Virus record (IMG/VR): IMGVR_UViG_3300044491_002068
Location: 1-64,000 of that record
DNA length: 64,000 nt
Source of the DNA: a virus
Direction: 5' to 3' (one strand)
This document shows, piece by piece, positions 1-64,000 of the stretch. Numbering within the stretch: the stretch's first letter is position 1; the number at the start of each line of letters is the position of its first letter. A program made the position numbers and the translations under genes. The notes below the pieces were generated by a model. It saw only the letters and a list, made by a program, of their open reading frames with translations, had not been told where the DNA came from and searched no databases.

Positions 1-1
1 A

Positions 2-205
2 CAGATCGAAGCATATCTTAGCGGGCCAGAGGATCGTGAAAGAATAGCGTACAAACCCAACCGGCTAATCGTATTCGACGCAGGGCGTAGAATGCACGAA
101 ACTACCCCATTAATAAACGGTAAGCGTCAGATCATGGTAGTGAATGTCTGGCACAAAGACAGCCCGCCCATGGCGCTACAGACAGGTGAGTTTTTCTATG
201 AATGA
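2..205 (+). CDS. C-terminal part of a 2OG-Fe(II) oxygenase (5' truncated by window edge)
   Basis: Not in ORF track. Frame from base 2 reads QIEAYLSGPEDRERIAYKPNRLIVFDAGRRMHETTPLINGKRQIMVVNVW...FFYE*: PNRLIVFD, distal His and 2OG-binding Arg. Its stop overlaps the next gene's ATG at 198. Confidence 0.75.
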   Translation, partial: QIEAYLSGPEDRERIAYKPNRLIVFDAGRRMHETTPLINGKRQIMVVNVWHKDSPPMALQTGEFFYE

Positions 206-1070
206 AATACAGGCAGAACACATAGGCTTAGGTGTTTTACGCTTCCCATCAGCAGCCACTGTTAATTCAGAAATGCTGGATATAATCGACACACTCCGAA
301 CTGAAGCCCTTAAATCGCACTACACCTATGTATACGACGAAAATGGAGACATTCTTCATGCAACCAACCTGAGTGGGCACCGGTTTACCCCAGAGGAAAT
401 AGACAGTAACTGTGTCCGAATAAACAACTTTAACGACTTGCATGAACAGCATCAAAAAGATTACTTTGCTAATCTAGAAAATGAACTCTACGCTGCCCTA
501 ATAAATTATGCAAACAACTTCCCTATGGCTTTACCGTGCCTCTGGTGGAAAACTAAAGGCCACGTCCTCTCATACTCCGATGGAGCATCACTAGGGTTGC
601 ACGCAGATAACGACATAAATTACAAGCCTAATTTTGAGCCAGACTACCAACTAGGAACAAAGCACGTACTGGCCGCAATCGCCTACCTTAACGACGACTA
701 CGAAGGTGGCGAAATAGAATTCCCGTATCTAGGAATCAAGTATGCCCCAAAAGCCGGAGACATTTTAATGTTTCCAGCAAACTTTATATACGCTCACGAA
801 GTAAACAAAATAACTAAAGGCACTCGGTACGCATATCTAGGTTACTTTGGTCAAGGTTCTTCAGACCCTGAACACGGAGTAACAATAATTGAAGACAGCC
901 CCAATATCTACAGCGGGCAAGTATGGATGAACGACCTATTCATCGACTACTCACAGTTCTTGGATGACAACGGTATAGAGAACGACCACAACAGAATACC
1001 GCTACAACGTGCGTTCCACTCGTCTGGTACCAGAAAGGAAATCAGAAATGCAGAAAATACCGCTAGTTAA
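198..1070 (+). CDS. 2OG-Fe(II) oxygenase (P4H-like fold, 'WWxxxGH' paralogue family)
   Basis: LHADND (HxD), YLNDDYEGGE, YAHEV, TRY. Start moved from 144 to ATG 198 because of coupling to the upstream gene and alignment with paralogue N-termini. Confidence 0.88.
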   Translation: MNEIQAEHIGLGVLRFPSAATVNSEMLDIIDTLRTEALKSHYTYVYDENGDILHATNLSGHRFTPEEIDSNCVRINNFNDLHEQHQKDYFANLENELYAALINYANNFPMALPCLWWKTKGHVLSYSDGASLGLHADNDINYKPNFEPDYQLGTKHVLAAIAYLNDDYEGGEIEFPYLGIKYAPKAGDILMFPANFIYAHEVNKITKGTRYAYLGYFGQGSSDPEHGVTIIEDSPNIYSGQVWMNDLFIDYSQFLDDNGIENDHNRIPLQRAFHSSGTRKEIRNAENTAS

Positions 1071-1659
1071 TATCCCATACTTCTTGGGTCTTATTGATGG
1101 GATTGACAATGAACTTATAGCCGAACAAATCACAAAGTTCGGTAAGCCAGTAGGAAACGGCAGTCACCCCCTAGACGATCAAGCAGTAAACGACGGTGAC
1201 ATACTCTTGCCAGATTCACCAGAAATAAACCAATTACTGCTACAGTTAACACGACTCGTACAACACGCATCAGAAAACCAAGAACTAGCCCTCAAATCAC
1301 AATGGGCGGTTAGTCTTAAAGAAGGAAGAAGTGTGGGCCCCCACTCGCATCACGCAAACTATCACATGTACCCCGAAGACTACTGGTCGGCGGTATACTA
1401 CCCTGTCGCAGACAAGTCATCAGCACCGCTTATTCTGTCTGCAACTTGGTGTAACGTGGTAAACAGGCAGGCCCGGATACAGCCACAAACCGGCATGTAT
1501 GTTATCTTCCCGTCCTACATACAGCAATGGACTAGCCGACAAGCCTCATCGGAGCCTAGACTGGAAATCGGCGCAAACTTTGATCCCGCAGAGCCTAACA
1601 CAGAACCAAACGTAGACTTCTCAATCTACGACCGGCGTCCCCCCATCGACACTGCCTGA
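1048..1659 (+). CDS. Putative 2OG-Fe(II) oxygenase (TIGR02466/2OG-FeII_Oxy_5-like), distal His apparently replaced
   Basis: WAV...PHSH...WSAVYYP...PQTGMYVIFPSYIQQW...R.EI..N pattern; AAAGGA RBS before ATG 1048. Confidence 0.7.
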   Translation: MQKIPLVNIPYFLGLIDGIDNELIAEQITKFGKPVGNGSHPLDDQAVNDGDILLPDSPEINQLLLQLTRLVQHASENQELALKSQWAVSLKEGRSVGPHSHHANYHMYPEDYWSAVYYPVADKSSAPLILSATWCNVVNRQARIQPQTGMYVIFPSYIQQWTSRQASSEPRLEIGANFDPAEPNTEPNVDFSIYDRRPPIDTA

Positions 1660-2396
1660 CTATCATTGATTAAGTTCGGCATCCAAATGCGATGCCCCTC
1701 TTGCCCAACAGTTTCGTTGTTGGCGATGTCAACACCGTAACACGCCACGCTCAGATAGGCTACACGCCTGCCAGAAGTTACCGGAAACACTTCGTGCCGC
1801 CCAACATAGTTAGTTGGGTACACGGCCACTGAGCCAGCCTCTGGAGCAAAAGCGTACTCCGCATGAGGGAAATTCAGTTCGCCTCCAGTATAGTCTTCGC
1901 CGCAAGTGTTTAGATAAAGATTTATGCTAATGTTGTTATACATAGAAACCTGATTAGGGGGTGTCTCCCCCCACTCAAACGGAATCTGGTCATCACAGTG
2001 GGGGCCAATGTTCTGACCGGGGTCATAAACTGCGATATGACCTTGCGGCCTCCACCACGCCGTAGTAGCAGCATCAGGAAAAATAGAACAGTAAGTTACA
2101 AGAGCATCATAAATTGCTTTGTCACAAGAATCAACAAAATCTAAAAACTTCTGCGGTGTTTCATCACTACGGGTCTGACCACGCACGTCAAGAAACCTCT
2201 GCGGAGCCATATGAATCTCTTCAATACTAAACTTGAAACCAGTCTGATTTACAGCATGGTCCTCCTTAATGTTGAAAGTCTCTTCGGGCTCGCCCGTCAA
2301 CCAAGCACAATACTCAGTAAAAATAGACTTATCAAACTCAAGAGCGTCTCTACAAATAACGACGCCCATACCTACATGCTCTGCAGAAATCATCAT
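1626..2396 (-). CDS. 2OG-Fe(II) oxygenase ('WWxxxGH' paralogue)
   Basis: WWRPQGHI, PHCDD, YLN...YTGGEL.FP, GRHEV, GRRVAYL, WMP. Confidence 0.88.
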   Translation of the reverse strand: MMISAEHVGMGVVICRDALEFDKSIFTEYCAWLTGEPEETFNIKEDHAVNQTGFKFSIEEIHMAPQRFLDVRGQTRSDETPQKFLDFVDSCDKAIYDALVTYCSIFPDAATTAWWRPQGHIAVYDPGQNIGPHCDDQIPFEWGETPPNQVSMYNNISINLYLNTCGEDYTGGELNFPHAEYAFAPEAGSVAVYPTNYVGRHEVFPVTSGRRVAYLSVACYGVDIANNETVGQEGHRIWMPNLINDSQAVSMGGRRS

Positions 2397-3289
2397 CCCT
2401 CCGAATTAATTAATGTAACTCTATACTGCTCTGAACTTTTATCGAAACCGGCCTCTTCTAAGTAAGTCCTGTAATCCTCCCGTAGCGTGGGCATCCACAC
2501 ATTCGTGCTATTCTCCGCACCCTCGGGATTTAGAAGTGGGTCACAAACGTCTTCCCTAACCTCAGAGTTTGGGGTGCCCTGAGAGTACCACCCAAGATAC
2601 GAGAGCCTTCTACCCTTCCCTACCGGTAACACTTCGTGTCCTGCGACAAAGTTAGACGGGAAGAACAAGATAGAGCCACGCTCCGGCGTGATAGTGCCAA
2701 CATCTTTCAAATAATTGAAGTTGTGTAGACCTTGTGTAAAGTTTCGGCCATTCAAATCATCAGCGTCAACTGAAGAATTTAGATAGGTTACAGTAGAGAC
2801 AACACTTCGTAAAGCAAGTTCCTGCGGGGTTCGGTGAACTCCGTAAATGTACTCTGCGCTAATGTCTGAATGCGAACCAAGATAGACCCCATCACCATAT
2901 GAAACTACATGGCCCTTAACCTTCCACCATACGCAGTTGTACGCTAGAGGGTATCGTGTAAAGTACTTTAGTAAGCAGCGGTCTTTTGCCGCCTCTAGTT
3001 CTTTAAGTAGATTCCTGACCTCATCGCTGGGGTTTAAATGCAATGAGGAGCCCCTTCTAGGCATAGACATATAGGTATCTAAACCAAAAATGTAGCCGCT
3101 TCTATTCTCGTAAGCAACCTCACCAGTCTCCGGATCGACAGTCTCTGTGTACATTTCTGAGAACTCTTCATCGACCAAATTAGATACAGTGTCATAAACT
3201 TTATCCCAATCACAAGAGATAGCGTTTCTAAACAACACCACCCCGTTGCCTAGGTCCTCCGGTTCAGCATCGTTGTGTGATATAAACAT
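2393..3289 (-). CDS. 2OG-Fe(II) oxygenase ('WWxxxGH' paralogue)
   Basis: WWKVKGHV, SHSD, FFPSNFVAGHEV, GRRLSYL, WMP. Confidence 0.88.
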   Translation of the reverse strand: MFISHNDAEPEDLGNGVVLFRNAISCDWDKVYDTVSNLVDEEFSEMYTETVDPETGEVAYENRSGYIFGLDTYMSMPRRGSSLHLNPSDEVRNLLKELEAAKDRCLLKYFTRYPLAYNCVWWKVKGHVVSYGDGVYLGSHSDISAEYIYGVHRTPQELALRSVVSTVTYLNSSVDADDLNGRNFTQGLHNFNYLKDVGTITPERGSILFFPSNFVAGHEVLPVGKGRRLSYLGWYSQGTPNSEVREDVCDPLLNPEGAENSTNVWMPTLREDYRTYLEEAGFDKSSEQYRVTLINSEG

Positions 3290-3298
3290 GTGTCTATT

Positions 3299-4120
3299 CT
3301 ACTTGTAAAGATATGATGTGTCAATCTCTGGATGGCTACAAAAATAACCTAAGAACTGACGTTCATCACGTTTAAACCCACCGCTAACAGCGTGAGACAT
3401 TACAAACAAGTCACTAACAAGCAGGTCACCGTTCTGCCAACTCCACACAAGTTGATTGTATGGATTCAAAACTATTTCAGTCTCAACTACGTCAACACAC
3501 TTAACGAAGAAATTAGTTTCATCGTTTGAGGGCTTACCACCATTAAACGATATCAAATCTACGTCGCCTTGACATATCCTAACAACATCGGCGTTTTTAA
3601 ATGGGTGTTTAACTATAGCATCTCTAGCAACTTTAGTTGTGACGTTTCCCTTTTTATCAACTACAACTTTACTACCTATCACACACTTTCTCAAAAAGTC
3701 AACAACTTCAGATGAGAGTGTGTCTATAATTTTAGAGTTATCTGTGAAATATGTTTTTCCTACATCTGCGGAGCAGGAGAACTTCTGCATGTTCCAAAAT
3801 CCTGCAACAGTAGAATTTTCCAAAGACGAATGAACATGCTCTAAATGCCAGTTAACCGCAAAATCATCCGGAGTGTGCTCACCGTAGCAAAAGGTATGCG
3901 AATGATCCTCGCTGTACCGCCGCAGAACAGAACGATCAAAATCGTCTGAACGGGGAGTCCACCCAACATAATCGCCAATCGCTAAAATTATGTCTATCTG
4001 CTCTTCCTCAGAAGCGAACAATCCACGAAAACCGTAGACGCCTTCTTCTAGAAACTTTTCAGCAAAATACTTTGAGTCCCGAATTATGTCACTAAACGAG
4101 CACTCAACAACGTCAATCAT
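3299..4120 (-). CDS. TauD/TfdA-family 2OG-dependent dioxygenase
   Basis: GVYGFRG, WHLE (HxE), GKTYF.D, IVKHPF, WQNGDLLVSD...MSHA...R: TauD-type motif order. Confidence 0.75.
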   Translation of the reverse strand: MIDVVECSFSDIIRDSKYFAEKFLEEGVYGFRGLFASEEEQIDIILAIGDYVGWTPRSDDFDRSVLRRYSEDHSHTFCYGEHTPDDFAVNWHLEHVHSSLENSTVAGFWNMQKFSCSADVGKTYFTDNSKIIDTLSSEVVDFLRKCVIGSKVVVDKKGNVTTKVARDAIVKHPFKNADVVRICQGDVDLISFNGGKPSNDETNFFVKCVDVVETEIVLNPYNQLVWSWQNGDLLVSDLFVMSHAVSGGFKRDERQFLGYFCSHPEIDTSYLYK

Positions 4121-5178
4121 GACTCAATTGGTACAGGGTCCGTCCCACAGTTAGCATTTTCGTCCAAAACCTCTGCCTCATGAGTTGAACCATACTGGGC
4201 AACACATCGACCCTGATAGACAGGGTTAATGCCTTGATTCTGCTCAGCGCCTGTACTAATGCGGGAATACTCAGACTTACAATACTTCTCGTAATCGTCA
4301 TAAATGTTGTTCATCCACATCGCTGGGCACCACTGGTAACTATCCTCAGGCTCAACAATATTAATGTTTGCGTCCATGTGCGGAGAGCCCTGACCAAAGA
4401 AAGACAAGTAACTATATCGTACACCCGAATTCATACGGCTAACCTGATGTGAAGCCATATAGTTCGTGGGGAAGAAAACGATGTCGCCCTTCTGGGGCTT
4501 GTAGTCGATGCCCAAATGGAAAAACTCTAAATGTCCGCCAGTGAAATTTGTACCATCTAACTCGTCGTCTGTGTCAACAGAGTCATTAAGATAAACTAAA
4601 CATCCACATGTCTGTCTAGCCGCCATCTGACCCCGAGGCATATAACGCACACCTTCAGTCACCTTATAGTTAGTGTCGTTATCACAGTGGGCTCCCAAAA
4701 TACCTTCATCTTCGTAGCGAAGAATATGGCCACGGTTCTTCCACCAAACACAACCCACCATGAGAGGGAAGTAGTCAATGTATCGGAGCAAAGCCTTGTA
4801 GATAACGTCTTCCATATCATGAAAGAATTTTCTTGGAACTTCGGGGGTATCCTCAATAACCGGATGAAGTAGTCGCACAGGAGTAGAAGGAATGTCCTCT
4901 GGCCGATACCTAAAGCCGTCCTCATTAATACCGTACTTTTCACCATCTTCACCAACTATATATTCCCACCTGTTTTGGTGTGAAACTACAGACTTCTCAT
5001 CAATGTATTTAAATACTTCGGTAGGATCGGCAGTTAAAGCGCCACGAAAAACTAGGACACCTCCACCTAAATCCTCAACGTCGAAATCAGCAATTTCCTT
5101 AATAGCGGCGTCATCAATAAGAGGGGTGTCCGGGTGCGGATCACCACTCCGCTCTGGAGGAGTGTTAAAATCAGTCAT
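4117..5178 (-). CDS. 2OG-Fe(II) oxygenase ('WWxxxGH' paralogue)
   Basis: WWKNRGHI, AHCDND, FTGGHLEF, FFPTNYMASHQV, GVRYSYL, WMN. Confidence 0.88.
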   Translation of the reverse strand: MTDFNTPPERSGDPHPDTPLIDDAAIKEIADFDVEDLGGGVLVFRGALTADPTEVFKYIDEKSVVSHQNRWEYIVGEDGEKYGINEDGFRYRPEDIPSTPVRLLHPVIEDTPEVPRKFFHDMEDVIYKALLRYIDYFPLMVGCVWWKNRGHILRYEDEGILGAHCDNDTNYKVTEGVRYMPRGQMAARQTCGCLVYLNDSVDTDDELDGTNFTGGHLEFFHLGIDYKPQKGDIVFFPTNYMASHQVSRMNSGVRYSYLSFFGQGSPHMDANINIVEPEDSYQWCPAMWMNNIYDDYEKYCKSEYSRISTGAEQNQGINPVYQGRCVAQYGSTHEAEVLDENANCGTDPVPIES

Positions 5179-5180
5179 GT

Positions 5181-5924
5181 TTACTTCTTTACTAGAATGT
5201 GGAACCCGATAGCGTGCGGGATGTGGTAAGACGTAATATCGTCTCGCTCATGAATCTGCTCGTAAAAATCAAACAAAGGTTCAATATAATATTTGTCTGA
5301 ATACAAACGCATCATTTCATTAGAAGGTGCCGTATAGATAACACCACCCGACCTTGTTAGATCAATAACCTTATCCAAAAGAGGAGGATTGATGAGCGTG
5401 TCCACCGTGTGGATATGCACATAATCAAACTGCGCCCCATCTAGATTCTCTAACTCTTCCATGTCAACAACGTTGTAATCTCCCTCCCACGGGAACTCTG
5501 GGCGTGTCAAAATGTGTCTCTCAAAAATATCAAGACATTCATTATTAACAAACGTCATGTTGCAGCCCTTACGTTGCATATCAGCAGCAAAATCAAAGTT
5601 TCTGTCAGGAGTCAACATTAACACGTCAGTAGGCTTAGCGATATCAGCAGCCATCTGTGAATAGAGGCCAGTGCAAATGAAAACCATTTCTTTCCATCCA
5701 GCCACTGAACCAGAAATCAAATCCCACACATGCAAATAAAAATCACTGCCAACCGCAATAGCCCGACGATCAAGACCTAAAGATGTCCACTCCGCCTGCA
5801 ACGTTTTAGCCACATCATCATGGAACGAGAAGAAGTCGTAGTCTAATTCACGGGAAGAGTTTTGAGAAAACTCGTAAGTCAGTGCGTTCGCAATTAAAAA
5901 TTTGCTACCAAGAATCTTATCCAT
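5181..5924 (-). CDS. Putative class I SAM-dependent methyltransferase-like protein (divergent)
   Basis: C-terminal half resembles the Rossmann MTase core (AQFDYVHIH...LTRSGGVIY...GFHILVKK); no clear glycine-rich motif I. Confidence 0.45.
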   Translation of the reverse strand: MDKILGSKFLIANALTYEFSQNSSRELDYDFFSFHDDVAKTLQAEWTSLGLDRRAIAVGSDFYLHVWDLISGSVAGWKEMVFICTGLYSQMAADIAKPTDVLMLTPDRNFDFAADMQRKGCNMTFVNNECLDIFERHILTRPEFPWEGDYNVVDMEELENLDGAQFDYVHIHTVDTLINPPLLDKVIDLTRSGGVIYTAPSNEMMRLYSDKYYIEPLFDFYEQIHERDDITSYHIPHAIGFHILVKK

Positions 5925-6213
5925 TAACTCTACCCTTCGCTAACTGCCAGCGATGCCACAACCTACGGCTATTCATCATCACAAGAATATTTATCTCCTT
6001 CAAAGCATCATTAGAGGCGACTGAAGTCCCTTCCAACCGCTTAAACGGAAAGTTATCCTTTAGCGCATCCACGATGCTATCAAACGTGGACGAATTAATA
6101 TCTGAAGTGTCCATGCCTAGAACATACATAATTGACACTATTTCTCGCTCAATATGTGCCAAGTCTTTACTGGCATCATACGTCGGTGTGTTTCTGTTAC
6201 CAACTCTACTCAT
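5917..6213 (-). CDS. Hypothetical protein
   Basis: 98-aa ORF with overlapping start/stop coupling to both neighbours. Confidence 0.7.
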   Translation of the reverse strand: MSRVGNRNTPTYDASKDLAHIEREIVSIMYVLGMDTSDINSSTFDSIVDALKDNFPFKRLEGTSVASNDALKEINILVMMNSRRLWHRWQLAKGRVNG

Positions 6214-6482
6214 TGTGCTAAATCATCCCAGTCTTCCTCGGGAAAAGGAATAGGTGTATTGCGGGCGTTAGTCTCACTGGTAATCATTTCACACAGGTAT
6301 CCCTCTCCTGAAGGAAAGTTCCAAGCAGGAATAGAAGAATCAAAACGCACGGGCTGCTCCTTGACCGACGATGTGTCAGCGGGATCAGGACCGTCATCGG
6401 GCTGACCAAAAGCATTAACGTCAACTCCCGCATCCACGGCTTCGTCTTGAATTGTGCGATCAGTTACCTTGTAGTTCTTCAT
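6210..6482 (-). CDS. Hypothetical acidic protein
   Basis: 90-aa Asp/Glu/Pro-rich ORF, ATGA-coupled on both sides. Confidence 0.7.
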   Translation of the reverse strand: MKNYKVTDRTIQDEAVDAGVDVNAFGQPDDGPDPADTSSVKEQPVRFDSSIPAWNFPSGEGYLCEMITSETNARNTPIPFPEEDWDDLAQ

Positions 6483-6697
6483 GCCTCAAGAGCCTCTAAA
6501 TTCGTCACCATCTTTACCAGCGTCGTATAAGCCGGATAGTCTGGATCGGCATTAGAAACTGGAATCTCATATGCAGAAGTAAGCGTAGCAGTATCAACAT
6601 TTAGCATCATCGCTAACGACACAATGTTTTGATTGAGAAAGTCGATTGCCTTCTCTTTGGCCTTCTGCCGCTGTTCTTCTGAAATTGTTACAGCCAT
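6479..6697 (-). CDS. Hypothetical protein
   Basis: 72-aa helical-looking ORF with GAGGAAAG RBS. Confidence 0.7.
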   Translation of the reverse strand: MAVTISEEQRQKAKEKAIDFLNQNIVSLAMMLNVDTATLTSAYEIPVSNADPDYPAYTTLVKMVTNLEALEA

Positions 6698-6704
6698 TCT
6701 TTCC

Positions 6705-7550
6705 TCACAGTCTAGATATTTCTAGTTTCATACTATTATATGATACACAATCACGATACAGTCGTGCAAGTCTTGGGCGAGGCTCCTCCATCAGATTATT
6801 TTCTGTCGCCCATAGCCTAAACGACAGCGGCATATCTGGTTCTTCTTCAGAAAGAACACATGAACCCGTCTTGAAATATTGTGCTATTTGTTGATCTGGT
6901 AGTTGCATCAAGTCCCTCACAACAGGGTCAGATTCAGCATTATCTACATTAAGCCCAAAATGACTTAGAAGCGTATCAGCGGCCTCTGCGGCGGGCTCAA
7001 CACTACCAGTATGTATCTTCGCCCACTGCCACTCTAACATCAATTTAAAGAACTCATGTAACGTAGCAGAACCAAAGTACGGATGTATCATCGACGTACT
7101 CCTTACCAAACCATCACCCTTCTCGTCCACTTGGGTATAAATAATGTACCCCACATCGGGATCGTGGAACAACGTCAAATGCTTCTGAATCATACTCAAA
7201 AAGTCATTAATGTGGTCTAATACGATTGTACGGTAATCCTCACGACCGTACAACTCGTCCATGGTTCTAGGTAGATGTGTCTCTGTCGAAGAACACAAAG
7301 GGTACATCCAGTGATCGGTGTGATCTTCCTTAGGGCAAGATGCCCAAAGCCTATAAATTTTATTGAAACGATTAACAGCGCCCACCTCTACAGGGCGCAT
7401 CATTGGAGTGATAATGTCGATTAAATCTTGCAAATCCTCATAATCGTTTGGATCATAGCCTGCCTCAGTTATCATCAAGTCTAGCCTAGGCTTAATCTCA
7501 TTCATTTTTTCTTGCAAAGACGCTTTGCGGATATTGTTTGAAAGTCGCAT
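6705..7550 (-). CDS. Hypothetical protein
   Basis: 281-aa ORF with AAAGGA RBS and upstream TGGTAGAAT extended -10. Confidence 0.75.
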   Translation of the reverse strand: MRLSNNIRKASLQEKMNEIKPRLDLMITEAGYDPNDYEDLQDLIDIITPMMRPVEVGAVNRFNKIYRLWASCPKEDHTDHWMYPLCSSTETHLPRTMDELYGREDYRTIVLDHINDFLSMIQKHLTLFHDPDVGYIIYTQVDEKGDGLVRSTSMIHPYFGSATLHEFFKLMLEWQWAKIHTGSVEPAAEAADTLLSHFGLNVDNAESDPVVRDLMQLPDQQIAQYFKTGSCVLSEEEPDMPLSFRLWATENNLMEEPRPRLARLYRDCVSYNSMKLEISRL

Positions 7551-7585
7551 AACTATCCTTTCGCTATGATACTATTCTACCATAC

Positions 7586-8203
7586 TCAGTAGTCCAGTAC
7601 CTCGTCAATGCACTCCCTAATAGTCCAACTCTCACCAGTCGTCAACGGAACATCATCAAGAGGATCGCTTTGCCAATTAAATCTGGTAATCATCTGACCG
7701 TTCCTACCTACAATAAACTTTTCCCAACTATGGGGAATTCTCGCAACAGCCCCACCTGACTTGTTCCATCCCTCCTGTGCCGCATCGGAGGTATCTGCAG
7801 GCGAAGCGGCCTTAACCCTGACAACGTTACCCAGCAAAGCAGAATAAACTAGGCTACCATCTCTACCGTTTACATCAATCTTTTCGGATAAAGGGAACCG
7901 TACAAACGGGTAGACTTGCTTCATCCACGCAGAAATCTCATGATTATCTGACGGTTCCATCTGCCCGAACTGGTTGCACGGGAAACCCACCACACTAAAC
8001 CCTCGGTCCTTAAACTCGTCATGAACCTGCTGTAGTTGCCAAAACTGCCGCACTGTTCTAGCATACGACCAAAAAGTGCTACACTGCGGGGTGTAACCCA
8101 ACTTGGAAACAGTGTTGACAACTAAGGTCACCTTACCATCGAACTGTTGCATGAAATCAGGCTCACCGTCCAACGAATTCATTTGAATGTCATAAACGCT
8201 CAT
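7586..8203 (-). CDS. Glutathione peroxidase-family protein with atypical active site
   Basis: GKVTLVVN.VSK, GFSVVGFPCNQFGQMEP, EKIDVNG, EKFIVGRNG. The peroxidatic Cys position is Leu. Confidence 0.85.
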   Translation of the reverse strand: MSVYDIQMNSLDGEPDFMQQFDGKVTLVVNTVSKLGYTPQCSTFWSYARTVRQFWQLQQVHDEFKDRGFSVVGFPCNQFGQMEPSDNHEISAWMKQVYPFVRFPLSEKIDVNGRDGSLVYSALLGNVVRVKAASPADTSDAAQEGWNKSGGAVARIPHSWEKFIVGRNGQMITRFNWQSDPLDDVPLTTGESWTIRECIDEVLDY

Positions 8204-8523
8204 TGCTTACTCCAAGGATCACGGCCATCTGAAACCTCCCCATAAATTGGGCAAGTCAACATTGACTTTCCAGAAAAAGGATCAATAATATCGACAACTC
8301 CGCCCAACACCCCATTGTCTACCTTGCTACACACAATCTTAACAATACACTCAAACGGTGTATTAGTAGCGCCAAGCATTATGATGTTATTTTCAGAAAC
8401 AGCAGACTCTTCAAAATCTAGTTTACCCTTAAACATATGGGCACTACCATTATCACCATCAGGAAGATGTAAAAGAAACTTCTCGCTACCTAGGGGCGTG
8501 TGAACTGTCATTGAGTATGCCAA
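8200..8523 (-). CDS. Hypothetical protein
   Basis: 107-aa ORF overlapping both neighbours in the operon. Confidence 0.65.
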   Translation of the reverse strand: MAYSMTVHTPLGSEKFLLHLPDGDNGSAHMFKGKLDFEESAVSENNIIMLGATNTPFECIVKIVCSKVDNGVLGGVVDIIDPFSGKSMLTCPIYGEVSDGRDPWSKQ

Positions 8524-9239
8524 TTTGGAACCTCCGGTATTTCAGGGTCTTGAAGATCAACAAGACCATCATGACGTGGCCCAATCCGGTTACCATCAGC
8601 ATCTAAACCAGTACGAATACCGTTCATCCAACTCCACGGCTCATCCTGCATCTTCTTCATCTTTGCCTCGTTATACTTAACTCTGCTCTCAATTAAATCG
8701 GGCTTATCCCAAAGATTCTCTACAGTACACTCTAGATCAGGCATCAAGTTTGAATCAAAGACAAAGAAGAAAGCAAACGGCATACCCTTAGGAAACACAA
8801 CCTCTTTACCAACTTCAGTTATCTTCCAAGCCATCTGTACCTCATCAGGCCACCAATCACTTGGGATAACCGCAGACAGTGGGACAGCACCGTCAACAAA
8901 ATAGTTAGGAGGACCAGTAATCCACGTATGATGGCCCTCTTCTGTGTTGAAAGCCCACCCTAACTGGAAATCCACCATACCAATCTTATTACAATTGGCA
9001 ACCATTCTGTTGTCATGCTCTTCACCAGAAATTAAAGTTGGGACACTATTACCACCATCCCACTTAACAACAACGTCGCAAGGTAACAAAATTTCCCAAC
9101 CACTGACGTTTGCCATGCTTACAGGCAAACATCGGTAGGCGTGCTTGTTATATGTTGCATCCATCCAATCACGGCGTAGGCTAGCCTGCTGAATATGAGG
9201 AGAGCCTTGATGAGTGCGTACTAAAGTAAGTTTACTCAT
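8508..9239 (-). CDS. DUF6065-like protein
   Basis: RRDWMDAT..KHAYRCLPVSMANVSGWEILLP, ITGPPN, IPSDWWP, FPKGMPF motifs. Confidence 0.75.
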   Translation of the reverse strand: MSKLTLVRTHQGSPHIQQASLRRDWMDATYNKHAYRCLPVSMANVSGWEILLPCDVVVKWDGGNSVPTLISGEEHDNRMVANCNKIGMVDFQLGWAFNTEEGHHTWITGPPNYFVDGAVPLSAVIPSDWWPDEVQMAWKITEVGKEVVFPKGMPFAFFFVFDSNLMPDLECTVENLWDKPDLIESRVKYNEAKMKKMQDEPWSWMNGIRTGLDADGNRIGPRHDGLVDLQDPEIPEVPNWHTQ

Positions 9240-10093
9240 CGTGGTGTTTGGTATGTGTAGTTACCGCTGTTGCCCGCCTGCTGTTGTGCTTTCCAACTAG
9301 CCATAGCATAATTATGAATTTCTTCATTAATGATTGCACGCAACTCTTCGTTGTCCATAAGGCTCACAGGTGGGCGAGAGTCAGGGAAAGACGGCTTAGT
9401 TGGTTGTTCATTAGACTGGCCAAAGTCACGAGAAAATCCACCGTGCTGGTGAGCATCATCGTTGTAGTCAAACATGGTCACAGCGGAATACTTAACCCCA
9501 GACTTTACTGGTAGTGCGGCGTGAGCATAGATGTATGTAGAGGGGAAAAAGACAGAATCTCCGGCTTCTGGCTTATAAGAAACATTAAGCAACGGGAAAT
9601 GTAGTTCACCGCCCTCGTAATCATCATTAAGATAAGTCACATTAGACACTGTGCAAATGTATGAGAACCCATGATCCGTGTGTACGCCGAAGTGCTCGTT
9701 CTCTCCGTAGCGAACAAAATTGATTGCTTCCATGTAGTTCATGTTGATGTTGTACATTGCCTGATAGTGCGCTAAACCATCCTTGATTCTGGACGCAACA
9801 TCATTATAGACACTCACTAACTCATCAAATTCTGCAGGTGTCTGAGCAATGTAATCTTCTGTCATCTTAAAGTCAACACAATCACGATACTCTGGCATCT
9901 TAACGCCCTCGCCTACGAGAGAGTCGTGCCACTTGAAGTATTCGTGCTCACTGTTATCTAAAGCAGAGTGTAACCTATCTGGAACATATGTAACGCCATC
10001 AAGACAATTCTTGTACACCACGATACCCAAAAGAGGGTCTCCAATGTACTCGTAGTCGAACTTTGGCTCTATGTTGGTTTTTCCGTATCCCAT
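9236..10093 (-). CDS. Prolyl 4-hydroxylase-like 2OG-Fe(II) oxygenase
   Basis: EAINFVRYGENEHFGVHTD, YLNDDYEGGEL.FP, YAHAALPVKSGVKY (Lys at the 2OG-binding position). Confidence 0.9.
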   Translation of the reverse strand: MGYGKTNIEPKFDYEYIGDPLLGIVVYKNCLDGVTYVPDRLHSALDNSEHEYFKWHDSLVGEGVKMPEYRDCVDFKMTEDYIAQTPAEFDELVSVYNDVASRIKDGLAHYQAMYNINMNYMEAINFVRYGENEHFGVHTDHGFSYICTVSNVTYLNDDYEGGELHFPLLNVSYKPEAGDSVFFPSTYIYAHAALPVKSGVKYSAVTMFDYNDDAHQHGGFSRDFGQSNEQPTKPSFPDSRPPVSLMDNEELRAIINEEIHNYAMASWKAQQQAGNSGNYTYQTPR

Positions 10094-10105
10094 GCGTCTA
10101 TAATA

Positions 10106-10681
10106 TCAAACATACCGTGTGGAGTCAAATCTTTCTAGAACATGCCAAAACGTTGTGATGTTCAGGCGCTCTCCCGAGTTAACTCTAGAAACTTGATGCA
10201 AATACTTCTCGCTGGTAGGGAAAGTGACTAGCGTCCCTGCCTTTGGGTAAAAAAATAAATCTTGGTTTGGAAGAAAAAGATCACCACCCGTGAAATCCTC
10301 ACCATGGTTACTGAAATAAACCAGTGTCGATATATCTCTAGACGGGTACCCCGCATATGTTGAAAGATTCATAGACTTTTCTTGGTAACTGTCGGCGTGC
10401 AGAGACAAATCCCACCCCTCTAATGCGCAAACGACTGACGCTAATTCCTCTACACCAACTTCGCACGAATAGTAGTCTTCGATAAAATCTTTAATTCTAA
10501 TATTTAAATCTTCCATAAGCGGGAAAAGTACTTCACTTTCTCCCGTCTGGACGTACCTGTCATAGGAGTGGCCTTCAACATCGTATCTCTTTAACATGCT
10601 GAGTTCAGAAATAAAGGTATCTAGAGCCGCACTGTCAATAAAGTTTGGGTAAACTACTACACCATCGTACTCTTTAATCAT
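10106..10681 (-). CDS. Prolyl 4-hydroxylase-like 2OG-Fe(II) oxygenase
   Basis: LHADS, FTGGDL, PKAGTLVTFP, YLHQV, GER. Likely start MIKEY (10681) overlapping the upstream stop. Confidence 0.87.
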   Translation of the reverse strand: MIKEYDGVVVYPNFIDSAALDTFISELSMLKRYDVEGHSYDRYVQTGESEVLFPLMEDLNIRIKDFIEDYYSCEVGVEELASVVCALEGWDLSLHADSYQEKSMNLSTYAGYPSRDISTLVYFSNHGEDFTGGDLFLPNQDLFFYPKAGTLVTFPTSEKYLHQVSRVNSGERLNITTFWHVLERFDSTRYV

Positions 10682-11315
10682 TGCCAGTCTCTCGCAAATT
10701 CTCAACTACTGTATAAAACGAAGGAGTAGTCCACCTTTCCCCACTGGTAATAGGGCGAACACCGTGTAAATAGTTTCTATCACCCACGAACATGACGGCC
10801 AACCCCGGCTTCGGAGTAATCTCAATGTTGTGCTGTGGGAAGTACAGGCTTCCGCCAGTAAAATCGTCGTTATAGTAAATCAACGAATTCAAATCATAAG
10901 TCGGGAATGGATTAGGGTTACCGTCGTTAAGTTCTTTGTCAGCGTGAGGTTGCTGCTCAATCCCCTCAAACCACCGCATCAAAACTGGAGGTCTACTGTG
11001 CACTTTGACATCAAAAAACGCTTCTACTTCTGACGCCATTTTAGCAATATACTTTTCAATAATCGCATACACCTCAGGGCTTTTTCTTTCGATTATCTGC
11101 CCGCTACACATTCGATCATTCCAGTACGTGGCATCATAAATGCAGACACCGTTGTCGTCGTACTCTGTCTCTTTCCCGTTTTCCCACTCATCAATCGTAG
11201 GTAGAAACTCTTGAACCTTAAGTAAATCCTCAGGATCAATGAAGTTTTCGAATACGACAATGTTCTCGGTGCTGTCACCGTAATAACCTGATGGTATGAT
11301 TGAAACTTCTTCCAT
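10674..11315 (-). CDS. Prolyl 4-hydroxylase-like 2OG-Fe(II) oxygenase
   Basis: QQPHADKE, YYNDDFTGGSLYFP, YLHGVRPITSGERWT. Confidence 0.9.
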   Translation of the reverse strand: MEEVSIIPSGYYGDSTENIVVFENFIDPEDLLKVQEFLPTIDEWENGKETEYDDNGVCIYDATYWNDRMCSGQIIERKSPEVYAIIEKYIAKMASEVEAFFDVKVHSRPPVLMRWFEGIEQQPHADKELNDGNPNPFPTYDLNSLIYYNDDFTGGSLYFPQHNIEITPKPGLAVMFVGDRNYLHGVRPITSGERWTTPSFYTVVENLRETGND

Positions 11316-11353
11316 GCCCTTATTCTAGTACCTACCTTACTCTACGTCAACAA

Positions 11354-12394
11354 TCACTTGAATGCTGGCGGGAAGTAAGGTGGGAAGAACGGTGGGAAGA
11401 ACGGAGGGAAGAACGGTGGGAAGAAAGGAGGGAAGAACGGAGGGAACCACGGCGGGAAGTAAGGAGGGAAGTAAGGTGGGAAAAAGGGAGGGAAGAAAGG
11501 AGGGAAGAACGGAGGGAAGAACGGAGGGAAATAGGGAGGGAAAAACGGTGGGAAGAAAGGCGGGAAATAAGGCGGGAAGAAAGGCGGGAAGAACGGCGGG
11601 AAATAAGGTGGAAAGAACGGAGGGAAGAACGGAGGGAAATAGGGTGGAGCGACAGGAGTTACCGTAACGCTGTTCGACCAATCTCCAACAATGTGATCGT
11701 TCTCTAACCTGCCTCGGATACTATACTCGGTACCGTTAGTCAATGTTAAAGTATCAGATGTTGCAGTAGGGTTATCTGTTGTGACTGACGATACTGTACT
11801 GCCACCGCCCGTAGGGATGGCCTCAATCCTGATATAGTTGGAATAGCCACCTTCATCGTAAAAGTCTGAGGTAGCAGCGCCTCCCCCAAAATCACCAATA
11901 ACATGCGCCGTCCATGAAACAGTAGACGCAGCGTCGTCACCGTTAGTGGCGCTGATAGTATTCATAGTGACAGGCTTGCGGACAACGATTAGGTCAGCAA
12001 TTTCCATACTATTTTGTGCCCCGTCTTCAGACGTGGTAGTCACCATAAACCTATACGAGCCTCCGGCGTTAACCTGATTTGCTGAAGACGCTCCCGATGC
12101 AACAATGTCAAATGTGAAAGATTGCTCTGAACCCTCCGCAACAGCGCCACCCGGACCTGACGCACTATAACCTAAGCCAGATTGGTTTGCGTTTGTTGGA
12201 AGGTCAGTATCGTGAGTCCACCCTCTAACATCAGCAGTTGTACCTTTTCCTACGTAAGACGGTGTGACGCCAAAAGAAACACTATTACTACTGGTACCTA
12301 TTACGGGGATAGAGCCTCCAGAAGGAGACGGCGTTGTAGTTACAGAACTTTCAGGTAACTTTCCACCTTGTCCTACATCCTTGTTAACTGCCAT
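11354..12394 (-). CDS. Putative virion-associated FN3-like protein with C-terminal (PPxF)24 repeat tail
   Basis: Ser/Thr/Gly-rich beta-type body, FN3-like end (LTNGTEYSIRGRLEN...GDWSNSVTVTP), then 24 PP[F/Y/W/A]F units and a terminal Lys. Directly follows the tail fibre gene. Confidence 0.85.
   Translation of the reverse strand: MAVNKDVGQGGKLPESSVTTTPSPSGGSIPVIGTSSNSVSFGVTPSYVGKGTTADVRGWTHDTDLPTNANQSGLGYSASGPGGAVAEGSEQSFTFDIVASGASSANQVNAGGSYRFMVTTTSEDGAQNSMEIADLIVVRKPVTMNTISATNGDDAASTVSWTAHVIGDFGGGAATSDFYDEGGYSNYIRIEAIPTGGGSTVSSVTTDNPTATSDTLTLTNGTEYSIRGRLENDHIVGDWSNSVTVTPVAPPYFPPFFPPFFPPYFPPFFPPFFPPYFPPFFPPFFPPYFPPFFPPFFPPFFPPFFPPYFPPYFPPWFPPFFPPFFPPFFPPFFPPFFPPYFPPAFK
11360..11647 (-). repeat. 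24 x 12-nt coding tandem repeat encoding PPFF (15), PPYF (7), PPWF (1), PPAF (1)
   Basis: 288 nt = 24 units; synonymous Pro, Phe and Tyr codons vary between units. Confidence 0.95.
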
Positions 12395-12405
12395 AATTGC
12401 ACGCC

Positions 12406-14919
12406 TTAGTCGGAAAGGTCACCCACTGCAACCCATGTGTCTGTCGCTCTTTTTATTAGTGTAGCAGAAGACCACTGATCACGCAACTTAAGACCCGGAG
12501 TAGCATTAATCGTCACGCCCGCACCCGCAGTAATAGTGGTCTGACCGGCCCCAGTCTGCAACACAGTTATTTGCGCACCAACCGGGAACGCAACAGAAGA
12601 ATTAGGGGGCACAGTCAACGTATTGGCTGAACCATTACTGACTTCAACCAACTTGTCCTTATCCCCTAATACTAGCGTATAACTTCCAGCCTGCGCATTA
12701 GTTTTAAGAGTAGAAGACGCAAACTCTCGCTGAGCAGAACCATCACCGACGATAATCTTATCATTCGTGGCATCCCAAGCAATGCGACCTTCTGAAGATG
12801 AAGCAGTAGTTGAAAGCAGTGAAACGGCCACTGCCGTGCCTAGCGCTGAAGCAGACAGAACGGAAGTATTGTTGATGTAGAACGCCTTACCTGAGGCAAG
12901 GTCTATATGCTCTGAAGATGTCCACGAGTCTGTAGCATCTACCCAGTTGAATGTTTTATCTGTAGTTCCTTTAAGGGTGATTCCTCCACCGTCAGCAGTA
13001 GTGTCTGTAGGTGAGCCTACAGATCCCAACTCAATATTTTTATCGTCTACTGAAATGGTGGTAGAATTTACTGTAGTCGTAGTACCATTTACAGTTAGAT
13101 CACCGCTGACTATGAGGTTATCGTCTACTGTCACGGTTCCACCGGCAGAGTCTATTGTCAAGTTTCCTAGTGATGTGTCAATTTCGTTTGTGCCAGTTAT
13201 ACCTATTTGTAAGTTTCCTGCCGTAACGTTACCAGTCACGTTACCAGTCACGTCGCCAGTCACGTTACCAGTCAAATCCCCGGTCACATCGCCTGTAACA
13301 TTACCAGCCACATTTCCTGTTAAGTCACCTGTAACGTCTCCTGTCACGTTGCCGGTCACGTTCCCTGTTACGTTCCCAGTCACATCGCCAGTGACTCCAC
13401 CAGTCAAATCTCCTGTAACATTGCCGGTCACGTTACCGGTCAGGTTACCGGTCACGTTTCCTGTTAAATCGCCCGTAAGGTCGAAGGCGGCATTAGATAC
13501 TGTGGCACCAGAAAGATTAACCGTTCCAGAGAACGTAGACGTTCCGGACGAAGTAATGTTGCCAGTAACATCACCAGTCACGGCACCTACAACGTCTCCT
13601 GTCACATTACCAGTCAAATCACCAGTAACATTACCAGTAACATCACCAGTAACATTACCTGTCAAGTTTCCGCTAACATCACCGTTAACGTTGCCAGTCA
13701 AGCCTCCAGTAACGTCAGCGTTCAGTGTAGCGTCAGACCCGTCAGTACCGGACTCTAAAATTTTACTGGTACCATTTGAAGCATACACATCTCCGGTCAA
13801 ATCCCCAACAACGTTGCCAGTAACATTACCTGTAATGTCACCAGTCACATCGCCAACAAGATCGAAAGAAGCGTTAGAGACAGTCGCACCCAAAAAGTTG
13901 ACCGATCCAGAGAAAGCAGAACTTCCAGATGACGTTATATTGCCTGTCAAGTCGCCGGTCACATCGCCAGTAACATTACCGGTCACATTGCCTGAAACAT
14001 TACCTGTAACATCACCACTCAAGTCACCAGTGACGTTTCCAGTAACGTTTCCGGTTAAATCACCTGTAACGTCACCGGTAACATTACCGGCCACGTTTCC
14101 AGTAACATTACCCGTCAAATCACCAACAACATCACCCGTGACATCGCCTGTCACATTGCCCGTCACATTACCGCTAACGTTGCCCGTCACATCACCAGAA
14201 ACGTTTCCGGTTAAATCGCCTGTAACGTCACCGGTCAAATCGCCAACAAAACTAGTAGAAGTAACAGAAGTCAAACCAGTCAACGACGAATCCATACTAA
14301 TTGTGTTGCCCGACTTAGACAGATTAGAACCAGCAGTGATAGAACTTACACCAGAAAATTGTGTGTAAACAAAAGCGTCAGTATTGAAGGTGTGTACTTC
14401 ATTGGTTCCAGTACCTTCAGAAGTTAAAATGAAACCTTGATTAGCGTTAGATGCCCCTCCCAAAACCCAAGCAGCCTGACCAGCGTACACGCTAGTGTCG
14501 CTATCGGTAGCACGAGTCAAAACGTATGCTGTGCTAACATCGCCCTGAGTTGTAACACTATAGATACCGTTCTGTACACCGGCAGCCTGATTCTTTACCA
14601 GAACACGGTCACCTGCAGTACCGTTAACACCATCTACAGAAATACGGCCATTTGAGCCAGCAGTTAACGTGGCACCTACACCTGAGGAGCCGTTATCGTA
14701 CGTGGGGGTGTTAGCAAGAACGCCTGCTGTCGCTAAATCGACAGCCTCAACCCAATGGACACCTGTCTCAACAGTTGCATCAACATAGTCAGTTGTTGCA
14801 ATACGGTCAGAAGCGTTACTAACCACGATAGACCAGTATGTTCCGTTCCATTGCCATGTACGGTTGCTGACTGTGTGGGTGTCGTTTACACTTGGGGAGT
14901 CAGGGAAGTTAATAGCCAT
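12406..14919 (-). CDS. Tail fibre protein with G[ND][VL]T tetrapeptide repeats
   Basis: N-terminal MAINFP.SP...WQWNGTYW module, GDRVLVKNQ...NGIY module, long TGNV/TGDV/TGDL tracts, C-terminal fibre-tip-like domain (VAFPVG...DTWVAVGDL). Confidence 0.85.
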   Translation of the reverse strand: MAINFPDSPSVNDTHTVSNRTWQWNGTYWSIVVSNASDRIATTDYVDATVETGVHWVEAVDLATAGVLANTPTYDNGSSGVGATLTAGSNGRISVDGVNGTAGDRVLVKNQAAGVQNGIYSVTTQGDVSTAYVLTRATDSDTSVYAGQAAWVLGGASNANQGFILTSEGTGTNEVHTFNTDAFVYTQFSGVSSITAGSNLSKSGNTISMDSSLTGLTSVTSTSFVGDLTGDVTGDLTGNVSGDVTGNVSGNVTGNVTGDVTGDVVGDLTGNVTGNVAGNVTGDVTGDLTGNVTGNVTGDLSGDVTGNVSGNVTGNVTGDVTGDLTGNITSSGSSAFSGSVNFLGATVSNASFDLVGDVTGDITGNVTGNVVGDLTGDVYASNGTSKILESGTDGSDATLNADVTGGLTGNVNGDVSGNLTGNVTGDVTGNVTGDLTGNVTGDVVGAVTGDVTGNITSSGTSTFSGTVNLSGATVSNAAFDLTGDLTGNVTGNLTGNVTGNVTGDLTGGVTGDVTGNVTGNVTGNVTGDVTGDLTGNVAGNVTGDVTGDLTGNVTGDVTGNVTGNVTAGNLQIGITGTNEIDTSLGNLTIDSAGGTVTVDDNLIVSGDLTVNGTTTTVNSTTISVDDKNIELGSVGSPTDTTADGGGITLKGTTDKTFNWVDATDSWTSSEHIDLASGKAFYINNTSVLSASALGTAVAVSLLSTTASSSEGRIAWDATNDKIIVGDGSAQREFASSTLKTNAQAGSYTLVLGDKDKLVEVSNGSANTLTVPPNSSVAFPVGAQITVLQTGAGQTTITAGAGVTINATPGLKLRDQWSSATLIKRATDTWVAVGDLSD

Positions 14920-14952
14920 AGTAATAGTTTACCATAAACTAATGTTAGACAA

Positions 14953-15081
14953 TTAATCTATACCACCTTCACTGCTGGTGCCAGAACTAGAACCAGTGAC
15001 GCTGTAGGTTGCAAACCCCACGTTGTATGGGGCGTTGAGCGTGGAGTAACTATGTGTTGGCGACGAGTAAGTCGTAGCCAT
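14953..15081 (-). CDS. Small Ser/Thr/Gly-rich ORF (42 aa), possibly a gene relic
   Basis: MATTYSSPTHSYSTLNAPYNVGFATYSVTGSSSGTSSEGGID*; ATG overlaps the upstream TGA (TGATG). Below the ORF-track cutoff. Confidence 0.45.
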   Translation of the reverse strand: MATTYSSPTHSYSTLNAPYNVGFATYSVTGSSSGTSSEGGID

Positions 15082-15887
15082 CAGGTAAACCTGAACCTTC
15101 TGGCGAGCAGAATAAAACCGTCACCAGTTACTTCAGATCCTCCGCCGTCATCAAAATAAGTAGAGAAGGATGTGCCTGATGTTTGATACAAAAACGCTTC
15201 ATAATAATGCGATGAAATTGGAGTATCAAAAAAGAAGTAGCCTGAACTCGTATCCAGATCCGACGAGCCTGATAACGGGGAGTTGTACGAGACACGCTTA
15301 TCCGATATCCACCCATGAAGAACAAAATCTCCCACATTGCAAGAACCACTCAACGTTGTTACTGCCACAGAACTAGATGGAGTATTTACCTGCGTATAGG
15401 ATCTAGAGCCTAAAGGCTCAGAAGATATAGAAACCAAATTGTTTGCGGTAATGCAATGGACATGAATAGCCCAGTCAAAACCTGTATCGCCTGCTGGGCA
15501 AAGACCCGAAATTTGCAAATTGCTAGGAAGAGTGCCCGACGCAGGCAACTGAAGAATGGTTATACTTTGCCAAACATCTACAATTGTGTCACCATGTAGA
15601 TCATTGCTCCAAACAGTTGAATAACCAGACACATTTGAAATACTTGCAGAATTGCCAGAAGAATTGCCTCCATCTTCAGCAAATTCGTGAATAATTAAGA
15701 AATCGCCATTTGAAGCACCCAAAGTTGAAGTAGAAACAGTCAGGACATCCTGTCTCGCAGATGCGTAAGCAGAACCGTTATAGGTAGGTGGGATGTAGTC
15801 AACCCAAACCTCGTTAGTCCCCATATAGATTTTGTCTACCTGAGAAGAGCCAACCTTGAAACTATCTGCATCATTCAAGACAGGCAT
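15081..15887 (-). CDS. Minor tail / putative receptor-binding protein
   Basis: N-terminal FKVGSSQVDKIYMGTNEVW adaptor motif typical of fibre-associated proteins; Ser-rich beta-type remainder. Confidence 0.65.
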   Translation of the reverse strand: MPVLNDADSFKVGSSQVDKIYMGTNEVWVDYIPPTYNGSAYASARQDVLTVSTSTLGASNGDFLIIHEFAEDGGNSSGNSASISNVSGYSTVWSNDLHGDTIVDVWQSITILQLPASGTLPSNLQISGLCPAGDTGFDWAIHVHCITANNLVSISSEPLGSRSYTQVNTPSSSVAVTTLSGSCNVGDFVLHGWISDKRVSYNSPLSGSSDLDTSSGYFFFDTPISSHYYEAFLYQTSGTSFSTYFDDGGGSEVTGDGFILLARRFRFT

Positions 15888-15890
15888 GGC

Positions 15891-16640
15891 TCAACCAACA
15901 ATCACATACAACGTGTTTGCGTCAGGTGTCAAAGCGTCATACGCTGATTGCGTCAACTGAACAATAGTGTAAATATCTGATGAAACTGGAACTCTCGTAC
16001 CATTGGAGTTGATGACTCCATTGACATCTAACGGCACGCTAGGTGTCGTTGTACCAATACCGACATTGCCAGAAGCATCAATAATCATCCGCTCCGAACC
16101 GGCAGTATCAAAACGAATCTTATCCTCATCCGAAGACTCCTCAACCTGAATCTTCGTATCCTCATCCAAATCCGTAATAAAAGGAGACGCAGGCGGCGAA
16201 GCACCAACCTCAATCCAAAACGAATCATAATACACAAACGTCTTACCCGTATCAGACTCATACCAAATCTGACCAACAGACGGAGAACCCGGAGCAGTAT
16301 CAGACACCGTAGCATACGCAGTAATATCAACCCACGAAATAGTGCCAGCACCATTAGTCTGCAACACCTGAGAAGTAGACCCATCAGAAGTTGGAAGAGT
16401 AAACTGGTCCGTAACAGCCAAAGACGTGGCAGTAAAAGCATCATCCGTCTTCAGAGTGTCAGCAGAATCACGATACAAAGTCGTGTCACCAGTGGCAGAA
16501 CCAGAACCCCAAGTAATCTTACCGCCCGCATCAATATTTATACGGTTCTGTGAATCACCATCCACATTTGCGGCGATAGCCTGCGACGATGCAGACCCCA
16601 ACTCGTCTAAAGTTATAGGAGTTTTAAACTTCTTTGCCAC
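15891..16640 (-). CDS. Tail fibre-associated protein
   Basis: GTG start after GAGG; modules TLYRDSADTLKTDD, GQIWYESDTG, GNVGIGTTTP and C-terminal LTQSAYDAL...TLYVI. Confidence 0.75.
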   Translation of the reverse strand: MAKKFKTPITLDELGSASSQAIAANVDGDSQNRINIDAGGKITWGSGSATGDTTLYRDSADTLKTDDAFTATSLAVTDQFTLPTSDGSTSQVLQTNGAGTISWVDITAYATVSDTAPGSPSVGQIWYESDTGKTFVYYDSFWIEVGASPPASPFITDLDEDTKIQVEESSDEDKIRFDTAGSERMIIDASGNVGIGTTTPSVPLDVNGVINSNGTRVPVSSDIYTIVQLTQSAYDALTPDANTLYVIVG

Positions 16641-16707
16641 GGCCTCAACCGATCCTTAAACAGAAAGTGCCCTCAAGCACAATACTAGTACTACACTTAG
16701 TATACAC

Positions 16708-16744
16708 AAAGAGGTGGGGCCAGTCATTCAACCAACCCCACCCC
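16708..16744 (-). terminator. Intrinsic terminator-like hairpin downstream of the second G[ND][VL]T fibre gene
   Basis: GGGGTGGGGTTGGTT-GAAT-GACTGGCCCCACCTC followed by TTTGT on the minus strand; G-U wobbles fit this strand. Confidence 0.65.
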
Positions 16745-16837
16745 TCGTCGGGTATTTCCTCGCCTGCACGGCGTAACTACCGTCCCCACTGTAACCATGG
16801 ACTCGGTAGCGCCACGGATGTTTACCGTGACATCTTA

Positions 16838-18604
16838 TCAGCCAATGACCACGATGCGATATGCCTCGTCTGCAGGGGCTGAAGCAAACCCTAGCGTAAC
16901 ATTGTTAGCATCATCACGAGTAACATCGCAAACGACTGTTTCTCCTGAAGAAACTTCGTAAACTTCGACAACAACAAAAAGTGTTCCCAAACCGTGAGTC
17001 ATCTGAATGCTAGTATCCGTGCCACTCTGGGGAACCAAAGCAGAATAGCGAGTCATGAAACCTAGATTAGTTTTTGCGCCAGCAGCAGTCGATGCGCCGG
17101 TACCACCATGGAGTACAGCAACATCTGTCGCCTCCCACGTACCTGTGGTAATAGTGCCCAAACCAGTAATGTTAGTCTGTGACGCAGTAAGAACAGAACC
17201 AGTCAAATCACCAGTCACATCACCGGTCACATTGCCAGTCAAGTTACCCGTCACATCGCCAGTCAAATCACCAGTGACATTACCTGTCACATTTCCGGTA
17301 AGATCACCAGTAACATCCCCAGTAACATTTCCGGTCAAATCTCCCGTAACATCGCCTGTGACATTGCCAGTAACATTACCAGTCAAATCGCCCGTAACGT
17401 CACCAGTCACATTACCCGTAACGCTACCCTCAAGAGAAGCAACAAGCGTAGCAACAGTGTAATTAGTGCCAGCAACATTTACTGTAGTCGTCGGAGCGTC
17501 TTCCAAGTCATGGAACAGTCGGAACTTTCCGTCAGTAGAATCACGGAACATACCAGCAAACGATGCTGTGCCGTCATTATACGTTCCATAGAAACCGATG
17601 TCAACGCTATTAGCAGTGTTACCACTCGCAAGAATAATTAGCGGGTCTTCTACAGACAGCGTAGAAGTGCTAACAGTTGTCGTATCACCGTTAACAGTTA
17701 AGTCACCGCTAACAATAAGATGATCATCAATCGTGACTGTACCACCAGCAGAATCAATGACAAGGTTTCCGCTAGAAGTATCAATTTCGTCAGAAGATGT
17801 CACACCGACCTGAATGTTACCTGCAGTCAAGTTGCCAGTAACGTTACCAGTCACATTACCCGTCAAGTCACCAGTAACATTTCCGGTGACATTTCCAGTA
17901 AGGTCACCAGTCACATCGCCGGTCACATTACCAGTCACATTGCCAGTAAGATTACCTGTAACATCCCCGGTCAAATCTCCCGTAACGTCACCCGTAACAT
18001 TACCAGTCACGTTGCCTGTGACATTACCTGTCACGTTACCTGTGACATCACCAGTCAAATCTGCAGTGACAGTATTGAACGTAACATCAGCAGAAATTGC
18101 TACATCCTGACCAATAGTGACAGTCACAGAATCAGAAGAATCATTCGCTACCGTCGATACACCAGTTCCACCAAGGATGCTAAGAGTACCACCATTCAGG
18201 GCCACACTAGCAGCAGTAGACAAATCGTCAGTAAAAGAAAGGTTTGTAGAAATAGAAGCAGTGCTTGCTGCAGTCAAACGACCGTAAGCGTCAACCGTGA
18301 ACGTCGGAATCTCGGTAGCCGAACCATACGACTGCGCCGTAACACCACTAGTAGCCAACCCAATGTTGACTGACCCCGAAGTACCTCCGCCAGTAATAGG
18401 AGCAGATACAGTAATAGCAGAAATATCGCCTTCATGCAGATTAACCCAGCCTGAGCCGTCATAAATCTTTAATGCGTTATCAACAGTGTCAAAATATACC
18501 TGACCGTCAGCAGGATCAGAAGGAGCGGTACCAAGATTCTGAATCTTAGCGTTCTGCAACTCATTCTTATTTAGATCAATATTAGTTAAGAATTTCTGAG
18601 CCAT
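16838..18604 (-). CDS. Tail fibre protein with G[ND][VL]T repeats
   Basis: MAQKFLTNIDLNKNELQNA N-terminus, YGSATEIPTFTVDAYGRLTAA module, two repeat tracts, GGTGASTAAGAKTNLG. Confidence 0.85.
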   Translation of the reverse strand: MAQKFLTNIDLNKNELQNAKIQNLGTAPSDPADGQVYFDTVDNALKIYDGSGWVNLHEGDISAITVSAPITGGGTSGSVNIGLATSGVTAQSYGSATEIPTFTVDAYGRLTAASTASISTNLSFTDDLSTAASVALNGGTLSILGGTGVSTVANDSSDSVTVTIGQDVAISADVTFNTVTADLTGDVTGNVTGNVTGNVTGNVTGDVTGDLTGDVTGNLTGNVTGNVTGDVTGDLTGNVTGNVTGDLTGNVTGNVTGNLTAGNIQVGVTSSDEIDTSSGNLVIDSAGGTVTIDDHLIVSGDLTVNGDTTTVSTSTLSVEDPLIILASGNTANSVDIGFYGTYNDGTASFAGMFRDSTDGKFRLFHDLEDAPTTTVNVAGTNYTVATLVASLEGSVTGNVTGDVTGDLTGNVTGNVTGDVTGDLTGNVTGDVTGDLTGNVTGNVTGDLTGDVTGNLTGNVTGDVTGDLTGSVLTASQTNITGLGTITTGTWEATDVAVLHGGTGASTAAGAKTNLGFMTRYSALVPQSGTDTSIQMTHGLGTLFVVVEVYEVSSGETVVCDVTRDDANNVTLGFASAPADEAYRIVVIG

Positions 18605-18617
18605 GGCCTCTCCAAAA

Positions 18618-19094
18618 TTAGGTTAAATACGCTTTACCCGTAAACGCTGCCTCAAACGAAACAGTCACGCTGCTTGTACTATTATATGATACCGTACCTA
18701 CAACCACTGTCCCCGCAGAATCGACAACAGTTACAGACGGATAACCGTCCAAAGTGTGGGTAATTTCCCAAGAACTAGAAGCAGAAGGTTGATTATAAGT
18801 GAACCTTTTAGGAATCAAAGGTAAAGGATCGCTCCCCCACGAAAGTTCCCCCTTAGGCCCCCACAACTTCCCAGAAGCAGTATCAATATAGAAATCGCCA
18901 GCAGTTCCTAACGCATCAGACGGGGCACTAGCAGCATAATATAAATTAGACGCCGCACCAGCATCATTAACAAAAGTAGACGCCACCACTGTAACAGAAT
19001 TAGCGTTCGACTCCGAAACAGACACAGCATTAATAATGTCGTTAACTGTAACTCCAGTAGATTGCTGCTCTACGCTGACTGTGTATGTTGACAT
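18618..19094 (-). CDS. Virion structural / fibre-associated protein
   Basis: GDFYIDTASGKLWGPK and WEITHTLDGYPSVTVVDSAG motifs common in phage fibre clusters. Confidence 0.7.
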   Translation of the reverse strand: MSTYTVSVEQQSTGVTVNDIINAVSVSESNANSVTVVASTFVNDAGAASNLYYAASAPSDALGTAGDFYIDTASGKLWGPKGELSWGSDPLPLIPKRFTYNQPSASSSWEITHTLDGYPSVTVVDSAGTVVVGTVSYNSTSSVTVSFEAAFTGKAYLT

Positions 19095-19096
19095 CG

Positions 19097-19438
19097 CTAC
19101 CCTACGCTAAATAAGCCCCTAATTACCTTCACGACCGCCTGTTTTGACCCAATACTGAACAACTCCAAGTCATAAACATGGTCACCAGTATCTAAACCAA
19201 CAGTATCATCCGAAGATAAACTTAACTCTATTTTACTATTTTCAAGGTCATGAGTGATCCTACTATTGGACGTGGACAACTCAACAACAACGGAATCTGC
19301 AGAAATACTGCGCCTAACCTGCATACGGGAACCCCAATACTGTAAACTTGCGTATTCGTTGTCAGGATTAACTAAAGTTATAGACGCAGAAAATGGCTCA
19401 CCCCGTGTACACGAAAAATCATGAAATCCAGCGGTCAT
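19097..19438 (-). CDS. Ig-like (BppU N-terminal-like) structural protein
   Basis: RMQVRR...VELST.N...I.LSLS...T...YDLEL; paralogous to 28168..28512. Confidence 0.65.
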   Translation of the reverse strand: MTAGFHDFSCTRGEPFSASITLVNPDNEYASLQYWGSRMQVRRSISADSVVVELSTSNSRITHDLENSKIELSLSSDDTVGLDTGDHVYDLELFSIGSKQAVVKVIRGLFSVG

Positions 19439-19752
19439 TCGATAATTCCCCCAGCAATAAAATCGTCAGCAGCCATAATCATGCCACGGGCAACCCAATC
19501 AGGAAGATTGTCGGAAGTAACCACCATAAGATTGGCGGTACCATCCTCACCTATAACTTCGCCAGCAAAAATGAAGTTACCTAAAATACCGCCTTCACCA
19601 CGAGCCTCAAAAACAGAATCAACCAACTCGTTAATAATGTTTTCAGCCGTGCCCTTATTGGAAGCGTCAACAGCATCAGCAATCATGCCAATCAAGTCGT
19701 CGTCAGAGTCGTCATCCCCACGCTCACTAAACGGTACAAAATCTTCTGACAT
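19435..19752 (-). CDS. Hypothetical acidic protein
   Basis: 105-aa ORF with AGGAGG RBS. Confidence 0.7.
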   Translation of the reverse strand: MSEDFVPFSERGDDDSDDDLIGMIADAVDASNKGTAENIINELVDSVFEARGEGGILGNFIFAGEVIGEDGTANLMVVTSDNLPDWVARGMIMAADDFIAGGIIE

Positions 19753-19764
19753 AACTGCCTCCTG

Positions 19765-20064
19765 CTATTCTTCGGGTTTAAGACTTAAAATCTCTTTATG
19801 TAACTCGGCGTTTCTTCTTTCCAAAGCAGAAATTTCTTCCTGTAAATGGTGCGTAATATATCTCAACCGATTATTTTCTTTACGCTGTAAAGCATATTCT
19901 ATCCTACTTTGCTTAACCAAATCTAGCCATACTGAGTCCTGAGCAACGTCAATCTCAAAATCAAGTTTCTTCGACTTCAATCTACTAGAAAGAAAAATAC
20001 CAGTGAACGTTACAGCGGAACCAACAAGCGCAGGTATAGTCATATTTAAAAACTCTGACCACAT
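19765..20064 (-). CDS. Membrane-anchored coiled-coil protein (possibly lysis accessory)
   Basis: N-terminal hydrophobic segment (IPALVGSAVTFTGIFL) followed by heptad-rich C-terminus. Confidence 0.55.
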   Translation of the reverse strand: MWSEFLNMTIPALVGSAVTFTGIFLSSRLKSKKLDFEIDVAQDSVWLDLVKQSRIEYALQRKENNRLRYITHHLQEEISALERRNAELHKEILSLKPEE

Positions 20065-20105
20065 GTTAGTCCCTTCATCCCATACTTGTAAAACCCTCCC
20101 GCTCG

Positions 20106-20909
20106 TTAGGGGGCAACGTAATCTAATGTAACCTCTAAAAGTGGTCCGTACGCCTGATCGTACCCATTATAGAAAAAATAGTCTGTGTCTTCGCTAGATG
20201 CGTACCGCTGCAAACCGTCGCCAGTAGTACCATTATTAGTCGTATTAGCAACGGCCAACGCCCCCCCACCACGAACATGGTCAATCAACTGCTGAGCGTG
20301 ACTAACACCGTTGTAGGCTAAATCAATGTAAGTCGTCTCACCCAAATCAAAAGCGTCAGTGGCTCTCCCCGGAAAGTTCCTGAAGCCATAATAAGTAAAA
20401 TTAGTTGAACCCGGCTCAGGAGACACAGCGGTCAGTGCAGCATTATATTTTCCTACAACAATATCGCCCCAACCACCGGGAACAGGTGAACCACTATAGT
20501 ATCCGTGGGCAGTGGTGATACGAGTAAGCCGTAACCTAGCCGACACAACGTATGGTCTTGTATTCATAAGAGTATTCAAAGATGAAGTAGTGTAATATGC
20601 ATTGCCATTGAACTCTGCTACTCCAAACCACGGGTAGTTTGTTGAAAACCTTCCCTGACGCAAAACGGAAGCACCTCCCGTTTGAGATGAAGACGCCCAC
20701 GATGCTCCACGAGCAGCCCTAGAAGTAGAAGCATCAAAAATGTATATTGCTGGATCAGAACCGATATGGAACTGCCTGTATACGTTGTTAACTTTTACGT
20801 ACCCACCGATGATAGGCTTATCTGTATAGTTGCCAGTATAATTTCTAAGATACATTGCGGCATTAGGTACTGATCTATACACATTGCCAACTTTAAAGTA
20901 CGCTGTCAT
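20106..20909 (-). CDS. Minor tail protein
   Basis: Follows fibre gene; GYVKVNNVYRQ adaptor motif and C-terminal P.LEVT beta-sandwich end. Confidence 0.6.
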   Translation of the reverse strand: MTAYFKVGNVYRSVPNAAMYLRNYTGNYTDKPIIGGYVKVNNVYRQFHIGSDPAIYIFDASTSRAARGASWASSSQTGGASVLRQGRFSTNYPWFGVAEFNGNAYYTTSSLNTLMNTRPYVVSARLRLTRITTAHGYYSGSPVPGGWGDIVVGKYNAALTAVSPEPGSTNFTYYGFRNFPGRATDAFDLGETTYIDLAYNGVSHAQQLIDHVRGGGALAVANTTNNGTTGDGLQRYASSEDTDYFFYNGYDQAYGPLLEVTLDYVAP

Positions 20910-20916
20910 GATGAAC

Positions 20917-22362
20917 TCACACGTATCTCAAATAAATCGAACCGTTGGGGGAACCATCTAAGTTGTTTGGTGCTCCAGTATTAGCAGTAATCCAATACCC
21001 GCCACCACCAGTGTTGCCGTACATATTTCCGAGAGCCGCAGATAATTCCGTGTCACGAGTAATAGTAGAAGCGATACGGTCGTCTGCAACAGTACCGCTA
21101 GTAATCTTGTTTGCATCAATGCCTGAAGCCAACTTGTCGTTAGTAATTTCTCCGTTTGAGATATGGTTGCGGTTCAACGCCCCAAACGCCAAAGCGCCTG
21201 CGCCATCCCGCCTCAATACCCCATGCGAACCGGCAGTAAGTGTAGTAGGGTTAGTCGTAGTAGTCGTGCTAGTGTTTGCAATGATAGTGTTAGGTGCAAT
21301 GTTAACAAGTTTACCTAACGAAATTGTATCATTAGCAATGTGTTCATTATCAATAGAAAGAGCGGCATAGTGAACAGAATCAATAGAATCAATAGCGATA
21401 TGTCCGCCATCAATCTGACCAAACGCCAAATTGTCAGCACCGTCACGACGAAGTACACTATTTGTGCCTGCAGGTAACTCGGCAAATGCTCCGGCACCCG
21501 TTCCCGCCTTAGCCAAAATAGTGAACCCTGCTGAAGCCGACTGAATCTTAGCATACGTCACAGCACTATTAGCAATACGATCAATCGGTAACGTGCCCGT
21601 AGTCAACTTGCCAGCATCAATGCCTGTAGCAGCCAACTTAGCGTTAGTCACATCACCGTCAGCAATACGAGCAATCGGTAACGTGCCCGTAGTCAACTTG
21701 CCAGCATCAATGCCTGTAGCAGCCAACTTAGCGTTAGTCACATTAGCATCCAAAATTTTTGTCGTTGTAACAGCATTAACAGCCAATTTTGAATCGTCAA
21801 TAGCGCCCGCAGTAATTTTTGCACCAGTAACGCTAAGGCCAGCGACCAGCGCCATATCTAGCGTACCACTATCAAACCTAGAAATAGAAAATCCGCTAGC
21901 AGCCAACTTTGGATCAGTAACCTGCGCTGCACCAATCTTAGCCGTAGAAACAGCAGAATCAGACAAATGCGCCGTATCAATAGAACCGTCAACATAATGT
22001 TGAGAATCAATAGAATCGTTACCAATAGCGTGCCTATGATCCTGCCTAGCGTAATTAGTTGAAGACCCAACACTTTCCGTACTACCAGTCAACGTCTCAA
22101 CCGACGACGCAGGACGGTTAATATCAAACCAATCCGTACCATTACAATACTGCAACACGCCCGCAGAAGAACCAGACGAATCATAATAAAAGAACCCTGT
22201 AAACGCCGCACTACCCGCCGCTGCGTCGCCAGAATCTTGAGTAAAGCCAGCAGCCTTAGCCTCTAAATTCTGATGTGACGTATGCAACTGTGCTCTAGTA
22301 AACGGGTCAGCACCAGAAGTCCACGTGTAAATCTCAAGTCTATCAGTCTGTGTAACGGCCAT
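20917..22362 (-). CDS. Tail fibre protein with 'VT.AK[IL]A' repeats
   Basis: Repeated SIDT.H / AVT.AKI / DAGKLTTGTLPI.RIA units; directly after baseplate genes. Confidence 0.8.
   Translation of the reverse strand: MAVTQTDRLEIYTWTSGADPFTRAQLHTSHQNLEAKAAGFTQDSGDAAAGSAAFTGFFYYDSSGSSAGVLQYCNGTDWFDINRPASSVETLTGSTESVGSSTNYARQDHRHAIGNDSIDSQHYVDGSIDTAHLSDSAVSTAKIGAAQVTDPKLAASGFSISRFDSGTLDMALVAGLSVTGAKITAGAIDDSKLAVNAVTTTKILDANVTNAKLAATGIDAGKLTTGTLPIARIADGDVTNAKLAATGIDAGKLTTGTLPIDRIANSAVTYAKIQSASAGFTILAKAGTGAGAFAELPAGTNSVLRRDGADNLAFGQIDGGHIAIDSIDSVHYAALSIDNEHIANDTISLGKLVNIAPNTIIANTSTTTTTNPTTLTAGSHGVLRRDGAGALAFGALNRNHISNGEITNDKLASGIDANKITSGTVADDRIASTITRDTELSAALGNMYGNTGGGGYWITANTGAPNNLDGSPNGSIYLRYV
21571..21743. 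repeat. Near-perfect direct repeat (83 nt, 1 mismatch, 90-nt period) in fibre gene
   Basis: 21571-21653 vs 21661-21743 differ only at 21581/21671. Confidence 0.9.
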
Positions 22363-22388
22363 CGTAATCCTCCTACACTAATATTCTA

Positions 22389-25300
22389 CTACGAAATTTG
22401 GCTGTCCAGCAGCGTAATTTCGCCATCCGACAAATATCTAGTATAGCCAACAAACGCAGCCATACCAAAACGAGGATTCCACTCACCACTAGCACCCTCA
22501 CTGAAAGTACCGGAATTAATTTTCTCCACAAAAGTATCCACAGCAGAAATCGTAGTAGAATCCTCCTCAACACCGTCCACCACCATACTGAAAACATCAG
22601 ATGCAGGATCACGGCGAATAACAACAACATGCCAATCACCATAATCAGGTGATTCAGTCCACGACAAAGATTCCGTATTAGTACCATCAGTAAATGTTGC
22701 TTTCACATCAGGACCATCAAAGTATACACGTAATCCCTCTTCTGAAGCATTCTCCAAACGGAAAATATCGTACTCAACAGTAGTCACGTCAGTCCAATGC
22801 CGTCTAATATGCAAAACAATAGAAAACTCGCTATGTACCTCAATGGGAGGAGGATTATTCATACTAGGTGAACCCTCGTGGAAGTGTAGTGCAGGTCTAT
22901 CCACCAACTGCGCTGGCATGTAGTTCACGGCACCAAACGTACGAGCAATAGTCCATGTAGTAGCGTCGTCGTCAACACCGGAAGAAGCCCCTAAAGTGTT
23001 AGGTAAAAAGTAGGCAACTCTTGTCCCAGATGCACTACCATCAGAAGAATCGTAAACTTCAATCGCAGTAACATTTACGTCATTATAGGTATCCGCCGAC
23101 CCGTTATATTCGGTATCCAAGTCTAATAACAAATCGCCAGTACCTGACGTAGTGTGTGTCTTGACGTGTGAAGCAACTGTACCATCAGATGGCGTAACAA
23201 CAAAACTTTTAACATCGTAGGACGTGCTATTAGACAACGCTGCACTTAACTCGTTATTAGCAGACGCACTATTAGCCGTATAACCAAAGTACCATACATC
23301 GTCAGTGCCTGCCAACGGGCGCATAGCGTACACCGACAAGTCTACTACAGAATCCTCGTTTACAGTAACCCCAAGCGTTGCCCCTGTACTTAAACTCGCA
23401 TCAAACGTCGATGCGTAAGCACTTGCCACAGAAACGTCAATATCTACGGTAGGATTATACGTATAGTACGCAAATGAAGTTACCTCACCGCCGACAACAT
23501 AAGCGTGGGCTTCACTAGAAACGTCGCTTTCCCCTATAAAGTCTAGAGGAGAGTTAAAAACTAGAACTCTTTTAACAGCGCACGACAAAGGATTGGCATT
23601 AGCCCAAGTATTGGTTGCAGATAGTGACCCCAACACTTGAACATAAGATGTCGCCCCGCCAGAAACAGAATAGTCATTAATGGTAGTAGAACTGACTTCA
23701 TGACTTTCCCAATCGTCGTATAGTGATGATTGTGCGTAGAAGTCTACAACGGCAGAATACCCGTCTGTAATAGGTGTCCCAACTTCTCGCTTGACTCTCA
23801 GAACAACGTCACCAACGGCAGACAGAGCAACAATATCAATTGGATCAGAATACGCATAAGCGGTCTCAAACTGACCGGTGCTAGCATTGTTATATCCAGT
23901 GACTAGCAGCATCCGTATCGCAGTATCTCGCTCTGAAGTGACACCGCTTGCCAAGTACACCGCCCAATCGTTATTGCTGGAAGCGTCTTTACCGCACACT
24001 AATAAACGTTTTTCTCGGAAAAGCCAATCTGCGGGAGTGTTTCCACCGCTGTCAACTGTAGACAGATCAGCAGAAAATGTTTGAATATCAGACAAAACCA
24101 TAACTACGTCAAAACCTGCAGCAGAGCCGCCAAGATCAGCAAGCGTGCTAGTGGCAGTAGTCAAAGAGCCGTAACCACCAGATGTTTCACCGTAAAAATA
24201 CGAAGAAGTGCTATCGAAATGGGAATCTGCAACTCCACCACCAAGTTCAACATAGTCTGCATCTGAACTTTCGTTTAAACGAATATGTCTAGCGAAACCG
24301 TCCATGTCTGAAATAAAACTTTTCTGGTAGACAACAGCGCCACCAGAATCAGAGTCGGAGTATGTTGCAGGATACACAAGTTTACTTAAGTCATATGATC
24401 CTCTACCCGAATTTAAAACTTGACCGGTTTTTGTGGCAGTTGCCCCAACGGAAAGACCTTGATTTACGGCATCCGGAATCAAATCACCATCAGGATCAGG
24501 GTCCAGAGAAGGGTCCACTAAAACTTCAATTTTGAAAGGGTTGTCCAAGTCGTTATTCTTAACAACTACAACATCAGAGGCTGTTGCACTACCGTTTAGC
24601 GTAGTTCTAACAAACTCTTCAATAGTGTCCTGACGGCCAGCGTTTAAACCAGTGAATCCTGTTCGTATCTGATCACGGAAACTTTGAATAGAGTCAAAAA
24701 AGTCGGGGTCTAAATCCTGCACCGCTAGCCACGTTGCGGGGTCAGATTCAGAAGAAATGTCTTCCCATTCACCCGGAGTACCGTCCTCATCGGTATCAGC
24801 AGCCTCCAACCCCTCCCACGGAGTAAAACCAGTAGCAAGAGTTAACAACGAAGTTCCCGTAACAGTTGCAAGCCACAACAGATAACCTGCCCTCGCAGTA
24901 TCAGGGTCAGTCAAAATTGACTTATGCTCAACACCCTCCACGGCTCTTACATAATCGAACTCTACAGTCTCATCGTACACATGATCTATCTGGGCACACA
25001 AAGCCTCAACAAATCTGAATAAAGGTCGTGGTAACTGAGTCGAAGAAACTATGTCGTTAATATTCTCGTCATCCAGAAGCATGAAGTTGGGTAGAGAATC
25101 ATAGACAGCATTAGTGACTATTCCAGTCCTTGAAGAGGAATCCTCAGAAAAAACTGGATCAAACATCCACACAAAGGAGCCGCTTTCTAGCGGGTCGCCG
25201 CCTTGCCCAGTAATAGTTACAACCATTCTCGCAAAAGAAGTTGCAACTCCGGTAGTAAACAGTCCGAAGAGCCTACCAGCAGAACTTTGATCGTGGTCTA

Positions 25301-25670
25301 GCGAAGGACCCGTGCCAATTAATGTCCCGGTTCCACTAGAAATCGCACCCTCTTCTACGTCTAGAGAAATGTTTACATCGTTAGTCTGCGCAGCAAACAT
25401 TGCACTAACTATATAGCGCTCTAACGGATTTACAGCAACCCACGGGGACTTCAAAACAATGTCAGACGCATTATCTGTTGCTACACCAAGAGAGTTTGAA
25501 GTAAGGCTACTCTCATACTCTGCCCCCGGAATATACTTGTTGTAAAATGGCCTATCGACAAGTCGGGCGATGGCCCCGTACGTTGACGTAACCTCCCATC
25601 CGGCGTAGTCGTCAGCATCTCCAAAGTTTTGCTGACTAACAGAAAACAAATTGAAATTTTTATGCGACAT
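22389..25670 (-). CDS. Large baseplate wedge/tail protein (P2 gpI-like region, C-terminal LamG-like domain)
   Basis: Follows baseplate J; LTDPDTA...LLWLA motif; C-terminal DWHVVVIRR...VDG...YTRYLSD.EI lectin-like pattern. Confidence 0.7.
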   Translation of the reverse strand: MSHKNFNLFSVSQQNFGDADDYAGWEVTSTYGAIARLVDRPFYNKYIPGAEYESSLTSNSLGVATDNASDIVLKSPWVAVNPLERYIVSAMFAAQTNDVNISLDVEEGAISSGTGTLIGTGPSLDHDQSSAGRLFGLFTTGVATSFARMVVTITGQGGDPLESGSFVWMFDPVFSEDSSSRTGIVTNAVYDSLPNFMLLDDENINDIVSSTQLPRPLFRFVEALCAQIDHVYDETVEFDYVRAVEGVEHKSILTDPDTARAGYLLWLATVTGTSLLTLATGFTPWEGLEAADTDEDGTPGEWEDISSESDPATWLAVQDLDPDFFDSIQSFRDQIRTGFTGLNAGRQDTIEEFVRTTLNGSATASDVVVVKNNDLDNPFKIEVLVDPSLDPDPDGDLIPDAVNQGLSVGATATKTGQVLNSGRGSYDLSKLVYPATYSDSDSGGAVVYQKSFISDMDGFARHIRLNESSDADYVELGGGVADSHFDSTSSYFYGETSGGYGSLTTATSTLADLGGSAAGFDVVMVLSDIQTFSADLSTVDSGGNTPADWLFREKRLLVCGKDASSNNDWAVYLASGVTSERDTAIRMLLVTGYNNASTGQFETAYAYSDPIDIVALSAVGDVVLRVKREVGTPITDGYSAVVDFYAQSSLYDDWESHEVSSTTINDYSVSGGATSYVQVLGSLSATNTWANANPLSCAVKRVLVFNSPLDFIGESDVSSEAHAYVVGGEVTSFAYYTYNPTVDIDVSVASAYASTFDASLSTGATLGVTVNEDSVVDLSVYAMRPLAGTDDVWYFGYTANSASANNELSAALSNSTSYDVKSFVVTPSDGTVASHVKTHTTSGTGDLLLDLDTEYNGSADTYNDVNVTAIEVYDSSDGSASGTRVAYFLPNTLGASSGVDDDATTWTIARTFGAVNYMPAQLVDRPALHFHEGSPSMNNPPPIEVHSEFSIVLHIRRHWTDVTTVEYDIFRLENASEEGLRVYFDGPDVKATFTDGTNTESLSWTESPDYGDWHVVVIRRDPASDVFSMVVDGVEEDSTTISAVDTFVEKINSGTFSEGASGEWNPRFGMAAFVGYTRYLSDGEITLLDSQIS

Positions 25671-25684
25671 AACTCGCCCCTAAA

Positions 25685-27292
25685 TCAGTTGATTGCGAGT
25701 GAAATTTCACCGTACGTCACCAGTGTACCTAAATTCCGAATAACGATATCTGTCTGCACACCGTCCCCTGTACCGTCAAGGGCTGTGAAAGATAGGTAGT
25801 TGTTGCTACCGCCACTCAATGCGTCAGAAACCGTAGCAGTGCCACCGCTATCTCCAGCAGAGCCAATAAACGTTGCGCTAGCAGATACCACACCACTGTT
25901 ATCAGTGTCGTTGTAAGCCACACCATTTGCTACAGCCTCATAACTTACACCGCTGGCATTACCAGAACCATCAACCACAAAGGTACCAGTATTTACAAAA
26001 GTGTAAACATTAGGATTATCAGGATCAGTAGTGGAATCCACCCAGTAAAACGCTGCTTCCCCTGCAGTATACGTGCCCGGAGTCGCACCAGAAATAGTGA
26101 AGGTGCCAGTTGCTTTAGAGCCATTAGACGTAGCGTAATAGCCAACATTCGACGTACCAATCAAAGATGAACCATTCATGGTCAACGCATCCACATAGTC
26201 AACACCCGCAACAGAGTCAATCAAAGAGATAACTTCATTCCGTCTAATCCGCTGTGTGGACCAATCCCACGTATTGGTATTTAAATAACTTTGCAGCGCT
26301 GAAGTAATAGAAGCAGAAACAGTAGAAGAAGAAAATCCAGACTTCTTTACGACAGTAGCAGTAATATCAACATCTACCAACTCCGCCGACATAACGTCGA
26401 TGAAGGTACCCGCAGGGGTTCTAGCATCCAACGATGAGTACAAATCAGCAAGGTTTGAAGCCGACACAGTAATCTCAGAAGTAGCAGAAGCAGCGTTGTT
26501 TACAGCAGCCGCAACTGCTACAAGAACGGCACCGTCGTGGACACCATAGTCATCAGCCGTCGTGTCACGATCACGGTATCGCCTACGGTTGTAGACTTCC
26601 ACTCTATTCGCATACGTCTTATTGCTCGCAACATAATATTTAATCTGCGATGCGGTAGTGGACGCAGAAGTATAACTTCCAAGCAACGCTACACCACGAT
26701 CAAAATATGCTTGATCACTTTCGGCATTTGCGCCACCAGAAGGACTTGTAGCGAAAGTTGCTGAAAGGAAAAACGACGCATTAGAAAGAAGTGTTAAACC
26801 TAAACCATCAGCAGAAAAGTTGTACTTTGTTCCAACTTCCTGTGCTGTAACAGCAACATTAGACTTAATATAAGTCCCGCTACCAGCATCATAGTCAGAA
26901 GCAGTCATGTCTAGTGCTGCATCTAAGGAGAAAATGTACGACGTGCTAGTGGCTGAATTTACATACAAAAACTCTGTCCCAGCAGGCAACTGTCCAGCGT
27001 TAGAGAAAGTCAAATTAATTAGAGCAGTAGACGCTACACCATCGCTGCGGGTTAACCCAAACAATTGTAGCAAAACTTCAGTTGTTGCGCTAGGCACACG
27101 GTTAATCGCCGCCACAACCTCAGACGAACGCAAAGCAATTGCTTCCGCCAGTACCGCCTCAATCTGACCAACAGCGGGAGTCCAGTTAGGTAACAACGCC
27201 CTACCTGCACTAAGAATATCGTTTAAAACCTCAACAGGATTATCATCAAAAACTGTCAAGTCTACATAACTACGAACATCAGGAGAAGCCAT
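25685..27292 (-). CDS. Baseplate J-like protein
   Basis: LPNWTP...E.VL.EA, LPAGTEF, GGANAESD..Y.DR, IDSVAGVDYV. Confidence 0.85.
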   Translation of the reverse strand: MASPDVRSYVDLTVFDDNPVEVLNDILSAGRALLPNWTPAVGQIEAVLAEAIALRSSEVVAAINRVPSATTEVLLQLFGLTRSDGVASTALINLTFSNAGQLPAGTEFLYVNSATSTSYIFSLDAALDMTASDYDAGSGTYIKSNVAVTAQEVGTKYNFSADGLGLTLLSNASFFLSATFATSPSGGANAESDQAYFDRGVALLGSYTSASTTASQIKYYVASNKTYANRVEVYNRRRYRDRDTTADDYGVHDGAVLVAVAAAVNNAASATSEITVSASNLADLYSSLDARTPAGTFIDVMSAELVDVDITATVVKKSGFSSSTVSASITSALQSYLNTNTWDWSTQRIRRNEVISLIDSVAGVDYVDALTMNGSSLIGTSNVGYYATSNGSKATGTFTISGATPGTYTAGEAAFYWVDSTTDPDNPNVYTFVNTGTFVVDGSGNASGVSYEAVANGVAYNDTDNSGVVSASATFIGSAGDSGGTATVSDALSGGSNNYLSFTALDGTGDGVQTDIVIRNLGTLVTYGEISLAIN

Positions 27293-27299
27293 CTCTACC

Positions 27300-27605
27300 T
27301 CACAAGAACTCTACGAGAACATCTGTCAAAACCCCACCAGAATCAGTGAGAGTAACTTTATCAATTTCTATTTGGTCCGCAGTATAAAATTCAGTAAAGT
27401 CGTCAAAGAACTTACCTGTATCAAATGTTGCGAAAGTAGGCTCTTCTATGCCGAACCGTGGGAAGATATCCCGCTCGCCTGACACGGTACGAATAAATCC
27501 CTTAACCTGTTCTGCCTTGTACGTATCAGTATCAGACCATACAACCTCTGCACGCCTGTTTACTGAGTCAATCCTAAACGGATATGAAAGAACGTATTCT
27601 GCCAC
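27300..27605 (-). CDS. Baseplate wedge subunit (gp25/gpW-like)
   Basis: LSYPFRI...T..GER...P.FGI.EPTF motif; directly upstream of baseplate J. Confidence 0.8.
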   Translation of the reverse strand: MAEYVLSYPFRIDSVNRRAEVVWSDTDTYKAEQVKGFIRTVSGERDIFPRFGIEEPTFATFDTGKFFDDFTEFYTADQIEIDKVTLTDSGGVLTDVLVEFL

Positions 27606-27665
27606 GATAAGCCTCCAATAAAACCCTACATATACATTCTACCGAAAATGTTGGGGGTCTCTCAA

Positions 27666-27995
27666 CTACTCGGAGGTAACAGCGTCGTACCAGTCAGAAA
27701 AGTGGGGGTCGTACCTAGGTATCATGTTGAACTCAACTAAGTCAATATCCCATGAACTACCAGACATTGCCCAAGCGATTTCTATGCTGTCAGAAGCCGG
27801 AACAACACCGTGGTTAGACTCAAGCCCGTAGACATTTATAAAATGATTTACTAGGCACGACTCTATCCCAGAGTGGTAGCACGGAGAGTCTTGTACAGCA
27901 CCGTGTGGACAAATACTGGGAGAAACGTCAATAGTTGTCTTGTTAACAGTCAAAACAATTCTGTGACCGTCAACATTCCATTCTAAGTCTTTCAT
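27666..27995 (-). CDS. Hypothetical protein
   Basis: 109-aa ORF with Cys/His cluster (CPH...CYH...C). Confidence 0.7.
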   Translation of the reverse strand: MKDLEWNVDGHRIVLTVNKTTIDVSPSICPHGAVQDSPCYHSGIESCLVNHFINVYGLESNHGVVPASDSIEIAWAMSGSSWDIDLVEFNMIPRYDPHFSDWYDAVTSE

Positions 27996-28168
27996 TACTC
28001 TGAAATGGGTTCAGTTGGGACACTTACATCCTGCAACTGTGTATTCAGTGCCTCAGCAACTTTTGTTGCAACTTCCAAACTGGCCTTTAGCCTTACGTTT
28101 TCCTCTTTCAATTGAACAAATTCTTTCCAAACTACGTTCAAAAGATGGCTATCGTCATACTCAAACAT
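27995..28168 (-). CDS. Small coiled-coil protein (57 aa)
   Basis: MFEYDDSHLLNVVWKEFVQLKEENVRLKASLEVA...; TAATG-coupled at both ends; missed by ORF track. Confidence 0.65.
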   Translation of the reverse strand: MFEYDDSHLLNVVWKEFVQLKEENVRLKASLEVATKVAEALNTQLQDVSVPTEPISE

Positions 28169-28512
28169 TATCTAGTTACCTCTAACGCTAAAATAAAATT
28201 ACCTTCTACTACACGCTCCACAGTACCACCGGAATCCTCAATTTCAAGGTCGTACACGCCCCCTTCTGCCAATGCAGCGGTTTCAGTTGCGCTAAGACTT
28301 AAATTAATTTCACCATCGGCAGTCGTAGAAATACGACCGTTCCCTGTAGTTAGTTCAATTAGCGTCCCAGCCGAAGCGACTGTGCGCCGAACCTGCATAC
28401 GGGCGGTATACGAACTCAAGTCACGCAAACTACCACTAGCGTCACTAACTACAAGGGTACGTGAGAACGTAGCACCCTGTTCGCAAGTAATGTCGTACGC
28501 ACCAGCACTCAT
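28168..28512 (-). CDS. Ig-like (BppU N-terminal-like) structural protein
   Basis: Start MSAGAYDITCEQGATF after AGGAGG; DLSSYTARMQVRR, YDLEI, VTR end. Confidence 0.8.
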   Translation of the reverse strand: MSAGAYDITCEQGATFSRTLVVSDASGSLRDLSSYTARMQVRRTVASAGTLIELTTGNGRISTTADGEINLSLSATETAALAEGGVYDLEIEDSGGTVERVVEGNFILALEVTR

Positions 28513-28561
28513 AATAAGACCTCCTGACTTATATTTTAGCAAAAGGCGGTCAGCGCAAACT

Positions 28562-28711
28562 TTACTCGCCGTCTTTACCTTCAAGGGCATTTGAGTCCTG
28601 CTGAGCCTGCTTAAGTGCGGCACGAAGCACAGAGTTATTTATTGTCAACTGCTTAATCTGCTCAAGCAAATCATTAATAACAGCGTTTGGGTCAACGTTC
28701 ATATCATTCAT
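28562..28711 (-). CDS. Small coiled-coil protein (49 aa)
   Basis: MNDMNVDPNAVINDLLEQIKQLTINNSVLRAAL; start trimmed to lie just after the upstream stop. Confidence 0.6.
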   Translation of the reverse strand: MNDMNVDPNAVINDLLEQIKQLTINNSVLRAALKQAQQDSNALEGKDGE

Positions 28712-28713
28712 GT

Positions 28714-29268
28714 TTATATGATACCTTTCTCTAAGTTTGTTGTCAAGCCAGTCCACCATGCAGGAGCAGGTCTGCCCTTCTCCCACTTGGCGAACTCAGC
28801 CTTGTCTATTATATAAAATTCTCTGTAAATGTCAATTGATTGACTTAGCGGAGCATGCTTAAAACCTAGACGCTCGTGAAAATCGTCACCGACACACAAA
28901 GCAATATCAGTTAACCTGCCAGTAGGAATGAAATCTACTGAGGCTACAATTTTATCTAACTGCTTTAAACAGGCGTGTTCTTTGTTAAACCTAAAGTCAA
29001 ACTCTTCACACAAAGAAACGGCGTGGTCGAACAACCACGTAAAGTTCTCGGAAGTCTCACCTGCCCATACCGTGCTGGGGTGATTAGCGTACCCTCCACG
29101 GTGGGGAGTACCTTTAGTAGTCAAAGGGACATCGCTATCTGTGGCACCGTGTCTACGTAATGCGGACACCAGCATCTGTACACTTTCGACCGCCATTTTG
29201 TTTACATGTTTATCACATAGGCTTTGGGCGGAAACCGTTGGGTCTTCATCTACTACAAAAATGTTCAT
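28714..29268 (-). CDS. Pyrimidine-dimer DNA glycosylase / endonuclease V (DenV-like family)
   Basis: True start MNIFVVDEDP after GAAAGGAG; CDKHVNKM.VE..QML, NHPSTVW, YREFY..DK, PAWW. Confidence 0.8.
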   Translation of the reverse strand: MNIFVVDEDPTVSAQSLCDKHVNKMAVESVQMLVSALRRHGATDSDVPLTTKGTPHRGGYANHPSTVWAGETSENFTWLFDHAVSLCEEFDFRFNKEHACLKQLDKIVASVDFIPTGRLTDIALCVGDDFHERLGFKHAPLSQSIDIYREFYIIDKAEFAKWEKGRPAPAWWTGLTTNLEKGII

Positions 29269-29283
29269 AATGCTCCTTTCTAG

Positions 29284-29357
29284 TACCCCCGGTGGGACTT
29301 GAACCCACACTGTAGGCGTTTTAAGCGCCCTTTCTCTGCCAATTGGAATACGGGGGC
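29284..29357 (-). tRNA. tRNA-Leu (anticodon UAA), short variable loop, CCA not encoded
   Basis: GCCCCCG/CGGGGGT acceptor stem, D-loop with GG, anticodon arm GGGCG-CTTAAAA-CGCCT, T arm GTGGG-TTCAAGT-CCCAC, discriminator A. Confidence 0.92.
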
Positions 29358-29391
29358 GAGAGTTACGGGTAATGCGTTTGCCGTTTGCTAG

Positions 29392-29420
29392 AGTATACCA
29401 TAGGCCCCAAACAAAGTCAA
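29392..29420 (-). promoter_or_regulatory. Sigma70-type promoter for the tRNA-Leu/glycosylase unit
   Basis: TTGACT-17 nt-TATACT with extended TG. Confidence 0.75.
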
Positions 29421-29429
29421 GGAGAAACG

Positions 29430-29930
29430 ATGCCAAAAATTAGAACTTGGACAGAACAACAATTACGGGATGCTTGCCAATGTAGCATGTCTATCCGTAA
29501 TGTACTTAAAGAACTCAACCTGCAACCCACTGGCGGCAACTACAAAAACATCAAAAGCCACATCAAGTCGTTTGGCATTGATATTGAGCATTTCACAGGA
29601 CAAGGGCACCTTAAAGGTAAAACCCACACATGGTCACCGAAACGACCACTGGAAGAAATTCTAGTCAAACACTCCACTTACACCAACACTAATCACCTCA
29701 AGAATCGCCTTTTCGCTGAAGAAGTTTTCCAGCATAAGTGCTATCAATGTGAGCGGACAGAATGGAATGGACAGCCAATCCCTACCGAGTTAGAACACAT
29801 CAACGGCGTCAATACGGACAACCGGCTAGAGAACCTAACTATCCTGTGTCCAAACTGCCACGCTCAAACTGATACCTACCGGGGCAAGAACATAGGTAAG
29901 TGCAAGTTCAATCTTCAGAATCATCACTGA
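29430..29930 (+). CDS. Free-standing HNH endonuclease (putative homing endonuclease)
   Basis: CYQC...ELEHING...DNRLENLTILCPNCH; AAGGAG RBS before ATG 29430; opposite strand to all neighbours. Confidence 0.88.
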   Translation: MPKIRTWTEQQLRDACQCSMSIRNVLKELNLQPTGGNYKNIKSHIKSFGIDIEHFTGQGHLKGKTHTWSPKRPLEEILVKHSTYTNTNHLKNRLFAEEVFQHKCYQCERTEWNGQPIPTELEHINGVNTDNRLENLTILCPNCHAQTDTYRGKNIGKCKFNLQNHH

Positions 29931-30831
29931 ACGCCCACGCCACTCCAGATGAAGGATGACGCAACCTTGCGATAGCCTTAGCCTCCAACTGTCGTACACG
30001 TTCACGGGTCAAGCCCATAGTGTCACCAATCTCTTGCAAAGTCATGGCGGACCGCTGTCCTGCTAAACCGTGGTGCATTACGAGAACATTGTACTCTCGC
30101 TGTGGGAGTACCGACAATGCTTTCAGTATGTCTGCCGCAAAACTATTCTCCAACCCAACGTCTTCAACTAGAGGTTGACTAGGATCAACAAGTGTATCGG
30201 CATGAGAAACAGAACTATCTTCCGAAAGGGGATTGTCTAAAGAGTCAAGTCGTGTGTTGTCCATATATCCCCAAATCTCATCTAACTTATCGTCGTCCCA
30301 ATCTAGAAACTCAGCAATCTCATCTCTGGTAGCCGGAATTTCTCGCATTTCAAACTCATCTACAACTGCAGCCAACTTACGCACATCAGCCTCAACATGC
30401 ATAGGTAGACGTATAGCACGCCCAAAGTTGGCTATAGCCCGCTGACACGCCTGACGGCACCACCATGTTGCATACGTAGAAAACTTGAAACCTCGCTCCG
30501 GGTCGAACTTGTCCACAGCACGCATCAAGCCAATTGTGGCCTCTTGGATCAAATCCTCGTACTCCATACGTGATTGTGACCTAGCATACCTAGCCGCAGT
30601 GTCCATGGCTAACCTCAAGTTGTGTTCAACAAACGTATCCTTAGCCCGCTTTCCCTCTCGCACAGACGCATTCAACTTACGGCGTTCAGCAAACTCTAGT
30701 TTGATTCCCTCAATGTGGGCATGGTTTAATTCTTTTTGTGCTTTCAGACCTTCGCTGACAGCACGCCCTAACACCACCTCTTCTTCACGGGTTAAAATCT
30801 TGTGTTTTGAACTTTGCTTGTAACCTGACAT
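29908..30831 (-). CDS. RNA polymerase sigma70-family factor (RpoD/SigA-like regions 1.2-4)
   Basis: ILTREEE..L, HNLRL, DLIQEATIGLMRAVDKFDPERGFKFSTYATWW.RQ, RAIRLP.H, TLQEIG...GLTRERVRQLE. Start likely MSGYK (30831). Confidence 0.95.
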   Translation of the reverse strand: MSGYKQSSKHKILTREEEVVLGRAVSEGLKAQKELNHAHIEGIKLEFAERRKLNASVREGKRAKDTFVEHNLRLAMDTAARYARSQSRMEYEDLIQEATIGLMRAVDKFDPERGFKFSTYATWWCRQACQRAIANFGRAIRLPMHVEADVRKLAAVVDEFEMREIPATRDEIAEFLDWDDDKLDEIWGYMDNTRLDSLDNPLSEDSSVSHADTLVDPSQPLVEDVGLENSFAADILKALSVLPQREYNVLVMHHGLAGQRSAMTLQEIGDTMGLTRERVRQLEAKAIARLRHPSSGVAWAFSDDSED

Positions 30832-30832
30832 A

Positions 30833-31045
30833 TTACTTACCCTTTCTGTAGTTGGACGGATGGCGTGAAATTGCCTCTTCTCGTTCCCAGTCGTATACAC
30901 GGTTATTGCGGGTATATACCCGTATAGGGCGTGGTGTAGACGTATTTACTGTGATTCCATCCGAATAACCGGTCTGCCGCCTACTAAACCTTGCTGGCAT
31001 AGATAAGTTTTGTAAGTAAATATAGAGTTTTGTAATTAAATTCAT
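30833..31045 (-). CDS. Small hypothetical protein
   Basis: AGGAG RBS 7 nt before ATG; fills the gap between polymerase and sigma, ending 1 nt before the sigma ATG. Confidence 0.55.
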   Translation of the reverse strand: MNLITKLYIYLQNLSMPARFSRRQTGYSDGITVNTSTPRPIRVYTRNNRVYDWEREEAISRHPSNYRKGK

Positions 31046-31066
31046 AGTTTTGCTCCTAACGTGTGT

Positions 31067-33001
31067 TTAAAATTCGAACTCTGTGGTACCGAAAAGCGTG
31101 TTCTTTAACTTATCGTCACCGTACTTTAGTCTGTCTTCGTCTGTAAGATCAACTACAGCGTGTTCCCCTTCTGTATATAACGTGCCCCAAGAGTCTCCCC
31201 CAAGGTCGGGCTCGGTAGAAATATGGACATCTTTAAGAATCATTTCCATTGTGACGCCTGCTTCTCGGCATAATTCCTCCGCTTGGCCTTCTGGGAAACT
31301 AAACAAGATTTCGTCATGAATAGGCAGGACAGCATAATCCCACAATCCTGCGTCGGCCACCTTAATCATAGCACGCCCAAGCACGTCTCTGGCCGTAGAC
31401 TGAATGCAGTAGTTCAAAGCAGCGTACGGTCGCTCACTATCAACAGGAAGTTTGCGCCCAGTGTGCGTAATAACATAGTTTCGTATGCCCTTTTTAACTG
31501 GATACGCAAGTTTATGTGAAAACTCTGTCACACCCTTGTAGGTATCATCGAACAAATCGCACACTTTCTGTGCTTCCTCAACAGAAAGACCTGATTGTCT
31601 AGCCAATGTCTTAGGGCCAGCCCCATAAACCTTACCGAAGTTAACTGTCTTAGCGATCTTACGAGTCACACCAGTACTATCCGCTGTAGTCTGATGCAGA
31701 TCAGCACCTTCTTTGAAAACGCTAAGCATAACAGGGTCCTGCGACAAAGCGGCCAATACTCTAAGTTCCACGCCAGAAAAGTCAATTGAAGCCATTCTGC
31801 ATCCCTGCTCAGCAATAAACATACGACGTATAGCATCGCCACCTGAAGGTAACTGCTGTAAAGGAGGGTTATTTATAGACATACGACCAGTTCTGGCCTG
31901 CAGGCTATTTATCTTAGGATGCACTCTACCGTTAGAATCCATAGACTCTAGCGAGGCCACAACGTAACTATCCCTCCACTTTGCGCTGTTTTTAGCACTC
32001 ATAACAGAACTCGCCAATGTGCAAGCAGTGCCGTAAGACTCATCAGCAGCAATTGCGCTAAGAATAGTTTTATCAACCTTTAAAGCGCCGCTAGGTGTGG
32101 TTTCTAACAGTTTGACCCCTAGTCGCTGAAGTGCCTCCGCCACATCCTTAGTTGCATTATGATTATTTACACCAAACGACTTAACAACACCAATATGGTG
32201 CTTTTCCTCATAGGTCATCTGCTCAATCAAAGACTCTGCGTAAGGAACATCAATTAACATACCCCTGCGTTCCATCGACGCCACAAGTCGCAATATCTGA
32301 TGCTCATATTTAACCAAATGGTCCATGGTTTGACGCTTAATCTCATCCCTCAACTTAGGGAACAACCTTGCAGTTAAAATTACATCCATCCCAGCATAGT
32401 GCACTAGTGTAGGATGTGCAGCAGGTATGTTTAACCACCCCTGCTGAACAGACCACTTATTTTCCTTAAATAAGTTTTTCAAAGCGGCATCAGAATCCGG
32501 CGCTGACTTATCAACGTGGTGCGCCGCCAAATTCTTGAGACCATGACCTACACCGCCCTCAGAACGGTTTCGTGGATCGGCAAGGTGCGCTAGAATCTTT
32601 GTGTCAAACGTACGCTCTAACAGTTTTATGGCATCTACATGTCCGTGCCTATCTAAGCCCAATGCGTCAAAGGATGCGTTGTGCGCTAATAGTCGGCACT
32701 TTGTTTCACGCATAACAATGTCAATCGACTTTTGAAACCACGGTTCTTGCCAAATAAAAACGTAAGCAGCATCACGGTCACCCCATTGGATGCTCTTAAT
32801 CTCCCATCCGGGTGAGTAAGTGTCAAGACCTGTAGCCTCAATGTCATACGCTATAGGACGGTTCCCGCTAAACAACCAGTCCCTGAAATCAGCAAACTGC
32901 TCGTCAGAGCGAACAAGCGTCACAGTGCCTAAAGAATTGTCATGCACGCTAGAGGAATGTAGCCAGTCGTCAAAAAGTGTGATAGAGTCGTTTGTCACCA
33001 T
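31067..33001 (-). CDS. polA: Family A DNA polymerase (3'-5' exonuclease + polymerase)
   Basis: YDIEATG, AHNASFD, RTGRMS...PPLQQLP, motif A DFSGVELR, motif B RKIAKTVNFGKVYG, motif C IHDE. Confidence 0.96.
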   Translation of the reverse strand: MVTNDSITLFDDWLHSSSVHDNSLGTVTLVRSDEQFADFRDWLFSGNRPIAYDIEATGLDTYSPGWEIKSIQWGDRDAAYVFIWQEPWFQKSIDIVMRETKCRLLAHNASFDALGLDRHGHVDAIKLLERTFDTKILAHLADPRNRSEGGVGHGLKNLAAHHVDKSAPDSDAALKNLFKENKWSVQQGWLNIPAAHPTLVHYAGMDVILTARLFPKLRDEIKRQTMDHLVKYEHQILRLVASMERRGMLIDVPYAESLIEQMTYEEKHHIGVVKSFGVNNHNATKDVAEALQRLGVKLLETTPSGALKVDKTILSAIAADESYGTACTLASSVMSAKNSAKWRDSYVVASLESMDSNGRVHPKINSLQARTGRMSINNPPLQQLPSGGDAIRRMFIAEQGCRMASIDFSGVELRVLAALSQDPVMLSVFKEGADLHQTTADSTGVTRKIAKTVNFGKVYGAGPKTLARQSGLSVEEAQKVCDLFDDTYKGVTEFSHKLAYPVKKGIRNYVITHTGRKLPVDSERPYAALNYCIQSTARDVLGRAMIKVADAGLWDYAVLPIHDEILFSFPEGQAEELCREAGVTMEMILKDVHISTEPDLGGDSWGTLYTEGEHAVVDLTDEDRLKYGDDKLKNTLFGTTEFEF

Positions 33002-34011
33002 AGATTAGAGTCAAGTATATCATGCGGAGCCGATTCACGCAACCCCGCAGGAGAAATTTGTATGAATCCTGCCTTTGATTGAAATTCTTTTAATGTAGAA
33101 GCACCAACATAACTACATGCAGACTTGATACCCTTAAGAATGGTATCAACAACATCACTAGCAGGGCCCTTAACGGGCACTGATGAAGCAACCCCCTCAG
33201 GATATGCTGAGCCTGCGTCTGCTGAAGCCATACCACGATGCTCCTTAACTACGGTACCATCAGGTAAAGTAACACGCTTTCCCGGTGCCTCGGTAGTACC
33301 TGCCAGCATGTTGCCAATCATTACAGCGTCGGCACCTGCGGCAAGCGCCTTAGCGGCATCCCCCGGAACCTTAATACCGCCGTCAGCAATAACACTGATA
33401 CCACAGCGGTCAGCGGCATCTGCACATTGTTCAATTGCAGTCAACTGTGGAATACCTACCCCTGCAACTACACGAGTCGAACACACACTGCCCGGACCAA
33501 TCCCAACCTTTACGGCGTCGGCACCTGCGGAGGCAAAGTCTTCAACAGCACGCTGAGTTGCAACGTTACCGCCTACAAACGTAGCCTCGTGGTCTATCCC
33601 AGAAATAACGTATTTAATGGCGTTTAAGGCGTGGGCACTATGACCATGAGCAATGTCCAGAACAAGAATCTTAGTTTTCCACCTATTGGCTTCAGAAATA
33701 ACAACATCTAAATCCTCATTTACACCGAAAGCAACCGCTGACCTTACTGTCCTGCCTGCCACACTACCAAACCTCTCAGTCAGGGGAATGTTTCGGTGGA
33801 CAACACCAAACCCACCAAGAGCATCTATAGTTCCAGCCATCTCAGGCCCACAAACTGTGTCCATATTTGCAGCAATGATAGGAATACGCATTTTTGCTTT
33901 TCCAACAGATGTAGAAAGATCGACGTTCGACCTACTACGAACCTCAGAGTACTGCGGTACTAGCAAAACATCGTCAAACGTAAGTCCCTTGAGATTAATT
34001 ATGTTCATCAT
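32995..34011 (-). CDS. IMP dehydrogenase / GMP reductase family enzyme, no CBS domains
   Basis: [52 protein letters not shown]. Confidence 0.92.
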
Positions 34012-34237
34012 AGCGGCTCACCTTTGCCTTTCTAACATTATAGTTTTCTGTAATGTGCCTACGCACGTCTCGGTATTCTCCTTTATCATCATAACAAAAT
34101 GCCTCTAGTTCTCCGCTAGCATTGCTTAAGATGCACAAGTCGTTGTCGTAGCAGGCATACCATGTCATGCCGTCACCACTAACAAGAAGACGCTCGGGAA
34201 TGCGGGCATACAAAGTTTGTATTAAATCAGTAGCCAT
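33995..34237 (-). CDS. Hypothetical protein
   Basis: Trimmed to MATDLIQ (34237), just after the exonuclease stop. Confidence 0.55.
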   Translation of the reverse strand: MATDLIQTLYARIPERLLVSGDGMTWYACYDNDLCILSNASGELEAFCYDDKGEYRDVRRHITENYNVRKAKVSRYDEHN

Positions 34238-34241
34238 TAGA

Positions 34242-35000
34242 TCATGGAACAATTTTTGGGCGTTCAATACTGTCGGCCATTCTCGTACGAGACCAAGCAC
34301 TACAGTCATTACACTGCCACTGTTGATAGGCCGCAACCTGTGTGTACCGTCGCCCACGTCGCTGAAGACGAGCAGAACCACACGTTGGGCAATTGTTTTC
34401 ACCACTGTAAATGTTTAAATTAGGGTGGTTAGTCATCCACGGTCTCAACTTCATGTAAACTTTTCTAAGCAAGTCAACGTCCTGTTTGGCGTACTTCACC
34501 ATCAACTTCCAAAACTTCATGTCACCACGCATACACCCAGCCCACGTCTCAAAACCTCCTGTATCCACCTTTCGGCCAAGTCCCAAGTGCTGGCCAAGAT
34601 GGTCAAGTTTGTTACTGTTGAACATAAAATAACGCTTAGCAACTTTAAGGGTATCGACCTGTTTAACAGGCGAGATAGGGCCAAGTCCGTGGGAAACGAA
34701 ACGTGCGTTAGCCTTACGCATATCAAATCGATCACCGTTATGGGCAACAATAATATCTGCCTCATCTAGAAGGTCCCACAACTTCTTAACTACATGAAAG
34801 TCATTCTCAGGGTCCTTGCGGTAGTCTTCAGGGAAATCCACCAAAGAAGTCACATGTGTCTTCTTCTCGTGCTCCCAACGATAGGACACACAAAGCATGT
34901 ACCACTCTCGTTCGTGATCAATCACGTTCTGCTCATACTGCCCCCAAACGTAACTCAAGTTTGGTGCAGTCTCAATGTCGTAGTATAGTATTTTAGCCAT
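34242..35000 (-). CDS. RNase H-like DEDD 3'-5' exonuclease with C-terminal Zn ribbon
   Basis: YDIET, AHNGDRFD, SNKLD, YAKQDV, CPTCGS...CNDC. Confidence 0.88.
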   Translation of the reverse strand: MAKILYYDIETAPNLSYVWGQYEQNVIDHEREWYMLCVSYRWEHEKKTHVTSLVDFPEDYRKDPENDFHVVKKLWDLLDEADIIVAHNGDRFDMRKANARFVSHGLGPISPVKQVDTLKVAKRYFMFNSNKLDHLGQHLGLGRKVDTGGFETWAGCMRGDMKFWKLMVKYAKQDVDLLRKVYMKLRPWMTNHPNLNIYSGENNCPTCGSARLQRRGRRYTQVAAYQQWQCNDCSAWSRTRMADSIERPKIVP

Positions 35001-35031
35001 AATGAATCAGTAGCAAGTATAACACACAGTG

Positions 35032-35274
35032 TCAGAGAATGCAAGCCTTTAAGCGCTTAATGTCATCAATTTCTGATAACTTCTCTCCAGCGTAAAAGTA
35101 TGTACGCCTGCTTTTCCTTTCTTTCTGTAAGATGTTTTCTTTTACCAGTCTATCTAAAGCACGCCAAACATGCTGATATCGGATGCCGAGCATATCGGCA
35201 ATTTGTTTCTGTGTCATCTCAGGGTTTTCAAGCACGGCAAGTAAAACCCTCGCATTAGCCGTCAGAATCCTCAT
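35032..35274 (-). CDS. Winged-helix HTH DNA-binding protein
   Basis: NPEMTQKQIADMLGI....V..AL.RLV....L.K.R..RRT.Y. Confidence 0.8.
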   Translation of the reverse strand: MRILTANARVLLAVLENPEMTQKQIADMLGIRYQHVWRALDRLVKENILQKERKSRRTYFYAGEKLSEIDDIKRLKACIL

Positions 35275-35770
35275 CGAACGTCATCGACTCCATAACTGAT
35301 AATGACACATCCATTTCCTTGATAAGTGCCTCAAGCCTAGAAATATTTTCTAAGGCTACACCTAATTTTCCGAATGTCTCAGACAGTACACTTGTGAGGT
35401 AAATAATTTTTTCTTCAGTATTTTTGATGCCATGGACCGACTCCATAACTTCAAAGTCTTGAACATCGTACTTTGCTACAGCATCACGCACCATTATCCG
35501 GTACTTGCCAACTACGGGAGCATACCTACTGTCCCGTGCCGCAAGATTAAGTAGAAGACTTTCAAAGTTATTACCAATGCTGATTACGTTATCGTCTAAT
35601 GTTACGTAACCTTCGGCAACTAACTGTCGCAGGGCGCTGTACACCCACTTCTCGTTCGTACGGAAAACACCATCTTTGGCTATCAGCAGTTCTATGGCAC
35701 GAAGTGTGTTATCGCTGCCGCTCGGTAAAGGAAGGCTCACCGCCTTAGAAGAAACAACTTTTCTTTCCAT
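35255..35770 (-). CDS. Hypothetical protein
   Basis: 171-aa ORF preceded by a leaderless-type promoter. Confidence 0.7.
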   Translation of the reverse strand: MERKVVSSKAVSLPLPSGSDNTLRAIELLIAKDGVFRTNEKWVYSALRQLVAEGYVTLDDNVISIGNNFESLLLNLAARDSRYAPVVGKYRIMVRDAVAKYDVQDFEVMESVHGIKNTEEKIIYLTSVLSETFGKLGVALENISRLEALIKEMDVSLSVMESMTFDEDSDG

Positions 35771-35776
35771 GCTCGT

Positions 35777-35805
35777 ATACTATACGATTATGGTTACCAA
35801 GTCAA
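35777..35805 (-). promoter_or_regulatory. Sigma70-type promoter, leaderless geometry
   Basis: TTGACT-17-TAGTAT-6 nt-ATG. Confidence 0.65.
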
Positions 35806-35807
35806 GT

Positions 35808-36167
35808 CTATCGCTTACCGCCGTAATACGGGGAACCATGACCGTTGTCGATAATATCGTCATTCAAACACTTAGTCATATTCTCATCGGCATAAATATA
35901 ACCTAGAATGCGGCCATACTTACCGCTACCGTCTTTAAGTGTCTTAACATAAACAGAGTCCAGCGCCGCTAACCAGTCGTAAACAAACGCTTTAGCAGCC
36001 ATTCCTAACTCTTTTTCCTCCAAGTCACGAGTACGTGTCTCGGGAGTGTTAACGCCATGTAATCTGATGCGGGCAGTATATGAAACATCGAAGCCAAGAT
36101 CAATCACAAGGTCGATAGTGTCTCCATCAACAATGCGATCAACCTTGGCTTCATAAAAATATTTCAT
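35808..36167 (-). CDS. Thermonuclease (SNase-like) family nuclease
   Basis: VDRIVDGDTID, RIRLHGVNTPE, GKYGRILG, Y.GG.R; start MKYFY is TAATG-coupled. Confidence 0.88.
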   Translation of the reverse strand: MKYFYEAKVDRIVDGDTIDLVIDLGFDVSYTARIRLHGVNTPETRTRDLEEKELGMAAKAFVYDWLAALDSVYVKTLKDGSGKYGRILGYIYADENMTKCLNDDIIDNGHGSPYYGGKR

Positions 36168-37135
36168 TAACCGAACATGTGCTTCCAAGTCTTAGGCCCA
36201 ACAATACCGTCAACAAACAAGTTGTTCTTAGACTGCCACGACTTCACAAACCGTTGGGTCTGCTTACCGAATCTACCATCTACAGTAATGCTCAACTTAG
36301 CCTGAACCAACTTAACATCATCGCCACGAGAACCCATATTAAGCGGCTTGCCCGGATATGGGGCAGCAGTAATAACCTTTTCAGCCGCCTTAGGCGCTTC
36401 AGGGGCTTCTTCCTTGCCGTGCTTACAATCAGCATAATGCCCATCCGACCCCGGACCCCAAATACCGTCTACGTGGAGGTCATGCTCTGCCTGCCACTTC
36501 TTCACAGCCTCTTCGGTCTTAGGGCCATAGTCGCCATCTTGAGTTGCCCCTACAATACCCTGTACTTCCTTGACCTTCTCACCCTTACTACCGACCTGTA
36601 ACCATGGGTCCTTGTCAGCGGGCTTCTTAGGTGTTTTCTTAACAGGCGCAGGGCTCACATCAGTTTCACCCAAATGCTCTTTAAAGTAATCCGCATAGTA
36701 CTGGCTATCATCGGCATACTTTTCGCTTACCTCAATGTGCACCCAATCTCCACCCGGAGCGCCAGAGAAAGCCTTCTTGTCATACACGCTCCAAGCATCT
36801 CTATCACACTTGTAACCACGGCCCCAAGGCTGTGGATAGTAGTCAAAAATTGCCTCAATCTCTAGACCGTCAGCGTGCTCAGTAAGCCAATCCATCATAC
36901 GTACAGCATCCTGATAGTTTCCTGTACCACGATAAGGAGCGCCACGCCAACTAAGGTCACCTGCCCTCCCCGTCGCATGAACGGACATGCTGGATTTCCC
37001 TCTTTTTGGCCTTACCCCAAACGTACCATTTGACCACAAGCCAAAATGGGCTTCAAGTAAATCAACTAGCATTTCAAAGCCTGCACGCTTACCGCTAGCA
37101 GTAGCGTTATAGCCAGTATAAGGACGCTGTGACAT
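36167..37135 (-). CDS. Endolysin-like protein: M15-type Zn peptidase-like domain + two peptidoglycan-binding domains
   Basis: R...SVHATGRAGD...WVHIE; two L..GS.G..V..VQ...DG.[FY]G..T...V..WQ....L.VDGI.GP repeats. Confidence 0.8.
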   Translation of the reverse strand: MSQRPYTGYNATASGKRAGFEMLVDLLEAHFGLWSNGTFGVRPKRGKSSMSVHATGRAGDLSWRGAPYRGTGNYQDAVRMMDWLTEHADGLEIEAIFDYYPQPWGRGYKCDRDAWSVYDKKAFSGAPGGDWVHIEVSEKYADDSQYYADYFKEHLGETDVSPAPVKKTPKKPADKDPWLQVGSKGEKVKEVQGIVGATQDGDYGPKTEEAVKKWQAEHDLHVDGIWGPGSDGHYADCKHGKEEAPEAPKAAEKVITAAPYPGKPLNMGSRGDDVKLVQAKLSITVDGRFGKQTQRFVKSWQSKNNLFVDGIVGPKTWKHMFG

Positions 37136-37207
37136 TTATGTCTCCTAAAAGTGAAGTTATAGAACCACTAATAGTCTACCACACTAAAGTAGACGCTCAG
37201 GAGAAGG

Positions 37208-37939
37208 TCAGCACCAACTACCACTCATGTACCACGGTTGCCATTTGCAACCATAATTCCTGTCAGCATAGTCAGAAATCCACTTGGCTTCTACAAGATT
37301 AGTATAAGGATCAAGTAAATCCTGCCTAGTTATGCCCTTTGCGGACAGCCTTTCCCCATGTGCCGCCCAGTTGATTTGAGTCAAACCATAGTCGTTGGTG
37401 TGGCTAATCACATCTGGCTGGCAACGTGATTCAGAGAAAATGATTTGCCCAAGTTTGGGTAAATCAGACTCTGACCATCCTGCTAGGCGTGCAATACTCC
37501 ACCAATCTGTACACTTATCTGAAACGGGAGTAGCGGCCCTCGTAGTGCTTCTAGGAGCCGGAACATTGTCCGATGAAAGGTTCAACTGGGCAAGTATACT
37601 AAGGTGTGCAGCACGTGTTTCGTTTCCATAATTCCCGTCCACAGTCACACTAAGAAGTTCTTGTAATGCCACAGTCTCATCTGAAGCACCCCACGAGTAC
37701 TCTGCAGTTACAACGTCTAAAATCTGATCTAGCCAGTTAACCGAAGAATCAATGTACACTGACTGTTCTGGTGGGGCAGTAGTTTCGGGGACGATTACTA
37801 AAGTTTCTACTGGCTTTGGGTCGATGCGTACCTGCTCTGGAAGGTTACTGGCCTCAATCGAATCTTTTGCGAAGCCTACTCCCACGATCAAAGTGGTGAC
37901 AACGGTCATCAAAAACAGGGGGTTTTTCTTGTAAGACAT
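37208..37939 (-). CDS. Membrane-anchored lytic transglycosylase (SLT/lysozyme-like)
   Basis: N-terminal hydrophobic anchor; ESRCQP...DYGLTQIN...LLDP..N...WQPW. Confidence 0.8.
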   Translation of the reverse strand: MSYKKNPLFLMTVVTTLIVGVGFAKDSIEASNLPEQVRIDPKPVETLVIVPETTAPPEQSVYIDSSVNWLDQILDVVTAEYSWGASDETVALQELLSVTVDGNYGNETRAAHLSILAQLNLSSDNVPAPRSTTRAATPVSDKCTDWWSIARLAGWSESDLPKLGQIIFSESRCQPDVISHTNDYGLTQINWAAHGERLSAKGITRQDLLDPYTNLVEAKWISDYADRNYGCKWQPWYMSGSWC

Positions 37940-37973
37940 GTCTTCTCCTTAAGGGTCGCTAACATGTCATTAT

Positions 37974-38001
37974 AGTCTACTACATTGGGGGAAATTGTCA
38001 A
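37974..38001 (-). promoter_or_regulatory. Sigma70-type promoter upstream of transglycosylase
   Basis: TTGACA-16-TAGACT. Confidence 0.6.
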
Positions 38002-38028
38002 CCCCTGAATATATAAAGTTTAACTAAA

Positions 38029-40977
38029 TTATTCTGTAGGTGCTTCTTCTTGACTTTCTACTGCTGTCGCTAATTCGGTGGCCTTAGCGTCGTAGATCGC
38101 TTTCTCAGCATCTGACCTTTCAGCAGGTCGTGACTGAGGAGCCGCCCAATCAGGGTTTGATTGTACATACAATTCGTGGACAAGGACTGTCAATCTTTGA
38201 ACCTCAGCAACCAGTAAAGCCACTATAGAGTCGTTACTGTAAGAAACCAGATTACCTTCAGCATCCGAAAACGTGCTCTCGGGGAGTACTTCGTGTACTT
38301 CCTCTGCGATAAAACCGTAGACGTATTCGCCTCTTGTACTGTTAAACACTTCTCCAGTATCTAGAACTTGATCTTTCTCATGGAAGATAACAGGGTTCAG
38401 GAGGTGTAGAGGTGACTCCTCGTTAAGGTAATCTAGTATTCCCCCAATTGATGTGATGTCGTCTTTCTTATCTCGTAGTGACGTAAACTTCAGCATCTCT
38501 GAAGAATTACTGTCGTAGCGTAAGGTGTTGTTGCCAGTAGTCGTAAGCAGGTTTGGAACAAAAAACCTACTCAATATATCCATGCTACCAGAATAGCCAG
38601 CAATACTGGCACCGCTGTACCTCCCAAACTGTAAAACACAGCGATCATTATTAGTGTTACCATAGAACGCAATTGTGTTGGCAGCGTCAGTATCACCAAT
38701 CCAAGCATCGTCTCCAACCAGAAGTCCGGGGTCACCGCCAGTCCTAGCAGTTTGAATGTATCCATTCACTAATAAGTTCCCAGTAACAGTCCCACCAGAT
38801 AGCGGCAAATACGAATGAGAGTGACTACTAGCCGCATACACACCGTCAGTTACCTGTGACCTGAAGGTTGCTGGCGTCACGTATCGAACGTAGTCATCGT
38901 TAGACGCATAAATGCGGCTGATCGTAGAAGTAGTGGCTCCAGAAGGCGTATTGATCCATCCCGCTTGGATATACCCGTCGCCGTCAGTACGGACAACCTT
39001 GTTTGCTTCGTTGTTGCGTCCTGTATGGAGTTGTAGACCATCCAACAAATCAGCGTCAAGCCCTGACCCGGAGCCGTCATTACCAGCGTGCCAAACTCGG
39101 TAATACGTCCCCCCCATCGACCAGCCACCAACCGCAAAATCGTTGATATCACCCTTCAAGCCGAAATAAGCGGCAAAGTCGCCAGCCACATGGAACTGCA
39201 TAAACGCATCACGGCCAGCGTTGTCCTGAAACACCTCCAACGTCGCCTGATCGCCAGAAGCGGACTCAAGCACATCAGCCGACCTAAAAGAGAACTGACC
39301 AGAAGTCCAATCTGTACTCGTGTTGTTTGACAAATAAGGATGTGTATGGCTGTCGTTCGCTACTGAAACAGACAGTGTGGCCGATCCTAGATTTGTTAAC
39401 GTAACTGACCCTGAAGCATCGCCACTCAAAGTGATCGTCGGAGACGTATCCACCGCAGCATACAGCGCATCCCCACGGGCCTCAGTCAAATACTGAGGAT
39501 GATCGTCATCACCCAAACCAGTCAAATTACCGTGGTCAACAACAGCAGCAGCAGTACTCGCAGCAGACGACAACGCCCTACGGTAATCATCAACCTCAAC
39601 AAAATAAGCGCCCGGAGTGTTCGACCCAGCAGCACGATAAATAACCTTATACAACACCCGCAACTCAACCACAGGCAAATCATCAAGATTCATCGAATCC
39701 CAAGTCACCGCCTCAGCATCACCCAAATTAGTATAAAAGTCTTGACCCATAATCGCAATCACAGGATAATTCAACTGATTAGTTGCCACAATCCAACTAA
39801 TACCATAATTGTTTGAAGTAATCTCAGGAGTGCTCCACGTGCCACCAGAATTCAAGTTATAAGTCGGGAGAGGAGTGCCACCATACTTCAAAGGGAAGTT
39901 AGTCGGAGCGTCATAAGTCCACCCAGTCGTACCACTATGGTAAAACACTGGAATCTGCGCAGGCCCCTGCAAATCCTGCTCCCAAGTATTCGCCGTGGGA
40001 GTATTAGAATGAACAATATCTACCTGCAAGTCCTCATCAAAAAACGTACCATCAGCAATATCAATGTACGCCTGATCGTCAGTACTACCATCCTTCGTAG
40101 ACACATCAAAATTAGACGCATCAAACCCACTAGCAATAGCCGCCCCACGAGTACGATGTAAATACTCATGAGTCTGCCAATCCAAAACAATACCATGCCG
40201 CTCATCAAACAACATGTACTTAGAAGGCGCACCAGAGTTGTAATGAATATAGGCAGTAGGAGTTTCCGAATCCCACTGGAAATACGTCGTAGTAGCCTGC
40301 AACACCCCGTCAGCATCAAACGAAATGTAGTATAAATCAGAAGACGAACCTATAGTAACAGTCTCAGAAGAAGTCTTAACAAACTTCTTACCCTTACACC
40401 ACACCTCATAACTAGCACCCACAGGAGCAATAGTAAAAACTCTCGTGGAGTAATCAAACGAAATTACGCTGTCCGCTTTGTTCGCATGGCCGATAGGCTC
40501 ACCGCCACCGTCGCCATTAGAGACAACAACGACATCAGACATAGAGACCAGTTTAGGTTCCCCACTATCACTATTGTCACTGATCACAATCTTATCATCG
40601 TATGATAACTCAACAGTAGTCAACTCGCTAGGCTCAAAATCAACAGTAACCGAGCCAGTGTCTCCACCACCACTCAAGCCTAAACCAGCAATAACCTCAG
40701 TGATGTCAGCCTCAGATGGGTCTCCCGTAGTGTCTGAAGCGCCAACAACAACAATAGGAAGACCAGAATTACCCTCAATGAAAGTGGCCCAAACCCAATC
40801 ACCAACATCAGGAGTCAGCCCAGTAAACGGAACATCCTCATAAATGTTTTCCCCACCCAAACGTGGAATCTTAACCGACAGTAAGTTATCGTTTACAGCA
40901 ACAACAGAAGCACGAAAAAATCCAGACGGATTAACGCCAGACGTAAACGTATTATTTCTAGAAACTCTACGTGTCAT
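38029..40977 (-). CDS. Baseplate spike (OB-fold N-terminus) fused to fibre modules and C-terminal S74-like intramolecular chaperone
   Basis: VKIPRL...PDVGDWVWATFIEGN...PIVV; fibre modules (HGNLTGLGDDDHPQY, GSGSGLDADLLDG); TSLRDKKDDI...YGFIAEEV.EV.PE...LVAEVQRL. Confidence 0.75.
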   Translation of the reverse strand: MTRRVSRNNTFTSGVNPSGFFRASVVAVNDNLLSVKIPRLGGENIYEDVPFTGLTPDVGDWVWATFIEGNSGLPIVVVGASDTTGDPSEADITEVIAGLGLSGGGDTGSVTVDFEPSELTTVELSYDDKIVISDNSDSGEPKLVSMSDVVVVSNGDGGGEPIGHANKADSVISFDYSTRVFTIAPVGASYEVWCKGKKFVKTSSETVTIGSSSDLYYISFDADGVLQATTTYFQWDSETPTAYIHYNSGAPSKYMLFDERHGIVLDWQTHEYLHRTRGAAIASGFDASNFDVSTKDGSTDDQAYIDIADGTFFDEDLQVDIVHSNTPTANTWEQDLQGPAQIPVFYHSGTTGWTYDAPTNFPLKYGGTPLPTYNLNSGGTWSTPEITSNNYGISWIVATNQLNYPVIAIMGQDFYTNLGDAEAVTWDSMNLDDLPVVELRVLYKVIYRAAGSNTPGAYFVEVDDYRRALSSAASTAAAVVDHGNLTGLGDDDHPQYLTEARGDALYAAVDTSPTITLSGDASGSVTLTNLGSATLSVSVANDSHTHPYLSNNTSTDWTSGQFSFRSADVLESASGDQATLEVFQDNAGRDAFMQFHVAGDFAAYFGLKGDINDFAVGGWSMGGTYYRVWHAGNDGSGSGLDADLLDGLQLHTGRNNEANKVVRTDGDGYIQAGWINTPSGATTSTISRIYASNDDYVRYVTPATFRSQVTDGVYAASSHSHSYLPLSGGTVTGNLLVNGYIQTARTGGDPGLLVGDDAWIGDTDAANTIAFYGNTNNDRCVLQFGRYSGASIAGYSGSMDILSRFFVPNLLTTTGNNTLRYDSNSSEMLKFTSLRDKKDDITSIGGILDYLNEESPLHLLNPVIFHEKDQVLDTGEVFNSTRGEYVYGFIAEEVHEVLPESTFSDAEGNLVSYSNDSIVALLVAEVQRLTVLVHELYVQSNPDWAAPQSRPAERSDAEKAIYDAKATELATAVESQEEAPTE

Positions 40978-40979
40978 AT

Positions 40980-42023
40980 CTATAACTCCAAAATCGCATT
41001 CCAGTCATCTGAATCTATTATACCATCAACGGGAAGACCGTACTTGGTCTGGAACTGACGAACAGCCCTTTGCGTTATAGGGCCCCACCAACCGTCAACC
41101 TTTGTACCAACAGCCTGCTGAATTCTCTTAACACATTCGCCACGAGCCCCCTGAGAGAACGACTGCAATGAGCAAGTCATATCTTCTGGATCAGTAACGT
41201 CGGTACCTGAAACAGACACTAACGCAGATGGGCCTGCAACGAAACCAACTTTGTCAACCATGAAAGTTCCTGTAAAGTTAGACAACCCAAGAATTTTAAA
41301 AGAAGCCCCCGGATATATTGTTAGCGAAGAATCGTTCTGTATTAACTGCATTTGAGCAGTCACCGCACTTTTGCCGTCAGTAGTTCTCCTCGTGCTTAAG
41401 TTGGTAACATAAAATGGATCAGTGTTATTTGAAGGAATTGTGACTTCGAAACTATCTTGGTTTTTAACAATAAAATCCTGCGAAGCAAAATACAGTGTAC
41501 CATTGGCTTCAAAAAATCTGAAGTCTAAATCTTTAGCCAACCGCTGTAAAACGTCGAAAGTTGACTCGTCTTTGTTGTCTGTGCTTTCCCGCACAATTGC
41601 GCCGTTGGCCGGAGAATCTTCAGCAAAAATTCTTAAACCAAACTTTGCTGCCATGTTAGCGGCAAACACGGACGGTGAGATGTTACCAAAATTGTATTGG
41701 CCCTTATCTCTACGCATCCTTTGTGTGGCCTGCAATCTAGCAGTAACTTCACATGTGTCACTAGTGGCATGGCGCACCGCTATTGCGGCTATCTCAAATT
41801 TTAAGTCTTCACTCAAAAAGGTTACAGTGCGACCAACCATGAAATAGTTATTGTTGTGCATGTAGAAGTAAGGGTCGGCCACAGTGAAACGGATTTCACT
41901 AACAAGATCAGCAGACAAATCGTAAGAAAAATTTGTTATAGAGTTACGTATTTCAACGTTTTTCTCTCCAACCTCACCAACCGTCACACTATTTAAAATA
42001 TTTCTGATAGCATTAGAACTCAT
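40980..42023 (-). CDS. Baseplate hub protein (gpD/gp27-like) with C-terminal peptidoglycan-binding domain
   Basis: ESTFDVLQRLAKDLDFRFFEANGTLYF; C-terminal GECVKRIQ...VDG.WGP.T..AVRQFQ..YGL.VDG. Confidence 0.8.
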   Translation of the reverse strand: MSSNAIRNILNSVTVGEVGEKNVEIRNSITNFSYDLSADLVSEIRFTVADPYFYMHNNNYFMVGRTVTFLSEDLKFEIAAIAVRHATSDTCEVTARLQATQRMRRDKGQYNFGNISPSVFAANMAAKFGLRIFAEDSPANGAIVRESTDNKDESTFDVLQRLAKDLDFRFFEANGTLYFASQDFIVKNQDSFEVTIPSNNTDPFYVTNLSTRRTTDGKSAVTAQMQLIQNDSSLTIYPGASFKILGLSNFTGTFMVDKVGFVAGPSALVSVSGTDVTDPEDMTCSLQSFSQGARGECVKRIQQAVGTKVDGWWGPITQRAVRQFQTKYGLPVDGIIDSDDWNAILEL

Positions 42024-42766
42024 TATAAACCGTAACCCATTACTTGTTGAGCAGCCCGTGCTGCCTCACTATCTGGCATACCTGCCGCAAGATACCCTTC
42101 ATACAACTGCTCATATCTAGACGCTGCCGTATTAGCGCTGGCTGTTAAACCATCATAAGCAGGGTTGTCATCATCAATGGGGGCAACCACATTGGGCTGC
42201 GTGGAAATAGTAGGCTGACGATACACTGCTTCAAGCAGGTACAAATCCTGCCTCGCAGATGAACTCTCAGTCAATTGAATACTTACCTGCGCCCGAACAG
42301 GGAACCCTTCAGCATCACGATACTTTACAGTATACGAAAACTGACTCATAACACACGTATAGTTGAGTTTATGCGTGCCATACGAAAACACACACTCCCA
42401 ACCAAGATCAGCAATCTCCTCCAAACTATCTAAGTAGTCCGTAATCGGTGTAACACCACCAGACGGCTTGTCCGCCAAAACAGCCTGAAAAGAAACAGTC
42501 CGTAACTGCTGGCCCTCAAGAATAAGCAAAGGCTTGTTGTACGGGCGAGAAGTCTGAGTAAACCTACTAGCATAATTGTCAAACTGCATATCACTAGGAC
42601 CAAACGGGAACTCAACGGTAATCTGACGATTCTCGTATGAAGTGCCATTCCAATACTGTCCAGATGCATCAATTTTTGCACGCTTAGGATTAGCAGACCT
42701 GAAATTTCTTTCCAAAGTCTGATTAGTAAACGCAGATTTAAACTGTGTCTTTACGGCACCGGCCAT
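42023..42766 (-). CDS. Tail tube initiator / baseplate protein
   Basis: Directly after tape measure; FPFGP, RP..KPLL, G.PVRA.V.I.LTE motifs. Confidence 0.7.
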   Translation of the reverse strand: MAGAVKTQFKSAFTNQTLERNFRSANPKRAKIDASGQYWNGTSYENRQITVEFPFGPSDMQFDNYASRFTQTSRPYNKPLLILEGQQLRTVSFQAVLADKPSGGVTPITDYLDSLEEIADLGWECVFSYGTHKLNYTCVMSQFSYTVKYRDAEGFPVRAQVSIQLTESSSARQDLYLLEAVYRQPTISTQPNVVAPIDDDNPAYDGLTASANTAASRYEQLYEGYLAAGMPDSEAARAAQQVMGYGL

Positions 42767-42788
42767 GACAACAACTCCTTATTGAAAA

Positions 42789-45700
42789 TTATTCTTCACT
42801 CTTTGGGTCAATAGTAATCTGATAAATAACCCCACCACGTTCTTCCGTGGTTTGGCCATTAACGCTAATCATGGGCTTAGCAAGATTGTCGCTAATAGTT
42901 TGCAGAAGCATTGTCTGCGCTCCCATGTCGTCACCACTGGCTGTCAAGTAGTCAATCATGATTCGTTTAGATTCATCCTCGCCTACAGCAGCAACCAGAC
43001 TTCTCTGGAACTCTTCGGCGCTAGCAGGATTAGCAAGGCTACGTTGCGTCGCCATGTATCCGCCGATACCCCGCCGAATCTTTCCATCAGCAAACTTGTC
43101 TTTATACACCTCGCTTGCTCTACCGCCAGCGTACGCTCTGAAATCTTCAAAACCTGCACCAGAGATGTCTACCCCACCCTGAGCCAAAGCACCAAAGTCC
43201 CCAGAGACAATACCAGTGCGCAAACTCTCTCGCTGGAAAGACGTACGATTAATCAAATTAGACACAGCATCAATATTTCCACTACCGTACGCTTCCCTAA
43301 GGTCTCCAACAGAAATACCGTACGCTTCCGACATGCGCTTAAACAATCCAGTTTCCATATCGCTAATACCGAACTGTTGCATGAATTTATCAGCGTCACC
43401 AAACGCACCGGCCTGTGCCTGCTGGCGCAACTCCAACACACCGCTCAGACCGGCAATATCAGCATCAGCCCCAAACGCCATCTCTGCCGCAGCAAACCTG
43501 TCAACAAAATCAGAAGCAAGACTAACATCATACGTTCCGCCCCTAGTGGACTCCGCCAATGCATTTAAAGCGGCATCGCTGCTAGCCATCTTGTTGGCCC
43601 TGCCAGCAATAGTATTCGCAAAATCGGGTAAAAACGTTTGAGTTCTATCAATCTCTGGAGCAAAGAAAATTTCGGCCAAACCGGCTAAACCTTCTAGACC
43701 CAAGTTTTTCTGCAGGTCAATCCCTAGAGCAGTAGTGAACTGTTGAATTTGTTGTTCAGACAACCCTAATTCATTAGTCAAAAGTGCAGTATTAGTGTTT
43801 AAACGGTTAATAGCGTTATCAATCGCCAAAATTGCGGTTTCGGCCTCCGACAAATATTCAGGTAAACGACTAAACACTTCGTCAGCATCAAACTTTTCAC
43901 CAAGAATGCCCAACTCTTGGAACATGTCGGTCATCTTTGTGAACTCTTCGCTATCTTTACCTACAGTCTCCGCCAATACTACGTCTAGGGGTATTCGTCT
44001 CCTAGCGCTTTGGCGCCTAGCCTCAGCAGCAGTAAATTTACTGGCCTTGCCAGCGGAAATAGCGTCACCCACAGCAACATACTGCTCTACTAAACTAGCA
44101 CGAGTAGACATTTTCTCATCACTGCTCATACCCAAAACATCTAAATTAGCAAGAGTATCCAACTGCTTATCCATCGCCTCTTCGGTGGCTTTACGAATCT
44201 TTTCTTTACCCTTACGTCCAGCAAACCACGTGGCGACACCGCCTACAACGGCACCCACCGCAGCACCTACCGCAGTACCGACAACAGGAATTACCGAGCC
44301 AATAGCGGCCCCAGTCAAAGCGCCACCACCAATGCCCGCCGCCATACTGCCAACGCCACCACCATTATCGTAGGCGCTTTTAATGCCCATACCCATAATA
44401 GCCGCCCCCGCAATCCCCATTCCGGCAACTGCCGTGCCGGTTCCAGCGGCAGCAAAACCCGGACCAATCCTTGTTTTTCCGAGCAAATTCTTACTCAACT
44501 GACTACCGACACCGCCACGCATACTTTGCCGCATAAAGCCTGCGCCTGTTTTAATCCCTCCACCAACTTTAGATAACATGCCGCCTGCACCTTTGAAGCC
44601 AAGCGCTTTTACGGCACCAAAACCACCAAGAAGCATCATGCCAGTAACCACATCTGGAATGATACCAACTAGCGCAGCAATTGCCTTAGCCAACACCTCA
44701 ACAACAGGAGCCAGCGTGCTAATTGCGTCAGCAAGACCAGAAATAATGTCCGGTACTTTTTCAAACAAAGGCATCATTGCTGACAAAACTTTACCTAAAG
44801 CCGGAACAAGTTCAGAAGCGACACGATTCAAAGCATCAATAATAGTAGGTAACTTCGCAAAGAAGCCTCCCTGACCAGCACTACCCAAATCCAACAAAGC
44901 GCCAACAACATTACCGATAGCCGCACCAAACTCTTTAAAGTTCTCTGCATTCCCCTCAATAAGACCAGAAAACTCTCTAAAAAGACCACGCCCGCCAGCC
45001 GTACCGGCCATCGCCTTAAACATGTCAATAACAACATCCGCAGCAGGCTCAAACTGGCGTAAAAAGTTTCCAACATTATAGAAAAAATGACTAATCGCTT
45101 TGAAGAAGCCGACAAACTTCTCGGCAGTATTTTCTATCGTATCTAAATGTCCAATAATATTACTACGGACAAACTCACTGACCGTATCGACAATAGTTAC
45201 AAGCGTGGGAGCAAACGACTCGGAGCCAAAACGCTGAACCACAGCCGTCAGGCTGAGAATATCCTCACGAAGAATCTTAGAAATCTGCAAGAAAGCATTA
45301 CGGAAAGGTCCAAGAAGCGGCTCACCAACATCGGCAAAAATGCCTTTAATCCCAGCAAACTCAGTCTTAATAGTGCCAACAAACGTTTGTGCAATCGCCT
45401 CACCGGCACCTTGGAAAGCGTCCGCAGTAGCACCGCCACCAGAAACAGCAGACACAAGACCACTCATGGTACTAATGCCAGTAAGAGAATCCTTTTTGAA
45501 ACCGACAGCGCCCTGAGTGGCCTGAATCGCTTTCTTTACATCACCGCCAGCAAACGCCGCCGCTAAAGACTGCGCCGCTTTAGCATCCCCACCAGTTATA
45601 TTGTACAACTGGCTAACAAGCGAATTGGCTTGAGAACCACGTACACCTGCACGGGCAAGCGAACCAGTGATAGCAGTAGTTGCTTCACCACCAAGCAAGC

Positions 45701-46214
45701 CCGTCATGCGAGAGCCAATACCACGACTTAAAGCAATAGCGCTTTTCTTCCCAGCCGCACCACCACCAAGAAGCGGAGCCAACTGGGCCTCCTGAAACTC
45801 ACGCATAGCAGCCGCAGCCACAGCCAGACCAGTAGCAACGGCGGCAGCAGCAATAGACAACCCCTTAAGTGCTATCTGATACGATTTAACAGCAACACGG
45901 CCAGTAACCAACGCAGCCTTAGCCGCTAACAAACCGGCAGTAAACAAACCGATCTGGCCAGCAAGCGCAATAAACGAAAACTTTCCTAAAGTCTTTAGGA
46001 ACTTTCCGAACGTGGAGCCGAACTTCATGAGCGCTTTATTCACACGATCAAAACTCTTCTCGGTGCGCCTATTGTTTCTATCTAAGTCACGAGACTCACG
46101 GTTGAACGAACGGGTACGATCCTCTAAAGATTTAATACGGCGCTCAATGCCAGCCAAATCGCCGCCAATATCGGCGTCGATTTCAACCTTAATTACAACT
46201 CTTTCTTCAGTCAT
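42789..46214 (-). CDS. Tail tape measure protein
   Basis: 1141 aa, Ala/Gly-rich helical, hydrophobic GAAIGSVIPVVGTAVGAAVG segment; follows the chaperone genes. Confidence 0.9.
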   Translation of the reverse strand: MTEERVVIKVEIDADIGGDLAGIERRIKSLEDRTRSFNRESRDLDRNNRRTEKSFDRVNKALMKFGSTFGKFLKTLGKFSFIALAGQIGLFTAGLLAAKAALVTGRVAVKSYQIALKGLSIAAAAVATGLAVAAAAMREFQEAQLAPLLGGGAAGKKSAIALSRGIGSRMTGLLGGEATTAITGSLARAGVRGSQANSLVSQLYNITGGDAKAAQSLAAAFAGGDVKKAIQATQGAVGFKKDSLTGISTMSGLVSAVSGGGATADAFQGAGEAIAQTFVGTIKTEFAGIKGIFADVGEPLLGPFRNAFLQISKILREDILSLTAVVQRFGSESFAPTLVTIVDTVSEFVRSNIIGHLDTIENTAEKFVGFFKAISHFFYNVGNFLRQFEPAADVVIDMFKAMAGTAGGRGLFREFSGLIEGNAENFKEFGAAIGNVVGALLDLGSAGQGGFFAKLPTIIDALNRVASELVPALGKVLSAMMPLFEKVPDIISGLADAISTLAPVVEVLAKAIAALVGIIPDVVTGMMLLGGFGAVKALGFKGAGGMLSKVGGGIKTGAGFMRQSMRGGVGSQLSKNLLGKTRIGPGFAAAGTGTAVAGMGIAGAAIMGMGIKSAYDNGGGVGSMAAGIGGGALTGAAIGSVIPVVGTAVGAAVGAVVGGVATWFAGRKGKEKIRKATEEAMDKQLDTLANLDVLGMSSDEKMSTRASLVEQYVAVGDAISAGKASKFTAAEARRQSARRRIPLDVVLAETVGKDSEEFTKMTDMFQELGILGEKFDADEVFSRLPEYLSEAETAILAIDNAINRLNTNTALLTNELGLSEQQIQQFTTALGIDLQKNLGLEGLAGLAEIFFAPEIDRTQTFLPDFANTIAGRANKMASSDAALNALAESTRGGTYDVSLASDFVDRFAAAEMAFGADADIAGLSGVLELRQQAQAGAFGDADKFMQQFGISDMETGLFKRMSEAYGISVGDLREAYGSGNIDAVSNLINRTSFQRESLRTGIVSGDFGALAQGGVDISGAGFEDFRAYAGGRASEVYKDKFADGKIRRGIGGYMATQRSLANPASAEEFQRSLVAAVGEDESKRIMIDYLTASGDDMGAQTMLLQTISDNLAKPMISVNGQTTEERGGVIYQITIDPKSEE

Positions 46215-46232
46215 AAACGCCCCTAAGCACAG

Positions 46233-46279
46233 AAAAACCGGGAATCCCTATAGAGTTATTCTATAGAAATTCCCGGCTC
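46233..46279 (-). terminator. Long hairpin + U tract between tail chaperone and tape measure
   Basis: CCGGGAATTTCTATAGA-ATAAC-TCTATAGGGATTCCCGG-TTTTT. Confidence 0.55.
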
Positions 46280-46489
46280 TCAGTAACCACCTCGTGAACC
46301 TCTTCGTTGTCTTTCTCGCTCAGCATGATCAGTAGCAAGCGCTTTAGCCGCCGCTAATCGGATGAGCCACTCATCATAATCGCAGTTCAAGATGTCTAAA
46401 GGATCGACATGGAATGTTTCGGCAAGCCTTGCTGCTGAACGTATCCTAACGTCTTGGGCTAGTTCATCAACTAGCCCTTCGTAGGGTCC
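46280..46489 (-). CDS. Tail assembly chaperone gpT-like extension, likely reached by -1 frameshift
   Basis: Open -1 frame overlapping the gpG-like end: PYEGLVDELAQDVRIRSAARLAETFHVDPLDILNCDYDEWLIRLAAAKAL...GGY*; no start codon near its 5' end. Confidence 0.7.
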   Translation of the reverse strand, partial: GPYEGLVDELAQDVRIRSAARLAETFHVDPLDILNCDYDEWLIRLAAAKALATDHAERERQRRGSRGGY

Positions 46490-46986
46490 TCAGCCTCAAC
46501 ATCGTCACCGTAACCAGCGTAATCAAGAATCTTGAGAGCCACAGACTCCAAGTGCGGATCAACACCGTAAAACGCACGAATAGCGTCAGGTAACGGACGA
46601 TCAGTGTTGGTCATCTCCATAACAACCGGAGACGCAAACGTAATCGCATTACCGTTATCGTCTAAAACTAACTCGTCGTTGTAGTAAATGCCGGTAACAG
46701 TCTGGCCAACAACGTAGCACGAAAACTTGATGGAATCAAGTTCGTCAGTCTTTCGGTTCGTGGCATTACGACGCCACGACTTCAACTGCTCATTAGTAAT
46801 ATTGGGTGAGAACCTAACAGTCACACCCTTACGCTCCGGCACAGGCATCTCAATTTCGGGACGAGTAACTTCCTTAGAAATCTCTTCCTTCAACTGATCT
46901 AGAACGGTAAGCCTACCGCCAGTCTTACGCTTCGGAGTTACCTCGTCAGCACTTGCTACTTCAATAATTTCGTTTTCGTCACTCAT
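46471..46986 (-). CDS. Tail assembly chaperone (gpG-like)
   Basis: Position before tape measure; acidic C-terminus ending EDPTKG. Confidence 0.75.
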   Translation of the reverse strand: MSDENEIIEVASADEVTPKRKTGGRLTVLDQLKEEISKEVTRPEIEMPVPERKGVTVRFSPNITNEQLKSWRRNATNRKTDELDSIKFSCYVVGQTVTGIYYNDELVLDDNGNAITFASPVVMEMTNTDRPLPDAIRAFYGVDPHLESVALKILDYAGYGDDVEAEDPTKG

Positions 46987-46992
46987 AGAGTT

Positions 46993-47021
46993 ATGATAGT
47001 AATTTCCATCAATCCTGTCAA
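46993..47021 (-). promoter_or_regulatory. Sigma70-type promoter, leaderless geometry
   Basis: TTGACA-17-TATCAT-6 nt-ATG. Confidence 0.75.
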
Positions 47022-47034
47022 CTACTTAGAAAAA

Positions 47035-47784
47035 TTAATCGGCTAGCGCTTCCCAAGTGCGCTTACCAACAACGCCGTCCACAGTCAGCCCCTCATCCTT
47101 CTGAAACTGACACACAGCATTATAGGTAACCTTGCCAAAAACCCCGTCAATACCGGAACTAGTCTTAGGGCGCTTAGACAACTTGTACCCATTCTTATCC
47201 AGCAATTTTTGTAAAAACTCCACTACTACGCCACGGTCACCACGGCGCAATGTAGTGTCAAAACAAGCGGAAATGAACTTAAGAACGCCAGCCTGTTCTG
47301 ACTTGACAGAAGCCGCACGAGGTATCTTAACCTCACCCTTAACCGGGAACCACTCCATCTTTGTTCCGCTAACCTTGCACGGTTGATGATGCCACCACTC
47401 AGAAGAAACTGTCTTAACAATACCATATTCTGCGGCAATAGCATTAATTTCAGAAGTAGACAAAGTTTTATCCATCTGACGGAAATCTACAGCATACCCG
47501 TATCCTTCAAAACTGGGCTGAGACATATGATACGACCCCTGAAACCCTGCACTGTTTCTGCGGTCAGGATTAGCGGCCAAATTAAAACCACGCTTACGAG
47601 ACTTGTAGCCGTCATACAAATACTTCTGCTGCTGATACGACCTTACTCCAGAACTCACACGCACACGATGACCCTTGGCCAAATTAGTGATACGTGGGTC
47701 GTTGAAGAACGCCTCAAGTCGTGCCTTGAACTTAGGATGAAGGTCTTTCACATTAACGTGATTGCCTGTCGTCGGAATACTCAT
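47035..47784 (-). CDS. M15 (VanY-like) Zn peptidase with peptidoglycan-binding domain
   Basis: SGVRSYQQQ..LY, AANP, GSYH...YAVD, EWWH; C-terminal LRRGDRG..V..LQ...DG.FG..T...V..FQ...GL.VDGVVG..TW. Confidence 0.85.
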   Translation of the reverse strand: MSIPTTGNHVNVKDLHPKFKARLEAFFNDPRITNLAKGHRVRVSSGVRSYQQQKYLYDGYKSRKRGFNLAANPDRRNSAGFQGSYHMSQPSFEGYGYAVDFRQMDKTLSTSEINAIAAEYGIVKTVSSEWWHHQPCKVSGTKMEWFPVKGEVKIPRAASVKSEQAGVLKFISACFDTTLRRGDRGVVVEFLQKLLDKNGYKLSKRPKTSSGIDGVFGKVTYNAVCQFQKDEGLTVDGVVGKRTWEALAD

Positions 47785-47856
47785 AACTTTACCTTTTGTA
47801 GAAAATACGTTACGTATCTACAGTATAACAAAACAGAATGGAAATCAACCACTGCA

Positions 47857-47889
47857 CAAAAGAAAAAGCGCTACCTAAGTAGCGCCCTT
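47857..47889 (-). terminator. Intrinsic terminator after tail tube gene
   Basis: GCGCTAC-TTAG-GTAGCGC followed by TTTTTCTTTT. Confidence 0.8.
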
Positions 47890-47916
47890 CCTTTAAATTG
47901 TTTATGTGTTAGTTTA

Positions 47917-48366
47917 TTACGCCGCCGAAACAGTGCTGACAGAGAAAGTCAGCGAGTATGACGCAGGCGCACCCGAAGATGCGTCGCCGTCAGGCTCCGT
48001 AAGTCCAACAAGCAGAGTCTTAGCATACACACGCTCTGACCCCGGCTCTTTAAGTTCACAGTTAAGCGTGAGAATAGTCAAGTCATAGTAAGTCATACCA
48101 ACCAACTGACGAAGATTGTTCAACTTTGGACCATCTTCGTCAGGATCGTAAAACTTGCTAATCGTGATATCACCAATCTCTGAGGGAGCACAAAGAACCT
48201 CAGGGAACGTGCTGTTACCATCATAAACTTTTTCTACAGCAGCACTGATTTCTCCGCCGCTAACAGTTGCAAAGTACTTCGGGAAAATCGGGCCGGGAGC
48301 GTGCCCCGGAACGTTTCCTGTCGGTTCGATTGTTGCAACAATTTGCCTTTGAGTTGCCTTAGCCAT
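47917..48366 (-). CDS. Tail tube protein
   Basis: 149 aa directly after sheath; F...SGGEI.....K.Y.G pattern. Confidence 0.8.
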   Translation of the reverse strand: MAKATQRQIVATIEPTGNVPGHAPGPIFPKYFATVSGGEISAAVEKVYDGNSTFPEVLCAPSEIGDITISKFYDPDEDGPKLNNLRQLVGMTYYDLTILTLNCELKEPGSERVYAKTLLVGLTEPDGDASSGAPASYSLTFSVSTVSAA

Positions 48367-48378
48367 TTAAATATCTCC

Positions 48379-49896
48379 TTAGATTACGGGGGCCGAGAGA
48401 TTGCTCTTAGTGATAACAATATCAATTAGGTCCGCAACACCGGAAACCCGGACACCGACCTGAGCCTTAACAAGCCCAGTAGCAAGTTGCGTAGTGGGGT
48501 TGATTGTGCTATCAACCACAACGTTGTAACCGGGGTCAATGAGGACACCAGTCTCGTCGTATGCCTCAAACAATCCGCCAGCCACACGAATGGGCTCAAG
48601 GAATGCTTTGAGGGAGCCACGGATTTTACCGAACAGCCCGCCACGACCATCAATGGTCGAAAACACATACTGCTCCATGCGCTCCTCAGCACCGACAACA
48701 ATGTAATTCAGAGTGTCACGCTGAGTAATATAACGCCAGTTAGCCTCATCGTTAGAAGCAGAGCGAGCACCATACACACGGAAAGTGTTACCAATCTTAC
48801 GGATAGCGTTCACACGAGCCTCATCAAGTGCATCACCAGTAGCAGGTGTCACATCGTAAGCAAGTGCTCTGACAGTACTGGCCTGAGAAATCTGACCAGC
48901 ACCCGCACGCCATGGGCCACCCGCCTCTTGAATAGCACGGGCACGAGCACCCGCCGCATACGCATCAGCAGTAATCGTAATTGTAGAACCCTGCACAGGG
49001 TTTGTACCCGTAGCAAGTTCTGGAGCAGACGGAGCCGCAACCTTAATCTGTGGCCAATAAAATGCCATGTAACTAGCCTTAGGATCAGCCGCATAATCAG
49101 CAGCCGCAGACTTAGCGGCAGACGCTGTAGTTGAGTCTAAACCAATAATTGCAATCCGATTATTAGCAGCAGCATGATCACGCAAATCATCCCACACCGC
49201 AGACTTGTTCTCTGCAGAAAAACTGCTTAAAAGCGCAGGAGCGCAAATAGCACCACTCTTAAAGTTAGGGCTAATCGGAGTAGTGTCTGGGTGAATAGCA
49301 GCAGAATACTCTGAAGGAGTTACGTCAGAACCATCTGATCCTCCAGCGAGAGTGTAGTCCGCAACCTTAGGCACTAACTCTGTTGAAGAAGAATGCAAAG
49401 ACAACTCCACCAAATGGCTGACAGCCGAAGAATTTATAACATTAATCGCATCAGTGACGCTAGTCAAGTCACGGGTCGTGAGAAGAACAACATCATCCAA
49501 AACAACCTTAATCTTGAAACCAGAAACATCAGCCGCAACGACATTCACATCCAGATATGCAGCCCACGCTCCAGCATTCTTCGCTGTAGCAGTCAAAGTT
49601 TCAGCATCGTCAGCATCAAGAAGATCAATAGTTCCTGTTGCGTTAGACGCACCAATAATACGCATCACATAACAACGTGAGCCACCCTCATCAAAGAAAG
49701 CCTTCACATGAGGATAAAGTGATCCTGATTCGTAGTTTCCGTAGTAGGTCGTATAGTCGCTGAACGAACGAAGAAGCGTGGGCTCATCCAAAGGACCACG
49801 CTCAGTCTCGCCAACCATAAATACTTGACCTGCCACGATATCTCCAGTACCCACAGGACCAGTGCGGACTGCAGTAGTGACGTTAACTCCCGGCAT
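48379..49896 (-). CDS. Contractile tail sheath protein
   Basis: MPGV.V, FMVGETERGP, FFDEGG..CYV.RI, YWP, RVNAIR, VYGARS, WRYI..R. Confidence 0.93.
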   Translation of the reverse strand: MPGVNVTTAVRTGPVGTGDIVAGQVFMVGETERGPLDEPTLLRSFSDYTTYYGNYESGSLYPHVKAFFDEGGSRCYVMRIIGASNATGTIDLLDADDAETLTATAKNAGAWAAYLDVNVVAADVSGFKIKVVLDDVVLLTTRDLTSVTDAINVINSSAVSHLVELSLHSSSTELVPKVADYTLAGGSDGSDVTPSEYSAAIHPDTTPISPNFKSGAICAPALLSSFSAENKSAVWDDLRDHAAANNRIAIIGLDSTTASAAKSAAADYAADPKASYMAFYWPQIKVAAPSAPELATGTNPVQGSTITITADAYAAGARARAIQEAGGPWRAGAGQISQASTVRALAYDVTPATGDALDEARVNAIRKIGNTFRVYGARSASNDEANWRYITQRDTLNYIVVGAEERMEQYVFSTIDGRGGLFGKIRGSLKAFLEPIRVAGGLFEAYDETGVLIDPGYNVVVDSTINPTTQLATGLVKAQVGVRVSGVADLIDIVITKSNLSAPVI

Positions 49897-50018
49897 GTTT
49901 AGCCTCCATTTTCCTTGTTTCTATCAATACCGTATTGATTTGCCCTGCGGGGCTAAGACCAAAAAAGTCTTCTCTATCAACTATTATATTACCATGATAC
50001 GTCTACGTGTGAAGGTAA

Positions 50019-50888
50019 CTATATCGTAGAAGATTTAAATGGAATCCCATACGTGGGCAGTACATCTTCCATCCAGCCCTGAGAACTATTCAAAGCCAGC
50101 GCTTCTGAAAGATTCTTAGGTGACTTATCATCAGCAGGCGCAGGATCATACCCAAACTCGTAAATATAGTTTCCATCTGTAAACAGATCGCCTGCACGCA
50201 CCCTCTGCTCAATGATTCTATAACGGCCACGCATCGGACCTTCTCCATGCTCCTGAGCATACGACCTAGACGGCGTAACCCAGTCACCCGAATTGATAGC
50301 ATCAACACCTTCCTCAGGCACCGCACGATACATGATCACTTCGGCATCCGGATTGCCACGGGCCGCAGATATAATCGAAAATAGTTCTCTATCTCGTCGG
50401 GCGTCTGCGGGATCACCAGAACCGTACAACCGCATTCCCATTGGAGAATAAACATCTTCAGGATATATTGCACTTAAATCATGTAATGCTGCACCAGTGT
50501 CTCGTGTAGGAGCAGAGTGGAGGCCACGGTAATCCTCGATAGTAGGTCCCTTATCGACAGTACCTAAAGTTGTAGTAATATTTCCCATTGAATCGCCAAT
50601 GGTACCCAAACGATCACCAATAGAAAGGTTTTCAGTTCTCCACGTCTGAGAATACGAAACGTCATTACCATCAGCATCAACTAGACGTAACCCGTCTAAC
50701 TGTGAAATATTAGTACCAGTAAGCAGATCAGAAATTTCTTCGCCAGCCGCATTAATGTACTTAGCGCCAGCAGGTCGTTCAAATGCCGTACCCTCCTGAA
50801 CAACACCGTCATTATCGGCATCCTTAGGGTTACGATTATACGGCTCTGCCCGTAAACCACCCCATCGTGTAGCGCCACCAATAGCCAT
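50019..50888 (-). CDS. Hypothetical protein with putative ADP-ribosyltransferase-like C-terminal domain
   Basis: N-terminal DADNDGVVQEGT motif; C-terminal MYRAVP...GDWVTPSRSYA...YEFGY resembles an R-S/T-E ART core. Confidence 0.5.
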   Translation of the reverse strand: MAIGGATRWGGLRAEPYNRNPKDADNDGVVQEGTAFERPAGAKYINAAGEEISDLLTGTNISQLDGLRLVDADGNDVSYSQTWRTENLSIGDRLGTIGDSMGNITTTLGTVDKGPTIEDYRGLHSAPTRDTGAALHDLSAIYPEDVYSPMGMRLYGSGDPADARRDRELFSIISAARGNPDAEVIMYRAVPEEGVDAINSGDWVTPSRSYAQEHGEGPMRGRYRIIEQRVRAGDLFTDGNYIYEFGYDPAPADDKSPKNLSEALALNSSQGWMEDVLPTYGIPFKSSTI

Positions 50889-50900
50889 ACTACTATCCTA

Positions 50901-51773
50901 TCATGCAGACGGAGTTACTTCAAGGCTGCTAGCCGAATATGCTCCAGTACCCGCAGAGTTTAGCGCTGCTACTCTGAACTGATATCCTACACCATTAGTT
51001 AGACCAGTAACCGTGTAAAACCCCTGAGTAGAGGATGTATCGGCTACAGCAGTCGTCCACGTAGCACCTGAATCGGTACTCTGCTGAATAACGTAACCAG
51101 TAATATTATGGACGCCGCCATTCCATGTAGACTCATTCCAATTCAGCACCACTTCAGTATTGCTAGCCACAGCAACCAAACTAGTCGGTGCATTCGCAGT
51201 AACAGGCATCTTTGTAACAGTAACTTCACTGCTCTGCTGAATACCTAACGGATCAACGTCAACAACTTCTTCAAGTGACAAATCGTAAGCAATATATGCG
51301 CCTGCCAACAATCGCTCACCCTTGATTAAAGTTAAATCTGAAAACTCTTCTCTAATTGTACCCTCATCAATTTTCGGGTAACACGGAACAGACGAATCAT
51401 ACCTAGACAGCGACGGACCGTCCATCAACGCTTCACGAACCACCGTTGTCAAGTTGTCACGCTGCTCAGTTACCGTCTCAGCACCAGACGCACGAGTCCA
51501 CACATATGTGCGCATCTCGTAAGTTACACGAAAATTAGGGTCAGCATCCGGCTCATAATCAGTCCGAGTAACAGAACGTGTGTTGATTACCATAGTAATA
51601 ATCGTTGGCCAAGCATCCAGCGCAAATGGCTCGTAACTCAAGTAACGACGTGGATCAGGTAACTGAGAACTGCTCAAATTCCAATAGTTTCTATACGTAA
51701 TCAAACGAGGAGGCATATCATTAGCCAAATAATTTGACACATAGTTTTTTGCTAATCTAGGACCCGACATCAT
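50901..51773 (-). CDS. Tail completion/terminator-like protein with C-terminal FN3 domain
   Basis: Neck-module position; APTSL.A...V.LNW...ITGY.I..S...W...YTVTGLTNG..YQFRVAA.N..G.G.YS. Confidence 0.7.
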   Translation of the reverse strand: MMSGPRLAKNYVSNYLANDMPPRLITYRNYWNLSSSQLPDPRRYLSYEPFALDAWPTIITMVINTRSVTRTDYEPDADPNFRVTYEMRTYVWTRASGAETVTEQRDNLTTVVREALMDGPSLSRYDSSVPCYPKIDEGTIREEFSDLTLIKGERLLAGAYIAYDLSLEEVVDVDPLGIQQSSEVTVTKMPVTANAPTSLVAVASNTEVVLNWNESTWNGGVHNITGYVIQQSTDSGATWTTAVADTSSTQGFYTVTGLTNGVGYQFRVAALNSAGTGAYSASSLEVTPSA

Positions 51774-51774
51774 T

Positions 51775-52269
51775 TTAGATCATAAACCCTCTCATGGCAT
51801 CGGCGTACTTAACCCCGATAGAACCATGTACGATGTACTCTGCCACAACGTTACCCGTACGCTGCTTCATCAGGTTTGGCACAAACACAGGCTTACGCTG
51901 AGCCATGTTGCGAGTACCCGACTGATGCCACCTTGCGTAAGGAATATCAGTACCGAACGTTGCGGTACTCAATCCTATGTCCCTGATCGAACCACGAGCA
52001 CTGTTCATAGTTAAACTGCGCTCTAAATCACCAGTCCTGACTAGGATGCCGTTTGCGCCATAATTCTCAGTCTTCCACGATGCGTACTGTGGGTCAAGAG
52101 GCGACCACGGGAAGCCTCTATCAGACATACCCTCACGACGAAAGTTGTCTCTATGGGACTTTTGTAACTCCTGCATGACCCAGCGTAACACTGGCCTAAA
52201 ATCACGAGAACGACGAGTCATAGCAGCGAACTTGCGCTTCAAAGCGCTGGTATCAACCTTGACGGTCAT
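51775..52269 (-). CDS. Virion morphogenesis / neck protein (Mu gpG-like)
   Basis: WSPL.P.Y...K...ILVRTG.L..S...FGT..PYA.WHQ.GT..M..R. Confidence 0.85.
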   Translation of the reverse strand: MTVKVDTSALKRKFAAMTRRSRDFRPVLRWVMQELQKSHRDNFRREGMSDRGFPWSPLDPQYASWKTENYGANGILVRTGDLERSLTMNSARGSIRDIGLSTATFGTDIPYARWHQSGTRNMAQRKPVFVPNLMKQRTGNVVAEYIVHGSIGVKYADAMRGFMI

Positions 52270-52270
52270 A

Positions 52271-52912
52271 TCAGGCCACCCTTACTCTTCGGTACCTCTT
52301 AATGCTCATGAGTTCACGCTCGCTGAACCCAGTCTCTAAAGGAGCGACATTTCTAGTAGTCAAATCCTTCAAACCTACAACATCATCATGCATATTCTGC
52401 ATCTCACGAGTAGCAGCACGCAACAACAACAACTTGAACGCTTTAATATTCGCACCGTCCAAACCGGCAGTGTACGTGATTGAAACACGATCATTTGCAA
52501 AGGCATTGAACAACTCAACACCGAAATCACGAGTAATGTAGTCTCGCTCGGCCACCTGAACTGTAGTACTTCCAGTAGGGCTAGCGGGTGTGATAGAAAT
52601 AGACGATACAGAAATCACAGGACTGTTCTCTAAGTACAAAGTGTACATTGGCGTATACACGATCCCCGGACCAGTAAGAGTCGTGGCGGGATCAGTCGCA
52701 TAATTGTAGTAGTACTGATTGTTATTTACACCACGACCGTAGTCGGGAATACGATAAGATTCAGTAAACTCGGTTTGCTCAATCGGACGACGCAAATACG
52801 CTTCTAACTCTGCCTGCAGACCGTCGATCACAAACTGTGCAGCATCTTCCTGCACATTTGTTAGCGTAATGTCCATGTATGTTGTAATGTCAGATACAGT
52901 TATAAGCGCCAT
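52271..52912 (-). CDS. Head-tail adaptor/connector protein
   Basis: LITVSDI..Y, E.YL.R, ITYTAG, L..I.RYRR.RV terminus. Confidence 0.75.
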   Translation of the reverse strand: MALITVSDITTYMDITLTNVQEDAAQFVIDGLQAELEAYLRRPIEQTEFTESYRIPDYGRGVNNNQYYYNYATDPATTLTGPGIVYTPMYTLYLENSPVISVSSISITPASPTGSTTVQVAERDYITRDFGVELFNAFANDRVSITYTAGLDGANIKAFKLLLLRAATREMQNMHDDVVGLKDLTTRNVAPLETGFSERELMSIKRYRRVRVA

Positions 52913-52948
52913 CTCAGTCCCACAAAGTCAAATTAAAAATTATATCAA

Positions 52949-53098
52949 TCAGCCCTGAGTACGAGCGCCCGGACCAGCAGTACCTCTAGGAGTCCTACCC
53001 TGCTCACGCAACCTGCGGCGGATACGCTCTCTAACACGGTTAATTAAGCCACGCTCTTCTCTAGTTTCGCTATCTTTGATAGTAATTGGCTCAGGCAT
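52949..53098 (-). CDS. Small Arg-rich protein (49 aa)
   Basis: MPEPITIKDSETREERGLINRVRERIRRRLREQGRTPRGTAGPGARTQG*; GGAGG RBS and upstream TATTAT -10; missed by ORF track. Confidence 0.65.
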   Translation of the reverse strand: MPEPITIKDSETREERGLINRVRERIRRRLREQGRTPRGTAGPGARTQG

Positions 53099-53169
53099 CG
53101 AAAACCTCCAAAAGTTCATTCTTCCACTACTTATAATACCGCAATATATGGGTGGTTTGAGATTACTCC

Positions 53170-53661
53170 TTACTCATCTCCCATAGGGAAAAAGAAACTC
53201 CCATCTAACAACATCATACCAATGACCGAATACCCGATAATATCCATGTAGGTATCCTCTAACGCCTCATTTTTTGCAGAAGCGCCAGACGCCAACAAGT
53301 TCTCTAGACGAGCAACTTTATCGTGAAGGCGCAGAATCAGACCTTTATGCGAAAATCTGGCAATATTTTCTGGACCGTAGTCTCGCTGCTTGTCGCACAA
53401 AGTATTAGCCACAAACACCTGATCCATTGAAGGATTTGCATTTAGAGACATGCACGCAAGTTGCGACCACAACGACGAACTAGTCAACTCTTCAGTACCC
53501 AGAAAATAAGTTTCGATTAGCATATCTACATGCTCACGGATATCTCTAGTTATATCTTCAGACTTTACAAGGGGAGCCATTTCCCACACGAACTTTGTAT
53601 GGATATGGGCTGAGGACTCCCAAGTCTTTGATAGTTGGTCAGTTACCACGTTGACCTCCAA
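53170..53661 (-). CDS. DUF1599 / nucleotide-modification-associated domain 1 protein
   Basis: KQRDYGPENI, GL..RL.DK.ARL.NL, NE.LEDT..D..GY. Confidence 0.8.
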   Translation of the reverse strand: MEVNVVTDQLSKTWESSAHIHTKFVWEMAPLVKSEDITRDIREHVDMLIETYFLGTEELTSSSLWSQLACMSLNANPSMDQVFVANTLCDKQRDYGPENIARFSHKGLILRLHDKVARLENLLASGASAKNEALEDTYMDIIGYSVIGMMLLDGSFFFPMGDE

Positions 53662-53944
53662 CGGCGTGGGAAATCATGACCTTCAGCATGTAAAACATCC
53701 AGAATGTTCCGGTTACCGCAAACGCTTGACCATAGCCGATTCCCGGCTCAAAGATGTCTAAATTTGGCCAAGCAGAATTCACTGCCATGTTTGAAAGCAT
53801 CACAGAAAGTGCTGTCATTCCATTAAAAATACCAAAGACAAAAATGCCGTTAAGTAATGACAGTGCTGGGCCCATGCGATCAGGTTTACTTTCTTGAGTG
53901 AGTTTACCGAGAATTGTTTCCCAGTCGTTTCTATCGTTGTTCAT
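53639..53944 (-). CDS. Small membrane protein
   Basis: Two hydrophobic segments. Confidence 0.65.
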   Translation of the reverse strand: MNNDRNDWETILGKLTQESKPDRMGPALSLLNGIFVFGIFNGMTALSVMLSNMAVNSAWPNLDIFEPGIGYGQAFAVTGTFWMFYMLKVMISHAVGGQRGN

Positions 53945-54320
53945 TTTTCTCCTTAACTATTTGATGAATTCGCTGACGAGACAAACCGTAAGCCTTGGCA
54001 ATTTCAGAAAGCGACGAGCCTTTGGAATATGCGACACGGATTTTGTTGTTGCGTAGAACAACCAACGCATGTGATTGGGGCCCCGGTCTCAATGGCCCCC
54101 AGTCCCAAGTCGGTATACTTGCTAGTAGCCGTACCCTATCATCTGACAGTGCATTCTGTCTGTATCTTGTACGCATATAACTGACCCAGTTACCCAAGTT
54201 AATTTCTTCACCAGAGTCTAAGAACTCTATGTGCCCACTAGGAACTGCTGCGTCGCCATACCGCTGCTGATACTGTACTAGGGCACTATAGTGCTTCTTC
54301 CATCGTGCGTTATGGTTCAT
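53931..54320 (-). CDS. Helicase-associated (HA) domain + C-terminal HTH protein
   Basis: W...Y.AL..Y...YG...VP...LG.WV...R..YR...LS..R..LL..I..W.W; SLSEIAKAYGLSRQRIHQI. Confidence 0.8.
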   Translation of the reverse strand: MNHNARWKKHYSALVQYQQRYGDAAVPSGHIEFLDSGEEINLGNWVSYMRTRYRQNALSDDRVRLLASIPTWDWGPLRPGPQSHALVVLRNNKIRVAYSKGSSLSEIAKAYGLSRQRIHQIVKEKNEQR

Positions 54321-54326
54321 AATTGT

Positions 54327-54355
54327 ATGTTATTAAAAATCGTCTTCCGTGTCAA
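54327..54355 (-). promoter_or_regulatory. Sigma70-type promoter, leaderless geometry
   Basis: TTGACA-17-TAACAT-6 nt-ATG. Confidence 0.7.
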
Positions 54356-54372
54356 GTTGTCGTTGCGAGAAT

Positions 54373-54726
54373 TTATGCAAACTCAATCGTTTTAGACAAC
54401 GCACGAATTGTTGCAATAGTCTCAGAAAGCCCTGCGGCCTCAGACCATACAACTAAATCATCACCTACTTCTGCTTCCAGCGCTTCCCAACAGTAAATAA
54501 ACCGCTTCCTGTAACTCGCCGGAATTGATTCCACAATTAAATAGAAATCATCGCACTCAGGTACGCCAGACAAACCAAAAATGGCACCAAGTGCATATGG
54601 TAAAGAAACTGAGCCGAACTCATCAACAGCGACAGTGTAAGAAAGCCCGCAGTAGTCGATCATATCAGCCAAATACGATAAATCAACAAAAATCTTTTGC
54701 TCTTGATATTTCTTTAACATCGACAT
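54373..54726 (-). CDS. Hypothetical protein
   Basis: Start trimmed to MSMLKKY: TATACT-6 nt-ATG; the longer 5' extension runs into a terminator. Confidence 0.65.
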   Translation of the reverse strand: MSMLKKYQEQKIFVDLSYLADMIDYCGLSYTVAVDEFGSVSLPYALGAIFGLSGVPECDDFYLIVESIPASYRKRFIYCWEALEAEVGDDLVVWSEAAGLSETIATIRALSKTIEFA

Positions 54727-54742
54727 AACATTAGTATAAATA

Positions 54743-54777
54743 CAAAGCGGGGTCCGGTGCAAGTGACCAGACCCCGC
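54743..54777 (-). terminator. Intrinsic terminator
   Basis: GCGGGGTCTGGT-CACTTGC-ACCGGACCCCGC-TTTG. Confidence 0.75.
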
Positions 54778-54925
54778 CTAGATAATTCGATTGTATAATC
54801 GGTTACCGGCTTCTTAACCGATCTCCACAATCTCCTCCTTCGGGGTTAGCCTACTTGCCGGTACAAGTATTAATCTATACCCCTAACTTGCGCCAAAACG
54901 CAACTCTCTTAACTATAATACCAAA

Positions 54926-55438
54926 TCACCCGAGCAGAGAATCTCCGGGCTTCCATGCGCAACCAGTAAGTCCACCTGTCTGAAGTGCCTTGAGAGTACG
55001 AAGTATTTCATCAACGTTTCGACCAGTATCCAAATCGTTCACAGTCAAAGAACGAATCATTCCATCTTCGTCTAAGATGAACGTGGCACGCAAAGCGACA
55101 TTTTCCCACTCATCATCAACACCAATCATTCTAGCCAAAGACAGTCCTGTATCGGCGCAAAGATTATGACGGATACCAGAAATCATAGCATTTTGGTTCT
55201 TCCACGCTAACTTGCAATACTCATTGTCCCCACTAAAACCAAGAACAGTTACGCCTTCATCAACAAGGCGATCCATCTCGGCAATTTCAGTGGGACAAAT
55301 GAAAGTAAAGTCCTTAGGGTAGAAATAAATTACACTCCACCCACCTAGAATGTCATCTAGGCAAATATCAACAATGTTGTTATCCCTATCAATGGACTTA
55401 ACTCCAAAAGGCGGGAACGGTTCTGCTACTCCAATCAT
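54926..55438 (-). CDS. ahpC: Peroxiredoxin (AhpC/TSA family)
   Basis: FYPKDFTFICPTE, ALRATFILD, GRNVDEILR, C-terminal GCAW. Start MIGV from promoter geometry. Confidence 0.92.
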   Translation of the reverse strand: MIGVAEPFPPFGVKSIDRDNNIVDICLDDILGGWSVIYFYPKDFTFICPTEIAEMDRLVDEGVTVLGFSGDNEYCKLAWKNQNAMISGIRHNLCADTGLSLARMIGVDDEWENVALRATFILDEDGMIRSLTVNDLDTGRNVDEILRTLKALQTGGLTGCAWKPGDSLLG

Positions 55439-55444
55439 ATGGGT

Positions 55445-55473
55445 ATGATACAAAGAATGGTAGAACTTGTCAA
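55445..55473 (-). promoter_or_regulatory. Sigma70-type promoter, leaderless geometry
   Basis: TTGACA-17-TATCAT-6 nt-ATG. Confidence 0.75.
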
Positions 55474-55474
55474 G

Positions 55475-57424
55475 TTATCGAATGGGACAACTTCCTGTTG
55501 AACAGTCCGCATCGAATTCGTCGTCTGACATGATAGTTGAACCCGTCAACTTCTCACCAAGAGGAGAAGTAGCATCAATCATAGCAGTATACTCTTCTAA
55601 AGACAACTCGCCCATCGGAGCCTGATCGAAACCATGCTCGCTATGAAGCAGGAACGAAACAGACTTCATCTCACCCCAGTTCTCGGAAAGATACTCACGA
55701 ATCTCATCCAACTCTTCCTTACGGTAGTACACAGTCACTGAAATAGCATTGTCTGCCCAAACCTTCTGCAACAGTCGAACAAGGTCCATCTGTTGAACAG
55801 CGGACATGCTTTCAGCAAGAATAGTGTTCTCTGGGAAAGCACACGGGAACTCAACCACAACAGTCCTATGGTCCTCAGAACCATCGAAGTTCCGCAGGGG
55901 CTCAACATGGAATCCCTTGTTGCGGCAATAATTAACAAGAATATCTCCGGATGCCATACGCATACGCTTAACGAAGTACTGACTGAAGCCCGGATGCACG
56001 CCCGGAGTCACACCCGGAAGCAGGCTCAAAGTACCTGAAGGCTTAATGGTCGTGAGACGAACAGACTCTGGCCAGCCACGCTCTGCAGACCACTCTGCAT
56101 CAAAAGCACGCAAAGACTTGTATGTTTCATCCAACCATTCGATCTTATCCATCGCCTGAGCAACACCAGTGATACCCAAACCCAGACGCATATTTGACGA
56201 AGTGATCCTATCCGAAGCAGGGTCAAGATAAGACAAAGCAGACGTAGCCTTCTGAACCTTATACAGCAACCTAGCAATATCAACCAACTCTTCCTTCGAA
56301 GAAATCATAGGCAAGAAAATCTCTGAAAGGTTACACGACTCACGATTAGCCAACGGAATCTCAGCGCAAGGATTAACGCCAACAATAGACGGATCAGGGC
56401 GCTCCTCGCCCATACGCCCAAACTTGCGAGAGTTGTCAAGGTTGAAGAAACCGTACGGCTCCCCATTCCCCTTATACCCCTCCCAAATAATGTCTGGCAT
56501 ATCCTTCATCTGCTCATTAGAAACAAACACAGTGTTGTTTGACATGGCCCGCTCAATAGGGATATTGCCAAGGTCCCAGCGCTTAGCCATCAAATACTGC
56601 TCGTCGTCCAAACGGCCAACGGCTATCTCTGCGCTACGACGAACATTACCAGCAACAACAATAGAGCCGATAATGTTCATGCAATCCAGAACTTCAACCG
56701 AAGTAAGCGTACGACCAACAGCGCCATCCAGAACGGCGCAAATCTTTTCAATACCAGAAATAAGAATATTCGGGCCAGAAGCAGTACCGCCAAACGTCTT
56801 GATCGGTACACCAGCAGGGCGAATCAGATGAGTGGCATAAGTCATCTTACGAGGGAAGTCATCATCACCAAGATAGCACTCAAAAACCTTACGAATGACA
56901 TTACCCCAACCCTCACGAGTATCTGGAACAATGAAGTCGGAATCGTTAGCATCCTGATTATCTACCCACGCCGCACGAACAACACCCAAACGCTCAGGCT
57001 TATCACACGAGAAGCCAACACCGCCTCCAAGCATTAGGCGCTCAACGGCCCAAGAAAAATCACTGGGCTTCTCTACATCAACAAACCAGCAGTTAACAAG
57101 ACTATCGCCACCAAGACGCTTATTGTTAGGAGTACCCAACTGCCACAACATCCTACCAGCCACAGAACCCTTCAAATTGAAAAGGTAGTCGTACAGCCTG
57201 ATTGCCTCGTCTTCTGACAACTGAGCACCAATCTCCTGTGCACCATTAACCACACGCTGAATAGTTTCATGCCACTCCTCGGTACGAACGATAGTATCAC
57301 CCTCAAATATAGGTCGGGCATAGGTTCGCTTATAAGTCACATACCCTAAGCCACTGAATCCCCACGGGGGCATCTTGTCTTCGTACGAAGCGGCGTATGT
57401 GTCTGAAATGAGGAAATGGCTCAC
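55475..57424 (-). CDS. nrdJ: Class II (adenosylcobalamin-dependent) ribonucleotide reductase, monomeric RTPR-like
   Basis: YKRTYAR, GRMLW..G, L.NC, GGGVGF, AGNVRRSA, NPCAEI, ESCNL.E, TTIKPSGT, QAP, C-terminal CSTGSCPIR. Confidence 0.93.
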   Translation of the reverse strand: MSHFLISDTYAASYEDKMPPWGFSGLGYVTYKRTYARPIFEGDTIVRTEEWHETIQRVVNGAQEIGAQLSEDEAIRLYDYLFNLKGSVAGRMLWQLGTPNNKRLGGDSLVNCWFVDVEKPSDFSWAVERLMLGGGVGFSCDKPERLGVVRAAWVDNQDANDSDFIVPDTREGWGNVIRKVFECYLGDDDFPRKMTYATHLIRPAGVPIKTFGGTASGPNILISGIEKICAVLDGAVGRTLTSVEVLDCMNIIGSIVVAGNVRRSAEIAVGRLDDEQYLMAKRWDLGNIPIERAMSNNTVFVSNEQMKDMPDIIWEGYKGNGEPYGFFNLDNSRKFGRMGEERPDPSIVGVNPCAEIPLANRESCNLSEIFLPMISSKEELVDIARLLYKVQKATSALSYLDPASDRITSSNMRLGLGITGVAQAMDKIEWLDETYKSLRAFDAEWSAERGWPESVRLTTIKPSGTLSLLPGVTPGVHPGFSQYFVKRMRMASGDILVNYCRNKGFHVEPLRNFDGSEDHRTVVVEFPCAFPENTILAESMSAVQQMDLVRLLQKVWADNAISVTVYYRKEELDEIREYLSENWGEMKSVSFLLHSEHGFDQAPMGELSLEEYTAMIDATSPLGEKLTGSTIMSDDEFDADCSTGSCPIR

Positions 57425-57577
57425 TGAAAATTCTCCTTGTATAAAGTGTGTGTGTACTATTAAAAATGGTGGTTTTAGTATTCTAACCGGTGGGACAAAA
57501 TGAAAAGCGTCAAGTTGTCGTGAGACTCAAACAAATTTGAGTTCTCATCATACCACAGTCCTAGATGTCTGTCAAAA

Positions 57578-58303
57578 TCAGAGTTCTGCTAACTTCCTAG
57601 CCAACTCAGTCTCGCCACAGAACAACAAAAAAAGTCCAGCAGGCTGTTTGTTTATCGAAACAACTGCTTTTTCACGTTTGCTGATGTTCACGGAGAACAA
57701 ACCAGCCGCAGACAACTTCCGGATAGAGTCAACAAAACTTAAAGTAGAATCAATCTCTAAACCGTGTGTCTTTGCTTTTTTCATTAGGAGGCTTATACTA
57801 CCAGACAACTTACCTTCAGTCAACAGGGAATATAGCAACACCGTCGCAAACGCTTCCCAACTACCAAAAAGTGACAAAGATGGTCTAGTTGAAATGTTGG
57901 ATAGCAGGGAATCGCTCCTAGACGACAGGCACACCGCTGCTTCCAAAGCATAGTCAAACTCATCGTGGATAGCAAAAAATAATACGGCATTGTCACGCAC
58001 CTCCACCATGCTCAACACTTGATTCTCAAAAACACAATCAATCAAGCAGAATTCACTCGCAACGGAAACTACAGTCTCAGCCTGATCAAAAGAATACGTC
58101 TCAGTCCCAGAATTAACTATGGAGTGAAAAACTAAAGCAAGGTCAAGGGTTTGGTCGTGTACCACACCTTGCTCATGAACAATAAACTTTAAAAGATTAG
58201 ATATGCCAAAAATTAAATCGTCATCAATAGAGTCCAGTACCTCTACATCGTCATTTGTCCACGTAGGTATAGGGAAATCTGTGTCGTCTTCAAATATGGG
58301 CAT
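57578..58303 (-). CDS. Hypothetical protein
   Basis: 241-aa ORF preceded by TGCTATACT-5 nt-ATG. Confidence 0.7.
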   Translation of the reverse strand: MPIFEDDTDFPIPTWTNDDVEVLDSIDDDLIFGISNLLKFIVHEQGVVHDQTLDLALVFHSIVNSGTETYSFDQAETVVSVASEFCLIDCVFENQVLSMVEVRDNAVLFFAIHDEFDYALEAAVCLSSRSDSLLSNISTRPSLSLFGSWEAFATVLLYSLLTEGKLSGSISLLMKKAKTHGLEIDSTLSFVDSIRKLSAAGLFSVNISKREKAVVSINKQPAGLFLLFCGETELARKLAEL

Positions 58304-58316
58304 ACCCTAGTATAGC

Positions 58317-58344
58317 AAAAGCCCCCCAGCCGAAGCCGGGGGGC
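58317..58344 (-). terminator. Intrinsic terminator after major capsid gene
   Basis: GCCCCCCGGC-TTCG-GCTGGGGGGC-TTTT (UUCG tetraloop). Confidence 0.88.
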
Positions 58345-58378
58345 CCTTGAACTAATTACTGTTTTTAATTACAGATTA

Positions 58379-59665
58379 TCAGGACGGCTCAGCGTCAAAG
58401 TCAACATAAACGAATGACTCTGGGCGCTTCACAGCGAGAGCAAGACGCTCTTCAGCAAGCACCACGATGGCGTTGCGAGTGAAGAAGTCCTCATGATTCT
58501 CTGAAATACGGATAGATGCAGCCTCACGGTCATACAACTGAGCACCGGTACCGAACGCACCAACGAGAGCCTTGCCCTCGGTCATGGCCGGAGTGTCGAT
58601 GACAGGAATACGCCAGACACGTGACTCAGCGCCACCAGCAACTGACATGGCAAGCAGGTAAGTACCCTGCGAGTTCTTCGTCAGTTCGATGTCTTCCCAG
58701 TCTGACGGGTGGACGATGATGCCGGTCGGCTCGTAGTAGGCGAGGTACGCCAGAGTAGCCGCACGACGGAGAGCATCCGCCTTTGTGTCAGCAACAGGCG
58801 AAGTTGCACCTGTTGACCATGCGTACGTCTGGATTCCAGACGTAACCGTGATACCAGTAAGGTCCTCGCCGGTACCAGTACCGTTGAGAATCTGAGCATC
58901 CTCAGTCAGACGCAGACCGTAAAGCAGTTCGTTGTCGATGATCGACCGCAACTGCGGCTCATCAGCAAGAACGTTACGGTGAGCGGCTTCCCAGTGAGCG
59001 ATGGTCCGAACTGGAGCCTGCTCACCCGTGAAGGTCATTGATGACTGTGGCTTCTGACCGAAGGCGCTACCTGAATACTCAGGAACCACCGAAGCGGCGT
59101 TTGTAAAGCCAGTCTGACGGAAGTACTCAATGACAGCAGCATTCGTGGTACGTGCCGGGAAAAGGTCACGAACACGGCTACGACGCTGTGCAATTGGGAC
59201 AATACCGTCACGCTCAACACCACCAAAAGCAGAAGGTGTGCCTGAAGGAAGACCTGAATAGATGTCCTTCGTGTGAAGTGACTTCGCCTCGAAAGGAGCA
59301 GTCATGTTCACGCCAGCCTTACCACCCTGAAGTGACTTGAACTCGTTTGAGTTGAGGAATGCCTCACCGACTGAACGGCTACGGGCAACTTCACGCTCAA
59401 CACCTGCAGCAACTTCTGCTGCAACTGACTTGTACTCGGCCTCTGAGGACCAAGCCGACACGTCACGAAGTGTGGTCATGTCATCAATAAGACCCTTGAT
59501 TTCACGAATCTGGGTCATGTTATTCTGGAATGCTGACTTCTTCTCGTCATCAGCGATGAGGGTTGTGCCCTCAAACTGCATCGAATCAGCGATCTGCTGC
59601 TGCTCTGACATCTTCGAAGTCAGAGCGGTCTTCAGTTCGTTGAGCCGACTCTCATCAAAACTCAT
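58379..59665 (-). CDS. Major capsid protein, HK97 fold
   Basis: N-terminal coiled-coil delta domain; VRTIAHW, EDAQILNGTG.G..L.GI, V.HP.DW..I, F.RN...VLAEERL.LAV.RP..F. Confidence 0.95.
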   Translation of the reverse strand: MSFDESRLNELKTALTSKMSEQQQIADSMQFEGTTLIADDEKKSAFQNNMTQIREIKGLIDDMTTLRDVSAWSSEAEYKSVAAEVAAGVEREVARSRSVGEAFLNSNEFKSLQGGKAGVNMTAPFEAKSLHTKDIYSGLPSGTPSAFGGVERDGIVPIAQRRSRVRDLFPARTTNAAVIEYFRQTGFTNAASVVPEYSGSAFGQKPQSSMTFTGEQAPVRTIAHWEAAHRNVLADEPQLRSIIDNELLYGLRLTEDAQILNGTGTGEDLTGITVTSGIQTYAWSTGATSPVADTKADALRRAATLAYLAYYEPTGIIVHPSDWEDIELTKNSQGTYLLAMSVAGGAESRVWRIPVIDTPAMTEGKALVGAFGTGAQLYDREAASIRISENHEDFFTRNAIVVLAEERLALAVKRPESFVYVDFDAEPS

Positions 59666-59856
59666 GTTCAGTCTCCTTAAAGTTTGAGTTTAACATGTTT
59701 ACTGTTTAATGACAGGCGACCCAACGAAATTGTTGAACACCAGTCAAGTATTATGCTAGCACCTGCGTAAAGACAATCACGGAAACTTTTGCAATAATCT
59801 ATTGAAGGGCTAACAATTTATAGTCTACTGTATATACCTAGGATAGATCAAGTAGT

Positions 59857-61371
59857 CTACTTGCGAGTACTGCGAGGATGCTTCTTGGGGAGAAGATCAT
59901 TGTCCGTAGTGTACTTTGGATTAGCAGGCTTACCGCTAGACGTTAGTTTCAAGAACGCATTGACACGCCCCATCGCCCACTGTTGCCTATTCATTTTAGG
60001 TCTATGCGTCTGAGAGAAAGCCCCTGCACCACGGCGCCACACTGCTTTAAGCATCCCTAAAGTCACCTTGCGTTCCTCTTTACCACGCTTAACCATTCGC
60101 TCATTATGCTCTGTAACCTTGCCCTTTAGCGCATTCTCAACAGCATCAGATAGCGCTATGCCCCCACGTGTGCTTGCAGCCGAACCCGGCTTATTCTTAT
60201 CTGACCCACGTACACGCTCTGAAGGCTTAGCAGGTGTTTTAGGGTCATTAGGACCATACGCCTTTGCTGATTTCTCTCGCTTCTTCCAAGACTCTGGAAT
60301 AATATCAAGCCGACCAAGAGCACGAGCACGCTTCAAAATATGTCGCTTAGCGGCATCAGGGTCCTTCCCTAACCCAAACGCCTGAATCGCATTACGCAAA
60401 TCCCCAACATCACGAATAGGGTACGACCCATCAGGAAGTGCCCATCCACGCTTAGCATACTCGTCTCGGCGGCGGTCCGTATAGACACGCTTCTCTTCTA
60501 TAGAATCGAACGACTTTGAAGTCCCCTCCACCCTAGCAACAATATCCTTAGACCACGTATATCCAGCGTCACCGCCCCACAACGCCCAAGCAATTCGACC
60601 ATTGGACGGGAAACCTTTCTCACCCGGACGATAGCCTTCAGCCTTGGAATCACTTTGGTGCCTATCAAAAAACGCTTTCATACGTTTTACCGTTCGATAA
60701 GGAAGGTCTTTGCCATTCTTTATATCACGAGCACGAGCAATACCTACCATTGTCCCACCACGACCAAACTCTTTACGCCACTTAAGGGCACGCTCTGCCT
60801 CATCCACCATACCTGACGTGGGTTTAAAAGAATCGCTTGCTGCAGCCTTGGCGGAAACTAAACCACCGCCCGGAAGAGTCTCAATGCCACGAGGGCCACG
60901 CTCACGCAAATTTTCCCAAGTCTGACTATCCGTAACAACACGACGGGCGGGGCGAGCGGCACGAATAATACGGGAATTCCTACGGCCACCAGAGTTCCCG
61001 TGCGCCGCATTATGTTCCTCTGGAGTCCCACACGGAGCCCATACACCTTGACGTGGCTGGTGAGCGCCAACACACCCTAAACGAACAGCAGCCATCTCAG
61101 CCTCCGCACGAGTAGAGAACATGGCTTTATCCTTAACAGCCTTTAAATTAAAGAACTCTTCAACAACCTTCTTGCCCCGCTGCTTTTTCTTCCACTCCCT
61201 AAAAGCAGGATTACCTAATTCAATTAATTTTTGTAAGTCACGAGAAGACTCGCACGGACCCCAAGCGTCCTCGCTGACACGATGCGCCCCAGAACACCCC
61301 AATATTTCAGAAAGTTGCTCAGCAAGTTCCTTAGTTGGTACGGTCTGTTCTAAAATAGGGTCCTTTGCCAT
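59857..61371 (-). CDS. Basic multi-domain head-region protein
   Basis: Two LGC.GAH...W.PC repeats, GRGGT.VG.ARAR...RIAWALWGGDAG domain, ALPDGSYPI...L.NAI domain, V.RRG.GA...QWA.GRVN.F domain. Confidence 0.75.
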   Translation of the reverse strand: MAKDPILEQTVPTKELAEQLSEILGCSGAHRVSEDAWGPCESSRDLQKLIELGNPAFREWKKKQRGKKVVEEFFNLKAVKDKAMFSTRAEAEMAAVRLGCVGAHQPRQGVWAPCGTPEEHNAAHGNSGGRRNSRIIRAARPARRVVTDSQTWENLRERGPRGIETLPGGGLVSAKAAASDSFKPTSGMVDEAERALKWRKEFGRGGTMVGIARARDIKNGKDLPYRTVKRMKAFFDRHQSDSKAEGYRPGEKGFPSNGRIAWALWGGDAGYTWSKDIVARVEGTSKSFDSIEEKRVYTDRRRDEYAKRGWALPDGSYPIRDVGDLRNAIQAFGLGKDPDAAKRHILKRARALGRLDIIPESWKKREKSAKAYGPNDPKTPAKPSERVRGSDKNKPGSAASTRGGIALSDAVENALKGKVTEHNERMVKRGKEERKVTLGMLKAVWRRGAGAFSQTHRPKMNRQQWAMGRVNAFLKLTSSGKPANPKYTTDNDLLPKKHPRSTRK

Positions 61372-61922
61372 TACAACCCTCCAACTACTTTCAAAATTTG
61401 AGTAATAGCGGTAGTATCTTTCGTGGTTTCAGCAGACTTCAACAACGCATAAACTGCTTTAATGTCATCAACATAGGAGTCCGGTATATCGTCAGGGTCA
61501 ACGTCTGGATTAGTTTCTAAGTCTTCACGTAAATCTGTGAACGCCTGAATAAGCCTACTTATCTGAGCAAACGAAACCAAGCCCGGATTAGCCGTGGGAA
61601 ACATAGTGATATATGTTTGCAAATCTGCTTCAGATAAAGAATCAATATGCTTTTCCATCTTTTCCGACTCAGCATTATACTCTTTAATATCAGTTAACAT
61701 AGAGTCATACTGATCTTCAGAAATCTCGGAAGCGTCAGGAAAAAAATGAAGAAGACGCTCGTCAGTGTAAATAGGGACATCGAAATCCCTCAACAACTCA
61801 AATTGCTCTACAATCTCTCGTGCCTCGTCTTCCCAACCACTGCGAGCAGTGAACTCTGCGGTTCTTTCATCAGACAACTTCAAAATAATAGCAGACTTTC
61901 CTTTTAGCAGAAAATATTTCAT
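61371..61922 (-). CDS. Hypothetical acidic protein
   Basis: 183 aa, coupled to both neighbours. Confidence 0.7.
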   Translation of the reverse strand: MKYFLLKGKSAIILKLSDERTAEFTARSGWEDEAREIVEQFELLRDFDVPIYTDERLLHFFPDASEISEDQYDSMLTDIKEYNAESEKMEKHIDSLSEADLQTYITMFPTANPGLVSFAQISRLIQAFTDLREDLETNPDVDPDDIPDSYVDDIKAVYALLKSAETTKDTTAITQILKVVGGL

Positions 61923-62122
61923 GACTTGTCCTCACGCATGATGTCCCAATATGAGTATCCGGAACGAACCAACTCTTCGATGGTTTTTGGAGATAGGATG
62001 GCAATCTCGCTAAGAAAATGTGCCTGATCTGCAGGTCGTAAGAAATCGGCTGTCGCTACACCGTCAACAAACGATACTGTTCCCCGCTTTTTGTTGTTTA
62101 AGTAAAATGTATATTTTTCCAT
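61919..62122 (-). CDS. Small hypothetical protein
   Basis: 67 aa directly after the kinase-domain gene, ATGA-coupled to the next gene. Confidence 0.65.
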   Translation of the reverse strand: MEKYTFYLNNKKRGTVSFVDGVATADFLRPADQAHFLSEIAILSPKTIEELVRSGYSYWDIMREDKS

Positions 62123-62134
62123 AATAACCCTACT

Positions 62135-64000
62135 CTACCGTCTCCTGAGAATCATTGCAAGAACATCGTCAGTGCTAGCATTGAGTAACCACTCATAATT
62201 TTGATTTACTCTTCCAGCACCAACACTGAACGTTGCGGTTGGCTGATGATTATCGAGACCACCTACAACCCCTTGTACATCATCATTGAAACTTCCTAAG
62301 TTTCGGTGGTTTTCACGCAAAGTTTCAAGAGCAGCCTCAACTTCACGGCGAACTCTTTGTCGGGATGCCGCACTGCGTGCTGCAGTTAGTCTAAGACCCG
62401 CAAGGAGATTATTTCGGGATGAACTCTCTGTCACCCATGCACGCATTCTTTCGGCTGGATCGTCCGCTACATTAGCGACACTGCCCCCGAACTTGCCCCC
62501 ATTGAGACCGAAACCGTTATCAATCGGTACAAGCGCCCATGGCGAATTATCGTTTCTCCGAGAAAACAAGAAGTTGTTTCTATGCCTATCAGTGTTTCCA
62601 GAAACCATGTCAAGTAGGGTTAAGCGAACATGATCCCTAACAGAACCCGTATTAAGAGGAACGTCTACCGCCTGCTCAACCTGACCACCATGGTAGTTCT
62701 GAGCCAAATCTACAACAATTGTCGGAGTTTGTGTTCCCCTATTATTAGCCCGAGCAGCAGGACCGTCAAACCTGATTTGCCCCTGAGCAAAACCGAATCT
62801 TTCTCCTAAAGCAGCACCCAACGCCTCATTATATGCCTCATCAGGAACAGCACCTCTACCACCGGAATATTTAACTCCAAAGAATTGACCAGTGTCACGA
62901 TCACGGTATCGGTCCATACCATTAATTCCACCACCCTGCGCAATAATCTCAAACCTTTTGTCAGGTCCTCCCGCATTTTGTTCAATTGCATCACGCAAGA
63001 ACAAGTCAGGAACGTCGGCTAAATTGCCGCCTCCGGGGGCCATGAACTGCACGGCATCATCTTTAGTGTTTATGTTCTTGTTACCAATCTCAACCTGAGT
63101 GGTAATTAGTGCACGATTGTTATTATCTCCACGCCCAAGGAACCTACGATAACCCCTTCGAACTGCCTGAACACGCTTAACTACGTTTCTACGAACGGGA
63201 GCACCGGGAGCATCGGGAGCATCGGGAGCACCGGGGACATCGGGAGCATCGGGAGCACCGACAGGCTTGGGAGCAGACAACCCAGAAATATCAAGTCTTG
63301 CATCTCCGAGTGTCTCACCGATGGACAGGAAAACCCCTTCAGCCGGAGTAATTTGCAAGTCGTTCATTTCTAAATCAGGAATTCCGGCGTCATTCACTTC
63401 GGTCTTGAGCACGTCAAAATTTCTACTCGCCTCCTCGGAACTTAACCCCTTATTCCACGCAGCCCCTTGTATCCAGTTGTAAGCCGGAGTATTTCTACCC
63501 TTTGACCCGTCAGCAGAAGTAGGTAGCAACCCATTAAGGAAATCAAAATGGCCCGGAACATTATCATAGTCGTCGTTGGCTATACCAACTTTTCCGCTCT
63601 CAACCAAAGCACGCAAACGATTACCACTATCCTTATCGCCTACTACTAAACGAGCGGAAATCTGGAGTTTGGTGGGCTTGACCCCATTCGCTAAACTCTC
63701 GTAGTACTTGTCGTACTCTGTTAGGAGCCGTTGCGCACCATTATTTATGCCCTGTAAGTTACGAGGCTCTACCGCCCTAAATCCTTGTGCAGCCCATGCC
63801 GCTTTTCCTACATCAGCAGGACTAGTCTTAACATTATCTATACCGATGCCCCTGTAAAACAGGAAAGCATTACTGTTAAACTCACTAGCAAAGCCTCCAC
63901 CAACACTGAAGCCAACCATATTTTCGTCAGGCGCACCTCGTTGTGGGCCAAACCTGCCAGTATTAGGGTCGAAGACGGTCTTAGTCCCCAACGTAGCGTG
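62135..64000 (-). CDS. Large protein (probably 5' truncated) with C-terminal HipA/PI3-PI4-kinase-like domain
   Basis: Frame stays open to the window edge; GGG.NG, FGVKY, NEAL, LLD....NTDRHRNNFL, LVPIDNG. Confidence 0.75.
   Translation of the reverse strand, partial: HATLGTKTVFDPNTGRFGPQRGAPDENMVGFSVGGGFASEFNSNAFLFYRGIGIDNVKTSPADVGKAAWAAQGFRAVEPRNLQGINNGAQRLLTEYDKYYESLANGVKPTKLQISARLVVGDKDSGNRLRALVESGKVGIANDDYDNVPGHFDFLNGLLPTSADGSKGRNTPAYNWIQGAAWNKGLSSEEASRNFDVLKTEVNDAGIPDLEMNDLQITPAEGVFLSIGETLGDARLDISGLSAPKPVGAPDAPDVPGAPDAPDAPGAPVRRNVVKRVQAVRRGYRRFLGRGDNNNRALITTQVEIGNKNINTKDDAVQFMAPGGGNLADVPDLFLRDAIEQNAGGPDKRFEIIAQGGGINGMDRYRDRDTGQFFGVKYSGGRGAVPDEAYNEALGAALGERFGFAQGQIRFDGPAARANNRGTQTPTIVVDLAQNYHGGQVEQAVDVPLNTGSVRDHVRLTLLDMVSGNTDRHRNNFLFSRRNDNSPWALVPIDNGFGLNGGKFGGSVANVADDPAERMRAWVTESSSRNNLLAGLRLTAARSAASRQRVRREVEAALETLRENHRNLGSFNDDVQGVVGGLDNHQPTATFSVGAGRVNQNYEWLLNASTDDVLAMILRRR
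63197..63259 (-). repeat. 9-nt period coding repeat (GAP/DAP/DVP linker)
   Basis: Encodes GAPDAPDVPGAPDAPDAPGAP. Confidence 0.85.

Follow-up and report, generated by a model that had tools for sequence, protein, structure and literature searches.

A conserved phage gene block in which a (Pro-Pro-x-Phe)n protein gene is followed by an array of prolyl hydroxylase-like oxygenases

Results

The window analyzed here is a 64,000-nucleotide stretch (positions 1 to 64,000 of IMG/VR record IMGVR_UViG_3300044491_002068) of a 105-kb contig from an uncultured phage of actinobacteria. Its first 15 kb harbor a tail-fiber gene, a gene whose product ends in a long P-P-x-F repeat (PPxF protein) and a battery of oxygenase and accessory genes (Table 1). 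The original prediction described a 96-residue Pro/aromatic tail followed by oxygenases from 38 nt downstream and proposed the tail as their substrate. All of these features were found in place, with the first oxygenase gene (10674-11315) beginning 38 nt downstream of the PPxF gene on the same strand.

Table 1 Features of the oxygenase block and the adjoining fiber gene (positions in the window)
Feature	Position	Strand	Description
Cut oxygenase-like ORF	2-205	+	Last 67 aa of an oxygenase-like protein of 233 aa; gene cut by the contig end
Oxygenase 7	144-1070	+	308 aa; PF13640; convergent unit
Probable oxygenase 8	1009-1659	+	216 aa; PF13759, 25.4 bits (cut-off 27); convergent unit
Terminator-like hairpin	1611-1630		End of the oxygenase 6 gene
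Oxygenase 6	1626-2396	-	256 aa; PF13640; last gene of the minus-strand run
Oxygenase 5	2393-3289	-	298 aa; PF13640
TauD/TfdA-family dioxygenase-like protein	3299-4120	-	273 aa; Pfam 33.4 bits (cut-off 27)
Oxygenase 4	4117-5178	-	353 aa; PF13640, long subtype
Conserved 247-aa protein	5181-5924	-	In 17/17 full-length loci
Four genes	5917-7550	-	Products of 281, 72, 90 and 98 aa; relatives also carry those of 72 and 98 aa
GPx-like protein	7586-8203	-	205 aa; GSHPx (PF00255), 88 bits
107-aa protein	8200-8523	-	Closest relatives only
DUF6065 protein	8508-9239	-	243 aa; PF19541, 160 bits (cut-off 26.6); core member of the block
Oxygenase 3	9236-10093	-	285 aa; PF13640; stop overlaps the DUF6065 start
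Oxygenase 2	10106-10705	-	199 aa; PF13640
Oxygenase 1	10674-11315	-	213 aa; PF13640; type usually first after the tract
PPxF protein gene	11354-12394	-	346 aa; closes the tail-fiber gene block
Lys346	11357-11359	-	Followed by the stop codon
(P-P-x-F)24 tract	11360-11647	-	Residues 250-345; 96 residues
PPxF protein, N-terminal part	11648-12394	-	Residues 1-249; two predicted FN3-like beta-sandwich domains
Tail-fiber protein	12406-14919	-	837 aa; Asn/Asp/Gly/Thr beta-helix-type repeats and conserved C-terminal tip domain; PHROG tail-fiber families

In the 24 P-P-x-F units, x is F in 15, Y in 7, W in one and A in one. The tract holds no Gly at all, and therefore no Gly-X-Y collagen triplets, and repeats with a period of four residues; this uncharged polymer, predicted to form an extended, non-globular rod, is the sole real Pro-rich repeat of the contig. 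TRF detected a period of 12/36 nt in the underlying DNA with only 82-83% matches, so the DNA copies of the repeat differ from each other. Nearly all differences between orthologous tails are synonymous, as in the comparison with the tail of a related locus (L123), where 18 synonymous and 0 non-synonymous differences fall in 35 codons. The tract is under purifying selection and is more than a product of chance or fresh slippage. Among relatives, TPVA-PPYFPPFF at the junction and PP[A/S]FK at the end are invariant, and the protein sequence of the tract is kept while its copy number (9 to 24) and the N-terminal part vary (40-73% identity in orthologs whose DUF6065 proteins are 84-87% identical).

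The N-terminal part probably consists of two FN3-like, seven-stranded beta-sandwich domains. In VIA-align comparisons with the PDB, which rest on a low-confidence model of the protein (mean pLDDT 48), FN3 domains matched residues ~139-250 (Z 11.5, rmsd 2.1-2.6 Å over 94-95 residues) and tandem FN3 pairs matched residues 16-250; a Pfam search of the protein gave no FN3 match. This architecture bears on a suggestion in the original prediction that the product could be released modified peptides; in such a RiPP-like system the tract would be a core peptide that is hydroxylated and then cleaved from its protein. A repetitive peptide is indeed encoded beside tailoring enzymes, and a second family consists of a ~125-aa protein that is tract over more than half its length. 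However, the tract here hangs on the FN3-like domains of a 346-aa protein within the fiber gene block, and it offers no cleavage-type motif, only the invariant TPVA junction and the terminal Lys. Pfam and PHROGs revealed no protease, leader-recognition element or exporter among the block genes, and Pfam no leader. We therefore regard release of modified peptides as very improbable.

The number of oxygenases, originally given as ten, is a fair count. Seven PF13640 proteins are firm (31-46 bits against a cut-off of 27). The TauD-like protein is firm by its Pfam profile, and an H-L-E...H pattern that may be its triad is visible in the unaligned sequence; a PDB sequence search gave no match for it. 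The remaining two, the PF13759-like protein and the ORF cut at position 2, are weak. The latter matches the C-terminus of a 233-aa protein from a near-identical phage (L120:19035-19736, minus strand) at 100% identity, and because this full-length counterpart has an HxD...H pattern and matches PF13640 weakly, at 19 bits, we retained it in the count.

In an alignment of the seven PF13640 paralogs (alignment A1), H124, D126 and H184 are invariant, which gives an intact HxD...H iron-binding triad in 7/7, and all seven carry a basic residue after the distal His (R/K column, S/K-G-x-R/K motif). Their profile matches in the PDB include a PKHD hydroxylase (3dkq), P3H1 (8k0e) and the prolyl 4-hydroxylases (P4Hs) of B. 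anthracis (3itq/5hv0) and PBCV-1 (5c5t; E 0.008 with one protein as query, 1e-6 with the profile), as well as the LH3/L230 lysyl hydroxylases. The best solved relatives of oxygenase 3 are the Bacillus anthracis and PBCV-1 enzymes. On sequence grounds, the P4H-like identity proposed originally holds, and the seven enzymes are assigned to the peptidyl-prolyl/lysyl hydroxylase clade (P4H/P3H/lysyl hydroxylase) with intact catalytic residues. Far from the block, the genome also encodes further dioxygenases, with a PF13640 gene at 77194-77736 and a PhyH gene and an Oxy_5-like gene at about 100.6-102.2 kb.

Among the accessory proteins, DUF6065 is predicted to have the jelly-roll fold of trimeric dUTPases: the top Foldseek matches of its AF2 model (pLDDT 80) were all dUTPases (E 5e-5 to 6e-4, target TM 0.6-0.75), at 10-15% sequence identity. 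Its Cys37 is invariant (alignment A3), and an oxygenase ORF adjoins the DUF6065 gene in 67/76 loci. The GPx-like protein, present in 16/17 full-length loci, matches yeast Hyr1 (3cmi) with E 8e-21 and is altered as first noted, with Leu in place of the peroxidatic Cys of the SKCG motif (SKLGYT aligned to SKCGFT of 3cmi), a conserved Cys five residues after this position and a 13-residue insert. In the 10 of 84 related ORFs where the motif could be located, the peroxidatic position is L in 7, A in 2 and C in 1; the relatives shown as examples have the Cys five residues past it. The methyltransferase-like character ascribed to the 247-aa protein is a weak lead, with Atlas feature scores of 0.91-0.93 to Methyltransf_3 clusters but weak Pfam and PDB profile matches. 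It is possibly an O-methyltransferase-like Rossmann protein, at present a lead only, and methylation of the tail, which depends on this weak lead, is correspondingly tentative; cross-linking of the tail is speculation.

The pairing of tract and oxygenases is widespread. At least 119 loci in IMG/VR match (PP[FY]F)4, and PF13640 was found in 44/50 of the records examined, mostly in 5-11 copies. Of 71 (PPxF)n genes on viral contigs that extend at least 2.5 kb downstream, 58 are followed within 2.5 kb by the start of an oxygenase or DUF6065 homolog; for C-terminal tracts, the figure is 35/38, with a median gap of 146 nt. In the reverse direction, 42 of the 44 DUF6065-anchored loci with at least 5 kb upstream carry the tract on the same strand. 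One of the remaining two begins inside the array and the other has a variant xPPxFF tract ending in PPAFK, so that a Pro-aromatic tract of any form occurs in 43/44. A baseplate-region gene (15891-16640) served as a neutral anchor: in 36 loci extending at least 8 kb downstream, tract and oxygenases were both present in 10, the tract alone in 0, oxygenases alone in 1 and neither in 25 (Fisher p = 4e-8, loci being counted individually and relatedness ignored). All these linkage counts treat loci singly, irrespective of shared ancestry. The genetic link that the original prediction had put forward for checking holds strongly in both directions and from the neutral anchor. The evidence named there as counting against it is present in part: 13 of the 71 tract genes have no oxygenase close downstream, and an array without a PPxF tract is seen in cyanophage Syn9 (see below). 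In the tract-bearing 37-38 kb records of two loci (L007 and L051), no oxygenase was found anywhere in the record.

The block lies in the structural region. The C-terminal ~100 aa of the tail-fiber protein also occur in minor tail proteins from 218 Gordonia phage records, and in most related loci a fiber gene of the same kind precedes the PPxF gene. Large block-bearing records contain no homolog of the capsid protein of this phage, their capsids being only very divergent members of PF05065. Prokaryote genomes totaling 596 Gb contain hardly any long tracts, and those present sit in the same phage block. One locus of a different lineage (L018) combines an internal (PPFF)10 tract with two dioxygenases (a canonical P4H and an Asp/Asn beta-hydroxylase), two sulfation enzymes (a sulfotransferase and an APS kinase) and a pair of weak DUF6065-like genes. 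The block is a real, conserved and undescribed module; our literature search found no paper describing a tract and oxygenase module.

Discussion

We propose that the locus encodes a fiber, then a putative fiber-associated protein ending in a (Pro-Pro-aromatic-Phe)n polymer, and directly behind it the enzymes that would act on this polymer. At least some of the collagen-type Fe(II)/2-oxoglutarate dioxygenases would hydroxylate its prolines during late infection, and modification may extend to other residues, for example the aromatic ones or the terminal Lys. Hydroxylation would make the tract, otherwise very hydrophobic, a soluble and stiff appendage of the fiber. P4Hs accept poly-proline-like substrates. 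On the other side, the 5 to 13 oxygenases exceed the evident needs of a four-residue repeat. We consider the chances about even that some enzymes of the block modify the PPxF tail, and as the pairing of tract and oxygenases recurs in well over 100 phage fragments, the polymer offers phage oxygenases a candidate substrate that can be tested.

It is possible that the oxygenases modify other proteins, be it the tail fiber with its Asn/Asp/Gly-rich repeats, a different virion protein or proteins of the host, and that the tract serves unmodified as a polyproline-type spacer or bristle encoded in the same fiber-adjacent late-gene block. Indeed, adjacency within a conserved late-gene block can persist without any enzyme-substrate relation, and the fiber gene beside the tract gene in most loci could encode the target instead. 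In a relative (L232), a P4H-like gene follows a fiber with a His/Asn-rich end and no tract. Second PPxF genes in two loci (L052 and L165) follow other fiber genes several kb from the array, which suggests that the tract gene pairs primarily with fibers. The Asp/Asn beta-hydroxylase of L018 and the tract-bearing records devoid of oxygenases also fit this explanation. Nevertheless, we find it rather unlikely: the enzymes fall in the prolyl/lysyl hydroxylase clade, the tract is the only Pro-rich sequence of the contig, tract and array are jointly present or jointly absent when viewed from the neutral anchor, and the two stay paired while the N-terminal domain and the fiber vary widely.

Modification of the tail would have a precedent in chlorovirus PBCV-1, which likewise encodes a P4H-type Fe(II)/2-oxoglutarate dioxygenase and proteins with proline-rich tandem repeats; Eriksson and colleagues reportedly found in 1999 that the PBCV-1 prolyl 4-hydroxylase acts on the virus's own Pro-rich repeats. 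However, PBCV-1, a giant virus of eukaryotes, has a single enzyme, charged (PAPK)n-type repeats and genes that do not form an operon-like block, whereas the phage block has 5-13 paralogs, DUF6065 and a directly adjacent, uncharged Pro/aromatic polymer. Plant extensins, which are hydroxyproline-rich glycoproteins, and mussel foot protein 1 depend for their function on Pro hydroxylation (and Tyr hydroxylation in mussels) by dedicated enzymes. By analogy, they resemble the tract as extended Pro-rich repeats with Tyr, but their repeats are Ser/Lys/Thr-rich, charged or glycosylated and share no sequence relation with it; no glycosyltransferase was found in the phage block.

Also among the closest described systems is the array of Synechococcus phage Syn9 (gp41-gp54), with ten tandem dioxygenases and a dUTPase-fold protein with a conserved Cys, for which metabolite synthesis was proposed and no protein substrate named (Iyer, Abhiman, de Souza and Aravind 2010, PMC2938197). 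Both arrays join distinct dioxygenase families in tandem (in the window, short and long PF13640, TauD-like and PF13759-like) to a Cys-bearing protein of known or predicted dUTPase fold (DUF6065 here), after fiber genes; those directly preceding the Syn9 array are Gly-rich. Comparing Syn9 gp43 with DUF6065 gave an hhalign E of 0.024 and no Pfam match, and their homology is unproven. Two tryptophan halogenases and a JmjC/MINA-type enzyme are particular to Syn9, as no gene in positions 1-12394 of the window matched a Pfam family of either type. No PPxF tract exists anywhere in the Syn9 genome, so such arrays do not need a tract, which is a further point for oxygenases acting on other proteins.

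The Syn9 precedent also raises the possibility that the array produces or modifies a small molecule, such as a secondary metabolite, or reprograms host metabolism through the 2-oxoglutarate/succinate balance, unrelated to the tract. This would match published readings of phage dioxygenase arrays, namely the metabolite proposal (PMC2938197) and the 2-oxoglutarate/succinate balance suggested for cyanophage dioxygenases by Sullivan et al. (PMC3037559). The many distinct oxygenase subfamilies, the TauD-like, GPx-like and possibly methyltransferase-like genes and the additional dioxygenases elsewhere in the genome are also consistent with it. We consider it doubtful at best, since the block contains no synthetase, halogenase, carrier or transporter gene (Pfam, PHROGs) and sits in the structural region, not with early or metabolic genes, and since the tight two-way linkage to one peculiar tract would go unexplained.

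Finally, the system has a parallel in predictions for bacteria (Iyer et al. 2010, PMC2938197), in which hydroxylase-sulfotransferase operons include collagen-like or tail-collar proteins. The block of the window itself lacks the sulfotransferase and APS kinase, and its structural partner is the PPxF tract, unlike the Gly-X-Y or tail-collar partner of those operons. The L018 set corresponds exactly to their arrangement, in which a structural repeat protein is accompanied by beta-hydroxylase-type dioxygenases and sulfation enzymes.

Results

The last 97 residues of the 346-aa protein encoded behind the tail-fibre gene are made up of 24 P-P-x-F units and a final Lys, with no charge ahead of this Lys. 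The repeat is real, as the original prediction had it, since its DNA copies are just 82% alike, yet it is conserved at the protein level against its orthologues. The Pro codons of the tract are mixed (CCT 20, CCG 17, CCA 8, and CCC 3), and its Phe codons (window 11360-11647) show a TTC:TTT ratio of 36:3, vs about 1:1 in the other genes of the phage. Nearly all differences from orthologous tails are synonymous, with 12 synonymous and 0 non-synonymous changes relative to the comparison locus L125 and 18 and 0 relative to L123 (35 codons each). In close relatives, the PPxF copy number is between 9 and 24 and the N-terminal domains are 40-73% identical or replaced; both the TPVA-PPYFPPFF junction and the PP[A/S]FK terminus are invariant. 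These comparisons indicate that the tract is translated in the minus-strand frame and is under strong constraint. An Arg/Glu-rich ORF that spans the repeat on the plus strand (11300-11707) was dismissed as an artefact that mirrors the repeat.

The N-terminal 249 residues were modelled, at low confidence, as two FN3-like sandwiches (Z 11.5, rmsd 2.1-2.6 A, 94-95 residues), and the same low-confidence model predicts a tail without regular secondary structure. A search of 5.8 billion proteins for homologues of the N-terminal 250 aa returned one fragment only. The C-terminus of the neighboring fibre (~100 residues, window 12406-12870, -) shares 35-58% identity with the termini of minor tail proteins from 218 Gordonia phage records and from a small number of proteobacterial phages, and looks like a widely exchanged fibre-tip domain.

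Genes of the fibre-tract-oxygenase block (aa, amino acids)
Feature	Position	Strand	Remarks
Tail-fibre protein, 837 aa	12406-14919	-	directly upstream of tract gene
PPxF protein, 346 aa	11354-12394	-	ORF translation
Oxygenase 1	10674-11315	-	PF13640
Oxygenase 2	10106-10705	-	PF13640
Oxygenase 3	9236-10093	-	PF13640
DUF6065 protein	8508-9239	-	start overlaps stop of oxygenase 3
107-aa protein		-	between DUF6065 and GPx-like genes; no family named
GPx-like protein	7586-8203	-	
Four genes		-	between GPx-like and 247-aa genes; no family named
Conserved 247-aa protein	5181-5924	-	methyltransferase-like as a lead only
Oxygenase 4	4117-5178	-	PF13640
TauD-like protein	3299-4120	-	
Oxygenase 5	2393-3289	-	PF13640
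Oxygenase 6	1626-2396	-	PF13640
Oxygenase 7	144-1070	+	PF13640; convergent unit
PF13759-like protein	1009-1659	+	just below cut-off; convergent unit
Cut ORF	2-205	+	end of a 233-aa weak PF13640 protein, per near-identical phage; convergent unit

The block lies downstream of the baseplate and fibre genes on the minus strand. Only 38 nt separate the stop of the tract gene from the next gene start, and a scan of 1-15200, in which promoter and terminator site counts were near shuffled expectation, found no terminator-like site in this gap. The HxD...H triad and the basic residue after it are intact in all seven firm PF13640 paralogues, which among solved structures come closest to prolyl 3- and 4-hydroxylases, PKHD hydroxylases, and lysyl hydroxylases. 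The DUF6065 protein was modelled with confidence as a dUTPase-like jelly roll (pLDDT 80) and has an invariant Cys. In the GPx-like protein, Leu occupies the peroxidatic Cys position; the ten relatives in which the motif was located carry Leu, Ala, or Cys there, and the examples shown have a Cys five residues further on and a 13-residue insert. The protein seems to represent a separate, phage-borne subfamily within the GPx fold. In a near-identical phage, just past the left edge of the window, the oxygenase block adjoins a gene for a thioredoxin with a WCGPC motif (L120:19801-20187, +; 100 bits to PF00085), and this thioredoxin could pair with the GPx-like protein. Sequence searches of the PDB gave no usable match for oxygenase 4, the DUF6065, TauD-like, or 247-aa proteins. 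The gene content originally described for this region was correct in general, but its "MTase-like" label for the 247-aa protein stays weak: in the present analysis a methyltransferase resemblance showed in Atlas feature similarity, and the matches by Pfam (28 homologues) and PDB profile were marginal.

Runs of four PP[FY]F units were searched for across IMG/VR, and at least 119 stretches matched. Three tract forms recur among the matches listed: small proteins of ~125 aa, proteins of 240-440 aa with the NSVTPVA junction seen in the window, and larger proteins with an internal tract. PF13640 was present in 44 of 50 tract-bearing records among these matches, usually in 5-11 copies, most records being fragments. 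Across the tract loci listed, homologues of the window's oxygenases were found in up to 83 loci and of DUF6065 in 57, in a constant order: fibre, tract gene, oxygenases, DUF6065, small genes, 247-aa gene, GPx-like gene, and further oxygenases.

Enrichment of such genes beside tracts had been proposed as a check of the original prediction, and linkage was found in both directions. An oxygenase or DUF6065 gene lies within 2.5 kb downstream in 58/71 tract genes with at least 2.5 kb of downstream sequence among the matches listed (35/38 for C-terminal and 23/33 for internal tracts), a count that, like the other linkage counts, ignores the kinship of loci and includes fragments, on which adjacency alone gives co-coverage. 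Conversely, 80 loci were retrieved by DUF6065 alone; 44 of them extend at least 5 kb upstream, and a same-strand tract was found there in 42. One of the two exceptions starts inside the array, and in the other the tract is of a variant xPPxFF type with PPAFK at its end. With a neutral anchor (gene 15891-16640), the 36 loci with at least 8 kb downstream held both tract and oxygenase in 10 cases, the tract only in 0, an oxygenase only in 1, and neither in 25, kinship again being ignored. Fibre, tract, two short and one long oxygenase types, DUF6065, and the 247-aa gene were present in 17/17 loci with 10 kb on either side, along with 5-13 oxygenase-like ORFs per locus (median 9). An oxygenase ORF abuts DUF6065 in 67/76 loci, which may reflect translational coupling. 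The linkage of tract and oxygenases is strong.

The window spans positions 1 to 64,000 of a linear IMG/VR contig of 105,330 bp (CheckV completeness 71%), which comes from a contractile-tailed phage. Its host is likely an actinobacterium, because the HK97-type capsid protein is ~48% identical to Gordonia phage capsids and the same genome encodes a family-A DNA polymerase, a ribonucleotide reductase, and a WhiB protein (88203-88382 of the contig). Among cultured phages, no match was obtained by megablast of 1-12500, by tblastn of the PPxF protein (its tail masked by the low-complexity filter), or by tblastn of DUF6065, and no isolate carrying the block was found.

The linkage is not simply the frozen synteny of one lineage. 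No homologue of this phage's capsid was found in the large tract-bearing records (76-83% complete), whose capsids are all very divergent PF05065 members, and the genome sizes that CheckV implies for tract-bearing records are about 107, 150, and 210 kb. A search for the T4-type capsid (PF07068) gave no match in tract-bearing records, nor in control genomes. A variant cassette occurs in a clearly different phage (L018:3297-9900, IMGVR_UViG_3300025466_000020), where a 375-aa protein has an internal (PPFF)10 between Cys/Tyr/Gly-rich segments. Behind it comes a DUF6171-like gene, and within 5 kb lie two ~230-aa paralogues weakly like DUF6065 and genes for a sulfotransferase, an Asp/Asn beta-hydroxylase, a methyltransferase-like protein, a canonical P4H, and an APS kinase, a set that suggests hydroxylation followed by sulfation. 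In prokaryote genomes (596 Gb), only 14 stretches matched, and every long tract belonged to the phage block described here, carried by a MAG contig. The module is real and widespread.

Discussion

Collagen is hydroxylated by animals and extensins by plants, and the closest characterized parallel to the module is the prolyl 4-hydroxylase of PBCV-1 with the Pro-rich repeats of that virus. Of the unexplained "auxiliary" genes carried by aquatic phages, those for Fe(II)/2OG oxygenases rank with the most common. The pairing of a virus-encoded prolyl hydroxylase with a Pro-rich repeat of the virus is already known, as are phage dioxygenase arrays, but the module itself is undescribed in the searchable literature: no paper was found that mentions DUF6065 or a phage prolyl hydroxylase with hydroxyproline in virions, and nothing relevant was found on PPFF/PPYF-type phage repeats. 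Published readings of phage Fe(II)/2OG oxygenases invoke DNA repair, 2-oxoglutarate balance, and metabolite synthesis (PMC3037559, PMC2938197), those of cyanophages having been tied to nitrogen stress or DNA repair by Sullivan et al. (PMC3037559).

It had been predicted that the tail is the substrate of the adjacent oxygenases. This interpretation is supported in part: the genetic linkage behind it is strong, but the tail modification itself we infer. We give about an even chance to FN3-(PPxF)n being a fibre-associated late protein whose prolines are hydroxylated by one or more of the neighboring P4H-type enzymes. Hydroxylation of the prolines would stabilize a polyproline-II rod and would render soluble a polymer that is otherwise uncharged and very hydrophobic. 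The existence of so many paralogues would then be explained by distinct positions or stereochemistries, or by additional targets, for example the fibre. DUF6065 might be a partner or a further enzyme, and the GPx-like protein and the nearby thioredoxin might handle oxidative by-products.

Several observations count against the tail as substrate. The closest described gene arrangement is that of the cyanophage Syn9, which has ten tandem dioxygenases and a Cys-bearing dUTPase-fold protein and was read as metabolite synthesis (Iyer et al., PMC2938197). Its array immediately follows the fibre genes, yet Syn9 lacks even two consecutive PPxF units. Homology of Syn9 gp43 to DUF6065 was not established (hhalign E 0.024 over 45 columns, no Pfam match). 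At the comparison locus L232 (10001-15281), a 1292-aa fibre with a His/Asn/Ser/Thr-rich repeat end (HTHNG...) and no PPxF tract precedes a gene homologous to that of the window's 281-aa protein and then a single P4H-like gene. Among the matches listed, 13 tract genes have no nearby oxygenase, and two records of 37-38 kb have no oxygenase at all. Dioxygenases elsewhere in the genome of the window's phage, outside the block, point the same way. Two loci (L052 and L165) have two tract genes each, every one directly after a fibre gene and a single one adjoining the oxygenase array; as the second tract genes follow other fibres, far from the array, the tract gene is first of all a fibre partner. 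When tail residues 240-300 (alignment A2) and oxygenase 3 (alignment A4) were folded together, without controls, the score was 0.00, which favors neither side.

A more elaborate proposal, which we consider unlikely, is that the whole block serves to make a novel type of biopolymer on the phage fibre, as a dedicated pathway. The starting material would be a roughly 30-nm polyproline-type rod of Pro-Pro-aromatic-Phe units, in which different members of the battery would hydroxylate different positions to give 3- and 4-hydroxyproline, beta-hydroxy or ring-hydroxy aromatics, and a hydroxylated terminal Lys. O-methylation or sulfation might follow in some lineages, with DUF6065 as a new enzyme or substrate-holding partner, and the outcome would be an adhesive bristle, resembling extensin or mussel glue, that catches the host or particles.

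From a biological perspective, the conserved, adjacent Pro-rich candidate substrate makes the role of phage oxygenases open to a simple experiment. The tract would be missed by ordinary tryptic proteomics, because its only Lys/Arg is the last residue. If prolyl hydroxylation of the tail is true, phages hydroxylate their own virion appendages, much like collagen in animals and extensins in plants, and DUF6065 gains a context. The (PPxF)n polymer and its tailoring set may also interest workers on adhesion and biomaterials.

Finally, other parts of the contig hold a PF13640 gene (77194-77736), genes for histone-deacetylase-family, PhyH dioxygenase, and Oxy_5-like proteins at the far end between ThyX and an SNF2 helicase (G000:C1:99778-102242, corresponding to L199:9779-12243), and a candidate 67-aa ORF with a PPPxSPPP-type Pro-rich run (G000:C1:91562-91762, +).

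What the first reader, a model, noticed from the sequence alone, without database searches (positions are those of the whole stretch)
11360..11647. The PPxF repeat is selected at the protein level and is patterned
Seen: 24 units with invariant P-P-x-F. Synonymous codons are scrambled (CCA/CCG/CCT/CCC, TTC/TTT, TAC/TAT), which is not what fresh slippage produces. Tyr falls at units 1, 4, 7, 10 (12-residue super-period), then 15, 16, 23, with one Trp and a closing PPAF-K. There is no charged residue until the terminal Lys. Known: Pro-Pro-Phe-Phe is a turn-forming motif in the cyclic peptides cyclolinopeptide A and antamanide, which is an analogy only. Inference: a regular, very hydrophobic scaffold (self-assembling fibril, membrane or particle adhesion) or a multi-core precursor. 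Hydroxylation could be needed to make it soluble or cross-linkable.
Basis: partly seen in the sequence, partly recalled or inferred. Interest (0 to 1): 0.75.

Follow-up and report, generated by a model that had tools for sequence, protein, structure and literature searches.

The report
Phage proline-phenylalanine tail, selected and patterned
An uncultured estuarine phage ends a tail-fibre-cluster protein in 24 Pro-Pro-x-Phe units that are kept by selection on the protein. This tail travels with collagen-type hydroxylase genes in many phage fragments, so it is a candidate substrate for phage oxygenases of unknown role, but no chemistry has been shown.

Summary
Window 11360-11647 (minus strand) encodes (PPxF)24 followed by one Lys and a stop. 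It is the C-terminus of a 346-aa protein (11354-12394) with two fn3-like beta-sandwich domains.

- **Not an artefact:** two other IMG/VR contigs and an independent 2020 estuary contig also carry 24 units. One 2025 contig has 18.
- **Protein-level selection:** in 13 disjoint pairs of close relatives there are 108 synonymous and 22 non-synonymous codon differences. All 22 fall at x. Pro1 and Pro2 are invariant and Phe4 is 99.9% Phe over 1639 units.
- **Pattern:** the Tyr/His spacing of three units is significant (this array p=0.007; Tyr-type family z=7.2). Synonymous sites of Tyr-type arrays do not show it, so it is not a fresh 36-nt duplication trace.
- **New here:** 46 of 49 tails without a further domain end PP[S/A/R/G]F-Lys. 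Phe codons are 92% TTC against 40% in the window's genes. The tail is fused to unrelated N-terminal domains.
- **Gene linkage:** fibre gene, PPxF protein, P4H-type oxygenases and DUF6065 occur together in both directions of search.

Best reading: an extended proline-aromatic rod that the adjacent hydroxylases modify. No chemistry or structure has been shown.

This scan has already noted the same module in at least 18 other genomes. No paper in the library describes it.

The parts
11354..12394 (-). Gene for the 346-aa PPxF-tailed protein (stop codon included). AAGG lies 9-12 nt before the ATG, and the gene starts 11 nt after the stop of the fibre-like gene.
11648..12394 (-). N-terminal 249 residues, modelled as two beta-sandwich (fn3/Ig-like) domains. 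Residues about 140-249 resemble roughly 100-aa tandem modules of giant proteins.
   Evidence: Pfam itself gives no hit.
11360..11647 (-). 24 PPxF units (96 residues); x string = YFFYFFYFFYFFFFYYWFFFFFYA
11357..11371 (-). C-terminal cap PPAF-K. Across the family the cap is PP[S/A/R/G]F-K in 46 of 49 tails that have no further domain.
11322..11350 (-). Sigma-70-like match TTGACG-17-TAGAAT in the 38-nt spacer before the first oxygenase gene. This is a consensus match only.
10674..11315 (-). 2OG-Fe(II) oxygenase (PF13640) with HAD...H...R visible in the translation. Nearest solved relatives are B. anthracis P4H and prolyl 3-hydroxylase 1.
10106..10705 (-). 2OG-Fe(II) oxygenase (PF13640) with HAD...H...R
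9236..10093 (-). 2OG-Fe(II) oxygenase (PF13640) with HTD...H...K. Nearest solved relatives are B. anthracis P4H (3itq, 5hv0) and, weakly, PBCV-1 P4H (5c5t).
8508..9239 (-). DUF6065 protein with an invariant Cys37 and an HAYxC[LF]P motif. It is a constant partner of the module.
12406..14919 (-). 837-aa tail-fibre-like protein with (TGDV/TGNV)n repeats, the upstream neighbour in most related loci

Best explanation
The tract is the translated C-terminal module of a protein encoded at the end of a myovirus tail-fibre gene block. That protein has two fn3-like domains followed by (PPxF)24-Lys. Selection holds Pro-Pro-x-Phe fixed and allows only F/Y/H (rarely W) at x, with polar aromatics preferentially three units apart. 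With a Pro-Pro pair every four residues the chain cannot form alpha or beta structure. The most likely form is therefore an extended polyproline-II-type rod, about 30 nm long if fully extended (96 residues at 3.1 A each). It would work as a stiff stalk or sticky filament. A PPII helix has three residues per turn, so x residues three units (12 residues) apart lie on one face. Tyr at units 1, 4, 7 and 10 would then form a single polar stripe. The P4H-type 2OG oxygenases encoded directly downstream most likely hydroxylate its prolines, making an otherwise uncharged and very hydrophobic polymer compatible with water and stiffer. Shown: coding, purifying selection, pattern, cap, gene linkage. Inferred: PPII conformation, Tyr stripe, hydroxylation, virion location.
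For: Reality and length: (24 units in L003, L102 and the X5 contig). Selection: 108 synonymous against 22 non-synonymous differences in 13 disjoint pairs, all non-synonymous ones at x, where neutrality expects about 1:3.5. Pro1 and Pro2 are 100% and Phe4 is 99.9% over 1639 units, and 92 of 94 arrays are uninterrupted. In the laid runs, 8 of 9 variable sites within the repeat are third codon positions. Pattern: lag-3 z=7.2 in 52 Tyr-type arrays with flat synonymous-codon identity across lags; this array p=0.007. Stalk reading: relatives place the tract between fn3 or PASTA domains and Cys-rich knots, Hint domains or further fn3 domains. Linkage: an oxygenase lies 0-1.5 kb downstream in most of about 120 PPxF loci that have room. 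In the reverse direction, 44 of 50 DUF6065-anchored loci with at least 4 kb upstream hold a PPxF ORF upstream on the same strand. Enzyme type: PF13640, intact HxD...H...K/R, and nearest solved relatives are prolyl 4- and 3-hydroxylases. Phage restriction: only 2 hits in 185,579 species genomes, and both carry the same phage module.
Against: There is no chemistry, no proteomics and no structure. AF2 gives the tail as coil at pLDDT about 53. The related loci are mostly kin, so synteny may partly reflect shared descent. Six of 50 DUF6065 loci show no tract within 6-8 kb upstream. His-type arrays show periods of 5 and 7 units, which are not multiples of 3, and these periods also appear in Pro codon identity. 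The PPII-face rule is therefore not general. P4H similarity is weak (E about 5e-6). Nine oxygenases are more than one substrate obviously needs. A promoter-like site separates the gene from the oxygenases.
Confidence: 0.5

Rival explanations
1. The protein tract is real and selected, but the super-period has no structural meaning. It is a remnant of unequal crossing-over that copies blocks of 3 (or 5, 6, 7) units. Only the mix of F/Y/H matters, not their spacing.
For: In His-type arrays Pro2 codon identity rises at lags 5 and 7, the same lags as the amino-acid pattern. Length variants differ by whole blocks: X8 lacks 6 units, L061 and L116 differ by 6 units, and L010 and L026 differ by 5. In this array the regular part covers only the first 12 units.
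Against: In 52 Tyr-type arrays, and in this array, synonymous codons show no lag-3 excess while the amino-acid pattern does. The same (YFF)n start recurs on arrays joined to unrelated N-terminal domains. Non-F residues are depleted at lags 2 and 4.
Confidence: 0.3
2. The tail is an unmodified hydrophobic adhesion or envelope-insertion element. The neighbouring oxygenases act on something else, such as host metabolites, other proteins or nucleic acid, and are only syntenic.
For: The tract has no charge and is about half aromatic. Phage oxygenase arrays are known without any named protein substrate, and a secondary-metabolite role has been proposed for them (PMC2938197). A promoter-like site lies between the genes. 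The window holds nine oxygenases plus a TauD-like gene.
Against: The linkage holds in both directions and across arrays with unrelated N-terminal domains. The nearest solved relatives of the two constant neighbours are protein prolyl hydroxylases.
Confidence: 0.17
3. The tail is a multi-core precursor. It would be cut into PPxF-based peptides, possibly cyclised like PPFF-containing orbitides, after tailoring by the oxygenases.
For: It has many identical short units next to many tailoring-type enzymes. Three nearby ORFs have no family assignment.
Against: There are no spacer, recognition or cleavage sequences between units. No protease, macrocyclase or transporter family was found in 144-16640. 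The supposed leader would be two fn3-like domains. In relatives the tract lies between folded domains or before a Hint domain. Unit numbers of 5-38 and a conserved Lys cap fit a polymer better.
Confidence: 0.03

Closest known systems
Chlorovirus PBCV-1 prolyl 4-hydroxylase and that virus's own proline-rich repeat ORFs (Eriksson et al. 1999, recalled from my own knowledge; structure 5c5t)
   Same: A virus encodes both a P4H-type enzyme and tandem proline-rich repeats. 5c5t is among the solved relatives of the 9236-10093 enzyme (weak, E 0.008).
   Different: The PBCV-1 repeats are charged (Pro-Ala-Pro-Lys type), the host is eukaryotic and there is one enzyme. Here the polymer is uncharged Pro-aromatic, the virus is a phage, and three adjacent (nine in all) oxygenases plus DUF6065 are present. 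Hydroxylation is shown there and not here.
Tandem dioxygenase array of Synechococcus phage Syn9 (Iyer, Abhiman, de Souza and Aravind 2010, PMC2938197)
   Same: [quoted passage not shown] The window has nine oxygenases, a TauD-like gene and DUF6065 with an invariant Cys.
   Different: That paper names no protein substrate and proposes secondary-metabolite synthesis. Tryptophan halogenases are part of that array and were not found here. The DUF6065 protein has no tblastn match in GenBank phages.
Plant hydroxyproline-rich glycoproteins (extensins) and collagen-like fibre proteins of bacteria and phages
   Same: These are extended proline-rich rods whose prolines are hydroxylated by P4H. Extensins also carry periodic Tyr.
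   Different: The tail has no Gly-X-Y (no Gly at all) and no Ser-Pro(3-5) motif. Half of its residues are aromatic, and oligomeric state and glycosylation are unknown.
[quoted passage not shown]
   Same: These use the same residues. They form stiff fibres through an aromatic zipper, and hydroxylating the Pro changes hydrogen bonding and mechanics.
   Different: They are free tripeptides in crystals and fibres, not a 96-residue polymer with Pro-Pro pairs. This is an analogy only.
Pro-Pro-Phe-Phe turn of cyclolinopeptide A and antamanide
   Same: The four-residue sequence is the same.
   Different: Those are single motifs in small cyclic peptides of plants and fungi. Nothing here indicates cleavage or cyclisation.

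Membership tests
Collagen-like triple helix | Gly at every third residue (Gly-X-Y) | tested here: not met
   There is no Gly in the 96-residue tract, and the period is 4 residues.
Extensin / hydroxyproline-rich glycoprotein | Ser-Pro(3-5) motifs with Tyr cross-link motifs | tested here: not met
   The tract has only Pro-Pro pairs and no Ser.
Viral P4H plus proline-rich repeat system (PBCV-1 type) | Virus-encoded P4H-type 2OG oxygenase with an intact HxD...H...K/R motif | tested here: met
   Three adjacent ORFs match PF13640 and the motifs are visible in the translations. Nearest solved relatives are 3itq/5hv0 (E 5e-6), 8k0e and 5c5t.
Viral P4H plus proline-rich repeat system (PBCV-1 type) | Virus-encoded tandem proline-rich repeats | tested here: met
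   (PPxF)24
Viral P4H plus proline-rich repeat system (PBCV-1 type) | Enzyme hydroxylates the repeat | not testable with these tools
   Only gene linkage is available.
RiPP multi-core precursor | Recognition or cleavage sequences flanking each core | tested here: not met
   The units are contiguous without spacers.
RiPP multi-core precursor | Dedicated protease or macrocyclase gene in the cluster | tested here: inconclusive
   Pfam found none in ORFs of 144-16640, but 5181-5924, 6705-7550 and 8200-8523 have no family.
Syn9-type tandem dioxygenase array | Several tandem 2OGFeDO genes of different families | tested here: met
   Eight ORFs match PF13640, one matches PF13759, and one is TauD-like, all within 144-11315.
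Syn9-type tandem dioxygenase array | Tryptophan halogenase genes in the array | tested here: not met
   No such family appears among the scanned ORFs.
Syn9-type tandem dioxygenase array | dUTPase-fold protein with a conserved Cys | tested here: inconclusive
   DUF6065 has an invariant Cys37. Its fold was not predicted here.
fn3 domain (N-terminal part) | Match to the Pfam fn3 model, or a confident fn3 fold | tested here: inconclusive
   There is no Pfam hit. The Foldseek top hits are tandem fn3 receptors, but on a model with mean pLDDT 56. Relatives with other N-termini do match PF00041.
Polyproline-II helix | PPII backbone geometry | not testable with these tools
   AF2 gives non-regular coil at pLDDT about 53. 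This needs CD or NMR.

The most novel reading that the evidence does not exclude
Aquatic phages make a so far undescribed biological polymer. It would be an enzymatically hydroxylated Pro-Pro-aromatic-Phe rod with a Lys cap and a face-specific Tyr/His stripe, used as a fibre-associated stalk or adhesive. This polymer would be the long-sought protein substrate of the orphan tandem 2OG-oxygenase arrays of phages.
Probability: 0.35. Interest if true: 0.8.

Novelty: new variant of a known kind. Interest (0 to 1): 0.66.

Why it matters
Tandem 2OG-Fe(II) oxygenase genes are common in aquatic phages, are usually filed as auxiliary metabolic genes, and have had no named substrate since they were described in 2010 (PMC2938197). 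A short, chemically simple and strictly conserved polymer encoded next to them makes that question testable with synthetic peptides and recombinant enzymes, without needing a cultured host. The polymer would also be a new natural proline-aromatic material. Its synthetic tripeptide counterparts are already studied for stiffness and piezoelectricity (PMC8113556).

Tried and rejected
Neighbourhoods were taken from IMG/VR loci instead.
- The GenBank phage collection gave no match for the region, the protein, two relatives or DUF6065. No cultured carrier was found; the low-complexity filter limits this result.
- The N-terminal domain has only near-identical relatives plus one truncated 66% homologue, P0001. 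Its contig ends before the tail, so it cannot show whether homologues lack the tail.
- Complex prediction on three copies of residues 186-346 gave no verdict. It counts neither for nor against.
- AF2 gave a low-confidence model, so it says nothing about the tail's shape.
- No RNA holder is listed among the sequencing runs.
- The ESM Atlas gave only sub-threshold leads to fn3 / tail-tip J Ig-like clusters.
- Literature searches for PPFF with phage, hydroxyproline with phage fibres, and DUF6065 found no description.
- Considered and dropped: PPxY/PPxF as a WW-domain or EVH1 ligand (these are eukaryotic partners and this is a phage of bacteria), a cross-beta amyloid (excluded by Pro-Pro every four residues), and an assembly artefact or another reading frame.
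- Caveat: arrays were picked with a PPxF pattern. That could hide broken units, but 92 of 94 arrays are uninterrupted.

Full report
**What is there.** The window is part of a 105-kb IMG/VR virus record. It encodes a tail sheath, a major head protein, a family-A DNA polymerase and a ribonucleotide reductase. Its head protein is closest to those of Gordonia and Brevibacterium phages, at 45-48% identity. Nearly all long ORFs lie on the minus strand.

ORF 11354-12394(-) follows an 837-aa fibre-like gene after 11 nt, with AAGG before its ATG. It encodes 346 residues. The first 249 model as two beta-sandwich domains whose best PDB matches are tandem fn3 receptors, but the model is weak at mean pLDDT 56. 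The rest is 24 uninterrupted PPxF units, one Lys and a stop.

**Is it real?** L003 and L102 are two other IMG/VR contigs. Both carry the same gene with 24 units and differ from the window in the repeat by six synonymous Pro third-position changes and one Ala-to-Ser change in the last unit. The 130 nt of flank that were aligned are identical.

Logan contigs from independent studies were also laid on the region:
- A 3973-nt contig of an estuary run from 2020 (X5) spans 11101-12400 without any indel.
- A contig of a 2025 run (X8) skips 72 nt, which is exactly six units and removes the irregular Y-Y-W part. This may be a true allele or a k-mer assembly collapse.
- Eight of the nine variable sites inside the repeat are third codon positions.

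The longest exact internal repeat is 32 nt, so ordinary reads can resolve the array. An assembly artefact is excluded.

**Selection on the protein.** All but a few lie in ORFs read in the PPxF frame.
- In 13 disjoint pairs of close arrays of equal length there are 108 synonymous and 22 non-synonymous codon differences. All 22 are at x, mostly F/H, H/Y and F/Y exchanges.
- Counting sites in CCN CCN TTY TTY, neutrality expects about 3.5 non-synonymous changes per synonymous one.
- Over 1639 units Pro1 and Pro2 are 100% and Phe4 is 99.9%. x is F 62%, Y 18% and H 17%. Of 94 arrays, 92 are uninterrupted.
- Arrays diverge faster than their flanks, for example 4.9% against 1.0%. This suggests exchange among units or a mutational hot spot, filtered by selection.
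- Pro codon usage in the repeat is close to that of the window's genes, which fits an old array. Phe is 92% TTC against 40%. This second, synonymous-level constraint may reflect avoidance of long T runs, which is my inference.

**The pattern.** The perfect (xFF)4 start of this array has a permutation p of 0.007. In 52 distinct Tyr-type arrays, a non-Phe x is followed by another at lag 3 with probability 0.51 against 0.33 expected (z=7.2). Lags 2 and 4 are depleted. Codon identity at Pro1, Pro2 and Phe4 is flat across lags. The 12-residue period is therefore not the trace of a recent 36-nt duplication.

His-type arrays behave differently. Lags 3, 5 and 7 are enriched, and Pro2 codon identity rises at lags 5 and 7, which is a duplication trace. 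These arrays are related to one another, so the z-scores overstate independence.

A PPII helix has three residues per turn (established knowledge). Under that geometry, x residues 12 residues apart share one face. Tyr at units 1, 4, 7 and 10 would form one stripe, and Y15-Y16-W17 would ring the rod. This is inference, and the 5- and 7-unit periods show it cannot be a general rule.

**New family features.**
- Of 97 distinct tails, 49 end at the repeat. Of these, 46 end in one Lys after a last unit whose x is S, A, R or G. Another 20 carry short Cys-rich ends and 5 carry long C-terminal domains.
- Protein-database relatives join the tract to fn3 or PASTA domains, and some add a Hint/intein-type domain after it.
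- None of the other arrays shares this protein's N-terminal domain, so the tract is a portable module. A position between folded domains fits a spacer or stalk.
- Unit numbers range from 5 to 38.

**Linkage to oxygenases.** Three PF13640 oxygenases start 38 nt downstream (10674-11315, 10106-10705, 9236-10093), followed by DUF6065. Six more 2OG-type genes lie in 144-5178. All three neighbours show HxD...H...K/R in their translations. The nearest solved relatives of 9236-10093 and 10674-11315 are B. anthracis P4H (both), PBCV-1 P4H (9236-10093, weak) and prolyl 3-hydroxylase 1 (10674-11315); the third, 10106-10705, matches only a weak 'putative hydroxylase' entry.

In the PPxF-anchored loci, most of those with downstream room have a homologue of 10674 or 9236 within 0-1.5 kb, and then DUF6065. 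This holds for arrays with small, fn3, PASTA or very long N-termini. Anchoring instead on DUF6065 gave more than 557 IMG/VR hits. Among the best 80, 44 of the 50 loci with at least 4 kb upstream hold a PPxF ORF, always upstream and on the same strand.

The pattern occurs only twice in 185,579 species genomes, and both are MAG contigs carrying the same phage module. Much of this linkage could be shared descent, and no chemistry exists.

**Comparison with what is known.** The closest published systems are PBCV-1 P4H with its proline-rich viral repeats (my own knowledge; PDB 5c5t appears) and the Syn9 dioxygenase array. For the Syn9 array, Iyer et al. proposed secondary-metabolite synthesis and named no protein substrate (PMC2938197). 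Collagen and extensin membership fail on their defining motifs. [quoted passage not shown] No paper in the library describes PPxF tracts in phages.

This scan's own notes already record the same module in at least 18 other genomes, including a note of the 12-residue super-period. I re-tested the linkage and the period here and did not rely on those notes.

**Verdict.** Protein-level selection and patterning are supported. The scaffold reading is plausible, the precursor reading is unlikely, and hydroxylation is a well-founded but untested hypothesis.

Noticed in passing
window 11101 (inside oxygenase gene 10674-11315): Contigs of three independent runs (X2, X5, X8) all stop matching the window at the same base. 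They continue with one shared unlike sequence, which points to a mosaic or recombination boundary inside the first oxygenase gene.
   Followed up: no
window 11415-11486: A contig of run X8 lacks exactly 72 nt (6 units), which removes the irregular Y-Y-W block. This is either a length allele or a k-mer assembly collapse.
   Followed up: partly
window 144-11315: Nine 2OG-Fe(II) oxygenase ORFs (eight PF13640, one PF13759) and a TauD-like ORF lie within 11 kb, together with DUF6065 and a glutathione-peroxidase-like ORF (7586-8203).
   Followed up: partly
window 12406-14919: The upstream fibre-like gene is itself built of 12-nt-period repeats, (T-G-D/N-V/L)n, with weak matches to the T4 gp5 C-terminal beta-helix. 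Two different four-residue repeat proteins therefore sit side by side.
   Followed up: no
L021, L111, L113: Some contigs carry two PPxF-tailed genes. One lies next to the oxygenases and the other 7-9 kb away behind another fibre-like gene.
   Followed up: no
L130, L142, L149, L152, L164, L180: These DUF6065-anchored loci have 6-8 kb of upstream sequence but no PPxF tract. They would be useful natural controls for whether another proline-rich substrate replaces it.
   Followed up: no
window 11360-11647: The gene holds 24 consecutive Pro-Pro pairs, so translation should depend strongly on the host's EF-P. This is an inference from the established role of EF-P at Pro-Pro motifs.
   Followed up: no
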